NCBI GenBank assembly: GCA_964106915.2
Contig: OZ066914.1
Direction: 5' to 3' (one strand)
Length of the DNA stretch: 64,000 bases
From: Podarcis gaigeae
Taxonomy: Eukaryota
How positions within the stretch are numbered: the first letter of the stretch is position 1; every line of letters starts with the position of its first letter. Positions 1-64,000 of this stretch are shown in pieces. The notes under the pieces are model-generated. The model saw only the letters and a program-made list of their open reading frames with translations, was not told the origin of the DNA and made no database searches. The position numbers were made by a program, and so were the translations under genes.

Positions 1-1230
1 ATTAATAATATATCAACAGTCCCACAGAAGCGATGACAGTTTAAAGTGCTATGATACTGCTTTAAATGTATAGTGCAGATGGGCGCTATTACTAAACAGG
101 TCACCATCAAAGATGCTCAGTTTCCATGGGCTTTTCTGCCACTGGCACCAGTCCCCCACTTGCTCACGATCGACTCATACGTGACGGCGTATACGCACAG
201 CACCGGGAAATCAATCAATTCTAACCTGAAATGGAGGGAGAGAGCTGGAAAGTCCTTGTGGCTCGCAAGGAGCCCCTCCCCAGAGCCTGAAGAGGGCATC
301 AGTGAGCCAAAAGTTCAGAAACAAAGACTTCAAGGGCTCAAAAAATGGCGCACAGGAGCTCTCGCTGCTATCAAGCTAGCCTCCTCAATATACAGCTGTT
401 GGGCAGAAAGCTGTATGTACTGCAACAGGCTCCTCACTCACACATGCTTCACTTATGCACCCGGAGGCCCAGAACAAAACCCCCGCGTAAGTGGGGAGTC
501 ACCGATATTTGGGAAGGAGCTGAGCTGGGCACTATGTCCCTCAAAGAAACACATGCACCACCCATTAATGCACCCAATCAGTTTAATAATATTTTCATAG
601 CAACAATAAGCAGACCAAGGAATGTAACTATTGTACATAATGGTTTTGGAGGTGGTGTGTTTTTTGTTTTTTTCTACAAATCCTCCCTAATGACCTCCCC
701 CCCCCCAAAAAAAAAACAACAACCCGAGAAGCAAACAAGAAAGACCAGAAGTTCAAGGACTGTAGTGCACACTTAATAGCCCCAAGGGTAGCACTGATAA
801 AGGTATAATTAGCTGCTTGGTGCATAGGCTTCCTGGACCAAAGCACAGAGAATGGCAGGGAAAGCATCAAACCACTCAAAAAAGAAAGAAAGAAAAAGAA
901 CTCAGCATGCACATGCAAAAGTCCTTTCCCCATGGTGACCCCAACTGTGACCTTGGGTAAAACAAGCATCAAGGTTGGTTGGCAGGCTCTTCTATCTAGA
1001 ATGCCAAACTTCATAGAGAATAGGATCAAACCAGGTTTGCCAAGAGCTTCAATCCCCAAAAACATTTGCCTGCCAAAAATTGGAAACAAGGATTGGAAGC
1101 ACAGACCTTCCTACCTAACCCTTTTCTCTGAAATAACTTGCACTTAAAAACCGCGACATGAGCCCTAAGCCAGATGGACTATTATTGGACACCCCGTGTC
1201 ACAGTTTGTGAGGAAAGTCTCTCTTTCTCT

Positions 1231-1260
1231 CAGCAGCAGCAGCAACAACAACAAACAACA
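1231..1260 (+). repeat. (CAG)n(CAA)n microsatellite
   Basis: cagcagcagcagcaacaacaacaaacaaca read directly; intronic context. Confidence 0.85.
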
Positions 1261-1838
1261 ACCAGATTATTGTGGCACCACAAGGTACCGCAGGAGTCTT
1301 TGTTGTTTTTACTGCGGCGCAGGCAAATTGGTGGAAAACCCGCTCCACCCATGCATGAATTTGGCTGGTTACAGAGCTGGGTGGAGAATACTTCTTGACA
1401 TGCAGTAATCCCTTAAAAACAGTACCCTTGCAGTACCTTCAAGACTCAATAGATTTATTGAGGCAAGCTTTTGTGAGGGTGCGGTGGAATAATATATAAA
1501 TAAATAAAACCCTATTTTATTGGATGCACAGAGTGTTCCACACGATACTGTGAGCACACCTGCTCCTCTTGCATTCCTGGACTTTTTTTTTTCCTTTTAA
1601 AAAATGTCTTTTCTACCCTGCCATTCCCTGGAAAAGCTTTTCCAGAGTGGGTTATAATAAAATCATGAAATATATACATATAGTAAACAGCTACCCCATT
1701 GAAATCAGCAGCACTCACTTTTTTCCGAACCTCACTTGGTTTAAAACACAGACCCCACAACCCGTTTTCTTGTATATCTGCCCACTTCATGTATTTGATG
1801 ATGTGGCAAAAGCTTACGCAACAATGAATATACTAGCC

Positions 1839-1998
1839 CAGTAGTTCCTAATTAGCCAAGTACTGTGAACCCACTGTTTTTATAAAGCTAAGCTATGGAC
1901 CGCTCCCCCACTTTTGAAATTGTTGGTATCTCTATGGTAGTTTTCGTTGTGCAAATGGTACACCCTGGGGTCTGTGGATGGCCAACTGGGAACCACCA
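1839..1998. mobile_element. hAT-type non-autonomous element (MITE), same family as 13192-13346 and about 32200-32385
   Basis: Ends cagtagttcc...ggaaccacca; 8-bp flanks tactagcc/taccagcc; internal similarity to the other copies. Confidence 0.65.
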
Positions 1999-2745
1999 TA
2001 CCAGCCTTAAGAGGACCAACTTGCGGTTTTTCCAACAACAGGCCAACCAACACAGCTGCCCCTTCTGGAAGGAACATTTTAGGACAAGGCTGGAGAACCT
2101 GTGGCCCTACAGTTGTTGCCGCACTCCAACTCCCAGGCCCAGGCCCCCTGTTTTTCTGGCCATGCCAGCCCAAGACCATCTCAAAGAACCTGGGTTCACC
2201 AACCCTGTAATAAGCGATTGCAAATCAGAGACAGAGAATTTTGTAGCAAGAACAAAACCCAAAAAATATGTGACTTGCGATCTCAAGTTTAGCAATTCAT
2301 ATGAAGCAGTATGAATTAGAACCAGACAAATAACTTAGCCTTCCTTCCCCGCCAGAAAAGTCTATTGCAATTAAAACAATATTTCTCCATTTTCCATTGG
2401 TCCCTATTGTTCTCTCCTCAGCTCCACTCACTACTTCCTGACCTGCAGAAGAGAGGCATGTTGAAGCCAGGCACCTGTGTGCAATGTAAAATGGTACAGA
2501 TCCCACCCATAAACTTCAGATACGTCCAGGTTTTTCTTCCCAGCCATTTGATTTAAGCAACGGGCTGTGTGCTCCAGGGGGCAGAGTTCAGGACACAGGA
2601 GTCAGGTTCCAATATCTGACAAAAAGCCGGTCTATCAACTTTGCCTTCCCACTAATGTTGGCATCTGACCAGTCAGATAATAGCCATATGTAGTTTTAAT
2701 AACAAAACAGAGAAAGTTATGACAACTCATGGTCAACTCTTAAGC

Positions 2746-2871
2746 CAGTGTTTCTCAAACTTGGGTCCTTGGTTGTTGTTGGACTACAACTCCCATCATC
2801 CCTAGCTAGCAGGACCAGTGGTCAGGGACGATGGGAGTTGTGGTCCAAGGACCCAAGTTTGAGAAACACTG
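2746..2871. mobile_element. Palindromic hAT-type MITE (ggactacaactcccatc family)
   Basis: Long terminal inverted repeat cagtgtttctcaaacttgggtccttgg / ccaaggacccaagtttgagaaacactg; 8-bp flanks tcttaagc/ttctaagc. Confidence 0.8.
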
Positions 2872-3527
2872 TTCTAAGCATCTGTGGCATATATTATTGC
2901 CACAGTCCATTAAAAAAAACTCAGGCAGCTAACCAGGATTTCACGGATTTTGGTTGTGAACTCTTCCAAAGCTAAGTGCAATCGTAGGGACAAGCCCCAT
3001 GCCCCTTCTCCCAAGCTCCAGGTTGGGAAAATGGGTTCATCCCTGTCATGTTCATTGTCACACTCACCAGACAGGGCAAGGATGCTTGTGACAGAGTCTA
3101 TAGCAAACCAATTTGCAGACTCTCCATCCCTAGCACAGACTGCAACCAAGCATGTGGACAAGGCATTCTTGACTTCATGGAAAATTTAACAACATCTGAT
3201 GGAAGCCAACTGACAACACTTGATGGGCCAGCTGGCTAGCACTGAAATCCTGCTTCCTGCAGTCGCAGCAAGAACAACAACTGGTTACATCATGGAACTG
3301 TCATGAAGACCACAAAGAACTTTGCAAACCTAGCTGGCAGAATCCAAGTTTTGTCTGAACTTGGTAACAGGAAGTTCAATACACTGTACAAAAAAAAAAA
3401 AATCTATAACGGGGATGGCCAACTTTTTCTGGCATAAGTGCCACACTCACTCTTGGCCAACCCTCTGGGAGCTACATGGTGGATGTGGCCAAAAGCAGGT
3501 GTGACCACTTCACATTCATGCATGCTT

Positions 3528-3890
3528 AAAGGTAAAGGTACCCCTGCCGATATGGGCCAGTCGTGTCCGACTCTAGGGTTGCGTGCTCATCTCGCTTAAG
3601 AGGCCAGGAGCCAGCGCCGTCCGAAGACACTTCCAGGTCACGTGGCCAGCGTGACGAAGCTGCAGCTGGCGAGCCAGCACCAGCGCCGCACACGGAAACG
3701 CCGTTACCTTCCCGCTATAAAGCGGTACCTATTCATCTACTTGCACTTAAGGGTGCTTTCGAACTGCTAGGTGGGCAGGAGCTGGGACCGAACGACGGGA
3801 GCTCACCCCGCCGCGGGGATTCGAACCGCCGACCTTATGATCAGCAAGTCCTAGGCGCTGAGGTTTTACCCACAGCGCCACCCGCGTCCC
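3528..3890 (-). mobile_element. Full-length Sauria SINE
   Basis: On the - strand: tRNA-like head (gggacgcgggtggcgctgtgg; B box ggttcgaatcc) and (ACCTTT)n tail; target-site duplication atgcatgctt/acgcatgctt; CpGs retained, suggesting a young copy. Confidence 0.92.
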
Positions 3891-4977
3891 ACGCATGCTT
3901 GCACATTCTCAAATGCACAAGGGACATAGTCCCATGCAGATCAGCTAGGAAGGTGGGCTGCTTGCCCCCTCTCCATCCCAATCTGCACGAATGAGGCCAT
4001 TTGCAGTCCTATCAGGGTGGTGGGTTGAGAGGTTTGAACCTCTCTGCCTACCCCAGCACCATGCCTACTTTTTTTTATTCTATTTTTGCTGCCATTGCCC
4101 AAAATTTGTGGGATTACCAATTTTGCTTTAGGCACACCCCACTCACTCCCAGCATGCACCCACCCACCCCAGCATGTGTGCGCTCACCTCAGACGGCGAC
4201 AGGAGACACTATATCCCTGGAAGAGGGCAAGTCTTCTTCTTCTTGGAAAATAAATTTGTACCTTAATGCTATTGCAGAGATTTAAAAACCTGCCTCTTGC
4301 TACAAAGCATTTACATTTTAAATAGATATCAAATGTCACAATTGTTCCTCTGCAACATTCTCCACTTTAATTATAGCGGAGTACTGCAGTTATTTTGGCA
4401 GATTATGAAACAAGCCCAAACAAAATGAATCAAGTAGAACCTCAGGTGGGTCTTCAAATGTATTTATACTTTGCCTGCTATGATTACTTCTTTATTTTTA
4501 TTTAAAAGTCAGAAGTTTCAAGGAAAGCTTTCTCCTTTAGCTTTGTTTTCTAGAAAGGTTCCCAAGACAGATCTGTGGCCTTCCAAATAACACATCTGTA
4601 CGACTCTGCTTTTCTGCTCAACAAAGCCATTTTGTTGATGTTTCCCATAGGCATTTTCTCCTCCCATAAACTCAACACAACATCTTTGCCCCTATTTACA
4701 GTCCGACACAGTGGCCCTCTCACATGTAACACTAAACTATGCTTTAGCACTTTGTGCTCAAGTTAAAACTACCACAAATGAAGGCTTAGTCTTGTGCACT
4801 CTCTCATCCCTGCCTCTGCTCAGCCAGGAAGATTTCACCAGCAATAATTTCCATTTTCAAATAATCTCAAGCTTCTCACTGTTGTACGAACCAGAGATTG
4901 TGGCCTAAAATAAAATAAACCTACCAGCTTCATAAACCATGGTTTGAAGTTGGCTTCTTCCAAATGTAACAACCCTG

Positions 4978-5180
4978 GCAGATCAGACCAAAGGCCCATC
5001 TAGTACAGCATCCTGTTCCACAGTGGTAAACCAGTGCCTATGGGGAGCCCACAAGCAGGACATGAGTGCAACATAACCTTCCTGCTCATGCCCTCTGGAA
5101 ACTGGTATTCAGAGGCATACTATTTCCAATACTGGAGGTCATATATAGCCAACATGACTAGTTAGTAGACACTGACAGCC
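4978..5180 (-). mobile_element. CR1 LINE 3' fragment
   Basis: gatcagaccaaaggcccatctagtacagcatcctg resembles the squamate CR1 3' end; inverse copies at about 21735-21890, 42600-42745 and 52575-52770. Confidence 0.65.
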
Positions 5181-5431
5181 ATGATGTCTATATGTTACCT
5201 TTCCCCAGTTGCATTGGAGGAGGAAGCACATGAGTATGAGTTTTCGCTTGGGCTCATTCCAGCTTTTGCATATATTGCTAATTCATGATGTACAACCAAG
5301 ATCAATGGCTGTGTTTAGACATGACAATGAGCCACGGTTTATCATTACAGAAATGATCCTGTATGAGCTTTCCCTCTCCTCTCCCAGCACAGCTACAAGG
5401 AGATCGCTTTCATTTTTTGCTAACTGCAACA

Positions 5432-5915
5432 GTTAGACTGATGACTGGGAGTGGCCGCCGATACCATATAACACCTGAAAGACCTAGACTGGCTCCCAGT
5501 AAGTTTCCGAGCACAATTCAAAGTGTTGGTGCTGACCTTTAAAGCCCTAAACGGCCTTGTCCCAGTATACCTGAAGGAGTGTCTCCATCCCCATAGTTCA
5601 GCCTGGACACTGAGGTCCAGCTCCAAGGGCCTTCTGGCAGTTCCCTCACTGTGAGTTGTGAGGTTACAGGGAACCAGGCAGAGGGCCTTCTTGGTAGTGG
5701 CGCCTGCCCTGTGGAACACCCTCCCATCAGATGTCAAAGAAATAAACAACTATCTGACTTTTCTTTAGAAGACATCTGAAGGCAGCCCTGTTTAGGGAAG
5801 TTTTTAATGTTTGATGGTTTCTTGCGCTTTTAATGCTGTTGGAAGCCGCCCAGAGTGGCTGGGGAAACCCAGCCAGATGGGCAGGATATAAATAAAAAAT
5901 TATTATTATCATCAT
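5432..5915 (+). mobile_element. 5'-truncated L2-clade LINE 3' end
   Basis: Degenerate RT C-terminus (WLPVSFRAQFKVLVLTFKALNG...LWNTLP) followed by 3' UTR and a (TAT)n-type tail. Confidence 0.8.
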
Positions 5916-7340
5916 GATGTTCAATCCCTAATCCTGTGGTTAGTCTCAACAATGGTTTGTTGAAATAGCCTAGCTTCATAATCCATTGTTTCTAGTTTGC
6001 CTTATTTCAACGAAAGCATAGTTAGGGTTAGCCACAATTTGTCAGTTTGGATATAAGAATTTGCAGTTAATCTAAAAGAGAAGCTACGGTAACTCTTCCA
6101 GTCTCTTCCTCATGGTCACACCAGAGGAGGGAAGAAGGGAGAACGCATGAGCTTGAGGCTCCCACAGGCCCATTCCCACCCCATGGTTTTCAAGCCTACA
6201 ACTATGCATTATGAATGCAGAATTTTACAACCTGTATGGATTTATTCAGCTAAGCAAATCTGCATAAGGAAGGTGCATGGCTTTTCGCAACATAATTGAA
6301 TTTTTACAAAATGAGACCTATTGGAGGAGCATACCTTATGCACAAGGAGTGAGTGACTTGAAATAGCTCCATGCATGGTAATTACTTCCTAGCTGCTAGT
6401 GTCACAGCTGCAGTAGTGCTTAAATCTGTAACATATATCCGACACCTAATTATCTGCACCATAGATTAGCGTGAACAAGTGGAACTAAGTATTACCATGC
6501 TGCAAACGACATTGGGTGGAGCTCAGCAGAGACAAATTTTCATAGTTCACATTACCACCCCCACCACCCAAAAAAGGCTGTATGTGAGAAAATTAGTTTT
6601 TAATTTAAGCCACAACTTTGTCTTGAATTATTTGAAGTGGTCCTAAAATGATAAAGTAGCTGAGAGCAAGGAAAGCAGAGTTCCCCCTCATTATTCAGTA
6701 ATCGTAGCCTATCCCCACATATGTAGAAAACAGAAGGCAATCCTGAGCTCCTGTATCTCTGGGTTGTTGTTTTTTAGAAACTAAGCAATGCCTGAAAAAT
6801 CCAGAGCAACCATCTTCTCAAAACACACAGAGAGAAAACCAAGGTTGCAGCCTGGAAATTCCCAGAGAGGCTTGAGATAGCTATGGCACCTGGCAGTTTT
6901 TCAAAACAATCCTCCGAGGGCTGCTGGAAGCTCACATTTTGTGGAGTATATGAGCAATATCCAAGCAAACCATGGCTCAGAGTAGGCCTACTCAAATCAG
7001 CAGGCTTACTCCAAAGCATGACTTAATTGCATATCAATTTATATTCAAAGAATGAGAAAAAGGGGCCAGAGAAATCAACTAACAATAATGCTGCCATTCA
7101 GAGAGTGTCTTCTGATCTGATAGCAGGCCTATTGTTAGCATATTTCTCCCACTTTACATTTTGCTTTGTTATACTCTGTGTAGTTCCGCATGCATCATCT
7201 CTTTGCTAAGAATTTGTTTTTTAAAGCAGCAAAGTTCCACTGAATAAAGAGGAGACCTGATGGAAACTGCATCATGCATACATGCTTCTCAAAGGGCTGC
7301 CCTTATTCCCAATTTGGAGTCTACATCAGCTAATCCAATA

Positions 7341-7588
7341 GAGTGGTACCTCGGAAGTTGAACAGAATCCGTTCTGGAAGTCCGTTCAACTTCCAAATGT
7401 TCAGAAACCAAGGCGCGGCTTCCGAGTGGCTGCAGGAAGCACCTGCGGCCAATCGGAGGTCGTGGAAGCCACACCAGACGTTCAGGTTCCAAAGAACATT
7501 TGCAAACCGGAACACTCACTTCCGGGTTTGCAGCATTCAGGAGCCAAAACTTTCAAGTCGCAAGGCATTTGTCAACCAAGGAAGACTG
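7341..7588. mobile_element. Tc1/mariner (Tigger-like) MITE
   Basis: TA-flanked; ends gagtggtacctc...gaagactg; homologous to the shorter copy at 11902-12073. Confidence 0.75.
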
Positions 7589-7646
7589 TACTACAATTGC
7601 AACACTTGCTTGATATACACATCCCTATAAACATGTCTGCAGACTA

Positions 7647-8110
7647 CCATATATATTCGAATATAAGCCTCGAGTGAGGCGGCAGCAGCAGAGGGACGAG
7701 CAGCGAGAAAGGAGCCCTTTCTCGCTGCTTGTCCCTCCACCACCACCCGCCTCTCACAAGGGCAGGCACAGGAGCTACGGCTGAGAGAGGCACTGCACTG
7801 TGCCTCTCCCAACCGGGCTCCTGTGCCTGCTGTTGCTAGCGGCAGAGGGACGAGCAGCGAGAAAGGAGCCTATTCAGGCTGCTCCTTCCTCCTCTGCCGC
7901 CATCAGCGGTGGCGGTGGCGGAGGAACAAGCAGCCCAAAAGGAGCCCTTTCGGGCTGCTTGTTCTTCCTCCTCCTCCACTGCTGCCACCACCAGGTTTGT
8001 GGTGTGGTGAACCGGCTTATACTCGAGTCAATAAGTTTTCCCAGGTTTTTTGTTCTAAAATTAGGTGCCTCGGCTTATATTCGGGTCGGCTTATACTCGA
8101 GTATATACGG
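7647..8110. mobile_element. TA-flanked pogo/Tc2-like non-autonomous DNA transposon with GC-rich hairpin-containing interior
   Basis: TIR ccatatatattcgaatataagcc / ggcttatactcgagtatatacgg, TA on both sides, repeated subterminal ggcttatactcgag. Confidence 0.8.
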
Positions 8111-9324
8111 TACTTCAAGAGTTCAGGGAACCCTTTAGGCAGGGCTATCAAAACTGACTTAAACTGCTCAAGCATTTTGCAGGCAAGCTTCCTGGCTTCC
8201 CAAGACTTAAGCAGCCATCCTGTATTATTTGTGCGCACTTGAGCAAATAACCACAGTGATGCCTCATGACAACTTAAAAAGAGATTGATCAATTATAACA
8301 CAAACTACTAAAATGTATGCTGGGCTCGGCTAATTTAATTGTTCAAAAGTTGTACCCAGTGCTTTTTCTACTAAAATATGAGGCGTCACTACTACCCTGG
8401 GCAGCAAAAAGAAAAAGAAAAAAGTACTACCACTACTCCATACACGTTAAGTAATGTCACAAACAAAAATAAGCTCTGGCCGCGCTGTGGTTAACACAAA
8501 GACTTATAAGCAGGCCTCAAAGGTCCTGCCACTTTAAAAAATGAGAATTAGTTAGCAACTTTCTGTGTAATCTCCCCACTGGGCAATCACTCCCTTGTAA
8601 ACAGCAGATTTAAGAGGTTTAAAAGATGACTTTGCAGGCTGTCCATATATTAGTCTGCTAGACAGACAAATACCCCAACACCGTAAAAGTGCTAGGCAAC
8701 GAAGCAGACCCTTAGATACCAGTGTGATAGATGAACACATAAGAACCTGACTGGAACACTGAACAGGAGGGAAAGACTCCAGGCTACTATTCTTCACCAT
8801 TAAATGCACAGACAGGGGGCTGAAATATAGCTTTCTCTTGAACAGGTGATTATTCTGTCCATCTAGATAACCATTTAAAATGTTGATCTTTTTGATATTT
8901 CTACAACAGTAAAATCTGCTACCAACCCCAATAACAAGCATGTTGTTTCATACAATTGTTATTGTTGTGGTGGTTGTTATTTATTCATTCAGTTCATATA
9001 CCACCCTCTATCCAAAGATCTCAGGGCTGTGTTCAACATTAAGAACCCATGCAGAGTTTGTCTGAGGCCCACTGGCTTGTTCTTGGCATGCCAGTGTATA
9101 AGTCCAGCAAGCCCCTGGCGGTACCCCCTTGGCCAGCTTTGCCCTCCAAGGCCTGGGGCAAGCACACCCAGCTTCTGCCCCCCACCCCCCACTGCATGGA
9201 CCTGTTAAGAACATAATTTATGGAGCAATTTTTTTAAAAAACCAAATGTACAGCATAATAATACATATAATAATAAAATAATCATAACAGCAGCCCCACA
9301 CACATTTAACTGACCATTGATTAT

Positions 9325-9660
9325 TTAATGGCCAAAGGCCTGGGTAAAGAGAAATGTTTTCGCCTGGTGCCTAAAGACATGTAATGATGGCACCAGGTGA
9401 GCCTCTCTAGGGAGAGTGTTCCACAGACAGGGAGCCACAGAAAAGGCCTGTTCTTGTGTTGTCACCCTCCAAACTGCTTGGGGAAGGGGGGCATAGAGAA
9501 AGGCCTTGGATGACAAGCACAGGGTCCGGGTCAGTTCATATGGGGAGAGGCGGTCCTTAAGGCAATGGGGTCCTGACCCATGTAAGGCTTTACATGTCAG
9601 CATCAGCACTTTGGCCCAGAAGCTAACTGGCAGCCACTACAGTCAGACCAGGATTGTTGC
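9325..9660 (-). mobile_element. L2-clade LINE fragment
   Basis: ORF 9325-9609 reads LTCKALHGSGPHCLKDRL...AFSVAPCLWNTLP...KTFLFTQAF, an RT C-terminus remnant. Confidence 0.75.
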
Positions 9661-11901
9661 ATACAATCGTTTCCATTTGCTCTGGAGTACTTATTCATCA
9701 CTGTTCTGATTTTGCTTCACTGTCTCACATTTTCAAAGTGTATTACTGGTCAGTTTGCAAAAAAAGGTCTCTTTTGGTCCACTGCATTTGAGCTATATGC
9801 TTTAATGTTCAACCATTTCATCTATGTCTCAAGCCCTATTTAGGCAGCCTGGAGTATAAAGAGGCCTTGTACTGTATTTTGTGCCCCAGCTCTAAAACCA
9901 TTCACCTGAAATGCGCTATATTTATGTACAGTACAAGCTCATAGCAATCTACGCACAAGTAGAGCTCACTGAGTTCAATGGGCCTTACCTTCCAGGAAAG
10001 TGTACACAGGACTGCAGCCAAATTCCTATGCACACTTGCCGGTAAGAAAGACCCAGGCGTTTTAGTGCCTGTTCAATTTCTGCTGTAATGAACCAAGTTA
10101 GTTTCCTTTGTTGCTGAAAAGTAGCACAAGACAATGGACAGGGTAAAAGATTTAGAAGAGGGAGACTATACACACCAGGGTGCTACCCCTAGGGCCTTGA
10201 GGTGGTGCACAGTGTTCCCACATTTCATTTCAAATAGAAATTTGAAGGTTCGCTATGTTGCCTTTCACCCTCAATGAGATATATAGCTAGGGAGGGGCCG
10301 ACTGCACCAGGCCAGGGTCCAATCACACCTCAGGTAGCATTCTGCAGGCAAAATGACACCACCCATGGACTTACTGCATGGCCTTGGACAAGATGTTCTG
10401 CACGTCTTGCATACTAATATTATATACTAGGAGTAGCCAACATAGTACCATCCAGATGTTGTTGTACTACTACCCCTGTCATCCCTGGCCATTGGCCATG
10501 CTAGTTGGTGCTGATGAGGATTGGGAGCCCGCAACATAGGGAGGGTCCCATGTGGCCCATGTGTTTATTCAAAAGCAAGCACCACTGCACTACAGGGAAG
10601 CAGGCACAGCATTGCAGACTCGGCTTCTCCACTTGTAAAATGGGAATAGTTTCCTACCTTAGAATGAGAATTGATAAGTTACTGCTCGCTATCCATTTTA
10701 GCAAAAGTTTTTGAAGTACATCTAGAATGAATTAGTACATCTATTAGAACCCATGCCAGTAAGCTGGGTAAACTGCTACATATAAGTGTTAACACAATCT
10801 TCGTAGCTGTGCTGTTATCAGCAAAATCACAATCACCATGGAATGGTCAACTATGTTTATCTTGTCTGTGTGTGTGTTTTGCACAGAACTGCCGGAGGCT
10901 GAACTGACTTTTCATTTTTAAGTCTCACTTGGTATAACAGATACCCCAACCACAGTTCATCTTCTACGAACTCATGCATTGGACGAAGTAGGAGCCGTCA
11001 TGATGTAGTGGGCGGTGTATGACAGACCTGAATTGGGGGAAACTGGGTTAAATTCCTATTTAGCTCAGTGGATCACTGTGGCCCAATCACTCACTTAAGA
11101 CTATGAACCTAGAAGCATTTCCCCCTTAACTCAGCAAAGCTTATTTCTGAGCAGACACGTATAGGATTGCACACTTATCCTTATCGTAGGATAGCTGTTG
11201 TGAAGATAAAGTGGCAGGGAGGGGAAAACACAGACTGTGTACACTACCCTGAACTGCTTAAAATGTAATAAATCAATGAATATAAATAATAGGCTTCCTC
11301 TCTTAGAAACTTCATCCCATAATAATTTGTTAGCCTTTAAAGCAAGAATTGGGAATCTGTGGCTTTTCATATATTACTGGACTACAGTTCCCATCATCAC
11401 AGACTTCTTGCCATTCTGACAGAAGTTGATGGGCGCTGAAGTCCAACAACATTTGTAGGTGTCCAGTCCCCCTCATCCCTGCCTCAAAGGTCATCATAAG
11501 ATTCTTTTGTTCTTTGTGCTGCAACAGACACAATGCTCACTTACCTGTAAGTCCCACTGAACGCAACAGGATTTACTTCTGAGTATACAGGTCTAGGATT
11601 GTACTGGAAAGCTACCTACTCTTCTAGAGATCATTGTCATCCTATATATGTCCTTCTCAGGAAGGACAGCTCATTCCTTATATTCCCCATCCCTCCCTCC
11701 ACTGACTTCTTTCACGCATGATGATCCTACTGCATTACGAACTATGTCTCCATTACATGTCAGTCCTGATGAATGCTAGTGGGACACTGAATATACTATA
11801 TAAAAGAGATTAAATTCATATGAATTCAATGTAATATTGACAATCTGAGGAGAAATACCAGTATGACAACCAAAGGTACAGAAACACTGAAAAGCCTAAT
11901 A

Positions 11902-12073
11902 CAGTGGTACCTCAGAAGTCCAACGGAATCCATTCCAGAAGTCCATTTGACTTCCAAAACGTTCGGAAACCAAGGTGCGGCTTCCGATTGGTGGAACACT
12001 CACTTCTGGGTTTGCGGCGTTCGGGAGCCAAAACGTTTGACTCACAAGGCATGTGGTATCCAAGGTATGACTG
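11902..12073. mobile_element. Tc1/mariner (Tigger-like) MITE, internally deleted copy
   Basis: TA cagtggtacctc ... aggtatgactg TA; aligns by eye to 7341-7588. Confidence 0.75.
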
Positions 12074-12559
12074 TAGTAACTGGAAAGGTTGACTATCACA
12101 GGTAACATTTTTAAAAAATTGATTATGTTCCAATATTACTTATAGCGAATAAAAACATATTACCTTTGCTTACATGCTTGACAGTAGGGATGGAGAATTT
12201 GTGGCGCTCCAGATCTCATTGGACAACCAACTCCCATCAGGGATGAGGGGAGGACCATAGGTTCCCAATCCCTGCTGAACCGCAACTCAAGGGTGTGCAC
12301 TTCCAGTTGTCTCCCCACTATGATCACTCTTCCAGAGTATCTCTACCACATGAGCTAGAATGGGACTTGTTTTAGAATGTTTATTATTGTTAGCTGCCTT
12401 TGCTAGATGTCTTTTTTTACACTAACATCACAATACAATTAATCAATCAAGTTTACTGTAACAAAAATGACAATATTCGAGACAGATTTTGAGCCAAGAA
12501 AGGGTTCATGAAAGATTTCAGAACTTGACTTGAACATAACCAAGCAAATATATCTTTAA

Positions 12560-12656
12560 GCAGAGGCTTGACAACCATATGTCAGGAGTGCTCTGATGGC
12601 AGGGGGTTGGACTCGATGGCCCTTGTGGTCTCTTCCAACTCTATGATTCTATGATA
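12560..12656 (+). mobile_element. CR1 LINE extreme 3' end
   Basis: ggttggactcgatggcccttgtggtctcttccaactctatgattctatgat: CR1 3' hairpin plus ATTCTATG-type octamer tail. Confidence 0.85.
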
Positions 12657-13191
12657 TCACTCAAAGATGCATAATTAAGTATTCACCAACTAAAACAGAT
12701 CATGTGGAACAAGGAGCCATGGAATGCTGGAGCCACCTGAACCCACCATGTGTTTCGAGTAAACATACCTCATGCCTTTCCTCCATCCTTCAGACTTCTC
12801 CATGAAACACAAAAATACACATTCATTCAGAAGTCTCAAATCATCAAATGCACTAGTTCCGGCCCAACAGCTTACTCAACACGGCTTTGTCCCACTCTGC
12901 TGCAATTATGGCTCATATAACACTATATACCCAAATTTGAAAAATCAAGAGGGCTTTGAGTGGAAATTCTCACGATCATGGTCACGATGCATGTTCCACA
13001 ATAAGATAACAGGCCACAGTTTGGTGACATAAACATGCTTTGTGGGCAAAAGATCCAGATGGTGGTGGACTATAACTTCCATCTGTTCTTGACCATTGGC
13101 CATGCTGATGAGGACTGATGGGAGTTGGAGTTCACTAACATCTGGAGGTCACAGATTCCCATCCTCCAGGATCAACCATAATGGGCTAGAT

Positions 13192-13346
13192 CGGTGGTTC
13201 CCAGTTGGCTAACTACTGTAGATCCCCTACTTTTGAAAATTTTGATATCTCTGTGATAGTATTTGTTAGGTGAATGGTGCCATGGATCCCCTGGGTGGTT
13301 TAAGTGGACCTCCTGGGGTCCGCAGACCACCAATTGAGAACCACTG
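13192..13346. mobile_element. hAT-type MITE
   Basis: Ends cggtggttccca / tgagaaccactg; perfect 8-bp TSD ggctagat at 13184-13191 and 13347-13354. Confidence 0.85.
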
Positions 13347-13559
13347 GGCTAGATGAATCCTGGGTCTAACTCCATATGTTTCATGAGCTCATGAGAAGAA
13401 TAGTTTCTACCCTACCCCCTTCAATTCCTGCAGGAAAAGAAAGATAAGAGGGGGAAAGCTCTTCTGCCACAACAAACCCCTAAGACAGCAAACTTAAACA
13501 TATCAGACACTAAAGCCTATTTGAATCAAAGCACATTGCTTCTGAGTAAACATGATTAC

Positions 13560-13749
13560 CTTCAGGTAACGTAATTTTGAGTTGCAAACGTGGCAAACCC
13601 GGAAGTGTATACTTCCAGGTTTCACTGCACGCGCATAAGCGCTCTATCGCACCACATGCGTGCGCAGAAGCAACTCCTCCAGATACAGACTTTTCGGGGT
13701 AAGTACGGACCCCCGGGACGAATTAAGTTTGTATCCAGAGGGTCCACTG
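13560..13749. mobile_element. Tc1/mariner MITE fragment
   Basis: Ends ...gagggtccactg TA; aacccggaagtg motif shared with the Tigger-like copies. Confidence 0.55.
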
Positions 13750-14644
13750 TAAATACAAAGGAGAAGGCAATTGTGGTGAGGCTCCTCCCTAAACAGGCTG
13801 GGGAGAGTAGTGTTCACGCTAACACTTACACATGCAGAGTTGTTTTTTTATAAACTAAGCACCTTGCCCAACTCGAGAAAGGATTTTAAACCCACTCCTA
13901 CACACACAGCCCCAAAAGTTGACATACCTGCTGCAGGACATGGAATTGGTGGAGGATAAAACTGTTGTTCCTTTCAGCAATTACAGATACAAGTCATTCC
14001 AGATAATCTACCCTTCCCTATGCTCTTCCACATTTTGGCCCCCAACACCTGAAATATTTGGGGAGGGGAAATGCAGGGCTCTTTGGGTCTCCCAGATTCC
14101 TCCTGCCCACGTATACCAACCTCATTCACCCATCCCAGTTAACATGAATGAAAGGAGACCACCTCTGCTTCTTCAACCTCTCCACCCTCTCCCACACACA
14201 GATGATCAGTCAATGTGTGCCCAGCCACATTATAGGCTTTGTGGCAGAGGATCATGGCTCACGTCATTCTGAGGGCCACTTCTACATTGCTAATATAGCA
14301 AGAAATCTGCATCATTGCTTCAGCTACATACACACACTATATGTGACACACTACAACCCATTCTCTATTCACCTCTTCTCTCTCCACCTCCATTGCAGGG
14401 CTGTCTACAACCCATGCTGCTCAGATTCATCCTCTGTGCACCATGTCTAGCATGCACTCACTCTCTTCTCTCTGCATCCTAATTCATAACCTTCTGTTTC
14501 CTCCTTCTTCTGCATATCAGTTATCTCCTCACACTCCCACAGCTCTCTTTGCACCCCATCTGTTATTCACCCACCCCTTTCTCTTTTCAAGGGCTGGCCC
14601 ACAGATAAGCCTGGCTGGGAGGGGGAGGAGGGAAACAAGTGCCT

Positions 14645-15002
14645 GGAATGGGAACCTGTAGCCCTCCAGATGTTGTTGGACACCAACTCCCATCAGCCTC
14701 TGTCAGCATGGTCAACAAAATAAAATAAAATAAATTCCTTCCAGTAGCACCTTAGAGACCAACTAAGTTAGCTATAGGTATGAACTTTCGTGTGCATGCA
14801 CACTTCGAAAGCTCATACCAATAACTAACTTAGTTGGTCTCTAAGGTGCTACTGGAAGGAATTTTTTTATTTATTTTGTTTTGTTTTGACTATGGCAGAC
14901 CAACACGGCTACCTACCTGTAACTAGAAGCATGGTCAGCAGTCAGGGATGGCAGGAGTTGTAGTACAGCAACATGTGGGGGCCTACAGCTCCCCATCCCT
15001 GC
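14645..15002. mobile_element. hAT-type palindromic MITE interrupted by a Penelope insertion
   Basis: Left half (ccagatgttgttggacaccaactcccatcagc) and right half (gggatggcaggagttgtagtacagcaacatg...ccccatccctg) flank 14715-14927. Confidence 0.7.
14715..14927. mobile_element. Penelope-like element remnant (inverted pseudo-LTR pair plus 3' tail)
   Basis: Inverted arms ttccttccagtagcaccttagagaccaactaagtt / aacttagttggtctctaaggtgctactggaaggaa; tail cagaccaacacggctacctacctg; TSD agcatggtca on both sides. Confidence 0.8.
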
Positions 15003-16659
15003 ACTTAAGAGGAGACAAATAAGATGGTCTGCCCCCCACCTATGAACTTAATGCTGTGTAGGTATGATTACAGGATACTTCTGCAAGAACAAGTTCAAAG
15101 GCAATAATAAGCTATCCAATCCATATGAACTGCAGGGGAAGGTGCAGCTATCCTTTATCTGGGAAGCAGGCTAGCCTTGCAGACCCAGAACTGCTATGGA
15201 ACTAGGTAGCTGCAAGTCTCAAGAGGAACTCCACCATCACCACCACTGAACCATAGGTTTGTTCTTTTTAAAGAATAAGGAGTTATATGCACTGAAGAAA
15301 AAGGAGTACAATGTTCTTAGATTAATTTATAGTATGACATTGGAAGACAGTAACATCTCTTGTGTTTATCGTTCCGAGTGGTACTTTGAAGAAGCACTTA
15401 TTCTCTTACAGAGTTGAAACAAAAATCATTTCAAAACACCTATAACATGGCATGGCAGGGGAAGCCATCTTTCTCATCCATAAAGATGTAAAAAGGGCCT
15501 ATATAACAGATGCTATTGTAATTTCTGTATATTGTACTGTACAGTTGTGACACAATGTTCACTACTATAGTTGATGGGGGGAGTGGAGACAGTCAAGAGA
15601 TCTTATTTTGGAAACATTGTGGCTCAAGGATGATAGACCAAAAAAAAAAAAAAAAAGGAAGCCAAAACTGACAACTATAAAAAGCTACGTATATACACAG
15701 TCACACCAGCTGAGAGATCAAACATCTACCTTCCTGAGAGAGGTATAGTTCTCCCAATTGCATAGCAAGTTTAGCAGATCATCTGTAAAGGCTCCAAAAC
15801 AGTGGAAGTAGTTTCTGTGATAGAAACACCAGAGGCCCAACAAGAGACACAATCATCCCCATGTTCCCCTCACAAACTGAACTTTTTTGCAAATTGTTTT
15901 ATTGCAACATCTTCATTTAGGCACTACTGATAACAACATAACTGAACTGATCAAGTTTTGAGATGAACGCTCTGAGAATTTACCCCTGTGCTGTGCCCAC
16001 TGAAGGCATCAGGAAGTTTCATTTCATTTTATATGTTTATAAAACTGGGAATCATTGATCGATGGTAACACCACATTTATTAATCCACATACCTAGCACA
16101 CACAGATAAAGGCTGCAACAATAGGACAAAGATACCTACGCATTTTGGAGAGAGAAACTGAAACAACGACAAACAAAAATCTCCAAAGAGCCGGTTAGGG
16201 AAAGATATCCAAGACTAAGGTGGAAACAGAAATGCATCCTTTTATATGGCAGCACAGGCTTGCCTTAATCTCACATTTAAGCACAATAGGGAGAGGTGGG
16301 GATAAAACAAAAGCTGCATTTCTCTGGTCTTTCTTTCTCTCAATGTAGATTACAAACACATGGAAAAATTCAGAGGCTCCTCCATAGGACACCCAATCCA
16401 CCCCAGCCTATTTAGATGTACCCGCCCTGCACTAATCCTTACGAATTTGCTTTGTTCGAATATAAATCTCAAAGAGATGGGAATAGGGCAGGGGGAGATA
16501 TCCCTCTGGCAGGTCACTTTCTTACAAGAGTTCCTCCCACCTACCCACCCACAACTATCATGCTCGTCCATTGTGCCGGCGCTGGAGATCTTTCCCCTAT
16601 CCTACATGCGGAGAAGACTGAAAGCGCGACCTCTGTAAAATAAAAAAAGGAGCCAAGAT

Positions 16660-17590
16660 GCGAAGCCCAAGCAATTTTGTCCCGCCCACCCTGGCATAGT
16701 CTTTCACCTACAGAGGATCCCTCTTGCTCATCATCCCCGCTCGCCATCCAGCCAGCTCTGCAGCTCCAGACAATGCTCTCCCTTCCCGCTCCCCACCCGC
16801 ACACCGCCCTCGCCCTCGCTCCCCTCCCCCTCCAAGCCCCCTGCCCATGCAGATCCCGGGCAACATGACAGTGCAAGGGCGGGCGGGTGTGAATACCTGG
16901 CGGCGGAGGCTGTGGCGCCGACACTGGAGGCGGGCGCAAAGATATTTGGACTCCTGCACGTCCTAAAAGAGGCATTCAGACGAATGGGAGCAGCAGAAGC
17001 CTCTAATCCCCGCTGCTGCCGCTCCTGCTGCTGCAATGCATGGCTGATGCTCTTCTCCGCCCCTGTGTTGCCGATAAAGCTGCAGCTTGGGCTTGGTAAG
17101 AATGGAACCTCGGCGCGCAGGCGCACTCGCCGCTCGCTAGGAAAGACTGGAGTGGGGGGGCGGTGCTGCACATGCGCCGTAGACCACAGCACAGGGGCAT
17201 GCGGTGAGCATGCGCCTCTTGTTCCTGGCTCTTCTAGGGACCATCACGCATGTGCTGCCCGAGTCTCTTCCCTGGCCGACGCTCCCGCCGACAGTCATAG
17301 AGGTCCGTCAAAGGCTAGATAGAACCAAGGGGGGGGGGGCATCTCTATGGTGACGTGAATCCGATACTGGAAGGCGCGGGGCGGAGGGATGCAAAGTGTG
17401 TAGCTGAGGCGATGAGCTCACCGCGCGTTGTACGCATGCGTCGGTCAGCCGTATTCTAGTAATGACGTATGTGCACAAACGGCTGCTGCATTCCTTGATT
17501 AATATTAATAAGAGAACGAGAGGGGGCGGAGTTTCGGAGTGGAGATGAAGGCTGAGCGCGCCGGTCTCGCCTTCCGGGGTCAAAGGTCAT
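16660..17590 (-). promoter_or_regulatory. CpG-island promoter of a - strand gene (probably CLASP1)
   Basis: High GC and CpG density; NRF1-like gcatgcg sites (about 17197-17216 and 17432-17441), CRE-like tgacgt (about 17351 and 17463), GC boxes ggggcgga (about 17377 and 17523), ETS cttccgg (17571), DR1 gggtcaaaggtca (17577-17589). Confidence 0.85.
16897..17150 (-). other. CLASP1: Putative non-coding first exon (5' UTR) of the - strand gene, likely CLASP1; TSS approximate
   Basis: Donor ccgccag|gtattc at 16897/16896 followed on the - strand by G-runs typical of a first intron; promoter motifs lie upstream. No CLASP1 coding exon is in the window, so identity rests on CLASP1-(NIFK)-TSN synteny and orientation. 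Confidence 0.45.
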
Positions 17591-18861
17591 AAGAAGGCAA
17601 TGCAGTATTATTTCAAAATAATTAGGGAAAGGGGTGGGGGTGGGGATTGCGTCCTAAAGAGACACACTGTACAGGGAAGCTTCTAAGGAAGTAATATTTC
17701 CTTCCCGCTCCCCGTTATTATTCCTGATTACCTGTTGAATTTCTGCCTGTTGTTCTAGTGTTAACTGCATTCAAATACATTTCAACTGGTATTGCCTTTA
17801 AAAGATCTCTATCTCTGTGTGTGTGTTTGTGTGTATTTGGGCGGTGGGAGTAAGAATCTTATGGCACCTTAAAGATTAACTGCAAAATATGTATACAGGT
17901 CTACTCAGAAGCTTCAGTGTAAAAAAATATGCATTGTTTGTATTTGGTTTGCCGTTACTATTCTGCAAAAGTGAAGAACAGTTATGGATTGAAGGTTAAA
18001 TTTATATTTCAATAAGCAGTTAACCATTTAAATGATCTAATAAGGCAGCTATGGTTATACTTGGTTGGCAATGAGTTCCTTAATGGTAGCCCTTGTCCAT
18101 CATTTGTCAGGTTAAGAGGTACCGCTGCTGACTGGGACTTACGGAGAGGATTGTTCACACACAGAGGCATCCTAAAATGCTTCCATTTTGCTCATTGTCT
18201 GCCTGCCTCTCTGCTGACTCTGTTCCAAGCCATCAAAAAGAACCATCAAGAGGAAATCACTGCAATGACCAAGCCTAACAAAAGACAGAGAGAGAAGTCA
18301 CCAGCAAAACTAAGACCCTGCACTCTGGGTACTTAGCAATGGAAGATGCCAGAGAGGAGGAGGGAAGTTCCAGGTTTGCAGGGGGGAATGATGTAACCAA
18401 ACTGAGAAAAGTGTCAGTTTTGCAAATGGGGGGTGGGGGTGCATGTGAATGCTCTGTACTCTAGGCTCAGGTTGTATGTATGTGTAAATAAACCATATAT
18501 CATAAAGATGTCATAGTCTCTGCTGTGCCTCATTGTCCAAAAAGAAACACAGACCCTGCTAAGTGTACCTGATACCCCTGGAATCTTGCACTGCTCAGAA
18601 ATTGGGGTGTCGTGTAACAATATCCTCTGCCCGGATCTCTGTAAGTGAGGACTGCATGAATGGGTGGTTAACTTAGAAGGGCCATAACCTTGTGCCTATT
18701 GTGTAATTTGCCACCACAGGAAAAGTAACATTTAAACAACAGTCCTAAACAGGACTTACTTCTGAGGAGGCATGCATAGGTTTGCAGTGTTAGTTTGGGC
18801 AACTTTTGTACGTTGGAGATACGTGAGGAAAAGGCCAAAAAGATTCCTTGTAGAAATGCAA

Positions 18862-19066
18862 GTACGTTCTCCCTTACTAAAAAAAAAAACAAAAAAAAAA
18901 CCTAGAATGACAACAGTATGCTGAATTTTACACATGGGATTCCTGTTGCTGTGAAGTACACGTACGTTCTCCCTTACTAAAAAAAAACAAAAAAAACCTA
19001 GAATGACAACAGTATGCTGAATTTTACACTTTTCTATCATGGGATTCCTGTTGCTGTGAAGTACAC
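18862..19066. repeat. Direct tandem duplication, 2 x about 100 bp
   Basis: gtacgttctcccttactaaa...ctgtgaagtacac at 18862-18961 and 18962-19066; copies differ in poly-A lengths and a 9-bp indel. Confidence 0.92.
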
Positions 19067-21734
19067 TTTTTCCCTTAAAAGATTTTCACACATCCCTAGC
19101 TTTTTTCAACAGTTAACTACAAAGCACAGTGTATTGATTATCCACAACTCCCAAGCTCAAACAGCATGAAGAAAGCATGGATTCAAATAAATCTTCTTAT
19201 GCCATATCGTTCACAGTCCACATGTCACTATGGTGTGAATGGTGCACTGAGCATCCCCTTTACACACATCCCAATAACCATAGACAGTGCGGTTGAATGA
19301 TTTCTGAAATTCATTTGTGTCTAAACAAAAGTATTATCAAGTGCCCCTTGGAAGAGACAATTTCAGCTGCTGTGTCACAATGTCAGATTGTGAAATAACT
19401 TCTGTCACTCAGAAGAAGAAGAGATGTTGGAATCATGGTGGATAATGCCCTAAAATATCAGTAAAGAAGACTGCAGCTATTTAAAAAGCAACAGTGCACT
19501 ACCATTTTACTTATCAGATATAAATACACAGAATATAAACCTCCTCCATTAACTGGTAATGGAAATGGTCAAAGTGGGGGCAGGCATGGTTGGATATTCC
19601 CATTTCAACTCCATTCATGTCTATGGGGGGATGCAAAAGGGCTGATTCTAATATCCAGCATGAACAGAAAGGACTTCTGAATAAATACATCTCACTTCCT
19701 CTTTCAGGTATACTTAAACCTTACTGTGCTGAAGAGCAGAAAGACTGAAGAAAGGGCAGAAGGTCTGTGCAGAAAGACAGCAGTGATGAAAGGGCTCCCC
19801 CTGACCCTGTAAGGGAAGCAGAGGTGCCTTTGCGACCGATAACTTGCTCTGCATAGAGTGAGGCTTTGCTCTCTGCAGTTTGCTATGAACTAATCCTAAT
19901 GCAAGGACTATGTATGCATATCTTTGACCGACCTTGGGAGGAATAACTTACACATACAAGTCATAATGTAAAAGGCTAGTTTGCATATATTTCCAATACA
20001 CACAAATTGTGCGATTCCTTTCGCACCTCATTTCCTTTCCTTTCACTCCCCTGCTCTTCCTCTTCCTTTATTAACATGTTTCTCACCAGTAGTACACAGC
20101 AAGCCATCATAATCTCTTCAAGTCCTATTCCTACACTTTAAAAGCCCACTTACCATATTAATTCCACCTAACGGCAAGCCTGCTGTAATATGATGGGAGT
20201 TTTAAGGTTGTAAATGAAACAAGCTCACATTAAGGGAGATTCGCTAGTTCTGTATGAAAGGCTGTGCAAAATCAATGAAGGTTGCCATCCTAGGAATACT
20301 TACTTGGGAGTAAGTCTCACTGAAAATGATGGAATTCCACAGGGGAGCAGTAAGAAATATTATAATATTCCTGACCTGCTCGTTTGCAACAATTTGGGGT
20401 ATTACCTCTGGTGGGGGACACATCATACTCTTTCTGGGGTAGTTTGTCCACCTTTGGTCCCTATCCAGCACTCAGCTGTCATCTGTGGCTCCTAAAAGTT
20501 GCTGGCATGTGACAGCAGCCACATCCCAGGAATGGCTTCGACTGGCCAGCTAAACCAGGTGAGGGTAGCCTATGGGTCTCAAACTCTTGGTGAGTTAGGG
20601 ACTTCCCCTGTTTGCAAAGCCAGGCTCTGAAGGATTGAGCAGATGAGACCAACATTGGGTCCAAGGGTCAAGAAGACGGTTTCTGCATGTGCTATAGATG
20701 GAAGTGGGGGGCAGATGGAGATTGCCAACCCTGGGAAGGAAAACTCTGATCCTAAGCCTCTGCTGCCTTGTGGGATACCTTCAAGAGAAGAAAAGGCTAA
20801 AGAGTAAACCCTACAGAAATCCCAAGTGGAGTTCCTAAGATGGTTGGATGGCATCTTGTATGCTTCCTTCCAGCAACTCCTGCAGTCAATCTGGTGCCAA
20901 ACATATTGCTCTGCTTTCCTTTGGACCACCAGTGAGGCCAAAAGTGGGGTCTGATTGTCTGGGCAGCCCAGGACCTCCATACACACTGTCCAGGCTTGCA
21001 CCCCAATAACGTCACTTTGGTCCAGTCCATTGTCTCTAGAGACAGACAGATGCAAACAACATTATGTATAGTCCAATCTGATGCATTTTAACTTGGAAGT
21101 CATAGTGAATTCAATGGAACCATACTACCTAAAGGACCATCTTCTCTAATAAGATAGGCAGATGAAGGGGGACTTGTTTATCTACACAGGCGAGTCCCTT
21201 TTCATTTAAACAGGACTAATGAGGTGATTTGTTCTTCTCAGCTGCTGGCTGCCATTTTGTTTCCATTTTTTATCTGCTCTTACCCTATTTCTATATGGTT
21301 TTATCATGTTGTTGCTTGTTACGTTATGTAGATTGGTTAGTTTCTATTGTGGATTTTATTATTCTTTCCCACATTGGGCTTTTTAAATTGGAACATGTTG
21401 GTATAAATGTAACAAACAAAAATAAGTGAGTAAGTCCCATTGAACTTAATGAGATTTCTGGATAGAGAGGCATAGACTAGTGATGGAGGTCAATAGGAAT
21501 ACAATAACTGACCATTTTGAGGGGGAAAGTGCTAGTTTTCAGAATAAAAGCTGGAAAGATGTAACTGAAGTTGGAAAAATGTCCTTTATATGTCAGTATC
21601 ATCTAAATTCCTAGTTGTAGTATAATACACACATTAAAGTTTCATTCCACAGAACTGTGTATCTAGTTATCTGAATCCATGAGTTTTTCTGAGGGGAATT
21701 TCAAGAGCAGTTTCTGATATGGCATAAGATCAGC

Positions 21735-21890
21735 CGCTCTATCTCTACTGTCAGAGGAGGGAAGAGTGCTGTTGCACCCAGGTCCTGCTTGCAGGTTTCC
21801 CCACAGGTGTCTGGTTGGCCACTGTGAGAAAAGAATCCTGAACTAGATGGTCCACTGGCCTGAACTAGGTGGCTTTTAAATTCTTATTCT
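21735..21890 (+). mobile_element. CR1 LINE 3' fragment
   Basis: ctggttggccactgtgagaaaagaatcctgaactagatggtccactggcctga...ttcttattct. Confidence 0.6.
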
Positions 21891-24800
21891 TAACCTCCTA
21901 ATATTGGCAGCCTCTGACCTACTTCTTTTAAAAGAAAGTTAAAAAACAGAAGAGGAGTTTGAAAAAACTGCAATGAAAAGCAAATAGATATGCAAAATGA
22001 TAAATAAATTGTATATATAAACAAGATATTACCATTAAGCCATTTTTAGTCTAGCATTTTTATTGTGTTTATAAAAAACCCATCTGGTTAATTAAAACCC
22101 TTATTACTGTTTTCATCTCTTATTAACTTGCAACAGGGGAAAACCCTTACTATCCATGAACATTATTAAACTCATTCGTTTTAAATGTACATTTAAACAA
22201 AAGCTTTTAGTGATCATACATCAAAACAGCATGACATTGCAATGAAGGTATAATTAAGGAATTAAATGTTGCACTTTCCTTTACAGCGTGTATGTTTCGC
22301 CCAGACGTATCCTAAGCAATCTTGCTTGTGGTCTAAGGAGCATTTGGAGCTGAGACGTTAAAATCAGAGATGGCCTAAGACTTTTCTGTGTCTCAGAGAA
22401 AAAAACCAGCGACGTATGGGCTCTTATGGTGGTTTTATACTGTATAGTTCTAATAGAAAAGGCTCAGTTTTTATGTATCCTTACTTTGGAATAAGCTCCT
22501 GCAGCAAGATTGCACCCCACCCATCTATTCCACGTGGAAGGTAGATAGTGCTGTTGGCATAGAAAAGTGAGAATTATACAGAATCTTAGCTGGCAGCTGC
22601 ATTGTGGCTAGCTGAGTCACGCTCCTCTCCCTACTTCTCAGAGTGCCCACTAGCAAGCCCCCAGCTCCAGTCTTCCCCATCACTGACATTGCCGTCACTG
22701 TTCCCTACCCATTCCTCCATACCACTGAGTATAGAATGGTTTTGGCAAGGCAAAGACCAATTGACCAACGGGAGCTGTAGTTCAGCAACATCTGGAGGGC
22801 CACAGGTTCCTTACCCCTATCCTAGCATAAAGGCTCAAACAGAAGCAGGGTGTGTTTTAACTGATCATGTGAGAAGACTGCAAGTTTTACCGCTTTTATC
22901 TTTATCACTTTTGGTATATTTTAGCTGCTTTAATTTCCACTGTGGAAGTACGTGGAGGGAAAAAATCCCTACCCTAACAAAGACAACAACTGCTAGACAA
23001 AATGTTTTTATTTTCATGCCTCTAAAAGCATTTCCCTTGTGGTTATATGTATGAGTCAGCAACTCATCAATTCTGCAGTATTTTTAAAGAGTTGCTTAAG
23101 GGACAATATGGCAAAGCAAACCTTCTGAAATTAGGATATGCAAAAGCTTCCAGGGCGGGTGGAACTATCCAGACTCTGGCTCTACCAATTGATTTTGAAC
23201 TAGGTGGGGGGTGGGATACCAGGATTATTATTAATAGCCTTCTAGCTTTCTGGGAAATGATCTCACCAAGCTGGACTAATCTTTTAAATTCGCATTATGG
23301 AGGCAAAATGTCTTTTTTTAGAGGCAGCTACTTAAATCGATGGGTCATTTCTAACTATATAATACCTTATATGTTGCTCTGAATATTGGAATGTCCCCAG
23401 AATTCCAACAGCAAAAAGAGCAGGGTATCTCAAAAGAGAACGCTGTGCATTATCTCGCATTGCAGGTACACAAAACGCAAATCAACCCAGTCCCCAAACA
23501 CTAAGCCCCTTCCACGCAAGGGGTCTGCAAGATGCTATTGAGCTTTAAGTGGCCTGCCTCCTTAATTAATTACACATGTAATCCTATTTTAAAAATCCAC
23601 TGAGAGGATATGCTTTGAATTCCAATTTGTTTATGCCCCGCCTGTGTTCATCTTGAGCTTACTTAAGGATGCGCCCCACCCCATTCCAGAGGCTCACTTT
23701 TCCAGAGGGAACAGGAGCAACTTCCTCCTTACTGTTATGCTATTCTTGCCTTGGTCCGGCTGCTGTATTGATAAGTGCAAAAATGAATTGAGTAAGAGGA
23801 GGCAGAGAATAAACAACTGCAGCAGGAACAAGCTCATATAAATGTTCCCAACTGCAGGTGTCAAACCACTTCAGAATCTGCTTTGATGTTGCAGAGGTTT
23901 CCAAGGTACTTGCTTGGTGTACACTTGCTTGGAGCCAGTTAGGCCAAAACAGCACATAAGACTTTGCCCTCCTGGATTTGTAAGTCACCACAAGTAGCTG
24001 ATCACTAATTGCCCCTTAAGAGAAAACCCAAATTGCTGGAAAGGAGGCATGCACATCCCTCACAGTGGGATGGGGAGGTTTTTTGTTTTAATTGAGGTTC
24101 ATGGCAGGGCATTGCTGCAAATGAAAGAGCAGCTTTTATCTGCTATCCACTGCTTGTGGCAGTCTATTTATTTATTTAGTTATTTATGGACTGTCTTACC
24201 CGCCCTTCACCATGAGGCTCCAGAGCAGGTTATGGCAACACAAAATCTGTGGAATCTACATCTATCTATCTAAACTGTCAAAGGCCAGTTCAGCATTTGG
24301 TAAAAAAGATGTTGCCAGATGCGGCTCTGTGGAGAGGAAACTTAAAACTATCCCAGGGAATGGGCTACCCTCAGGGAATATGCCCTTTCCTGGGCTGTCC
24401 CCCCACAACCTTCCAAGAGCGATCGAACTACCAAGGGGGCCTTTCTGCTGATCTGAACACCTGAGAGGGCCTGTAGGGAAGGGAGTGGCCTTCCATACAA
24501 TGCAGAGGAACATTAGTGTCTGCAAGTCTGCAGGGAAGGTTTCCGATCTGCAGCTACTTCCCAAAGTGCTATGAATGCAATGCAACAGTGAAACGCCTCA
24601 ATAAATCTGTTAGTCTTTCAGTTGTGTGCATGCATGTATTCAAAGTGGAATTCCAGTGACGGCAATACAAGGAAAAAAGATTATTGTGTATATAATGTGC
24701 TCGGGAAAAGAAGGGGTGAAAGCCATTGCATGTCTGTGAAAATCAATCAGCTGTACAACCCTTAGAATTTGAAGCAGGTTTAGAGACACCTGCTGACTTA

Positions 24801-26326
24801 TTTCTGTATGGCAGTTAAATATTTCTTAGAGCTTTGGAATCAGAATTTAACTGTGTGTCCCAATGCAAAGGATGAGAAAAACCTGTATTTTTAAATAATG
24901 AAGTACATGGAGAGCTTTGGGGGGGAAAACCAACTTGTCAAGTAGCAGGGAGGAAAGTCTGAGCATGCTGAAATTTCCCCTTCTGTGCAATTAGGAAATG
25001 TATAGGCACCCAGCCCATTTCTGCATCTGATTGCATGATTTACATGACATTCCTGTTTCTCTTTCATTCCACCTTTCCAAAACTCAGCTGGAAGCTTATC
25101 CCTTTCTCTCTTCCTTAGCCTCCCCAAACCTTACCCCTCGTACATTATGTCATCTCTCTACTGATATTTATGAGGTGAAATGAATTGCAACAGGGTATAT
25201 ACAGCAATGTTTGCTGACCTGGTGCCTTCCAGGTGTTTTGTACTACAACTCTCATCACATGCTGGCTGCGGCAGATGGGAGTTCAGGAAAAGGCTGGCAT
25301 ACGGAGTGTGTTGAATGTTGAATACAAGGAGCAGAGCGGTACATTTTGACTGGCCTAACTTGTTGTGAGAGTTTAGAAAAGCTGCACCTTCTAGAATTCT
25401 CTCTTCTTTATAATTATGTCTTTCTCTGTATCTGGACACATTAATCCAAACAGCAGGTCTCCTGGCTATGTGTTCTTCCTGAACTTCCTCACTTCTATAG
25501 GAATAAGGTTTTGTGTTTTTTTTCAATAAGAGGATCCTGCATCTTTAAGCATTGTGGAGGGACAGGAATTATGGCATGTGAAGCTTATCATGCAGGGCTT
25601 TCACTTAATCTGACTCATTTGGCTGGAACAACAAGAACTAAACAGATTCATTTCTTTTTAATACAACTTGTAGATAAAAGCATGTTCTGAATAAAAACCA
25701 AATACTGCAACAACCTACTGGTGACTTTTGAGTATAGTTGTGGTAGAATAAGAATTTTTTTCATTATTTATATTATTATCTACCATTATTTTTGTTTGCT
25801 TGCTTGAAAACACTGGCAAGTATAGAAGCATGCTGCATTTTGTGGGATGAAGTCAGGACTTTGATTCCACAAGACAAAGCAGGTGTGACAGTAATTCATT
25901 CCAGTTCCCAGGGCTAAATGAATAACTGACAGCTCTTGCTCCTTCCACATTCTTATGCTGGGTGCACAGAAGAGGGGCTCAGCATTCTCCAGGGGGGGAA
26001 GAGGCTTTGCTGACACTTCACTCTCTTAGGGTTCAATAACTGTTTCCCTTATTACAGCAGCTAACAGATTTTGTCAGTAAACTGGATTCTGCAGCATGCT
26101 GCGAAGAAAAGAACGATAGGTGCCAACAGAGTCATTTCTGCTCCCTTTCTAAGTTAAATATGGGACACTGCTAATATGCCTCTTTAACAGCTGTAGATGA
26201 GAGGTAATTTGGGTTGATTCTGCTTTTTCTACCACTGTGGCACCAAGCTGCACAATTTTCCCTTCTACATAATCTGCATTTGCAGGCACAGGTAGAAGCC
26301 TTAATCCAATGTTACATGCCTTAGTC

Positions 26327-26582
26327 CATGGGTAGGCAAACTAAGGCCTGGGGGCCGGATGCGGCCCAATCGCCTTCTAAATCCAGCCCATGGGCAGTCC
26401 AGGAATCAGCGTGTTTTTACATGAGTAGGATGTGTCCTTTTATTTAAAATGCATCTCTGGGTTATTTGTGGGGCATAGGAATTTGTTCATTTTACCCCCC
26501 CCCCTCAAAATATAGTCCAGCCCCCCACAAGGTCTGAGGGACAGTGGACTGGCCCCCTGCTGAAAAAGTTTGCTGATCCCTG
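26327..26582. mobile_element. hAT-type non-autonomous element
   Basis: Ends catgggtaggcaaact / agtttgctgatccctg; ggccc subterminal repeats; 8-bp TSD ccttagtc/gcttagtc. Confidence 0.85.
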
Positions 26583-28760
26583 GCTTAGTCTAAAAGTAAG
26601 CTTTTTGGAGGTCATCAGTTACATTACCTGAAGTCTCACTGTAGTTTTAATGAATAATATGATTGAAAATGGCTCAAAAGTTATTCTAACCCATCTGCCC
26701 TAATATTTGCCAGTTTTAAATACTCTCGTTCCTCACACAGCCATGTCTCCTGTTTATATAATTGCGAAGCTTTCTTTCTATCTCACTTAAGGTCACCAGA
26801 GTGTTTCCTGGTGTGGCTGGGTTGATTTGTAAGAGCTGCATAATTGGCAGAGATTCATCTGGCGAATCTTTCCTTCCTGCACTGCATCACTATGCCAAAG
26901 AAGAATCATCTACTGAATTTTCCGCCCATCATGCACTGTTAAAGGCAGACAAGATATGCCAGCAAAAGGGTTGCTAACCTGTCTGTCTATAAGTGTGCAA
27001 ATACAACCAGCAGAATTGAGAGTTTTTTATTTATTTCTCTCCCCTGCCCCCCCCCCCCGGTAGTAAAAATGATGTAAGTGAAGCTTTGCCTGGGAAACCT
27101 TAATAATGAATTTTGACATGTCATGCACCTATTAAGTAACCATGATGGAAGACAGTTGACAACCTTATTCTATCTTTCACCATCCCTCTCCAAATCTGAA
27201 CAAGACTGTGACTTACCCTGATCCTAAACATGTTTCCTTAGGAAGATAAGAAGATATATTACAAGTAATGGCGCATAGGCTTAGATTCTTGGTGGAAGGG
27301 CTTTTGTGTGATGAGCAGAGTCCTGAGCATAAAATCTCCCTATGAGTGGCTGAAGCAGAAGTCATGACACAGCATGCCTGTTCACTTGCTATGGAAACTA
27401 TGTTTGGTTAAGTATCAAGTGTCCAGATTTCTGCTCATGTGCTTAGCAAGGAAGCACTGCATATTTATAACTTAGGCAGCCTAAAGACTACAACAGCAAA
27501 GCAATTCCCTTATGGGCCAGCAAATTCATTCCACAGCTTGGCCTGAGCAATGTATTAATTATTGTTGTTTTTATATTGCCAGAAGAATGTGGAATCTCTT
27601 CTAGACCAAGATAAATTGATACCAGAAAGATTAATGGTCTAACTTAGCTACAACACAGTAAGGCGTGTGATAAACCAAAGAGTGGGGACCCATATTGAGG
27701 CCTGAGGGTTGTATCCAACCAAGTTATACTCAGAGCAGAGTCCATGAAATTAATGGACCCGTTAGTCATGTCCATTCTTTTCAATGGGTTTACTCCAGGA
27801 GTAAGGAAGCTTTGACCTGTGAACCAAACCTGGCCCAGCAAACCTCCCCATTTGGCCTGCTAGGCTGCTTTTCTTAAACCAGGTCTACCTGCCACACACC
27901 TGACGTATAAGATGTCAGGTCTGGGGCAGGTACCAATGTGGCTACAAAGTAACAATCAGGAGTGTAAAGTGAGTGACCAATTGTTCCTTGCTGGAGCATG
28001 GTGCACTTCAGACGTTGGATGAAGGGAGTGTACCTTTTTCTGAGAGCACCAAGCAGTTTGCATTAAAATTTCTGCTAAAACAGGTTTCCCCCTCCACTTC
28101 AATGCAACCTGCTAGGCACTACAGGATTAGCAAAGTCCCTTGTTCTGCAGTTCCCAGTTGCCAACTGGCTGTCAGGCACTTGACATAATGATGCCAAGTG
28201 ATTGACAAGTGAGTTGTCCAACCCACCTGTCAAAGCTGGCCCACAGGTTATGGTCAGATAAGGATCAGGTTCACTGGTCCAAAAAGGTTCCCCATCCCTG
28301 GTTTACTCTGAGTAATACTAATATTGGCTACAACACTGAGTAATCCAGAATGCCATTCCGTAGGGGCATGTTGGAGCTGCAAAAAGAACCTGGATGAAGG
28401 GTGTGTTTGAGAACATATATGAACACCTTAAATTTGGAGGCTGCAAAGGTACATTGAATCAATTACCACCTTGTTGGTGAGATCCCGAAGCAACATAACT
28501 TTTTATAACATGTTGAGATTGGAAGCTTGGCAGGCTCCCCAAACAACTTTGTGATCCTCCCACACCCACAATCTGCGCTGTTGTTGAGACACACACTTCC
28601 CTCTAGTACAAAGTGTATTACTTAGGAGAAAATGTGGGAATTCTTTTTACCAAAGTTATGTTTGTGCAGAAAACGTGCTGCAAATGAGAAACAGATGTGT
28701 ACCGTTTTTAAAAAACCTGAAATTAAAAATTTGTGTAGAAAGTATGTAAATTGGTAAACT

Positions 28761-28776
28761 TGCTGCCCCCTAGTGT
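28761..28776 (-). promoter_or_regulatory. Candidate CTCF site
   Basis: - strand acactagggggcagca closely matches the CTCF core CCACTAGGGGGCAG. Confidence 0.45.
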
Positions 28777-31289
28777 ATCAATGTATTCATGGAAGGGGAC
28801 TAGCTTTTCTCTCTCCTATTATAAGGACTTAATAATTGGAGCTTTGCACACTTCATAACATATAGCAAAACACAGATTTGTCATAATTAAAAAAAGAATT
28901 GCTTAAGCAACAGCATAGATTTGTGATACTAAAAGTAAATTTTGAAGTACACAGTGTGAAAATCAAAGTTTGATCATTAATTTAAATTCCCAAGAGATTG
29001 CATGAACATGCTACATACCTAAATGCACACAGTAAAGAACCTGATTTTCTGTTTGGCAACAGCTTTCACATAAAAACAGACTTTTGTTACATGAAACTAT
29101 CAACCTGGTTTAAATTTGATGATGGTAAACTACTTGTGATTCACATGGGATCTGGGTCTGTGACAGCCTGCTCAGATACTTGGCTCAACACATTTAATGT
29201 CAAACATATAATAGAAAATAATGATGAGTTGTGAAATTGGTACATCTTTGGCTATAATAATAGGGTAAGACTTTGAGTAGGACTTATCAGATGCAACCCT
29301 TTATATCAGTAGAAGTTACTTTCTAGTACTATGAATTGCTTAAAAGCTGTTGAATGCAATCTGAATTCACTCAAGCTCAGGATCTATATCTCTATCCTTG
29401 GTGGTAACATTACATGACCCCAATATTGGCTAATGGTTAGAAACCAAACAAGCCAGTTCTCTTTAATATGGTATTCATTGTATGAACATGCTCTGTGTTT
29501 TTTTGTACTTGCAAGGCAAAGGCATGTGAAGTAGCAATTACTATCGGATAGGTAAAAATATTGCCCCAGCTCAACACTGTGACCAAGCTAAGATGCCTCA
29601 GTGAAATCAGGAGACATCAAAAGAAAATGGTATTTCACATACTAGGGAGTCTACTAACTCAAGAGGTGATAATGCTAAGCATTTACATAGCTTCCCTAAT
29701 ATTATGTCTTGCAAAACTGTGATAATGATAGTGTAGCTGGATCCAGTACTGCATTCTCATTATAATTTGTGAATTAAGAACTCCTGAATATGTTGTACAG
29801 TCATTGCATGATGCGCAGAAAGTCAGCTCCTAAGACTCTCGGCTTGTAAGAACAAAGCAAGCTTTTAGCTGACATAATCGGCATGTGTTCAAATGTTGAG
29901 TGGCCTGATGCAAAAGGAGACAAAGGTTTTGCATCCTTAAGAGCTGTGTAGAAAAATGGAATTTCAGGAGGCATGGCTTGTCATGCAAGCTACGTCTGCT
30001 GCAGTGCCCTCTTCTGCAGAGCTATTGATTTTATTTATTAGTTATATTTATTTCTAGCCACTTTCAGCCTACCCACACCACTATCCCCATCCCCAGTAAT
30101 TATGGCCGGCATTTTGGCGGTCTTGTAATAACAAAAGGGAGAAAGGGGTACTCCTGAAGAGAGAGCGGCCCCTCGCTATCGCCTAACGTCAACCGTGAGC
30201 CCCTGAGCCCCTCTATTATTAAAAGAAATCAGAGAGGACGTCGCTTTCGGCCCCGCAGCTCGTCAATTGCACCGATCGCGCAATCCCAAACGTGGAGCTA
30301 AAAACCAGCGTTTTGAAGGAGGTGATTCATATCTTTGCCAGCCAAGAAAGCAGCGCCTCCTTCCCAAATTCATTATTCTTCTTGCTATTATTGTTGTTAC
30401 ATATGTACTGAATTCTGATGGGGTGTTGTTTAGGCTGCTGCTGCTAATTTAAGACAAAACATGCGAAAAGGTATTTCATTCAATAAGGCAAAGCGTATCC
30501 CGCGCCAGCCATGGGAAAGGCCCCCTTCTCTTTCGCTGCGGCTGAGCCTGAACCAGAGACTAAGCGGAAGCTGAACCAAGAGGCGGGGGGAGGGCTGTTG
30601 CTCAATCGATCCAGCGAACGGATTTCATCCGTCAAATTGGAATTTAACAAGGAGCCGCCATCTCGAGGCAGCAATAAACTCACGTGCAGCCCGAGAGGCA
30701 AATACCCCTCACAAAAGGGTTAGAGCTGCTTAGGGGGTGGGAAGCGGGGACCCAGCCTGGTTTGTTGTTCTGCAATCCAGGTTTGGTTTGTCTTAAAACA
30801 GCGTGTCCTAACGTGGTCATTTAGCTTCGGGTGCTTTTCGTAGTGATATATTACCACTAATAACGGAGGCTCAAGCGGCAGTTGCAACAGCAAAGTTACT
30901 CCCACTGAGCTATATAATACCAGGTCAACATGTATAGGAATTGCAGCCTGAAGGGGCTGAACTCAAAAGCCACCCACCCTTGCATCCTTTTCCTTTGCAA
31001 TGGGGAATATTGCAAGCACCCCCCAACACTGTGGGACCTACTTCTGTGTAAAGCAGAGGCTCAGCTGTCCAGCTGCGGCTTCGTTGCTAGAGCCACCCAC
31101 CTTGCGCGCGCATGGTCCCACGTTCAATTCCCGGCATCTCCCGGTAGGCTTTTTTTTTTAAGCACTCCTGCCTGAAAACCTGGATGGGTGGGCCAAGAGC
31201 CTGACTCGACTTAAGGCAGCATCTTAACACCCCCCCCCCCCATAGAACTGCCCTGTTTATAGGGCTCCCCCCAGGTAGAAAGCGATATG

Positions 31290-31890
31290 TAAAATGTGGC
31301 CAAGACGACGAGTAAGCACCTCGGAGCCGTTTAATCTCTCCACTTAGGCTGTGCAGTTGCCTCTGCCCCCGCCTACTTGTCCCCATGGAAGCCAACGGGG
31401 GGCTGACTGCCCTGCGAAGAACGACGCCTAGGGGCTGGGGCTGGGACACGCACGAGAGCGGTGCGTTTTTCTGTCAGGCAGCGAGCGGGGCAGCCCCGCG
31501 ACGGCAGTGTGGAAGGACCCATCCCTTTGGCGGCACGGAGAGTGGTGGGAGTGCCCAGAGCGCTGTCCCTGCAGCCCGTCCGACTCGCAGCTTCTCCTCG
31601 GCGGCGTCGCCATGTCCGTCAGCGAGATGTTCATCGCTTTGCAAGGGGTGCTCACGGCCGACCAGGATATCCGCGAGGTGAGAGAGGGTCGCGCCGGTGC
31701 GAGGACCACGGACGCTTCGCCAGAGCTCGGAAGGGGGATCCCTTCCTTCCCTTTCGCTGCTCCTCGGATCACGGGGACTAGAGCCTTGGTTTTCCTATCT
31801 TCCAAACCGCGGGAGCCAACCTTTTAACAACTGCATGCCTGAAACATGGGACCCATTTCTATCACGTAAACCCAAAACCGCCCTACGTGC
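31290..31890 (+). promoter_or_regulatory. TSN: CpG island / promoter and 5' UTR of TSN
   Basis: CpG-dense segment spanning the TSN ATG (gtcgccATG) and the first donor. Confidence 0.8.
31612..31677 (+). CDS. TSN: TSN coding exon 1
   Basis: MSVSEMFIALQGVLTADQDIRE; donor GAG|gtgaga. Confidence 0.97.
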
Positions 31891-34800
31891 CTCTGTTGTG
31901 GCTCCTGTGACATTTACATAACGGCCCAGGAGAGGGAAATTTAGTTGTTGCTGCTTGTTACGCTAAGTGTGAGATAAATTGCATAGGCTGAAATCTTCTG
32001 TCCTGCACCACCACCGTTAAAGATCTTATTCTCCTTTGCGCCTATTCTTTGTCAAAGCTGAACAAAGAAACAACAACAACAACCAGTGATGGTTGCAAGC
32101 ACTGCCACCCATCTTGGGTCAAGGTGTGATCCACTATGGGGTACTGACCCATCACAAGTAGCAGTATGATGAAAAGAATCATAGTAACAACCTAATTGCC
32201 TCATAGATAACCATTAGTTAGCTAAGTAGTGCAGACCCCGTTTTTCAAAAGCCAAGCTATGGACCCACTACTTTAAAAAAGTTTGATATCCCTATGGTAG
32301 TTTTTGTTACGTGAATGGTGCCACAGATCTCCCGGGTGGATTACTGGGACTCCCTGGGGTTCATGGGCCCCCAATTAGGAACCAGAGGTTAAAAATTTAC
32401 TAGAGAGAAAGACGGGCAAAATTGAACAGCAGCTTTGTGCTAACACATTGCATGTTTTTCTGTACCATCATATTCTGAGTATTTTATTGTTGTTTACAGG
32501 AGATCAGGAAAGTTGTTCAAACTCTGGAGCAAACAGCCCGGGAAATTCTTACAGTGCTACAAGGAGTCCACCAGGGGTCTGGATTTCAGGACAGTAGGTC
32601 ATGCTTTGTTTGCCTATTGAGAAAAAAAAGTCACAAACATGTTTACATGCATAAAGGATGGTTACCGAAGATGAGGATAAAAGATGCCACTCAGTAATGT
32701 AAAAGTGAAATGGTTATGTGTTTTGTGAAAAACATTTTTCTACTTCAGTTTCTTTGTGAATTGGAAATGCAGGAAAGTGAATCATGTACAATAGATTATA
32801 ACACTAAATTTGACTGTTTCATTATTGGGCACTTAACTAGTCAACAAAGACTTATTCAGCTGTGAAATCTTAAAACAAGTCTGGTTTCTATATCCTATCA
32901 GACAGGGCAGCTTGTGGGTTCTACTCTGCTTGAGCAGAGCCTGGTACAAAAGACATACTAATAGAATGAAAGAATTCAGAACCTGGAAATTTTTTAAGGG
33001 CCAGAACTGAGCAAAGCACACAGTCTTTCCACACAATAATCCACTCCCTCCCCATTTCAGCAGTACAATTTAGTGGGTCATTTTGTTGTTGCAAGTGTTA
33101 AACACATCTGAGTAAGAAATCCTTGCTGATTGCTTCAGATCACCCAGAGAATTACTATTCAGTCACAATTTACCTTCTGTTCACTCCAGGTAGAACAAGT
33201 AGAAGCAGCCTTCCTGCTTCAAACTGCCACCCTCCAATTCATGGGGATTGGGGGTGGGTAGTGCTAGCACATTTGCTTCCACACCTCTACTCATCTGACA
33301 GCTTACCCAGTTGCAGGAATGAATCTCCCAGTAGAGCAGAGTGGCTGCAATAACATTCCCACAGCAGAGTCATTGCCATTTACTTTGAGGGTGGGAAGGG
33401 GTAGGTGGTGTGAAGGTCAGGGCTGTACAGACGAGCTAGCTAGCAGGAGCCCTGGATTGCCTCTTCCAGTGCATCCACAGAACCCTAACTCACCCACCCA
33501 CCTAGTCTTTCCCTGTAAATGACAGTGACTGTTTCCAGGCGCCTATTGCTGCAGCTGAACCACTCCAGTCATTATGAACTTATTTCAGTGGGACTAAACC
33601 ATGACTAACTTAGGCTTCAGTCCTGTATCCACTTAGCTAGGAATAAGCGCCATTGAACTTAATGGAACTTAGTTTTGATGCATAGGATTGTGGTGTCCTA
33701 TGGATGGATCCAGTGAATCAAACTTAATAGAAAATTAATAAATATATAAATGCTGTTGGGGTTGTTGTTCATTATTATAGTGCGTACGTTTGTGTTTTTA
33801 TGTTGTAAACAACCCAGTGTTCTTCAGAGGGAGGTATAGATAGCAAATAAATAAGAAACCTGTTTCTTTTAAGTATCACAGTATTGTCTTTGCTCATGGT
33901 TCTATGCCTAAAGGGTGTTTTCTTTAAAGAAACTCAAAAACAAATAACTAGCCTTTGTTTTCGAGGTTAAGTGGTGTTTGTTTTTAATTTTAGTACCAAA
34001 GAAGTGTCAGAAGGCTCGTGAACACTTTGGTACTGTTAGAACACAGTTGGCCTCTCTGAAAAACAAGTTCCCTGCAGATCAATATTACAGGTTAGTAAAT
34101 GTCCACTTTCCTCCTGCCTTTTGTGGTCTTTTTTATAATATTTTATTCTTTTTTCCATATAGAAAGTTACATTTGTTACTGAGCAATTTCAAACCAATCA
34201 TTTAAATATGGATGGCTATGATTTATTTCCACTGTTGGAGGCAGCATGCTTCAGCATATCAGTTACTAGGAATCACAAGTGGGGAGGATGCTATTGTACC
34301 ACCACAGGGATAGGATTTAGGACTAGATGGGCATTTTGTCAGATCCAGCAGGAGTCTTCTGTTTAAAGTGCCAGGAATCACTTTCTCTTTCCCCCCCATG
34401 CAGATTTAATGAACATTGGAGATTTGTGTTACAACGTTTGGTGTTCTTAGCAGCATTTGTTGTCTACTTGGAAACAGAAACCTTAGTGACTCGGGAAGCT
34501 GCTACAGAAATACTTGGAAGTAAGGAATTGTTTTTCCACTTAAACACAATGACTTTTGGCTTTAGCAAGGCTCCCTGTCTAAGAAATTCCGTAAAATGTT
34601 AACCTAAATTGGCACGTCAGAAAGCTTCTACATGTCACTTAGCTTTCCTTCTAAAACCTTTTGACATAGTTTGACAGTGAAATAAAGACTAGACCTCTGC
34701 TTCAGCTCTGCCAAGGTTCCTTTTTTAACTGAAAAAATTAGTAACTGTTAGTAAAAAAAGGAGTCCATATATGCACTGCTCGAGAGCTATGAGTTGGCAG

Positions 34801-36337
34801 AGTTGCAGGCTCCCTGGGAAGGTAGAAAGTCCACAGTGAAAGACAGGGGAATATGGGAAGATTAGGTATACACATTAATTATATGAAGCTTCTATACATT
34901 CTTATTTACTTTGAAGAAGCCACACTTGTATTCAGTGAGGCTTACTAAATGTTTAGGATTGCAGCTCCACTCCAGCAGTGTGGACTCTAAATGGCAGCTA
35001 CTCATGAGGATCTTGGTCAGAGGTTTTCCCCATGAGCCCTGCTACCTGAAAATCCTTTTAACTAGAGATGCTAGGGACTGAACCTGGGGCCTTCTGCATG
35101 TAAATAATGTGGTCAGCCACTGAGCTTTGGTGCTTGGGATTTGGGGCTCAGATATGTAACCCTACAATCCTTTCTAGAGTCTGAGATTAACATCCGAGGT
35201 ACTTCTCTGTGTGCACCCACCAAGAGATGTCAGAGTGTGGCAATGAGGGAATGGGCCTTTTCAGTGGTAACCTCAGTTATAGGATACTCTCCCCAGGGAA
35301 ACTCACCTGACACTGGCTTTGTCCTCTTTCAGGCACTAGGTGAAGACATTTTTATTCTCCCAGGCATTTGGACAGCACCACTGATATTGGAACTTTTGGT
35401 GGCTACCAGGGTATACATCCTGTGTGAAGGGCGTGGATGCTTTGTGCTGTTTCAGATTACTTTTTCTTTGGATGAACACTTTTAGTATTTTATATTTGAA
35501 TTGATCAGTGTAATTAACTAACCATTAACCTAAAAGGAAGGCCTAACCTGGCACTCCTTTCATTTTGGAGTCTTCTAACCCTGATGATTTGTATTATCAG
35601 AGTTGAATCCAAATCCGTTCATTCTTTTTGCAGTTGAATCTGAAAGAGAGAAAGGCTTTCACCTGGACATTGAGGATTACCTCTCTGGGGTGTTGACTCT
35701 GGCTAGTGAGCTGGTAAGTAAAGAGTATTGAGAAGTTTTAGAACTAATGCAGCATGACTTACCTAGTTGGACTGAAACTAATATCCAGGGCCTTGGCATG
35801 GACAAAACTAGAGGTTATATACCATGGCTCTTTCTTTAACGAAGTTGCTAGTTGCTCTTTTTCTGCAAAGGGAGGCTTATGGTTGCATATTACTCTACTA
35901 ATAGTAAAGGTTTGCAAGATTGAGGCTTCTTCATCAAATATGCTCTAAACGCCAGTATAATTTATCCTCTGGAAGGAAGACAAGGTGCTGAATACCCTGT
36001 TCAGATGTTAATACAGTTGTGGGACTCCAGTAAGGCCTACCTGGCCCGATTTGGTCTGTGCACGTCTGCTTATCTTGCACCGTTCTGCTTTCTTCCATAG
36101 GCTAGGTTGGCAGTGAACAGTGTCACAGCTGGAGACTACGCCCGTCCCCTCCGCATCTCTGCTTTTATCAACGAGTTGGATTCCGGATTCCGCCTTCTCA
36201 ACCTGAAGAATGACTCCCTGAGGAAGCGCTACGATGGCCTCAAGTACGATGTCAAGAAGATAGAGGAGGTGGTTTATGACCTGTCAATCAGAGGGCTCAA
36301 CAAGGACTCAATTGCTAATGCTGGTGGGGAGAAATAG
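31612..36337 (+). CDS. TSN: Translin (C3PO subunit), 229 aa; join(31612..31677,32500..32593,33994..34090,34404..34519,35634..35713,36101..36337)
   Basis: Six GT-AG exons sum to 690 nt with consistent phases; the translation MSVSEMFIALQGVLTADQDIREEIRKVVQ...LRKRYDGLKYDVKKIEEVVYDLSIRGLNK...GGEK matches vertebrate translin. Confidence 0.98.
32500..32593 (+). CDS. TSN: TSN exon 2
   Basis: tttacag|EIRKVVQTLEQTAREILTVLQGVHQGSGFQD|gtaggt. Confidence 0.97.
33994..34090 (+). CDS. TSN: TSN exon 3
   Basis: ttttag|(I)PKKCQKAREHFGTVRTQLASLKNKFPADQYY(R)|gttagt. Confidence 0.97.
34404..34519 (+). CDS. TSN: TSN exon 4
   Basis: atgcag|FNEHWRFVLQRLVFLAAFVVYLETETLVTREAATEILG|gtaagg. Confidence 0.97.
35170..35370 (+). 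mobile_element. L2 LINE fragment in TSN intron 4
   Basis: gggccttttcagtggtaacc...gaagacatttttattctcccaggcattt, similar to the other L2 3' copies. Confidence 0.55.
35634..35713 (+). CDS. TSN: TSN exon 5
   Basis: ttttgcag|(I)ESEREKGFHLDIEDYLSGVLTLASEL|gtaagt. Confidence 0.97.
36101..36337 (+). CDS. TSN: TSN exon 6 (coding part)
   Basis: ttccatag|ARLAVNSVTAGDYARPLRISAFINELDSGFRLLNLKNDSLRKRYDG...GGEK TAG. Confidence 0.97.
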   Translation, partial: ARLAVNSVTAGDYARPLRISAFINELDSGFRLLNLKNDSLRKRYDGLKYDVKKIEEVVYDLSIRGLNKDSIANAGGEK

Positions 36338-36739
36338 AGGAGGGCTTGTTGAACTGAAGCAATCATTACCTCAGTCTTGCTGCCAATGAAGGAGAAGCTT
36401 TAACTTGAGCTCTCCAGCAGTAGTTTAGAGGAACCACAAAGCTGCATACCACTGTTGTTTTTTCCTAATGGAATGTTTAGTATGTCCAAGCAGAAACACT
36501 CATTCCCCACCCCCCAAGCCCCTCTAGCAGGCACTGCTTGGAGTCCTAAGTCACCCTGGTGTAAGCAAACTGTCATCTCTGAACTACAGCTGTTGCTATC
36601 CCATTATCGCTGCAGAAACAAGCATGGGGATTATTTTCCCCCTGCATCACAGCATTTGTTCAAGCCTCATCCTTTTTGGATCTCCATGTCATTTACATGT
36701 ATCGCAGTTTATGCACACTGCTGCCCTGGGCTCCTTTGT

Positions 36740-36749
36740 AATAAATAAA
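36740..36749 (+). terminator. TSN: TSN proximal poly(A) signal (overlapping AATAAA x2)
   Basis: tgta-ataaataaaa about 400 nt after the stop codon. Confidence 0.55.
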
Positions 36750-37703
36750 AGTTCAGTACTTGGCTGCAGCTGATGTGTAAACAGCTTGTAAAAAAGCATT
36801 CATTTTCTGCTCATCTGTGTAAACCAGATAGATTGCTGCATAAAATCAAGAGTTCAGAACTAGGATGATCAGTTCAGTAGAAATATTGTTGGGAATGGAT
36901 GTTTTCAAATAGTCACCATTATATAGTGCACATATATTTGTATCCTTAAACATGCTGATTTTTACATTTGGGAAGAGACGTGAAATAGTCATTGAAGCTG
37001 AACAGTTGCTTGTGAGCATGTTCCAAGTATATATATAAGTTTTAAAAAACAAATCCTGGAACATGTTTTAGGTGATTTTTTTGTGGGGGGAGGAGCACAG
37101 ATTTCAAGGAGGTAAGTAGTTACGTAACAGGGCAAAGGTGTTTATGTTCCTTTGAATTCTAAGTGACCTGTTTCACATTTCCTTCATTTTGTATTGTATC
37201 TTTTTTATATAATGTTCTTGGTCCATCATGCAGCAAAGAATGCATTTGGCCTTAACAAAAAACAGTGACATTTACCTTGGTCCTAAACACATGTACATGG
37301 AGGCGAGTTGCTTTGTGCATAGGAGCACAGCTTTTGTATGTAGGGTGCAGGTGCAAATCACTCTTCTTTCACCTCCATGTGTGTGCTACCTCCACTGTAT
37401 TAGTATTTAACACCCATCTTCTGAATCTCATATGTGCAAAATTTGTTTCTGCAATATACTGTGTTGTTTTGTCTGAGCATTTTTCATATTGTGTGCTGTA
37501 TAGGATCTGTTTTTCCCTTTGCCCTAAAGTTTTTCCTTTGACAAATATCACCTCCAAAAGATAAGAAAAATATTTGTACTTTACAATATTAGTGGCTGTA
37601 AGTATCTTTTGTTTGTAAATCTTTGCCTTTTTCTGGTTACGTTTTGGGATGGGTGGGGGAAAAGTTCATTGAAAAGCAAATTCTTCCTTTGTTAACGTGG
37701 GTA

Positions 37704-37709
37704 AATAAA
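37704..37709 (+). terminator. TSN: TSN distal poly(A) signal
   Basis: AATAAA preceded by U-rich/UGUA elements and followed by GU/U-rich tgtgattttgttttgtatgtttc. Confidence 0.65.
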
Positions 37710-39885
37710 AGACACTGTTCTTTAATATTATGCTTCTGTGATTTTGTTTTGTATGTTTCTTACAAGCTTGCACCCTGTAATTCACAATAACTTGTTTAGT
37801 ATACAGGTGTCATATTTTCTTCATTTTAACGAAAACCCCTTCTTTCAAGACACTGCAATTCTACAGCACCCATTTTGGGAGAAAGGCTATGATAAAAGGT
37901 TCACAACTGGTGCAGAAAATCTTGCTAAACGATATTCTTACAGTTCTTTTTCCTGTCGGCTATAGAATAGAAAAGTGCTGCCACATATTTTGTTCTCTAG
38001 TATTCTACAGAGTTCTTTTTTATTATTATTCTCATGTGTCACTAGGATAGGAGTGATCTGGTATGGAAAACAAAAAGAGAAGTTAATTAAATTGCAAGGA
38101 AACATAATTATTAAAACATTTTATGTTAATCTACAATAATGTAACGGATTCCTTTTTAATTAAAATTTTGAAATACACTAGATTACATCATTTAAATAAT
38201 CACAAACTAGAAGAGGTAATTGAGCCTTGTTAACAGAAGCATATTTCAGAACGATTTCTGATGTTAAGACATTCCTTAGATTTCTACAATGGGTTTTTAA
38301 CCATTTACAAACAAATCCAGTGATCCGTAGAGGGAGAGAGTATTGCTTATCCACAGGATTATACAGGTATTCTGGAATGTTTGTGAGTGAACTCTGAATA
38401 TATTTCGGCTTCCTTTTCCTTTTATGTGTTACATGCATTCAGTGCAAAGTAAAACTCGGTAAACTGGTTCCTACATGGGCATGAGGGTAGAAGAAGAAAA
38501 CTGATAAGCTAACAAAAGATGGATGAATTAAATGTTTCCTGGGAGAGCAAGCTGAAATGAGGCTAATTATACTGTCTAAACATTCTCCTTTATTGTGTTA
38601 ATACTGCTCTAAATTTGACTGGATGTTGCCTAATGCTGTTATAATATATGCACAATGAAACCAGTCTATCATATATGGTCAAAATTCCTTTTTTCCAGCA
38701 CAATCATGCAGTGTCAGACATCTCACACTCCTATCTGATCCCCACATTATTAACAATATTAGCTCAATATTTTCTCTCTAGAGACCTGCTCCTCATAATC
38801 TGGTGCCAGTAACCCCTAATTACCATAGAGGAAGACATCCCAAGTAGGCCACAAATCTGAAGGGCCTGCCCTGCCCCCCTTGAGCAAGTCTTCACAGGGT
38901 AAAGCCTATTTGCCCTCAGACAGACAACACACATTTTGTTGTCTTCACTGTTATACCTATTTACAAAATGTGCAAAAGATTCCCATTACCCAGAATCTAG
39001 ATCTCACTCCTCTTACCACTTAAGAGCCTCCTCTTATTTCTCCTTAGGCCAAATTGTGCTGAAGTGATTATTTTGGCTAGCCAGATTAACACCTTATGTT
39101 CCTACAGCTCATGCTTAACTTTCACCCCACACTTAACAGGCAGTCTTCCAACTAACAACACTCTTCCTTTTCGCTACCAGCTCAGTCAGTTACACTAAGC
39201 AGAGGGTCAACCACCAACCTCTCAAGATGACAGCCTCTTTTTGACAGTTCTTGTTCAATGGGGCCCTCACTTTATCACCTCATCAGGCAATGCCTCTCAA
39301 AATGGGGAATGTGGCCTCCAGAAGGGTTTGTGGGACACCTACAAGAGAGGGGGTAGCATTTTGTAAGTCTTATTGATAAGTAGGTCTATAAAGAGGCTCA
39401 AGATTTCCCACAATCTGAGTGTCTACCTCATGGATTTGCTGACAGGGAAGGGTGGAATGGTCAGTCACAGACTGCTGTGGGTTACCTGAAGCTAGAGACC
39501 ATGGGCTGTGGAGCAGCTGAGGAGTAGGGGAGCAACTGTGTGTGTAGGAACCACGCAGTTGGGAGCAAAGCAGACATAAAGGTTGTAGGAGCCAGGTAGC
39601 TACACCCAATGAGGTTTCTAAGTTGGGTTGTATGGAAGATCTAACAAGCTTAAAAACAGGGCACATATTTTCCTTCAATTTGAGAAACACTCATTTAAGT
39701 GGTACTCGTCACAAATGAATTCTCAGTAGAAAACGACATCGTTACGGATAGCTTCAATGCTAATTGGCCAGATGAAGTTCATCCTTGGTGCAATTTTTGT
39801 TGAAAAGGAGATCTTCAACCCAAAGCAGGTTGTGAGGAAATTTCTGAGCTTACTTAGCCAAGTCATTTCGCAGTCAGCGATCCTT

Positions 39886-40681
39886 TCATGACCTATTGTG
39901 CGATGCGCTTATCATGATGTTGGGCAAGGCGTTGCGCCGCTTCTTCCAGGAGCCCAGCTCCCGAGAGTACCTCCGTATCTGCCTGAACCAGTGGTGAGTC
40001 CGTGCCTTGTCTCCATCTCGGAAGACAAAAGACTCCCGCCTGATCTCAAGGAGTTCAAACGTGTCGTCGCAGTCGGGATCCACAGAGACCACACAGTTGC
40101 TGAGTCTCAAGGGCTCCCTGAGCAAGCTGAACTTCCCATTGTTTTTGTCCCTAATCAGTACCAGTACTGCATCTTTCACAGGTCCTGGCTCTCCGGGTTC
40201 AAAGCTAGACTCAGAGGTGCGTCTGATGTTGACCATGAGGAGCACTTGCATGTTCTGGAATTTTAAGGTCTTGCTGCCCTTTTTGACCCACTGTCCATCA
40301 GGAGGCTGGGCCAGCTGCAAGGACCCTTCCATCACAAAGCGGGTTTCTTCCCGCAGCCAGCCCACAGTCTTGATAGCGGTTTCCCTCATTTCAATGTTAA
40401 TGACCTCCCTGTTCTTCTTGCTGTCTTGGCGGAAGGAACGCAAAGTCCACGAGTTCCCTTCCTGCTTGGTCTTCATGTTTATGTGCTCCAGGTGGGACTC
40501 AATGCGGCTTTTGGCCTCCCTCAGGCTGCTGTGATCTGGGTGGTACTCAGTGGTGGCTTTGATGATGCGGCTCAGCAGAAGTGGGTACTTGGTGACTCTC
40601 TGCAGTGGAGCCATGAGGAAGGACCGCAGATTCATGCGGCGAAGAGCTGTGTTGTCGTTCTGGGAGACATTGAGGAAAATC
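39886..40681 (-). CDS. RhoGEF last coding exon (end of DH, PH domain, C-terminal tail)
   Basis: ccctgtag|G IFLNVSQNDNTALRRMNLRSFLMAPLQRVTKYPLLL...RRNALPNIMISASHNRS TGA. Confidence 0.95.
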
Positions 40682-43600
40682 CTACAGGGAGGTAAAAAAA
40701 TAACGTATTTTGTAAACAGGTACAGGAAAACAGAAAAGCTTACACCGAGGGTCTTGTTCTTACATACACATGAGGCATTGTTATCTTTAATTAATTAACA
40801 TTTACAAAGTAATTATGACTTAAGATCCCATATATATACTGCTTTCCTGCAAAACCATTTACTTGATTTGCTAGACTCAGGAACATTTTTTATTTTTTCC
40901 CCGTTCTCAGGCTTTGTTTAATGCATCACTAAGGTAAGGTTCAATAGACTTGCTGTTGATATCTTAGCTGTTAAATATTACTCAATTTATGCAAATGTAG
41001 ACACAGGGCAGTATCTAGCATATTAGTTGCAATAGTGCAGGGAATTTTTCACCCTCTCCTTGTCCTATGTGTCCTCTGTGCACCCCCTATATCTGTTCTG
41101 AGGGTTCCCCCAGCCCTCTAAAACGGATTTGGGGAGGAGGTTGGAGGTGCAGGGAGCACTCAGACACTGTACTGGGAATGTCACAGGTGGATGGGCACGG
41201 CCTTTCTATCGTTCTGATAAAGCCCCAGTTGGTGATGTGCCTTTATTGGTAAACTCCTCAGCTCTAGTTGATGCCATGTATCCCGGTGTAAGTGTCTGGT
41301 CATTGGTGAACCCCCTCTCCCCAAAGCATACTTGCTTCAAAGTATGGGCTCATAGACAAACTTTTGCATATCTGAATTAATATGTACAGATGCAAATTCA
41401 GAATTTTAATATTACAGACGATAAGCCCATCGGACACCCCAAATATGTTCAATTATCTTGCACCACATTCCAGATCTGTCCCCTCTTCAATTAATTTACT
41501 CTCGTTTTCCCAACAGATCCTTCTCCAAATCCATTTAATCCCCTTACAATTGCCCCCATTCATTATTATCTCTAGGTACGATCATTTCAAATTCATTTAT
41601 TTCCACAAATTTATATCTTACTAACCCAGATCACACACCCCTCCGACACACCCCCAGTTAATCTCTTGAATACATTACCTACCCAGAAACGCTCAGTACA
41701 TTTAGGAAAAGAAACGGGGTCTGTGCCCCAAGGCATATACTCCCTACCAGGCCTGTGCAAGGGGGCGGGGACAGCTGGGTACACTTGCCCTGGGCCTTGG
41801 AGGGCTAGGGTGACTGGGGGGGCTCCACCAGGGGCCTGCAGGACTTACGGTGTCATGTCAAGAACAAGACTTCCATGCTGGGCTTCATACAAGCTCTGAA
41901 TGGTCCTGCTACCAACCCAAGATTAAGAGGTCTCCTCACCTGAGTAACTCCTTCTCTTTTTCCAGTGCATTGAGCATGTTCACTGAAGATGACTGCTGGA
42001 GGCAGTACGTCTGGAAGGCAGGCAGCATATTGACAAATTCCAGGAATATCTCACCGATGCACACAGTCATGAGGTCATCATCGCCCTGCCGACACACAAC
42101 ACACAAGGCAATGCATCAGCCAGAGACGTGGAGGTACTAGAGGCCATTAAAAGCCACCGGCCTAATATTCAGTTGTGGCGAATGTGCTGGAGTGGAGCTG
42201 GTGACATTGGTGTCTCCGCAGTTTACGGAGCTGAGGTGGGGCAGGGCAGCAGCAAAGGCAGGGCTGTGTGGACATACCAGCAGGAGGAACAGATTGGTGT
42301 CCACACAGCCCTGACCGCATCACCGCCCTGCCCCGTCCCAGCCCTGTCCAGGTAACATGCAGCCCAGACCTACCACCTGGACTGCAACTGCTAATATAAT
42401 TGAAAGCTGATCTTGGACTACACGTTAGCAACACACCTCATGATAGCTGAAACAACAGTGAGTTTCTTTTGGCCATGAACTACAGCTTGAATGCATTCTG
42501 AATAATTAAGCTCTTTCCGCACTGAAAACAAGGAAAGGTGCTACACGTTTTTTCCTTGAACTGCAATCTATTCTCCAAACAGTGGCCCAAGCCCAGTCAC
42601 TAGGAATCACAAGAGAGGAAAATGCTGTTATACTCAGCTTCTGTTTGTGAGCTTCCCATAGGCATCTCATTGGCCACTGTGAGGACAAGATGGTAGGTGA
42701 GATGGGCCTTTGGCCTGATCTAGTGGGGATCTTCTTATGGTTTTCTACTGACTCTGGTAGAACATTAAAAGTGTATGCAAACACAATGCAAAAGTGATTA
42801 ATCTCAGCTTGACAACCATGTTGTTATTCCCTTCCATGTCTTTTAATGATTTACTCTACTGATGTATATTTTTAGAATCTGTTACATTTTGATTCCTAAT
42901 TAAAAAAAGATAAAAGTATTTCACAAAAGACTATTGCAAGACCATTCCCCTTTTTTTGCCAGCATGAGGTGCTGTAGCACAGAGGTTCAATTATGACAGA
43001 GAGTACTACACTATTGCTGAAACAAAAACAAACATTCATAATTAAGGAAACATGCCACCCAACTTAAATGGTTTGCTGAAATCCATTAGCAGACAGCATC
43101 CTTGCAAGTTAAACTGATTTCAGTTGAATTCCATGGATTAAATCTGCACTTTTGAGGTTTTGAAACTGGAGACTGTACCACCCTATTCCCCCCAAAAATT
43201 TCAACCCCATATATGTCAAAATAGAACGCTCAACATCTGAACCCTTTAAACTTACTGCATTAAAATGTGCATGCACACAGATTCCCACGAAGTATTGCAA
43301 TGCAAATTTTGCATATATGATTTTGAGTTCTAAATTAATTTTTAAAATTGTGACTGGCAGAGCTGGAAATGGCTCACAGGATCTCTTTTACGCCTTTGGT
43401 CTTATCCCCCAACTCCTCTATTATCCTTGATTTCCCTCCTTGGCTCCCCAGCATCTTAAAAAGTTCAACTACATCTCTGACGCAGTGGATAGCATTATCA
43501 CATTTCCCCATTTTGGATGATTATATCTTGGCTTTCAAAGACACAAACCTTTTGCCCACTTGCACCACCAGCATGCAGTCCCTGGAAGGTCAGCTATGAG

Positions 43601-46600
43601 GAAATACAACACTTGAACTGAAAAAGGTTCCTTGACCCTCGTCCAAACTGGCTGGGAGTGACCCCCAAGGGTTTCACACAAGACCCTTTTCCAACCCTAC
43701 CTGGGAGATGCCAGAGATCAAACCTTGAACCTTTGTATATAAAACATGACCTCCGAGGACCAAGAAGAATCCCTGTCCTGCCTACTTGTCCATATACCCA
43801 GTACTGTCTTCTCTGATGGCCCTCTAAGGCAGAGGGTCTTCACTGCATCTGCTACATGATCCTTCCCCTTCCCTCCCTTTTAAAAATGGCTAAGTCAGAG
43901 ACTGAACCTGGAACTTTCTGCATGAAAAGCATGTGTTGTCCTGCTGAGCTCTGGCCCTTCCCCAAGGCGATTATCCGGCCTTCAAATAATACTCTCTCCT
44001 GCATTTGACTTGCAAAGTTCAGCAACAGGGCGCAGAGCCGTGTGCCGTACACAGGGTGCTAGTCTGTAATAATGAACCATCAAGAACTGCTGTTCCAGCA
44101 AATTATAAGTAACCTTGAGTACGTTCAAGAAAGAGAGCCAGTTTGGAGCGTGGCTCAAATAACACTTAAAGGATTTAACTAGCCTTGCGTCTGTTCTTGG
44201 CCACCGGCAATTGTTGGCAGGCAAAGCCGCTTTTAATTGCTCTCCTGTGGGCAAGATGGGCTTCTTTGAATGCTGCTGTAAAAATTAATTTCATGGTAAA
44301 AGGGTGTTTTGTTTCTTTCAGAGCCCTTAATAAAGCACAGGGCATAATATAAATACACAGCGGCGTGTAAAAGCCATTCGCTTTGCTGAGGTGCTAGCGC
44401 AACCGTCTGCCTGCCGGCATTGTTTTCCTTCAGCCAATGGAAATGCGGCAATATTTGGAACTGATGGTAGGCTTCGCTGCACAGCAAATTGAAAATGCTA
44501 AAGGGGCAATTCCACATGTCATAAAGCTAGCCCCAGACTGGTCTGTTCAGGAGCACATGGGGCCTTCCCCAGCCTGGTGCCTGCCAGATGTTTTGGACTA
44601 CAACTCCCATCACCCCTTACCATTGGACATGCTGGCTGGGGCTGATGGGAGCTGTAGTCTAACAACACCTAGAGGGCACCAGGCTGGGGGAGGTTGGCAT
44701 AGGGATTCATGCATTGCAGGGGGCTTTCTTAGGTGATTCTCTGATTCTACAAGGCACAAAGGATTTTTGAGATGCTTATTCACCAAGTGGTCTTGAATTG
44801 ACGTATCTTGTTGACAATCACAAAGAAACACAGGCGACCTACGGTAGACTGGGAGCATCCAATCAGAGCTAGAGGCAGATGTTTACTCACACAATTGAAA
44901 TGACAAAAAATAAACAAAAAGTTGGTACCCTTTGGAACAAGAGCACAGGGAAGCTGCCTTATACCAAACCAGATCAACTAGCTCAATACTGTCTTCTTTG
45001 ACTGGTAGCATCTTTCCCAGCCCTACCTGGAGATGGTGGGGACTGAATATGGCACCTCCTACACGCAATGCAGATGCTCTTACACTCAGCAATGGCCCCT
45101 TCCCCCTTTCAGCAGCTAAAATGAGGCAAACAGAGGCATACCCATTCTCAATTCCCTTACCTGCTCATTAGGCATTGTGCCTTTCTAATGAGTGGCACAA
45201 CCTTTGAGTGCCATAGTAACAAAGCTGCAGTGGCAAAAGTAGCTCATTATAACTGCACAGGGAAACGGAGAAGAAATCTGAGACCACACACTACCTGCTC
45301 AAAGGCCTGCTCAATCTCTTCCTGAAGGTACTCCAGGAAGTTTTCGTTGAGGTCAATGAGCTCTTGTATGTTGCCGAAAACCACCAGCAGCTGGTCCTGT
45401 GTTAGCAGGCCAGCAGCTTGCATGGGGAGGTAGAACTCTTCCTTGATGATGCGCAGGTCCTCCCCGTAGCTGGTTTCAGTGTTGACAAACTCCAGCACCG
45501 ACTCCTTCCGCTCTGTCCGGCACTTCAGGCACTTCTCGCAGAGGACGGCCCGCCTCTTGTTCTGGTTCTGGACATCCGTCTCCAGCGGGAAGTGTCTCCC
45601 CCCACAGTCGGTGCAAGGCTGGTGGGCCTCCCACGCCTGCAGAGATGCCAGCGTCTCCGACGCCTTGCTCCTCCACTTCCTACTCAGCACTTGGCTGATG
45701 CCGCTGTCCGCCCGCTCCATCTCAGCCGACCTCATCCTTGGCACCCCTCCACTGCTGGCATCGGCACTGTCCCTCTCCTCACTCCCGCCCACAATGCCGC
45801 TGTCGGCGCTGAGACTGCTGACGTTGCTCCAGCGGTGTTTGGAACGAAAGGAGCCGCCCAGAATGCCGTGGTTCTCATCAACGTTGCTGCTGTAGTTGAG
45901 GTTGGCTTTCGTCAGCACTGGGCCTGAGCGGGGAGGAAAATAAAATAAATCTATTTGTAGAACCTTCCCATTGTTTTGTTCCTCAGCCCTGTTCACCCAA
46001 CAGTAAAAAACTTGTCCTGTTTTGTTTTGTTTTTCTCCTTGTGACCAGGAAGGATTCTGCAAAGTACCTGAATACAGAGACAGGGAGAATCTAGTTCTTA
46101 ATGATATGTTGCTACATTCTGGCATTTTCATACATACATAAAGATTTTCTTTTTCTTCATGCTAAGAAAAGCTTGACCTGATCGCTAAGCATGCTCTTAA
46201 AGGTACAGTAGCAGGTCATTAAAAAAAAAAAAGACAGAAACCCTCCTTGTATTGTACTGGTTAAATTGTCCATCTAGCCTAATGTTACCTCAAAGCCTTG
46301 GTCAAGGTTTCCTTAGCCTTGCCTGCTGAGATCCTTTAAATAGACCTAGACAACTTTTGACCCACCAATATATCCCACTGGCTACATTGCTTGCTGGGTG
46401 CTTCTATATATTTGCAGCCCCCCAAAAGTAGAGGTTTATCAAACTCCTGGTGGGCCACAATGCACAACAGTGTTTAGTCTCATGGGCCACATGCTAGCAG
46501 GTGTACTTGACAGTATGCAAAGAACATATTCCACTTCTGAGTTACATTTCTCTCTTTAATTCAACAGCTAGGGAAGGACGCTCTCATTTGGAATTTGGCT

Positions 46601-49600
46601 CAGGTGTGTTGGAAGAAACAAGCCTGTCCTAATGAACTATGCAAACAACAAGCGGAAGCCACATATTGATGGCTCCATCTGCTCAGTATACTTGCAGAAC
46701 AATTGTTCCAGGTTCTACTCACCTTTTGCTATATCATGCATGAAGTCAAAGAAAGCACTAGATTGAAGCTTAGCTCATGACACTGCCTTACCTTTGCACA
46801 CCCCCTTTCCTGCATTTGCCAGGAGCCAGTTTGGTCCTGTATGGGCCAAATCCAGGCTATTGGCTGTTGCTATGAATTGTACAGACAGAGAGTACACTGG
46901 AGGAGGAGCTGCTACTGTATTCCCTCTCCTCTGGAGGGACCCTGGAATAAGAGGCTACAGCCGGCTGCAAACATAATCCACGGCTGTTGAGTGCGAGATG
47001 TTTGGAGGCTATCTCTCTGAATGATGACTGCTAACCTAATGTCAAAACACACCCAGAACTATGAGCGACATGGACAGACCCTGCAAATCACACACAAAGC
47101 AAAAGGCAAGGGGAGCATACTGGAGTCTCTCTCTTGCCGGCGCTTCTGGGCATGCTGCCGTGCTGCTGCAGCGATCTTCAGCTCCAGTTGTTTCCTCTTC
47201 ACAGCATCTGTTGGCATCGGATCACTGAAATGAGGCCGCAGCCGACACTCCCGTTGAGCTTTGGTGCAGTCCGAAGTTTCGTAGGAGATGTCAGAACTTG
47301 ATCGGCGGCAGTTGGGGCTGGAGCTCTGAAAGGAAAGCAAGGGGTGGTTATGGGGAGAAGTTTCTACTAAACAATATATGAGATATTTAAATAAGGTAAA
47401 GGTAAAGGGACCCCTGACCATTAGGTCCAGTCGTGACCGACTCTGGGGTGGTGGTGCTCATCTTGCTTTATTGGCCGAGGGAGCTGGCGTACCGCTTCCG
47501 GGTCATGTGGCCAGCATGACTAAGCTGCTTCTGGAGAACCAGAGCAGCGCACGGAAACACCGTTTACCTTCCCACCGGAGCGGTACCTATTTATCTACTT
47601 GCACTTTGATGTGCTTTCGAACTACTAGGTTGGCAGGAGCAGGGACCAAGCAAGAAGAGCTCACTCCGTTGTAGGGATTCGAACTGCCAACCTTCTGAAT
47701 GGCAAGTCCTAAGCTCTGTGGTTTAACCCCCAGTGCCACCCGCATCCCTTGAAGATACTTAAATATACATGGCCAAATCCGACACCCAGCACCCACTACC
47801 TCTAAAACCGTTGTTTCTCCTCATATCTTTCTGGCGGGGCAACACCCTCACTCAAGAAAGGAAGCAAAATATGAGCTGTTGGTGTTACATTAAACACATG
47901 TTCATGAAATCTGTGTGCAGCTGTTTAAATGTGCACATAGTTTAATATTGGGGGGGGTGTCAGCAAGCAACATGTATTTTATCGGGCTGTATGGGAGAGT
48001 TGGCAGGACGGGCAACCATATGTGAATAGTATATCGCAGCAGCAGCTTTACTCCAGTTAAGATGGCAACAGCTCTCTTTCCCCAGCCACCACTGTTTGCA
48101 ATCCAAACCCAATGATTTGGATTTGTAAGTGCTTGACTGAGGATGAAACGGGCATTCCTCCCCATGCCTTTCCTTACACGCTTTCTGAAGGCTGGAACTT
48201 TATGTCTGTACTACATATTTAAACCACTTTCCAACTGGTTTCATTGTTATGGGTCATGACCAAGCGATCAAGAAACACTTTTCTGTGAAGAAACTACACA
48301 GATTACTCTGAGCACCCTCACACAGCTGTTGTTCACCCAAAGCTCCAGTTGGGTGAAGCTAGGATAAGAAAACAACTCTCAAACCAATTTTGGGCCTGAT
48401 CCAGCTAACATTATGTGAACAGGTCCTATTGAAAGCAATGGAGAAAGTTAATCACCAGTTCCATTGCTTTCAACAGTACTTTGGGCCACTCCAGATATCC
48501 TTATTGCACACAGGTGATGATTCATATTCATGCTGGTATCGGGGCGGTTATCCACAATCCCACTTTCAGTTGTTTGCACGTGTCATCGTTCTGAGGTGAA
48601 CATACTTTTCAATTGGTGCATGTCCTGTAGCTTCCTGTTGCCTGTAGCTTCCTGTTGAAACCCTGTAACTTTTCATATCTCAAATGTCTCAGGTTTTTTG
48701 TTTTGTCCTGCATTTGTTTTGCTACAGAGCAAGATTATTCCTCCAGACAGGAAATATGCAGTAACACTGGGGAAACATTTGCAGAACAACTGATAAAGCA
48801 GAATAATCATAGCTGTCAACTTTTCCCTTTTCTTGCGAGGAATCCTATTCGGAATAAGGGCATTTCCCTTTAAAAAAAGGAAACGTTGACAGCTATGAGA
48901 ATAATGTGTGGACAGTCCAGCGTCAATCCAACACGATTGCTCTATTACTGCATGAATGACACGCTATGGAATACACCTCCAAAATGCACCAGTCTGGAGG
49001 GGCCCTTAGTCACATGTAACTTTAGCTGGATTTGCACAGTAGTGTTGATGTGCCTTAGGTATCTTCATTCATTAGCTTGTTCCTTGCAGCCACCCAGAAG
49101 CAGGAAGGGTGAGATGGGGTGTGGGAAAACAGGAAAGAGAGAGAGGGGAGAGAGGTAGAAGAAGGGAGGGAGGAAAAGGCATGGAGAGGAGAGCCAGAAG
49201 AGTATTAGTGACAGGGGTGCAGAATAGCTGAGAGCTGTCATAGCAAGTAAAGTTACAGCTCCCTGACCCAACACTTCTGAGACCCCTTTCTGCCCCAGAC
49301 CACGCAACTCACGGTGGGTTGATGCGAGTCCTCCACAAAAGTGAGGTCATCCTTCTTAAGTTCACAGAATCCTTTGGAGGGGGGCTCAGGGGTAGCTTCG
49401 CCACTGCAGCTGTGAAAAAAGGGACACCACCCCAATTAATGTCCTGCACAAACAGCAGTCCAGAGCCAACTCCAAGGGTTGGGAGGAAAATGCATCTTTA
49501 AAGCTACAGTGTATTATTCTACAGGTCTTCTACCTTGTGAAGTCAAAAGCACCTCATATCGTCTTTCTCTTACATACACCATTCCATAAATGTACTTCTA

Positions 49601-52600
49601 ATGATGCAGTGGATAATAGGGTTGTGTGTGTGGATTTTTTAATGAAACATGTTTGTAAATTTAAAGGGTTGCCCCCCCCTTAATATTTCTGTATAAAAGC
49701 AGCATCTAAAGTGCATGAAATCTTTAAGCTTCTCGTCCCTCTTAGTTGTTTTATTTGCACTAAGATAGGAGACAACTTTCTGTTCTGTCATCAGAAAGAA
49801 AGTGCTCCCCTAAATTATCAGATACCATGAATAATTTATCATTCATAAATGATGAGGAAACTATATATCCAAGCCCCGAGGGACAGAAGAGGGAGGACAA
49901 AACCTAGTCACACCCACATATACAGGATTAGCGGTGGAGGAAACAGAGATAATATTTAGCATTTACGTAGCTCACTTGAAGTGTTCACTACACTCGGCAC
50001 ACAATTATGAATGGGTGAAGGGGTTTAAGATTTCCAGGTGTCAATCACACACAAAAATGCATGCTTTGCTTATTTGATATATTGCATTTGGGGATCTTGT
50101 GAATCATCAGGAGACAGCTGTATCCTTCCTTCTGCCTGTGTTAAAGAACTGTATACCATTCTAGATAGTTGCCCTCTAGGCAACCCTTCATACAAAAACA
50201 CAAAACACATCTTTTAAAATAAATATTCTCTGTGTGGCCCATCACACATTTTCTCACAAATATACAGTGAATCTTTGGTTACTATGCTGCTTCATTTAGC
50301 ATTTTTAAAATAAAAAAATTACATCATTTAACAAAACAACAACAGAGTAACTATACCAACTCTGGATAGTGACATTGGATAATATCTGTATGCATATTAT
50401 TCATGTGGCTTGGCTCACTTTCATGAATCACTTGGTATTATCTGATATGAAGACAGCTCAGGGGTGTGTGACTTATTCACTCCTGCTTTCAGCTTGTGGC
50501 ACAGTGTTCTGAATTGATCTGAAAGGAGCTGGTGCATGGATAATCCTGCCTTGTGGGGAAGAAAAGGGAGGTTGGAGTCCATGCCAGTTCAGTGTTCTCC
50601 AACTCTATGGTTCTGCCTAACTGGGATGACAGCGCTTTCTGCCCCACAATATTATACACACTGTGGACAAATTCCCAGCTTAGAATGCAGCTAGCTTGTT
50701 CTATTTCTCAACTGAAGCTAGTTTGGAAGGAAAGGCATCAAAATGCGGTAAAAGTATCTCCCCGCTTATGCATGTTCGATTCTCGCGTGGCCATGTATAT
50801 GCTCAGTGCAGGGAAACAATAGATAGATTTAAACTTCAAAAAGGCAAGAAAAAGGCAAAAGCAGTCCTAAAAGAGCACAAGAACTACAAAAATGGTGTGA
50901 AAAGAGCAGAAAAAAATGGCTAGCAATCCCAGGAGCCTTTGCAACTGCAATCTCATGAGCCTTTGCACCAACCTTTGAGTTAAGTCTGAGAAAGGAGGTT
51001 TGGAGGGAGCGATTGTGGTGGAGTTTGGCATGTTTTGGGTGGCGCTTGGCGGGGAAGCTGTTTACAGGATTTAGATGTGCCTAATATTCTGTGTGCCCTG
51101 CTTCCCAAACCAGCTGTGGAAGTACACTGGATGCAGAATAAACAGAACTGTGAACACCACCTCAGTTTTCCAGAGAAAGAGAGAGTACGGTAGGTATTTC
51201 AGGCGATATGCAAAATGGCAAATTATATTAAAACTACTGGGAATTTTCCTTTGTAGGAAGTTATTTCTCTTTATATTCAAGAAATCATATACACACAGTT
51301 CCATATTTATTGGATACTGGAGTGCTCTTATCTGTACATTAGTTCTCATGATATATATCCTCTCAACTGCCTCTTGGCCGACTGTTTTTGCATCTATTCT
51401 ATCTCTTTCTCCCAGGTGAGAGTAGTTCTTCCATATGGTATTAGAGCAAGGAATTAATGTAATGGACGATTTCTGAATGGGGGGGGGAAATGTACATAAT
51501 GGTACTGCAACTATTTGTGGCTGAGGTGGTTCAATCAGAGATGTGCCTAATTCGAATGAAGCTAGGATGGTCAGTATATGAGGTGGGTGTTGTTTTTGTT
51601 TCTGCTAGACATGGTAATTGGCTTCAGTTTTTGAAGAAGGGTAGTCCATTTGCCTGCTTCACTGAAAAAAAAATTGTTCCCAAGGCTCCGCCCTATTTAG
51701 TACCTCACTGCTGCAGATCCCAAATGGTCCAACTTCATCTTTGATTTTATTATGGAACCATCTTTATCCACCTCTTAAATAACTGAGCAATACTTCAATC
51801 TTGAGGCACCCTGTCATCTAGCATTCCTTCATCTACTCTACAAGCTGGGCCTTTCTGTTATGGCTGAATTTTTCCTCTTCTCACTTCCCCCATATCATCC
51901 TTGACATTGGCTGCTGTTTTGACCTTGAAAGAAAACAGTATTTTGCCCAGCAACTTCATGCACTTTAATATGCTCAAATCCAAATATTATTATTTTTTTA
52001 ACCTTGGGACTTTTATTTCCTTAACTGCTTTCTCTGACATCGTAAAATTTTTGCCTGTCTTTATTCAATTCCTTATATACTGGATGATCTGATTTCCTGC
52101 CCATTCACTGACTTGACTATTAATAATGCCCTAGGTTTTCATCTTTCTCTGTCTTCAGAAGTCAAATTCCTCAGAAAGCCTGGTAAACACAATTCACAAT
52201 CAAAAGGTAAAACAGGTAATAAATCAGGATCTCATTTCAATCATGCTTTCAACCATTTCTTTTTTGCTCAAGTAAAAAAAAAATGCTCTACAATTCATGA
52301 CAGGATTCAGATTATTCCATGAAGATAAAACACTACAAATTAGAGGCTCAGAATTAAAACATTAAGCTGCTTATAAATGTGCTGAGTAAATTACATTTGG
52401 AAGAAAGTTCAGAAATAAAGGGCAGCTGTGTTGCATGTAATTCAAACACACACACAAAATTCCAGCAGAATCTTAAGAAGCCAATGACAAGAATAACCCA
52501 GGAAGTCTTCCACTTCACATGAATGAATGCTAACTTAATCTGAAATGATAAAATTGTCATGGATGAAAAGGGTATCAATGGCCAGTAGTTATGAAGGCTA

Positions 52601-55600
52601 TATTACCTCCAGTATGCCTCTCACTACCAGTTGCTGGACAGCATAAGTGCTATTGCAAAAATGTCCTGCTTGTGGGCTTCTTGTAGGCAACTGGGTGGCC
52701 ACTGTGGTAACAGGATGCTGGACCAAATGGACCTTTGGTCTGATCCAGCAGTGCTCTTCTTATGATTTTATGTGCTGAAAGGATGCTGCTCCATGTAAAC
52801 AATTGACTGTATGCAGCAGCTCACCTTACGGACTGGCCTCACACCAGATCTCCCCATGTTATTCATATTACTGAGGTTTTCTTACAACAAGCACTGGGTC
52901 AAATCATGCGGCATGGGGGAAATCCACACGGCAAGACAAGGCATATGAATACCTGGCCCCATGGAGCAACGGCCACAAGGACCCAATTTCAAGCAGCCTC
53001 AGCGCCACATGTTGCTGAAGTGAACCTAAGGCTTGCAACCCTGTCATTTCACTGCCAAATCCTGAGAATATGTTGCCTTTCAAATCTAGTGACACCCCTG
53101 CCGCTGAGCCAGAAACTCCCATCGTCAAAACAAGATCCTCCATGAGATTGCTAAAGCTCTGGAAGAAAATGACAGCTGGGTTTTGAGAAAATAATGGCTC
53201 TCAGTTTTACAATTTCAAAGGGAAACTGTTTGGTCTCATAAGCTTTTGACTCAAAGTCATGAGAAGCTTGGCAACTGGTTGAAATGACCATTGTGCTTTT
53301 CATAGCAATGAATTAATTTCAGAAAGCTCTGAATGTAAGCAAACTGAGCTTGATAAAGTCCATCTATTACTATGACCCTGCCTGGCAAAATGGATGTTGT
53401 GAACAAAAGAAAACACTGTGCGATGGATCTCAGTCCCATACTTGCAGAACCCATGGCTTACAAGAGCAGAGGCTGGCTCACCTGAGCAGGAGGAGGCGTT
53501 TTTCTGCACTTGGGACAATGGAATCTCTATGTAGATCAGACAAGAGTGCCTCAATTTTTTTAGACCAAAGGGCTGCATTTTCTCAGTCTCCAAGCTCCTG
53601 TGTGGTTTTAAATGTTTGAATACCCCTTTCATTGATTTTTGCTGCTCTGATGGGTTTCACCAGGCTGTATATTATGTATTTTCTGTTGCGTTTATAGTTT
53701 TCTTGTTCTCATTCTTGTTTGTTACTTTAATTTTCAAAATTTGTATTGCCTCATTTTTGCACATCGATAAACCAGATTTTCTGGTTTATTGTGAACTGCT
53801 TCTTTCCCCTCCTAGCACCAGAAAGATAAACTAGGAAGCCTTGGCTTCCTAGTATACCTGAATCAGGGTTCATGGTTTGTGGCTTCCTAGTTTATCTGAA
53901 TCAGGGTTCATGGTTTGTTGATCCGTAACAAACAAACAAACAAACAAACAAACAAACAAACAAACAAACAAACCATGATTACAAGCAAACTTTAAGCCAT
54001 TTAAGCCATAGTTGTTGGCCTATGACATGTGGACCTGTTAGGGAGCAACAAGTCATGATTCCTAGCTTGGATGTAATGGGAAGCCAAGACTTCCTGGTTT
54101 GTTCATCCTGCCTGGGGGGAATGAGGTGGGAGTGATTGAGCATGCTGCTCATTTACAATAAACCACAATCTGCCAGAAAATCTGACTTATCATGATATGT
54201 GAATGTAGATGTGATAGAGCAGAACATAAATCTTTATATATAAACCAATAAGGGTTCCATTCAGTCACCCCGTATGACCCTAGAATAGTGAATCCTAAGC
54301 TTATGGTTCCAACAAGGGAATTCAGTCTCTGCCTTGAACTCATCATGGAAACTATCCCTCATAGGATTTATGTTGTAGGTTGCCCCAAATACACACTGCA
54401 GGAAATCTACCAATATATTAGGTCTCCATAATCATTGATAGCTTAGAAAAGGCAGCATTTTTTGAATTATTTGCCCAAGTCACCTGAAAGTCAGTTTTCA
54501 AGAGGTCACAGACTTTAATATTATGTTTTGTGTCACCTCCATTCACATGATTGACATTTCCTCCAACCTTCTGCCCAGAGTCAATAATTAACCCTCCCTG
54601 TGAAGATCTAGATGTGTGTCAATGAACAAGGAGGACCAGCCATTTCAGTGCCTCAAGGAACAGAGCAAACACTCCCCACGGGGCAGAGGGAGTCCCCACC
54701 TCTCCACAATCCCCAGACTACCCTTCTAGATTGTTAGGCAAACTCCTTCCTGACATCAGATATAGCAGTTAGTTAAAAACCCCAGCTTCATCAGTTCTCC
54801 CAAAGTGGCATATGGGAAAATGTCTGCACAAATTAACACAGCCCCAACACTGTCTCTTTCCCTACAGCTGCCTGATACCTCAAAGAAAGGAACTCCCCAC
54901 AGGTCAAAAGGGGGAAAGCTATTAATGGCGTAAGTGTCTGTGCAAATTATTACACCTCTGCAGCATACTGATTCAGCAAGGAAATTCTATAAATTACTTA
55001 ATGCAGCTAAATTTGAAAGTGCATTTATAAGTACCCGAAAACTGAAATTGCTCTCAAGAACTCTAACAGAGTTGGTTACCTCTTCTTAATGAGGTCCAGT
55101 GCAGAGCCTATAAATTCATCCTTCATTTTCTGCAGTTTAGCTCCATAGCTGGATATATCTGTCGCTTCTAATAGCAATGGGCAGCAAGAAGACTGGTTTT
55201 CAGGCACCACTGGCTGTCCAGCATGGTGGAGGACTTCGCTTAGTTGTCTTGCATTCAATCCCTGAGTCTCCCCTTCAGCAAAAGTTTTCCCTCCCTCCTC
55301 CCTAAGGGCTGCAGCAGACTGTAGAGGTGGTCTTGCAATTGGACTCGAACAAATGGGGACCGGGATTCTATCTGAAGTTGGCACTTCATAGCGCTTGTCC
55401 CTAGCCATAGGCATGTTCATCAGGCAGAAGCTCCTGTCCCATGTAGATGAATTATCTTGATAGCCAACAAGGCCAGAAGTGCTCTGGGTATTTTCATGAA
55501 ACACATCATCATAATAATCTATCGTAGCAACCGTTTCTTTGGCAAGAATTTGCTGGGCACCTGAACAAGGGTTCTGATTTATTTTTTCTTCCAACTTTTG

Positions 55601-56632
55601 GGTTCCTTCCTTCACATCGTTTGTCACGTCACCGCTGCCACCGAGAAAACACGTCTCCTTGATTCTCATCCGCTTGAACTCTTCAAAAGTTGGAATGTAG
55701 AGTCTCTCTTTGAAGTCCCCTTTTTTGCTCAGCTCCAAAATCCTTTTGGTGTCTCCTTCCCCCTCATATCCCTTTAAGGATCCAGTCGTTTGGGACTTGA
55801 CCATGTCCTGGCCATCACTGGCACAATGGAGAGTCAAGTTGGGCGAGCTGTTCTGTCTCCTGATCTGCAACCTTCTCCGAGCTTCTTGCTTGATGTCTTC
55901 TGGGTTTGTTAGTCGGCGAGAAAAGCAAGGGCGATGACTCTCCAGAGCTGTCCATGGCCCGTGAGTGAGGGTGGCATGCTGCACAAATATGGTGCAACAG
56001 TTCACCGAACAACCGTTCTTATATTGCTGGCATGCCCGGCATTCAGAGCATTCCCTTGGAACCAGGTCATTCAAGGAAACCTGAGGTCTGAGAGGCTTGC
56101 AGATCTCTGCAGCTTTACTACTGTGAATTCGAAGTTTTTCCTTTAGGGTTTTTTTGGCATCCCCGTCGATGGAGGAGAAAAGCCACGGAGGCACTTTGGC
56201 ACAAGGAGGAAGGGTGACGTCTCGCGCTGCAGGTGGAATTCTGTCCAACGTGAGAGGGAAGTGTCGGCAGCATTCAGGTGAGCTGGGGGATGGAGTACCT
56301 TCCGCAGAACACTTTGACCAATGAGCTGTGCCTTTGTAACGGACAACAAATTCTTTGTCTACATTTCCGTAGTGGGGATGGCAATGCGGCTCAGCCCCCG
56401 TGGCCCAGTGTAGATTCTCCACACTTCGATACAGATGTGCCCCTGCAGTGCTGTCTGCTTTGCTCACAGGATTAAAGTCCCCAGTAAAAATGCGAGCGTC
56501 CAAGTTCTTCAGTGGATGCATGCTGCTAACTGAGAAATCCTTTAAGCCATGTTGTGCATACAGCTGATTATTCTGGCAGCTCAAAATTACCCGACAGTGT
56601 TCCTGCCTCTCATCAACGCTGATGTATGTCAT
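39886..56632 (-). CDS. Uncharacterised Dbl-family RhoGEF (DH-PH), 1141 aa; complement(join(39886..40681,41940..42085,45295..45923,47121..47325,49313..49409,55080..56632))
   Basis: Six GT-AG exons with consistent phases (2,0,1,0,2) sum to 3426 nt; DH CR1 motif EFVNTETSYGEDL and CR3 motif FLMAPLQRVTKYPLLL; PH-like C-terminus ending HHWFRQI. Start taken as the first in-frame ATG (gctATGA) after an in-frame TGA. Confidence 0.9.
41940..42085 (-). CDS. RhoGEF coding exon 5 (DH middle)
   Basis: cggcag|GDDDLMTVCIGEIFLEFVNMLPAFQTYCLQQSSSVNMLNALEKEKELL(R)|gtgagg; not present in the ORF track. Confidence 0.93.
42600..42745 (+). mobile_element. CR1 LINE 3' fragment
   Basis: ttggccactgtgaggacaagatggtaggtgagatgggcctttggcctgatc...tcttatg. 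Confidence 0.55.
44560..44697. mobile_element. Palindromic hAT-type MITE (ggactacaactcccatc family)
   Basis: ccttccccagcctggtgcc...ggcaccaggctgggggagg inverted arms around ggactacaactcccatca/tgatgggagctgtagtc; degenerate relatives near 10430, 11345, 12185, 13040 and 25205. Confidence 0.75.
45295..45923 (-). CDS. RhoGEF coding exon 4 (DSGI motifs, Cys cluster, DH start)
   Basis: ccccgctcag|GC PVLTKAN...ERKESVLEFVNTETSYGEDLRIIKEEFYLPM...AFEQ|gtagtg. Confidence 0.94.
47121..47325 (-). CDS. RhoGEF coding exon 3
   Basis: ctttcag|SSSPNCRRSSSD...LRPHFSDPMPTDAVKRKQLELKIAAAARQHAQKRRQERDS|gtatgc; phases fit both neighbours. Confidence 0.88.
47394..47748 (-). mobile_element. Full-length Sauria SINE (second subfamily)
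   Basis: (ACCTTT)n tail and tRNA-like head; imperfect TSD agatatttaaata/agatacttaaata. Confidence 0.92.
48624..48657. repeat. Exact 17-bp tandem duplication
   Basis: cctgtagcttcctgttg x2. Confidence 0.9.
49313..49409 (-). CDS. RhoGEF coding exon 2
   Basis: ttttttcacag|C CSGEATPEPPSKGFCELKKDDLTFVEDSHQPT|gtgagt; bridges phase 2 to phase 0. Confidence 0.82.
52575..52770 (+). mobile_element. CR1 LINE 3' fragment
   Basis: ggccactgtggtaacaggatgctggaccaaatggacctttggtctgatccagcagtgctcttcttatg. Confidence 0.7.
53927..53973 (+). repeat. (AAAC)n microsatellite
   Basis: Read directly. Confidence 0.95.
55080..56632 (-). CDS. RhoGEF first coding exon (exon probably extends to an acceptor at 56824)
   Basis: 1.55-kb open frame MTYISVDERQEH...SSYGAKLQKMKDEFIGSALDLIKK; donor AAGAG|gtaacc; acceptor ttttcttctttgcatcatcag| at 56825/56824. 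Confidence 0.85.
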
Positions 56633-56961
56633 AGCAAATCGACGTGGACAATCTAACAGGCTGATGCTTTTTGAAGGAAGAGGGCAAGAGGAGGAAGGAG
56701 TTGTCGGACTGCTCAGATGCTGTTCAGGAGTCCTAGCCACAGACAGCAGGGCTGTGCTATCTGGGTGCTCACATCAACGAGCAGGCACATCTCCACTGTG
56801 AGAGCACGTGCGGATGGAGAACACCTGATGATGCAAAGAAGAAAAGGGAGCTTACAGAAGAGACACAGCATTCAAAGAGAAGACGGGCAGCCAACGATCA
56901 CAGAAGTAACCAAAAGTGAAGCTCACCCGCTACCTCTGACTTTACAGCTGTTCAGCATGCT

Positions 56962-57120
56962 CTGTGTGGTGTGGTGTAGTGGTTAGAGTGTTGGACTACG
57001 ACCTTGGAGACCACGGTTCAAATCCCCACTTGGTCATAAAGCTCACTGGGTGACCTGAGGCCAATCACTGTCTCTCAGCCTAGCCTACCTCACATGGTTA
57101 GTGAAAAGGTAGATTGAGGA
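56962..57120 (+). mobile_element. tRNA-derived (MIR/Squam3-like) SINE
   Basis: A box tggtgtagtgg, B box ggttcaaatcc, core gggtgacctgaggccaatcactgtctctcagcctagcctacctcac. Confidence 0.75.
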
Positions 57121-58672
57121 GTGGGGAAATTATTCTCTCAGCATCACCCCAGGAACCTCATGGAAGCATGCAGTGTATTTTCTACCTTAAAACTTCTCTC
57201 TGTGGAGACTGCACTGTGGCTAAACGTGTGAATGTGCATTTCTTACAAGCAAGCCCACTACATGAACCACTACCCCATAGGGGCTCTTTCTGATGTATAT
57301 GGATTTTGTACTAGAGTACTTACACCTGCATATGATTGCCCCCCCCCAAATAATATAATAATGTAAAGCCTTGCAGAGCATCCCTAGTTTGCATGAATAA
57401 GATGTCCATGTTTTCCCCAAGGTTATTTTCTCTTATCCGCTCACCACCTCACCTGGTCCTCTCCGAGCCTAGGAGGGCTTGTTTTGAGATGCCTGATTTT
57501 CTTCATGCTTTAATTATTTCTCCTCTGCTGTTCTCTCTGGGGAAGGCTGCAGGTAACGGCAAAGAAGCATTTCTTGTGTGATCAAAGGGTACAACTTGAT
57601 CTGCCAGGAAAGACAGAATAAAGACAGCACGAGAGGTGAACGTTTAGCAGAGAACAAAGATGGCTCACCACAGAGCAGCACTGGCATAGAGGGAGGTGGG
57701 AATCTGCCAGTGAAGAAGTTTCATAGTAGGATTCTATAGATTCAATGGAAATTACTCCCAGCAAATTGCAGCTACTGAAGCAGTCGCTGTGAGTTCTTCT
57801 CCCACAGTATGAACCTGGTGGTGTGCAAACTATAGACACACCAGCAAGCCAAGTGCTAGATATGTCAGTGAGTCAGTACGTATGGTCTCTCTGACTTAAA
57901 TTTATTTTTAAAAATAATAATAGATACACACTTGCACTTATGCACATGTGTGTTCATTTTTCCCACTACGTTAAAACAATGCTCCTGGGACTATGTGAAT
58001 TGGCATGTTGGTGTTGTCACAGTGATTTGCTAATAGATGCTTAACACAGCTGCAACACTATCAGCATTCAGTCTGAAACCAAACAGAAAATCTACACTCC
58101 CTGCCCCAGAGCTTATACCAGGTCTGAAAAACTTTATAAATGTCCAATTTATCCTGCTGTTCTTTGTCTTCAAATAATCTGGCATATCACTTTGTGTAAA
58201 TATAAAAGTAATTTTTAATAAGAAGTCATGCTGATGGCATTTGACTCTGCACCATCTCACAAAAATCTATCCAAATGTTAGCAAGACATGCTGAAAACAT
58301 AAAGCAGGCTATATGTGTGTACCTAGGTGGAAAGAAAATCAGAAGTTTATGAGGGGAAATTGTTAATATTATGCAAAATATGATTTTTTTAATATAATAT
58401 ACCAGTGAGTCTGTTGCAAGTTCTTCTAGGATATCTTAAAAATGTTATACACCCAGAACATTGTAATTGGAAAAGAAACCTGCTAAGTATAGCAAAAAAG
58501 GAAGAAGCTAACAACAACTCAGTGTACTGTGAGCGTACTCAGATAATGCCAACTGAACAAGAGTGGTTTAATAAACATGGCACATTACCTTACTGAGCTT
58601 ACTGCGATGTTATGATTAAAAGAAGGAAAACATCAGAAAATAACACTTTGAGAAAACTTGGTTGTTCTTTAT

Positions 58673-58797
58673 CAGTGCTATTTTTCTAGAAAAAGAGGTA
58701 CAGGAACTCACCATGAATGCCTCCCTCCTTCTCTTATAATGGCACTGGCACCCACCTGAAAGGTGCTGGAACTCAGTTCCATTGAAAAAAAGCCCTG
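58673..58797. mobile_element. Short non-autonomous DNA element
   Basis: Ends cagtgctattttt / aaaaaaagccctg; 8-bp flanks ttctttat/ctctttac; internal repeat aggt..ggaactca. Confidence 0.6.
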
Positions 58798-60208
58798 CTC
58801 TTTACCAATCAAATGGAACAGAAATATAGTTTGGAACTATTTTAAGCCTTTTAGTTGCTGATATAAATTTGAGATTCTTGGCTACTCCAGATGCCATGTT
58901 GATGGTGCATTCACGATTATTTGTGTGCTCGTTGTGATATCAAGCCATTATATATGATCCCACTTTTAACATTGTTTGCACCTGAAAAAGATTTGGGGCG
59001 GAAATACTGCTTTGTTCCCAGTCACAGCATGTCCCATAACTTTCCTGCTGAAATCCTACAACTTTTTATACAAAAAAATGTCCTGGTTTATTTTATTTTA
59101 TCTTTGTCCTGCTTTTATTTATTTCCGCTATTTTTACACCACTTAATCACCAAGCTTTCGAAGCCGTATACATACACGTTCCAAAAAGCATACAGTAGGT
59201 AAAATCAATCAAAATTAATCATGAAACCAGACTGTTGTGCTACAGTGCCCCTCTAGGCAGCAATAATGCAATAACATTGGGGAAGCATATAGAGCTGGAC
59301 AGGGGATTGATGTGTGGAAGGTTCAATATAAATCCACTACTAATGCACTATTGCTGTGTCAGTGACATACACCTGACAAAAAATGGCACCAGTCTGTCAG
59401 ATGAATTGCATTTGGAGAGTTTATAATGAGCTTGCAAGGGAAAGGCCTTTTTTCTCATCATTGTTGCATTTAGTAGTAAACGTGTAAGTTTTATGTTTGT
59501 GTGCGTATAAAATGAGAAACGAAGAAAAAAAGGACTTCATCCTAAACCAAGCAATGGACAATAGAATTCAGAAGGGGGCTGAGAGCTTAGACACCAGCTA
59601 GGAACCCCCATCTAACCAGACGGTCCAGAAAATAACCACCTATATGAGGGCTTCTTCACTTCCTAAGAAGTTGCCTGGATATGTTTAGATGTGGCAAGGC
59701 TTGCTGTGTGATTTGTGCTTTGAATATCAAGGACAGTTGACAATAAATTTGTAAAAGCTGCTGAATACCTGCTGTTGCTGTGGTAGAGTTCCAAGGCTAA
59801 TCACTAATAACTTACAGACTCTTGAGGAGCTTAAGAATACTACCTGGCTTCTTACAAACTGCCTTGCAGACGTCTCTTGCCCATGCACTTTGGAGCTCGT
59901 GTTCCTCACTGGACCACATTTGGAGCCAATCTCCATGCCTGAATGAGTCATCACACAAGAGAACTTTCAGAACACTGAAGATGAAAGGTCACCTAAATTT
60001 TTTTTCCGGTTGAATCAGTTCGCACATTTAGCTGTGATCCATCAAATGAGGGTAATTCAAGTGGTGTAGATATGTGCATGCAGACCTCTTATGTCACTTC
60101 ATCTCCCCAGATTTCAGATTTTAAGAACCCTTTCACAACAGATCATGTCCCAGCTTCTCACATGAGATGCAATTGTGCCTGGGCTAATTTGCAAGATGAC
60201 TGTATCAA

Positions 60209-60398
60209 GGCCTGAGATAACTGAGGTTCAAATCCCTACCCAGCCATGAAGCTCATTGGGTGACCTTGGACCAGACACAGCCTCTCAGCCTAACTTATCT
60301 CACAGGGTTGTTCTGAGAGTAAAATGGGGAAGATGAGAACCATGTATTTCACTCTGGGCTCCTTGGAACAAAGGTGGGGCATAAACGGAATAATAATA
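60209..60398 (+). mobile_element. tRNA-derived (MIR/Squam3-like) SINE, 5'-truncated
   Basis: B box ggttcaaatcc, same core as the copy at 56962, (AAT)n tail. Confidence 0.75.
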
Positions 60399-60565
60399 TT
60401 AAGAAACTGAGGGTTTGAATGAGTCCTATAGCTTAGCTGGAGCTGATAAGCCTCTGTGGACACCAGTCAAGAGTTTTTTGCTACACCAATCCACGTGACT
60501 CCTGGGAGAAACAAATCTCATTGCTTACATAACATTTGCTAATTCGCCTGACTCAAAAATTGTTT

Positions 60566-60568
<3 letters not shown>

Positions 60569-60608
<40 letters not shown>
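60569..60608 (+). repeat. (AC)20 microsatellite
   Basis: Read directly. Confidence 0.97.
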
Positions 60609-60610
<2 letters not shown>

Positions 60611-61999
60611 TTCTTTGACAAGCACTCGGCAAGCAACAGGACTCCTGCCCACAGACCATTATTTCTTCCCCATCTCCCCTTGAACCTAGTACAGGACAGA
60701 TTTGACACCACCAGTCCAAAATCACTGAAACAGGTTTAAATGACTTCTATTCCAGTGACACTGTACTGTACTTAGCTGGCTCATAAAGCTGCTGCCCATC
60801 TTCTATTCTATTCAAAATCCCTCCCCACCCGCACCACAGCAAAGAATCTGACATATTTAGAGGATTATGCCTCACTGGAATAAATTATTTCCTCCCGCCT
60901 CCTGCTTGCCTGCCTGGACCAGCTTTATTAGAATTAGTGGGAACATCAGGAGGATGAAAACAGACAAACAAGACAGGAAGAGAGAGGTAGGAGGGGAGAC
61001 GGGGGAAAAAAAGAGAGAAATATTTCAGCACAAATTGGAAAGGACTTATAAAAGGAGCAAGGCAGCCTACAAAATCACCACAGACCTGAGCTAAACTGGT
61101 ATTCAGGTGCCCAATGATAATAGGCACATCTCAAAGCAATGGCAAAAATTAAAAAACTGCAGCACAGGTTGTTCACTCTGCTCCTGTAGGGATTAGCTAA
61201 CATAGCATTTTTATTCTGGAGAGCAGGTTCCTTAGATTGTCAAGAGGAGATGGTTGACTCCATGCCTGGGAGAAAACTGCTTTGCTTGCATTTTTCCACT
61301 TCAGTTGACACCTCTGCCTGCTCCCTTCTTGCATTCCACGTGGTTAAATGCGGCACTGGCCCAAGGGACTGGGGGGGGGGGGGAGCAGTTCCACGGCACA
61401 TTACCCTGCACCTCCCTCTATCATCTACTTCCTGGAATAATAGCTCCCAATTAGTAGAGAACAAAGCACCTTGTGACATAATGCCAAACATGACTCTGGG
61501 GAGCAGAATGTAAGGAGCAGAGGCCAGAGCAGCTGGCTTTGCTGCAGCATTGGCTAGCAGCGGGCAGATAAAGTGTGCCTGGTCTCATACCTCTCTAATT
61601 CCCACAATTGATGCTTCTCAAATCTCAGCAGTAAATTGGCAGTGGGACAGCATCACTTAAGTGCATCCAGCAGGGAGCCCTCAATTTTATGGCCCTTCTC
61701 CTAGATATTTAACCTATATATCTAGCAGAGAGAGCACATATGTTTTAAAGTATCTGATATCAAGACACAGAAGTTATACAGAGTGAAGCGTATCTCCTAA
61801 TGCATCTCCCCCTCCTAGGCAGACAACAGCCGCCACCCCAAACTAATTTTGGTCATGCCATCGTATGATACACATGGAACTGGTTGACATCAATGATTCA
61901 ATGTACATTTGCAAATGCATGCTGTTGAACCCATTGAATAACACAACTCCATGTGAATCACAACACAAGGTGAGTGAAAACACTGCTTCATGGTGGGTG

Positions 62000-62060
62000 G
62001 ATTGATTGATCGATCAATCAATCAATCAATCAATCAATCGATAGATAGATAGATAAATAG
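62000..62060. repeat. Compound tetranucleotide microsatellite (GATT/ATCA/GATA)
   Basis: Read directly; includes a perfect 24-bp palindrome at 62000-62023. Confidence 0.9.
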
Positions 62061-62149
62061 ACCGGACCACCAGCAATGCAGGTAGGTGGAGGATTGTAAG
62101 GAGGCTTATGTAACCTTTAATGAAATTTTATAAGTAAAGAGCAAGCAGC

Positions 62150-62520
62150 AAGAAGGCAAAAGATGCTCAATGAAATTAAAAGGCCTTTGGAGTCCATTTG
62201 AGAACCACCTAAGAGGGGGCTACAAAACATTTTTAAGAAAAGCAATTCCAGAGATGCAGGTGCATCACTAAAAAGGCCCTGTCCATGGTACCCAACAGCC
62301 TGATCTTTGTGAACCAGAACAATAGCACCTCTGAGGCAGATCCTATGGCATGAGCAGGTTCTATGTGGGTGCAACCAGTCCTTAAAATAACCTCCAAAGC
62401 ATTCCGGCTCCAAAGACCAGCCTGGCTCACAGGCCTCTTGTGGAGCAACATCGCAGAAGAGTGGTTTCAGGCAGCCTCCATATGGAGGCTGTAACCTTTG
62501 GATCAGCACCATGAGACTTT
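62150..62520 (-). mobile_element. Old L2 LINE fragment
   Basis: ORF 62233-62451 ends DRAFLVMHLHLWNCFS, resembling RAFSVAAPxLWNSLP of the other L2 copies. Confidence 0.5.
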
Positions 62521-64000
62521 CATTTCTCAGACATCACTTTGGGGATACTGTTAGCTTTTAACTGCAGATAAAGCAGGAAAGATGACTGTGCCATTTGGAT
62601 AGCAAGTTCTCCAGTAGTTGCAAGTCTTCACTTCTGGTAAGCACTGCTTCTCGGTTGACATGCAAAGTCTCCAGCATGCTCAACATCAGTAGGAGGGACA
62701 TTGTCTCAGCTCCAAAAACATCCCTGGGTGGTTAGCAGGCAGCAGGGTTCTGGCATCGCCCATATCCAAGCATTGTAACACCATCTGAATTTTTCTTGAG
62801 CAGCTTGTTTCTTTTCTGGGAATGAGGCATCATTTCGGACAGAGGTTTGGCCTGTGCTTTGGTTGTGCCTGACCCCATAGCTTCTCAGAAAGACTGAATG
62901 AGAAAACAAGTCTGTAAAACAGTTGCACTCTTGCACCAGGAGGGAGTATTTGGGAGTTTGCTGGGGTGAACCAGGGTAAGGTTTGGATCTGAAGAAACTA
63001 GCACCTTCACAGACCCCCAAAATGCCCCCAAGCTGGCATGGTTAAATCCTCTCCACTTGTTTACAGTGGGAGAGAAATCAAGTTTTTTAAATAAAAACAA
63101 AAAACGGCTGATGAGTGCAAAACTGCTTACTGCCAGTCTGAGTGCCTAGTAGGACACTGGATTACGCAGTTTGATCACATTCAGCCCCTCATCCCACCCT
63201 GGCCTTTAGTATTTCATTCTAAAGCTGAGACTTATCAGGATTCTGCTGATATACTATCAGTAAAACGGCAATCATGCAGATTTCTAAGTGAGCAAATATA
63301 AAATATTTTAAAATGTCATTTTATTTACTATCATGTATGGATTTTAGTTAACATCCACGGGTATAAGCAAACTGGATATTTATTAATAAACTTCTAATTC
63401 TACCATACCTGCTGATGCAATGCAGTGTGTATGTATACTGTGCCATATACAACTGATTATGTTCAGGAGAAGAAAAGAAATTGGAGTCCCTAAGATGAGT
63501 GGATGGTAGCTTGCACCTCTCCTTCCGGTCAGCAACTGAACAGCAATCCACCCATCACCTTTTATTCAGTATAGTTTCCAGTAATCAGATATTTGAGAAC
63601 ATAAAAGGAGTCTCATAACCAAACTACCAGAAAAGCCATGGATCATTCTACTATATTAGTTTGTCTCTGGGAGTGAGCAAAGAGCATATTAAGCACAATG
63701 TCTAACTGTCAGACTCACCAGTATACAATTATAAAAGAGCCCAATTCCCAATCCAATTCCCATTTACTGCGCAGAACCTAGATGTTGCCTATAATTTAAG
63801 AATTAAGCACTGTTCCAAAGAGACACCAACATTGTGGCAGATATTTAAAAAAACCCTGTACAGATAGTCAAACTATTCTGGGGTGAATGTGGTCACCTGT
63901 ACCATTCTGTTACAGATTTTTTTAAAAAAAACCAATGATAAGTGGCAGATGTGTGGTGAAATATGAGGTAAAGTGATACCCTACCATCCTTAGGGACAAC

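What the first reader, a model, noticed from the sequence alone, without database searches (positions are those of the whole stretch)
39886..56632. Intact 1141-aa DH-PH RhoGEF next to TSN with no human counterpart that I recognise
Seen: six exons splice in frame with canonical sites and intact DH CR1 and CR3 motifs, so it looks functional. Established: I know of no RhoGEF directly downstream of human TSN. Inference: this is an ancestral Dbl-family gene kept in reptiles and lost or relocated in mammals, hence little studied. More than half of the protein is an N-terminal region with no recognisable domain.
Basis: partly seen in the sequence, partly recalled or inferred. Interest (0 to 1): 0.7.

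Follow-up and report, generated by a model that had tools for sequence, protein, structure and literature searches.

The report
RhoGEF with a PKA-blocking tail
This lizard gene is an intact, spliced copy of arhgef49 (GEF64C), an ancient likely RhoA activator that placental mammals are reported to have lost, and its last 20 residues copy the inhibitor peptide PKI so closely that the protein likely also blocks protein kinase A.

Summary
The gene is real: six coding exons give 1141 residues without a stop, and spliced contigs from related animals bridge all five introns. It is arhgef49 (si:dkey-91i10.2), the vertebrate ortholog of Drosophila RhoGEF64C.

What my searches did not find in print is the C-terminal tail, WKKRRNALPNIMIS. 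It matches this genome's own PKI proteins at 8 of 11 positions. Both arginines are kept in 67 of 69 distant relatives, the phospho-site position toggles between Ala and Gly about ten times and is never Ser/Thr, the tail is predicted unfolded, and it docks in the PKA active site in a model (0.64, best control 0.08; possibly by memory of PKI).

Best reading: a RhoA exchange factor that also traps PKA as a pseudosubstrate (about 55%). Rivals: calcineurin PxIxIT docking, another basophilic kinase, an intramolecular latch. The N-terminal 690 residues are predicted disordered but carry conserved short motifs, and a four-cysteine element precedes the DH domain. No binding or exchange activity was measured.

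The parts
57453..57600 (-). non-coding 5' exon (its own AG acceptor suggests a further exon upstream)
   Evidence: junction 56821/57450 with CT..AC ends in 3 of 4 runs; AG/GT ends
55080..56824 (-). first coding exon; 5' UTR to 56633, ATG at 56632, aa 1-517, predicted disordered
49313..49409 (-). coding exon 2 (aa 518-550)
47121..47325 (-). coding exon 3 (aa 551-618): conserved RRSSSD, RLRPHFSDPMP and KRKQLE helix
45295..45923 (-). coding exon 4 (aa 619-828): two DSG motifs, four-cysteine element, DH start with CR1
41940..42085 (-). coding exon 5 (aa 829-876), DH middle
39886..40681 (-). coding exon 6 (aa 877-1141 and stop): DH end with CR3, PH domain, tail
37885..39885 (-). 3' UTR as far as one contig reaches; tail-to-tail with TSN
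   Evidence: run X9 record 15; candidate poly(A) hexamers at 38019 and 37721
39907..39948 (-). PKI-like tail, aa 1122-1135 (W P-6, R P-3, R P-2, A P0, L P+1); overlaps a PxIxI[ST]-like hexamer
39955..40344 (-). PH domain, aa 990-1119 (by fold; no Pfam PH hit)
40636..40641 (-). R891-R892 in the alpha4-alpha5 loop, aligned with the RR of PDZ-RhoGEF; RhoA-type specificity residue (inferred)
45529..45615 (-). CxxC-x21-CxxC element, aa 722-750, directly before DH helix 1; likely zinc site (untested)
   Evidence: each Cys in 48-50 of 55 rows outside jawed vertebrates; 114 of 131 vertebrate proteins match the strict pattern
45694..45834 (-). two DSG motifs (aa 649-662, 687-695), beta-TrCP-degron-like (label recalled)
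   Evidence: 98 and 127 of 131 vertebrate proteins; second found in 29 of 49 distant rows
55835..55864 (-). RRQxSxPxL motif after a helix (aa 257-266), 14-3-3/AMPK-type phosphosite pattern (label recalled)
   Evidence: 121 of 131; helix 244-258
55664..55696 (-). IP[TS]FEEFKxMR helical motif (aa 313-323)
   Evidence: 115 of 131 vertebrates, 10 of 49 distant rows; helix 316-326
55082..55189 (-). conserved amphipathic helix block (aa 482-517)
   Evidence: 120 of 131; helix 496-516
31612..36337 (+). TSN (translin), convergent neighbour; not part of the mechanism

Best explanation
[quoted passage not shown] Shown: gene structure, splicing, orthology, intact catalytic residues, tail conservation. 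Inferred: (1) the DH domain loads GTP on RhoA, with some Rac activity as in the fly protein; (2) the unfolded tail lies in the PKA-C active site with R1125/R1126 on the acidic subsites, A1128 at the phospho-site and L1129 in the P+1 pocket; (3) since it lacks PKI's P-6 Arg and P-11 Phe, binding is likely moderate, as for Smoothened, and local; (4) trapping PKA-C where Rho is switched on would remove a Rho antagonist (PKA-Rho antagonism recalled) or let cAMP gate the GEF; (5) the disordered N-terminus likely sets location and turnover through its short motifs. My odds: orthology 0.97, RhoA preference 0.8, PKA pseudosubstrate 0.6.
For: Orthology: hits named arhgef49/si:dkey-91i10.2 at 71-80% over exon 6; hit P0157 is XP_006816158, the accession that Fort and Blangy list as RhoGEF64C; DH tree puts lizard, D. 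persimilis and that protein in one clade, 98/94. RhoA: R891 in 74 of 74 and R/K892 in 74 of 74 rows, aligned with PDZ-RhoGEF RR where intersectin has KG; the loop Arg of Lbc reads RhoA D45/E54 (PMC4156082 passage); fly GEF64C acts through Rho (PMC2199320). Tail: 8 of 11 identical to two lizard PKIs; RRNA[LM]PNIMI in 120 of 120 vertebrate hits; RRxxxxN in 67 of 69 representatives that reach the PH end, P0 = Ala 56, Gly 11, Ser/Thr 0; at least 10 Ala/Gly changes on a 60-row tree, while 7 of 7 comparable Ala columns of DH-PH admit Ser or Thr; tail better conserved (0.82) than DH (0.67) or PH (0.48) in 55 distant rows; pLDDT under 50 from N+2 on; a genome-wide codon pattern for RRNALP[ND]I finds 4 places: this gene, two PKI genes and one that starts with a Ser codon (control 1); complex model 0.64 against best control 0.08, mark reached by 51 of 78 solved and 2 of 108 mismatched pairs, runs agree in at least 85% of contacts, partner pLDDT about 50, canonical register.
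Against: No binding, inhibition or exchange was measured. The complex pass may come from memory of solved PKA-PKI structures, peptides were outside its calibration, the pair was emu tail with loach PKA-C, and no mutant control or rival partner was run. All four lizard PKIs have Arg at P-6 and Phe at P-11; the tail has Trp and Arg. The P-13 Tyr is a vertebrate trait (Tyr in 4 of 55 distant rows), lies in the PH end helix, and the model placed residues 432-442 without confident contacts. Invariant N at P+3 (PKI has D), W at P-6 (63 of 67) and the hydrophobic P+6 may serve another partner. Rows are related, so counts overstate independent evidence. Two of 69 rows lack the motif. RhoA preference rests on two residues and on the fly protein, which also exchanged Rac in vitro.
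Confidence: 0.55

Rival explanations
1. Same RhoGEF, but the tail is mainly a calcineurin-docking PxIxIT motif (PNIMI[SNT]) preceded by a basic patch; the PKI likeness is incidental, or both motifs overlap and compete.
For: PNIMI[SNT] fits Px[IVLF]x[IVLF][TSHEDQNKR] (consensus from PMC4654906 passage) except that it is tested only by pattern: 120 of 120 vertebrate hits; hydrophobic P+4 and P+6 in nearly all 67 rows; tail unfolded.
Against: The Pro is present in only 26 of 67 representatives, Ala in 37; it does not explain two invariant Arg or a P0 that never takes Ser/Thr; lizard PKI L001 itself has D-I-L-V-S at P+3 to P+7.
Confidence: 0.12
2. The tail is a pseudosubstrate, but for another basophilic kinase (PRKX, PKG, PKC or similar) rather than PKA-C.
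For: P0 restricted to Ala/Gly with RR at P-3/P-2 marks a decoy, not its target; the tool notes that a pass does not tell which family member binds; PKI-specific P-6 Arg and P-11 Phe are missing; G000 has PRKX- and PKG-like loci with a similar activation-loop exon (labels recalled).
Against: The match to PKI runs from P-3 to P+7, beyond the generic RRxA core.
Confidence: 0.1
3. The tail is an intramolecular latch or a targeting signal (folds on the PH/DH surface, binds acidic membrane or importin through KKRR) and binds no kinase.
For: GxW before the basic run is conserved (G 49 and W 51 of 55); AlphaFold gives a short helix at 1122-1126 with pLDDT about 55; a fly missense allele at the C-terminus abolished gain of function (PMC2199320 text; its position is in a figure I could not see).
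Against: Both models leave the motif at low confidence; a basic patch would tolerate K/R exchange, but P-3 and P-2 are Arg in 55 of 55 while P-4 and P-5 vary.
Confidence: 0.18
4. One reading: a relocated ortholog of a named human ARHGEF/PLEKHG gene.
For: My searches list only the best 120 hits and search no mammalian genome directly.
Against: No placental among 120 listed hits down to fish at 57%; best PDB chains 83 bits; Fort and Blangy count it apart from the 71 human members.
Confidence: 0.02

Closest known systems
Drosophila RhoGEF64C / GEF64C (Bashaw et al. 2001, PMC2199320)
   Same: Ortholog: C-terminal DH-PH, 46% identical over Cys element-DH-PH-tail to the D. persimilis protein, long low-complexity N-terminus, DSG motif, four-Cys element and RRNAL tail all shared.
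   Different: 1141 against about 1990 aa; most vertebrate N-terminal motifs are not detected in the fly protein; the parts of the paper I read describe proline-rich motifs and do not mention the tail, cysteines or PKA.
Vertebrate arhgef49 / si:dkey-91i10.2 = 'GEF64C' of Fort and Blangy 2017 (PMC5499878)
   Same: Same gene; 1120 of 1141 residues identical to Podarcis muralis LOC114603832; their table lists Anolis, Python and Thamnophis members of 1127-1140 aa.
   Different: That paper has 0 occurrences of PKA, pseudosubstrate or zinc in its main text; arhgef49 appears in 1 paper of the library, in a gene list.
PKI proteins (PF02827; PKIA/B/G)
   Same: Pseudosubstrate core P-3 to P+7, 7-8 of 11 identical to three of four lizard PKIs, 5 of 11 to the fourth; same register in the PKA model.
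   Different: No P-6 Arg, no P-11 Phe, no PF02827 match; a motif on a 1141-aa GEF, not a 70-aa free inhibitor. Works like PKI; not a member.
Smoothened PKI motif (Happ et al., bioRxiv 10.1101/2021.07.05.451193)
   Same: A PKI-like decoy embedded in a large signalling protein; the lizard tail meets the four hallmarks that paper lists (Ala at P0, Arg at P-2/P-3, hydrophobic P+1 with aromatic P-13, helix upstream).
   Different: Unrelated protein; Smoothened binding was measured (K_D about 0.8-0.9 micromolar), this one is not; here the upstream helix is part of the PH fold and P-13 is aromatic only in vertebrates.
PDZ-RhoGEF, LARG, AKAP-Lbc, intersectin (closest solved DH-PH)
   Same: DH-PH fold (Foldseek E 9e-14, about 20% identity; Z 23); RR in the alpha4-alpha5 loop as in PDZ-RhoGEF.
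   Different: Paralogs only. AKAP-Lbc anchors PKA through its regulatory subunits (recalled), not through a catalytic-site decoy.

Membership tests
Dbl-family RhoGEF | DH domain | tested here: met
   PF00621 on three window exons; 130 bits against cut-off 27.6 on the 98%-identical P0001
Dbl-family RhoGEF | PH domain directly after DH | tested here: met
   AlphaFold beta-sandwich plus end helix, pLDDT mostly over 85; top Foldseek and VIA matches are DH-PH tandems spanning both parts; Pfam gives no PH hit
Dbl-family RhoGEF | catalytic CR1 Thr/Glu, CR3 Gln/Lys, alpha6 Asn | tested here: met
   T767 69, E768 72, Q904 74, K908 68, N945 73 of 74 rows; their roles are recalled
Dbl-family RhoGEF | nucleotide exchange on a Rho GTPase | not testable with these tools
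   shown only for the fly ortholog (PMC2199320)
GEF64C / arhgef49 orthogroup | groups with Drosophila and listed RhoGEF64C proteins apart from other DH proteins | tested here: met
   clade of 29 rows, 98/94, in a 40-row DH tree with 11 unnamed DH proteins outside it; no human sequence was in the tree; accession match
GEF64C / arhgef49 orthogroup | single copy, DH-PH at the C-terminus behind a long non-domain N-terminus | tested here: met
   one strong match in G000, next E 1e-4
1:1 ortholog of a human ARHGEF/PLEKHG | placental protein as close as marsupial or fish orthologs | tested here: not met
   0 placental among 120 listed of 464 hits and 120 of 393; unnamed rows could not be assigned
PKA pseudosubstrate motif (PKI/Smoothened type) | non-phosphorylatable P0 | tested here: met
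   Ala 56, Gly 11, Ser/Thr 0 of 67; after RRx in the N-terminal background Ala+Gly make 7% and Ser+Thr 24%
PKA pseudosubstrate motif (PKI/Smoothened type) | Arg at P-3 and P-2, hydrophobic P+1 | tested here: met
   RR 67 of 69; P+1 L/M/V/F in 65 of 67
PKA pseudosubstrate motif (PKI/Smoothened type) | aromatic at P-11 or P-13 on an upstream helix | tested here: inconclusive
   Y1115 at P-13 in vertebrates, 4 of 55 distant rows (Tyr/Phe at P-14 in 38); helix belongs to PH; W at P-6 sits by the Y236/P237 pocket in the model
PKA pseudosubstrate motif (PKI/Smoothened type) | ATP-dependent binding to and inhibition of PKA-C | not testable with these tools
   model support only
PKI protein family (PF02827) | profile match, P-6 Arg, P-11 Phe | tested here: not met
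   4 PF02827 loci in G000, none here; no hit on P0001
[quoted passage not shown]
   120 of 120 vertebrate hits but Pro in 26 of 67 representatives
calcineurin PxIxIT motif | binding to calcineurin A | not tested
   the single complex job went to PKA-C

The most novel reading that the evidence does not exclude
GEF64C/arhgef49 proteins are Rho exchange factors with a built-in PKI: from flies and molluscs to marsupials one polypeptide switches Rho on and blocks the PKA catalytic subunit at the same spot, a direct cAMP-Rho coupling that placental mammals discarded.
Probability: 0.5. Interest if true: 0.75.

Novelty: new variant of a known kind. Interest (0 to 1): 0.55.

Why it matters
The gene and its placental loss are known, so the finding as first written is ordinary. 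The tail changes that. Few proteins besides PKA's regulatory subunits and PKIs are known to use a PKA decoy site (Smoothened; ARHGAP36 recalled), and my searches found none reported on a Dbl-family GEF. If it holds, it gives fly GEF64C, which drives Rho-dependent axon attraction (PMC2199320) and kidney stellate-cell shape (PMC9231607), a direct link to cAMP signalling, testable with one peptide and one point mutation in flies, zebrafish or chick. It would also mean placentals lost a cAMP-Rho coupling module, after a phase of faster change visible in marsupials.

Tried and rejected
PDB sequence search with the last 37 aa found only polyketide-synthase noise at E over 1, no PKI: too short a match. 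ESM Atlas gave no usable hit for the N-terminal 715 aa or the IQCB1-like exon. No RNA holder was listed on record; runs are guessed RNA. No Rfam match in the window. CLASP_N search rang nowhere, uninformative. PsGEF was my first guess and was dropped: no C2/PDZ match, and the accession tie is to GEF64C. A coding extension upstream of the ATG, as in fish, was rejected: in-frame stops in the spliced 5' UTR. An AP-2 beta-appendage reading of FEEFKRMR and an AKAP reading of helix 496-516 (both patterns recalled) fit only partly and were not tested. Literature: arhgef49 1 paper; dkey-91i10.2 0; GEF64C 49 papers, 30 listed; GEF64C/PKA/pseudosubstrate/calcineurin 77 papers with 3 of 5 terms, none of the 20 listed names GEF64C, 57 unseen; pseudosubstrate/PKA/ARHGAP36/RhoGEF/PKI-like 0; RRNAL-type strings were swamped by RNAi and crRNA words. 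The scan's earlier findings held nothing. Alignment A2 (74 rows) was picked after I had seen the tails, so one search is biased; repeat the count on all 148 new representative hits with a profile that stops before the tail (69 reach the PH end; 79 do not and were not counted); one search dropped 7 of 67 rows as too short.

Full report
Observation. Contigs from related organisms, in runs guessed to be RNA, skip exactly these introns: the three 3' junctions in 4 of 4 runs of 3 studies, the two 5' junctions in 4 of 4 and 3 of 4 runs of 2 studies. They add a non-coding exon at 57600-57453, an acceptor at 56824 and a 3' UTR reaching 37885, so the transcript ends near the TSN poly(A) signal at 37704. 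The gene is single-copy in G000. TSN is confirmed by Pfam.

Identity. Exon 6 finds 393 proteins at E<=1e-20; the 120 listed are all non-mammalian jawed vertebrates or unnamed, 71-99% identical, the fish ones named arhgef49 or si:dkey-91i10.2. The whole protein is 1120 of 1141 identical to Podarcis muralis LOC114603832. A search of 1.84 billion representatives reaches invertebrates at 40-48% over DH, PH and tail. Named among them are D. persimilis (1989 aa), amphioxus, lamprey, hagfish, scallop, spider, the marsupial Dromiciops, and XP_006816158 of Saccoglossus. That accession is listed as RhoGEF64C in the supplement of Fort and Blangy 2017 (PMC5499878; I saw passages and rows 1-32 of 54 for GEF64C). 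A DH tree joins lizard, fly and hemichordate proteins at 98/94 against 11 other DH proteins (no human row). The paper states that GEF64C is present in vertebrates and marsupials, absent from placentals and not found in platypus. My marsupial query agrees: three marsupials first, then sauropsids at 62-64%, no placental or monotreme among 120 listed of 464. So the gene is known, and 'no human counterpart' is right and published.

Catalytic part. AlphaFold gives a confident DH-PH tandem (mean pLDDT 84) whose best matches are PDZ-RhoGEF, p115, LARG and intersectin at about 20% identity. CR1, CR3 and the alpha6 Asn are intact. R891-R892 align with the RR of PDZ-RhoGEF, where intersectin has KG; the Arg of this loop in Lbc recognises RhoA D45 and E54 (PMC4156082, passage; the residue equivalence is my inference). 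Fly GEF64C exchanged Rho and, slightly less, Rac but not Cdc42, and its phenotypes needed Rho (PMC2199320, parts 1-3 of 4 read, figures not held). RhoA preference is therefore likely, not shown.

The tail. After the PH end helix comes GSWKKRRNALPNIMIS. RRNA[LM]PNIMI is present in 120 of 120 vertebrate hits. The genome's four PKI genes (one confirmed against PDB PKI-alpha) read RRNALHDILVS, RRNALPDILGS (twice) and RRNAIPDLQGD; the tail matches two of them at 8 of 11, BLOSUM 38, while the best unrelated 11-mer of 119,753 scored 30. A codon pattern for RRNALP[ND]I finds in 1.5 Gb only this gene, two PKI genes and one Ser-starting match, against 1 for the reversed control. With a profile that stops before the tail, 69 of 148 representatives reach the PH end; 67 carry RRxxxxN, with Ala (56) or Gly (11) and never Ser or Thr at the phospho-site position. 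That position changes at least 10 times on a 60-row tree, whereas all 7 comparable Ala columns in DH-PH admit Ser or Thr. The tail is unfolded in both models. Folded with PKA-C and ATP, a 32-residue tail scored 0.64 against a best control of 0.08 (mark reached by 51 of 78 solved and 2 of 108 mismatched pairs; contacts agree in at least 85%; partner pLDDT about 50). P-2 Arg touches E171/E204, Ala touches catalytic D167 and G201, Leu the 199-206 pocket, Trp E204/P237 (numbering with Met1). This is the PKI register (recalled), and the pass may be memory of PKI complexes. The lizard tail meets the four hallmarks given for the Smoothened PKI motif (bioRxiv 2021.07.05.451193, passages only, supplements closed).

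Against. PKI's P-6 Arg and P-11 Phe are missing; the P-13 Tyr is vertebrate-specific and sits in the PH helix, which the model left unplaced; P+3 is Asn, not Asp. PNIMI[SNT] also fits the calcineurin PxIxIT pattern (PMC4654906, passages) in 120 of 120 vertebrate hits, though Pro is kept in only 26 of 67 representatives. Another basophilic kinase, or an intramolecular role, is not excluded. Nothing was measured.

N-terminus. Residues 1-690 are predicted disordered except helices 244-258, 316-326, 496-516 and 591-614, which coincide with blocks conserved to sharks. Eleven short motifs there are present in 98-127 of 131 vertebrate proteins of 1000 aa or more; some reach invertebrates (IP[TS]FxEF 10 of 49, second DSG 29 of 49). 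A CxxC..CxxC element directly before DH is found in 35 of 49 distant rows and has moderate confidence in the models; zinc binding is a guess. Functional labels for these motifs (14-3-3/AMPK site, beta-TrCP degron) are recalled patterns.

Evolution. Marsupial proteins are 65-68% identical to the lizard over the C-terminal module, against 87% for axolotl and 81% for coelacanth, with a long stem branch; they fail the patterns for six N-terminal motifs (0 of 3) yet keep the tail (3 of 3). An EAF exon lies 70 kb beyond the window with IQCB1-like exons before it (recognised from memory). In human, TSN and IQCB1/EAF2 lie on different chromosomes (recalled), so the loss may coincide with a breakpoint; untested.

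Mechanism and verdict. Most likely a RhoA GEF whose tail holds PKA-C by a decoy site with moderate affinity, damping PKA where Rho is activated or letting cAMP gate the GEF. The gene is known; the tail was not found in my searches, which cover open-access text only and left 57 papers unseen. PMC9231607 (passages) gives a second fly phenotype; PMC13599118 (passage) only lists the gene. Interest 0.55.

Noticed in passing
G000:C1:91273880-91274026 (L016-L017) and L015-L016: EAF-family exon 70 kb past the window and IQCB1-like exons before it, sharing a CpG island; order TSN, arhgef49, IQCB1, EAF2. Human TSN and IQCB1/EAF2 are on different chromosomes (recalled), so the placental loss may lie at a breakpoint.
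   Followed up: partly
G000:C9:90497165-90497260: The only hNIFK_binding match is on another contig, although NIFK neighbours TSN in human (recalled).
   Followed up: no
G000 C16, C3, C17, C15 (L001-L004): Four PKI genes in this lizard; two share RRNALPDIL, so one may be a fourth paralog beside PKIA/B/G.
   Followed up: no
window 56633-57600: The spliced 5' UTR holds four upstream ATGs (ORFs of 18, 34, 25 and 1 codons), and the main ATG has a weak context; fish and sharks have a coding extension here.
   Followed up: partly
window 37704-37885: TSN and arhgef49 3' ends come within about 180 bases; minus-strand ATTAAA at 37721 would bring them almost into contact.
   Followed up: no
window 47390-47720, 48808-48883, 44570-44670: Intronic repeats with very high contig depth; the first looks like a squamate SINE (label recalled).
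   Followed up: no
window 16750-17500 and G000:C1:91244000-91245000: CpG islands with no gene assigned; the second lies between arhgef49 and IQCB1 and could be a distal promoter or another gene.
   Followed up: no
P0124, P0274, P0275: Marsupial orthologs evolve faster than amphibian or fish ones and have lost several N-terminal motifs but not the tail.
   Followed up: partly

What the first reader, a model, noticed from the sequence alone, without database searches (positions are those of the whole stretch)
39916..39948. PKI-like PKA pseudosubstrate (RRNALPNI) at the C-terminus of an uncharacterised RhoGEF
Seen: directly after the PH-domain C-terminal helix the protein reads WKKRRNALPNIMISASHNRS*. 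Established: protein kinase inhibitors block the PKA catalytic subunit through an R-R-N-A-hydrophobic pseudosubstrate (PKI-alpha RRNAI; PKI-beta RRNALPDI as I recall it, 7/8 identical to this tail), and ARHGAP36 is a precedent for a Rho regulator that inhibits PKA by a pseudosubstrate. Inference: this GEF may bind or inhibit PKA-C, or be gated by it, forming an undescribed cAMP-Rho coupling module. Caveat: the aromatic residue at P-11 and Arg at P-6 that give PKI its high affinity are absent (R and W here; Y is at P-13), so binding could be weak.
Basis: partly seen in the sequence, partly recalled or inferred. Interest (0 to 1): 0.8.

Follow-up and report, generated by a model that had tools for sequence, protein, structure and literature searches.

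The report
Conserved kinase-decoy tail on a RhoGEF
The last 20 residues of this amphibian-type RhoGEF (the vertebrate counterpart of fly RhoGEF64C, a gene lost in placental mammals) carry a floppy motif, almost unchanged across bilaterian animals, that has every core feature of a protein kinase A decoy substrate, although binding to the kinase is still untested.

Summary
Observation confirmed. On the minus strand, 39886-39966 encodes ...SRELGSWKKRRNALPNIMISASHNRS*, directly after the PH C-terminal helix.

The gene is not an orphan. It is the vertebrate orthologue (arhgef49 / si:dkey-91i10.2) of Drosophila RhoGEF64C, a family published as lost in placentals.

The motif defines the family:
- In 87 distinct homologue tails (vertebrates, amphioxus, hemichordate, arthropods, molluscs, brachiopod, bryozoan, acoel) the block is G-x-W-[RK]-x-R-R-N-[AG]-[LM]-[AP]-N-I-M-[IML], followed by 3-8 variable residues and the stop.
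- The two Arg and the later Asn are 87/87.
- The would-be phospho-site is only Ala (68) or Gly (19), with at least 10 independent A/G switches and never Ser/Thr.
- It is the second most conserved 13-residue stretch of the DH-PH-tail region.
- Two AlphaFold2 models leave it unstructured (pLDDT below 50) and not packed on the PH or DH domain.

It meets the published PKA pseudosubstrate consensus R-R-x-(A/G)-hydrophobic, but lacks PKI's P-6 Arg and a free P-11 aromatic, and it has no detectable homology to PKI. The invariant W and N-I-M are unexplained.

No paper in the searched library describes the motif. PKA binding is inferred, not shown. Another basophilic kinase, an APC/C D-box or an unknown partner remain open.

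The parts
39910..39948 (-). Conserved 13-residue C-terminal motif W-K-K-R-R-N-A-L-P-N-I-M-I. The family consensus is W-R-K-R-R-N-A-L-A-N-I-M-I.
   Evidence: Translation. Logo of 87 distinct tails. Second most conserved 13-aa window of the DH-PH-tail region (3.71 bits). AF2 pLDDT below 50 and no secondary structure.
39925..39939 (-). Pseudosubstrate-like core R-R-N-A-L: P-3, P-2, P-1, P0 and P+1. The P0 Ala codon is at 39928-39930.
   Evidence: RR is 87/87. P0 is A 68 / G 19 with at least 10 independent switches and no other residue. P+1 is L/M/V/F in 83/87. It matches the consensus R-R-X-(A/G)-hydrophobic quoted in PMC5059767.
39886..39909 (-). Variable trailer S-A-S-H-N-R-S plus the stop codon (39886-39888).
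   Evidence: The trailer is 3-8 residues long in most homologues and poorly conserved (1.2 bits).
39955..40008 (-). C-terminal alpha-helix of the PH domain (model residues 226-243), holding the PH Trp and the Tyr at P-13.
   Evidence: AF2 model of the window's own last exon, helix 226-243 with pLDDT above 90. The Trp is W80/87 in the family.
39955..40344 (-). PH domain (beta-sandwich plus C-terminal helix).
   Evidence: AF2 strands E114-E222 and helix 226-243. The Foldseek top hits of the orthologue model are DH/PH tandems.
39886..40681 (-). Last coding exon: end of the DH domain, the PH domain, the tail and the stop. The acceptor AG is at 40682-40683.
   Evidence: Pfam RhoGEF E 1.9e-13. Sequence at the acceptor. 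Spliced contig joint 41939|40680, GT..AG on the minus strand. tblastn with the caecilian orthologue gives 86% identity.
39567..39885 (-). 3' untranslated region (at least this much).
   Evidence: The contig of run X1 runs from 40680 down to 39567. Single-cell RNA reads lie at 39502-39703.
41939..42089 (-). Penultimate coding exon (middle of the DH domain).
   Evidence: tblastn 88% identity to P0001 residues 887-936. Piece of the spliced contig.
45262..45927 (-). Exon with the start of the DH domain, preceded by a Cys-rich stretch (CxxC ... CxxCxxC at 45520-45615).
   Evidence: Pfam RhoGEF E 2.7e-11. tblastn. Coordinates.
47119..47319 (-). Small upstream coding exon.
   Evidence: tblastn 77% identity to P0001 residues 613-681.
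55082..56632 (-). Large first coding exon: a poorly conserved N-terminal region with no Pfam domain.
   Evidence: tblastn 46% identity to P0001 residues 1-533. No Pfam family.

Best explanation
The flagged stretch is the core of a 13-residue short linear motif. The motif ends every member of the GEF64C / ARHGEF49 family of Dbl-type RhoGEFs and hangs as a flexible tail from the last helix of the PH domain.

Most likely reading: it is a decoy (pseudosubstrate) for an Arg-directed AGC kinase, and PKA catalytic subunit is the best-fitting candidate.
- The two invariant Arg (P-3, P-2) would pair with the acidic residues of the kinase cleft.
- The Ala/Gly sits where the phospho-acceptor would be and cannot be phosphorylated.
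- The Leu/Met fills the P+1 pocket.

Free C subunit released by cAMP would then be captured at the GEF in an ATP-dependent way. This would locally silence PKA around the site of Rho activation, and/or make GEF activity or location depend on cAMP.

Shown here: the motif exists; it is bilaterian-wide and nearly invariant; it is predicted disordered and exposed; and its pattern of allowed substitutions matches the PKA pseudosubstrate consensus.

Inferred: that a kinase cleft is the partner, that the kinase is PKA, and the direction of regulation.
For: -: in 87 distinct tails P-3 and P-2 are Arg in 87/87. P0 is Ala 68 / Gly 19, with at least 10 independent A/G switches (at least 4 in the cleaner 46-sequence set) and never Ser, Thr, Val or Cys, although Ser is the commonest replacement of Ala. 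P+1 is L/M/V/F in 83/87. P-1, P-4 and P+2, which PKA tolerates, vary (15, 34 and 14 changes).
- 44/46 rows match RR.[AG][LIVMF], and the tail is the second most conserved 13-mer of the DH-PH-tail region.
- (PMC5059767): the published consensus for PKA-C substrates and inhibitors is R-R-X-S/(A/G)-hydrophobic. ARHGAP36 uses RRGAV and binds with PKI-like affinity.
- (bioRxiv 10.1101/2021.07.05.451193): the same hallmarks define the SMO PKI motif, which binds PKA-C at about 0.8 uM without a P-6 Arg.
- PKI-alpha reads RRNAIHDI. The window reads RRNALPNI, with 5/8 identical plus I/L and D/N.
- the tail has pLDDT below 50, is coil, and is not docked on DH or PH, as expected for a motif read in trans.
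[quoted passage not shown] The residue is not given in the text.
Against: - No binding data of any kind exist, and no multimer model could be run.
- PKI's high-affinity determinants are missing. P-6 is an invariant Trp, not Arg. P-11 is Arg in the window. The Tyr at P-13 is H/Y/Q in the family and lies on the PH helix, probably facing the PH core.
- The invariant Trp (P-6) and Asn-Ile-Met (P+3 to P+5; 87, 84 and 82 of 87) are as constrained as the Arg pair but have no known role in PKA recognition. The partner therefore reads more than a PKA cleft is known to read.
- R-R-x-x-hydrophobic is shared by PKG, ROCK, PKN, Aurora and others.
- Two divergent members have Arg at P+1.
- Pfam PKI (PF02827) and PDB PKI chains are not hit by the tail.
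- No paper links GEF64C to PKA.
Confidence: 0.35

Rival explanations
1. Same mechanism, different kinase. The tail is a pseudosubstrate or docking site for another Arg-directed kinase that is closer to Rho signalling: Rho-kinase/ROCK, PKN, PKG or Aurora. This would give feedback or scaffolding between the GEF and a Rho effector kinase.
For: The constrained positions (P-5 basic, P-3 R, P-2 R, P0 A/G, P+1 hydrophobic) fit several basophilic kinases (established knowledge of their consensus motifs). GEF64C acts through RhoA (PMC2199320). The extra invariant W and NIM suggest a recognition surface larger than that known for PKA.
Against: Invariant Arg at both P-3 and P-2, with Asn or Gly at P-1 and Ala or Gly at P0, reproduces the alphabet of natural PKA inhibitors (PKI N-A; ARHGAP36 G-A). 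No natural trans-acting pseudosubstrate inhibitor of ROCK, PKN or Aurora with this sequence is known to me.
Confidence: 0.15
2. The motif is an APC/C destruction box. R-N-A-L-P-N-I fits R-x-x-L-x-x-[LIVM] and resembles the cyclin-B type RxALGDIxN. It would make the GEF a Cdc20/Cdh1 substrate degraded at defined cell-cycle or neuronal stages.
For: The window and 38/46 family members match R..L..[LIVM] in the tail. The tail is disordered, as degrons are. Ala at D-box position 3 and Asn/Asp at position 6 are typical of strong D-boxes (established knowledge).
Against: The first Arg (87/87), the Trp, the Met and the A/G-only rule are not D-box requirements. D-box position 4 should be Leu, but 17/87 members have M, V, F, R, T or Q there. 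Position 9 is Ile/Met rather than Asn.
Confidence: 0.1
3. The tail works in cis or on membranes. Either it is an autoinhibitory or activating element that docks on the protein's own DH-PH or N-terminal region, or it is a polybasic-hydrophobic membrane or calmodulin-binding segment.
For: Its position directly after the PH helix, its net charge of +4, and Trp plus Leu/Ile/Met residues. In Trio/p63RhoGEF, elements C-terminal of the PH domain regulate activity (established knowledge). A C-terminal missense kills GEF64C gain of function.
Against: AF2 with 44-46 sequences finds no docking and no helix. The helical hydrophobic moment is only 0.13-0.16, so it is not an amphipathic helix. Membrane and calmodulin motifs are usually degenerate, not invariant at Asn and at A/G-only positions. 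The N-terminal half is poorly conserved (46% identity to the caecilian orthologue).
Confidence: 0.15
4. The tail is a linear motif for an as yet unknown partner of a kind not listed above. The match to the kinase consensus would then be coincidental.
For: Eight of the 13 positions are near-invariant, including W, N, I and M, which no catalogued motif class explains. There is no experimental data.
Against: It would be a notable coincidence that the substitution pattern (RR fixed, P-1 free, P0 A/G only, P+1 hydrophobic) reproduces the PKA inhibitor consensus so exactly.
Confidence: 0.25

Closest known systems
Heat-stable protein kinase inhibitors (PKI-alpha; beta and gamma from memory)
   Same: Shares R-R-N-A-hydrophobic-x-[D/N]-I in a disordered segment. 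PKI-alpha RRNAIHDI compares with RRNALPNI here. Both have a non-phosphorylatable P-site.
   Different: There is no homology detectable by Pfam or PDB searches. P-6 is Trp instead of Arg, there is no free amphipathic helix with Phe at P-11, and no nuclear export signal.
ARHGAP36 pseudosubstrate (RRGAV), PMC5059767
   Same: It is a Rho-regulator-family protein that carries an R-R-x-A-hydrophobic decoy in a disordered, Arg-rich region. Family members here with RRGAL are nearly the same pentamer.
   Different: ARHGAP36 is a vertebrate GAP-like protein with the motif near its N-terminus, and it also drives PKA-C degradation. Its binding is shown experimentally, whereas here it is only inferred.
Smoothened PKI motif (bioRxiv 10.1101/2021.07.05.451193; later structural papers)
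   Same: The hallmarks P0 Ala, P-2/P-3 Arg and P+1 hydrophobic are present, with an aromatic at P-13 on a preceding helix. Affinity is sub-micromolar without a P-6 Arg, and the motif is conserved in orthologues.
   Different: In SMO the helix is a free part of the cytoplasmic tail. Here the preceding helix is the PH domain's structural helix, and P-13 is not conserved as an aromatic.
Drosophila RhoGEF64C (GEF64C), PMC2199320
   Same: Same protein family: DH-PH at the C-terminus, a long low-complexity N-terminus and the same tail. A fly homologue named 'rho guanine nucleotide exchange factor at 64C' ends ...WRKRRNALANIMINGMLTRS.
   Different: Identity over DH-PH is about 41-43%. The fly protein is 2-2.6 kaa long. 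The published work (RhoA-dependent midline axon attraction) does not mention the tail motif, PKA or cAMP.
AKAP-Lbc / AKAP13
   Same: It is a Dbl-family RhoGEF that physically couples PKA to Rho activation (established knowledge). Its DH-PH is among the structural matches.
   Different: AKAP13 anchors the PKA holoenzyme through an amphipathic helix that binds the RII dimer. It does not occupy the catalytic cleft with a pseudosubstrate.

Membership tests
PKA-C pseudosubstrate motifs (PKI, RI subunits, ARHGAP36, SMO) | Arg at P-3 and P-2 | tested here: met
   The window has R-R at 39934-39939. It is 87/87 in the family.
PKA-C pseudosubstrate motifs (PKI, RI subunits, ARHGAP36, SMO) | Non-phosphorylatable Ala or Gly at the P-site | tested here: met
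   Ala in the window. The family has A 68 / G 19, at least 10 independent switches and no other residue.
PKA-C pseudosubstrate motifs (PKI, RI subunits, ARHGAP36, SMO) | Large hydrophobic residue at P+1 | tested here: met
   Leu in the window. L/M/V/F in 83/87; four divergent members have R, T or Q.
PKA-C pseudosubstrate motifs (PKI, RI subunits, ARHGAP36, SMO) | Motif accessible (disordered), not part of a fold | tested here: met
   Two AF2 models: the tail has pLDDT below 50 and is coil, beginning right after the PH helix. This is a prediction only.
PKA-C pseudosubstrate motifs (PKI, RI subunits, ARHGAP36, SMO) | High-affinity N-terminal determinants: Arg at P-6, and an aromatic at P-11 (PKI) or P-13 (SMO) on a free helix | tested here: not met
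   P-6 is Trp (85/87) and P-11 is Arg in the window. P-13 is Tyr in the window but H42/Y15/Q14 in the family, and it lies in the PH structural helix. These features tune affinity. ARHGAP36 and RI lack them, so the core consensus is not failed.
PKA-C pseudosubstrate motifs (PKI, RI subunits, ARHGAP36, SMO) | ATP/Mg-dependent binding to and inhibition of PKA-C | not testable with these tools
   No multimer prediction or assay is available. No literature was found on it.
PKI protein family (Pfam PF02827) | Sequence homology to PKI beyond the pentamer | tested here: not met
   hmmscan of four family tails at E up to 10 gives no PKI hit. phmmer against PDB, which holds PKI chains, gives no PKI hit. 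It is not a PKI family member, only a look-alike motif.
Dbl-family RhoGEF, GEF64C/ARHGEF49 subfamily | DH domain followed by a PH domain | tested here: met
   Pfam RhoGEF on two exons. AF2 DH-PH model at pLDDT 84. Foldseek top hits are all DH/PH tandems, E about 1e-13.
Dbl-family RhoGEF, GEF64C/ARHGEF49 subfamily | Closest relatives are GEF64C/arhgef49 proteins; absent from placentals | tested here: met
   The best hits are a caecilian LOC115093516 (88%), Xenopus, teleost 'arhgef49', sawfish si:dkey-91i10.2 and the marsupial Dromiciops. Insect hits include one named RhoGEF at 64C. None of the hits whose names were looked up was a placental protein (only about 30 of the 150 listed were looked up). 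Fort & Blangy 2017 report loss in placentals.
Dbl-family RhoGEF, GEF64C/ARHGEF49 subfamily | C-terminal signature G-x-W-[RK]-x-R-R-N-[AG]-hydrophobic-x-N-I-M (signature proposed here) | tested here: met
   Present in the window and in 89 of the 150 best hits; most of those lacking it appear to be truncated or fragmentary.
APC/C D-box degron | R-x-x-L-x-x-[LIVM] in a disordered region | tested here: inconclusive
   The window matches (R-N-A-L-P-N-I), as do 38/46 family rows. However, Leu is replaced in 17/87, and the other invariant residues are not D-box features. The function is not testable here.

The most novel reading that the evidence does not exclude
The GEF64C/ARHGEF49 family is an ancient, bilaterian-wide RhoGEF with a built-in PKI-type inhibitor of PKA. 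On this reading the tail captures free PKA catalytic subunit at sites of Rho activation. It would be a direct, scaffold-free cAMP-Rho switch older than the vertebrate PKI, ARHGAP36 and SMO examples. It could explain how fly GEF64C converts Rho activity into axon attraction, and placental mammals would have lost it.
Probability: 0.3. Interest if true: 0.85.

Novelty: new variant of a known kind. Interest (0 to 1): 0.7.

Why it matters
Only a handful of proteins are known to block PKA-C with a decoy substrate: PKI, the RI subunits, ARHGAP36 and Smoothened. Each discovery of one changed how a pathway was understood.

Here a motif with the same core sits on a RhoGEF family that is barely studied outside a few fly papers and is unnamed in most vertebrate annotations. 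Its conservation rivals that of the catalytic signature, so it must do something essential.

If the partner is PKA (or ROCK or PKG), it gives a direct molecular link between cyclic-nucleotide and Rho signalling in axon guidance and epithelial morphogenesis. That link can be tested with one peptide and two point mutants.

If the partner is something else, the motif is still a new, sharply defined handle on the regulation of this family. It would also be a candidate explanation for the uncharacterised C-terminal loss-of-function allele reported in 2001.

Tried and rejected
1. Buried structural element of the PH fold: rejected. Two AF2 models end the PH helix at ...RELG and leave the tail as low-confidence coil.
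2. Amphipathic helix (calmodulin or membrane binding): disfavoured. The helical hydrophobic moment is 0.13-0.16 and AF2 predicts no helix.
3. Homology to PKI: none by Pfam or PDB HMM searches at E up to 10.
4. Species-specific chance motif: rejected by the family logo.
5. Verifying PKI-beta and PKI-gamma sequences: failed. Two literature string searches found nothing useful. A 45-aa tail query to the search for homologous proteins returned no candidate because of the word and length rules, so this blank says nothing.
6. Prior description: the strings RRNALPNI, arhgef49 and RhoGEF64C+Pka-C1 gave nothing relevant. The Bashaw 2001 text has no PKA or cAMP mention and does not name the C-terminal missense residue. 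Simoes et al. 2006 is not held.
7. MAPK D-motif, NLS, PP1 RVxF, 14-3-3, B56 LxxIxE, SIM and LIR patterns: considered by eye against the consensus. None accounts for more than the basic cluster, or each fails at a required position.
Exons were handled by reference, and the orthologue P0001 was used for the DH-PH-tail model.

Full report
**What is there**

The flagged bases 39916-39948 lie on the minus strand, in the last coding exon of a gene. Translation of 39886-39966 gives SRELGSWKKRRNALPNIMISASHNRS*. The flagged stretch is W-K-K-R-R-N-A-L-P-N-I. The Arg pair is at 39934-39939, the Ala at 39928-39930 and the stop at 39886-39888.

The exon (40681-39886, acceptor AG at 40682-40683) also encodes the end of a Dbl-homology domain (Pfam PF00621, E 1.9e-13) and a PH domain (AF2). 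tblastn with the best homologue places further exons at 42088-41939, 45927-45262 (start of the DH domain, Pfam E 2.7e-11), 47319-47119 and 56632-55082.

The exon is expressed and spliced in a close relative. A contig of run X1 joins 41939 to 40680 (GT..AG on the minus strand), continues into the next upstream exon, covers the 3'UTR down to 39567, and has no difference from the window between 39832 and 40182. Single-cell RNA reads of the same organism label lie on the exon. The plus strand here holds only mechanical ORFs.

**Which gene**

An exhaustive phmmer search with the last exon found 1242 proteins. The best named hits are:
- a caecilian 'uncharacterized LOC115093516' (88% identity);
- Xenopus laevis LOC108701252;
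- a teleost protein called arhgef49;
- a sawfish si:dkey-91i10.2;
- a marsupial (Dromiciops) protein.

At 37-47% identity come amphioxus, Ptychodera, spider, Limulus, flies (one named 'rho guanine nucleotide exchange factor at 64C'), aphid, shrimp, bivalves, abalone, Elysia, Lingula and Bugula, plus an acoel at 27%.

Fort & Blangy 2017 (PMC5499878) describe exactly this family. GEF64C is present in protostomes and in fishes, amphibians and marsupials, but lost in placentals and nematodes. So the 'uncharacterised RhoGEF' is the vertebrate orthologue of Drosophila RhoGEF64C. That protein is a RhoA-directed GEF that promotes midline axon attraction (Bashaw et al. 2001, PMC2199320). The orthologue's DH-PH model (pLDDT 84) matches solved DH/PH tandems. 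By sequence the nearest solved relative is intersectin.

**The motif is the signature of the family**

Printing the C-termini of the 150 best hits shows the same ending in almost every complete sequence. In 87 distinct tails the counts are as follows.

| Position | Residues (of 87) |
|---|---|
| two before the Trp | G 78 |
| P-6 | W 85 |
| P-5 | R 74, K 10 |
| P-4 | variable, mostly K/R |
| P-3 | R 87 |
| P-2 | R 87 |
| P-1 | N 71, G 7, eight other residues |
| P0 | A 68, G 19 |
| P+1 | L 70, M 9, V 2, F 2, other 4 |
| P+2 | A 49, P 32 |
| P+3 | N 87 |
| P+4 | I 84 |
| P+5 | M 82 |
| P+6 | I/M/L/V 84 |

After P+6 come 3-8 poorly conserved residues and the stop.

In an alignment chosen without regard to the tail (A1, 46 DH-PH-tail sequences), the 13-mer scores 3.71 bits per column. 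Only the catalytic PxQRxxKYPLLL block of the DH domain scores higher (3.95). The DH mean is 2.85 and the PH mean 2.24.

**Structural state**

Two AF2 runs were made: the caecilian DH-PH-tail with 46 sequences and the window's own last exon with 44 sequences. Both end the PH C-terminal helix at ...RELG. Both leave the tail as coil with pLDDT below 50, and it is docked on neither domain. The helical hydrophobic moment of the motif is only 0.13-0.16. Extreme conservation combined with predicted disorder is the usual mark of a linear motif read by another protein. 'Buried in the PH fold' is not supported.

**Does it look like a PKA decoy?**

The published consensus for PKA-C substrates and inhibitors is R-R-X-S/(A/G)-hydrophobic. 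ARHGAP36 uses RRGAV (Eccles et al. 2016). Happ et al. list the same hallmarks for Smoothened, plus an aromatic at P-13 on a preceding helix.

The family's substitution pattern mirrors this closely:
- The positions PKA reads (P-3, P-2) never change.
- The positions it tolerates (P-4, P-1, P+2) change 34, 15 and 14 times on the tree.
- P+1 stays hydrophobic in 83/87.
- P0 flips between Ala and Gly at least 10 times (at least 4 in the cleaner set), and is never Ser, Thr, Val or Cys.

Ser is the commonest evolutionary replacement for Ala. Its complete absence is what a pseudosubstrate needs and is hard to explain by size alone. 44/46 rows match RR.[AG][LIVMF].

PKI-alpha, verified from PDB chains and a paper, reads RRNAIHDI against RRNALPNI here.

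**What does not fit**

- PKI's affinity determinants are missing. P-6 is an invariant Trp rather than Arg, and P-11 is Arg.
- The Tyr at P-13 sits in the PH helix on or near its buried face, and is H/Y/Q across the family.
- The invariant Trp and Asn-Ile-Met are unexplained by anything known about PKA recognition.
- There is no homology to PKI, so this is mimicry, not descent.
- The same R-R-x-x-hydrophobic core suits ROCK, PKN, PKG and Aurora.
- R-N-A-L-P-N-I also fits the APC/C D-box pattern (38/46 rows). However, the first Arg, the A/G rule and the 17/87 non-Leu residues at D-box position 4 argue against that reading.
- No paper links GEF64C with PKA or mentions the tail.

One old observation is suggestive. 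An EMS missense 'at the COOH terminus' abolishes GEF64C gain of function. The residue is only in a figure that I cannot read.

**Verdict**

The tail is a bilaterian-wide, near-invariant, disordered C-terminal motif of the GEF64C/ARHGEF49 family.

| Reading | Probability |
|---|---|
| Decoy substrate for PKA-C | about 0.35 |
| Decoy substrate for another basophilic kinase | 0.15 |
| Unknown partner | 0.25 |
| Cis or membrane role | 0.15 |
| D-box | 0.10 |

No multimer model or assay could be run, so kinase binding is inference. The joined coding sequence of the window was deliberately not assembled or searched.

Noticed in passing
window 45520-45615 (minus strand): Just before the first DH helix the protein reads C-x2-C ... 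C-x2-C-x2-C. The last two Cys (C17 and C20 of alignment A1) are at least 90% conserved across the family, which suggests a small metal-binding or redox element attached to the DH domain.
   Followed up: partly
window 39886-56632 (minus strand): The whole gene is the vertebrate orthologue of Drosophila RhoGEF64C, a Dbl GEF reported as lost in placental mammals. Most vertebrate records call it 'uncharacterized LOC' or si:dkey-91i10.2, and a few call it arhgef49.
   Followed up: yes
window 55082-56632 (minus strand): The large first exon (about 520 aa) has no Pfam domain and is only 46% identical to the caecilian orthologue, against 86-88% for the DH-PH exons. It is a fast-evolving, probably disordered N-terminal half.
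   Followed up: partly
window 41772-41807: A 36-base G-rich stretch in the last intron is matched at 90-95% by RNA reads and by several unrelated contigs whose flanks do not fit the window. It is most likely a short dispersed repeat or a conserved piece of other transcripts, not part of this gene's mRNA.
   Followed up: no
window 39521-39523: The related organism's contig carries 2-base and 12-base insertions (GGAGTAGCGGAG) here, at the far end of or just past the 3'UTR. The coding tail itself is identical.
   Followed up: no
P0052 (shrimp), P0084 and P0091 (unnamed metagenomic or transcriptome proteins): These are rare variants of the motif. The shrimp has W-K-R-R-R-S-A-L, which creates an RRxS site one residue upstream of the usual P0. 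Two divergent members have Arg at P+1 (RR[AG]GRPNIM). They are natural experiments for what the partner tolerates.
   Followed up: no
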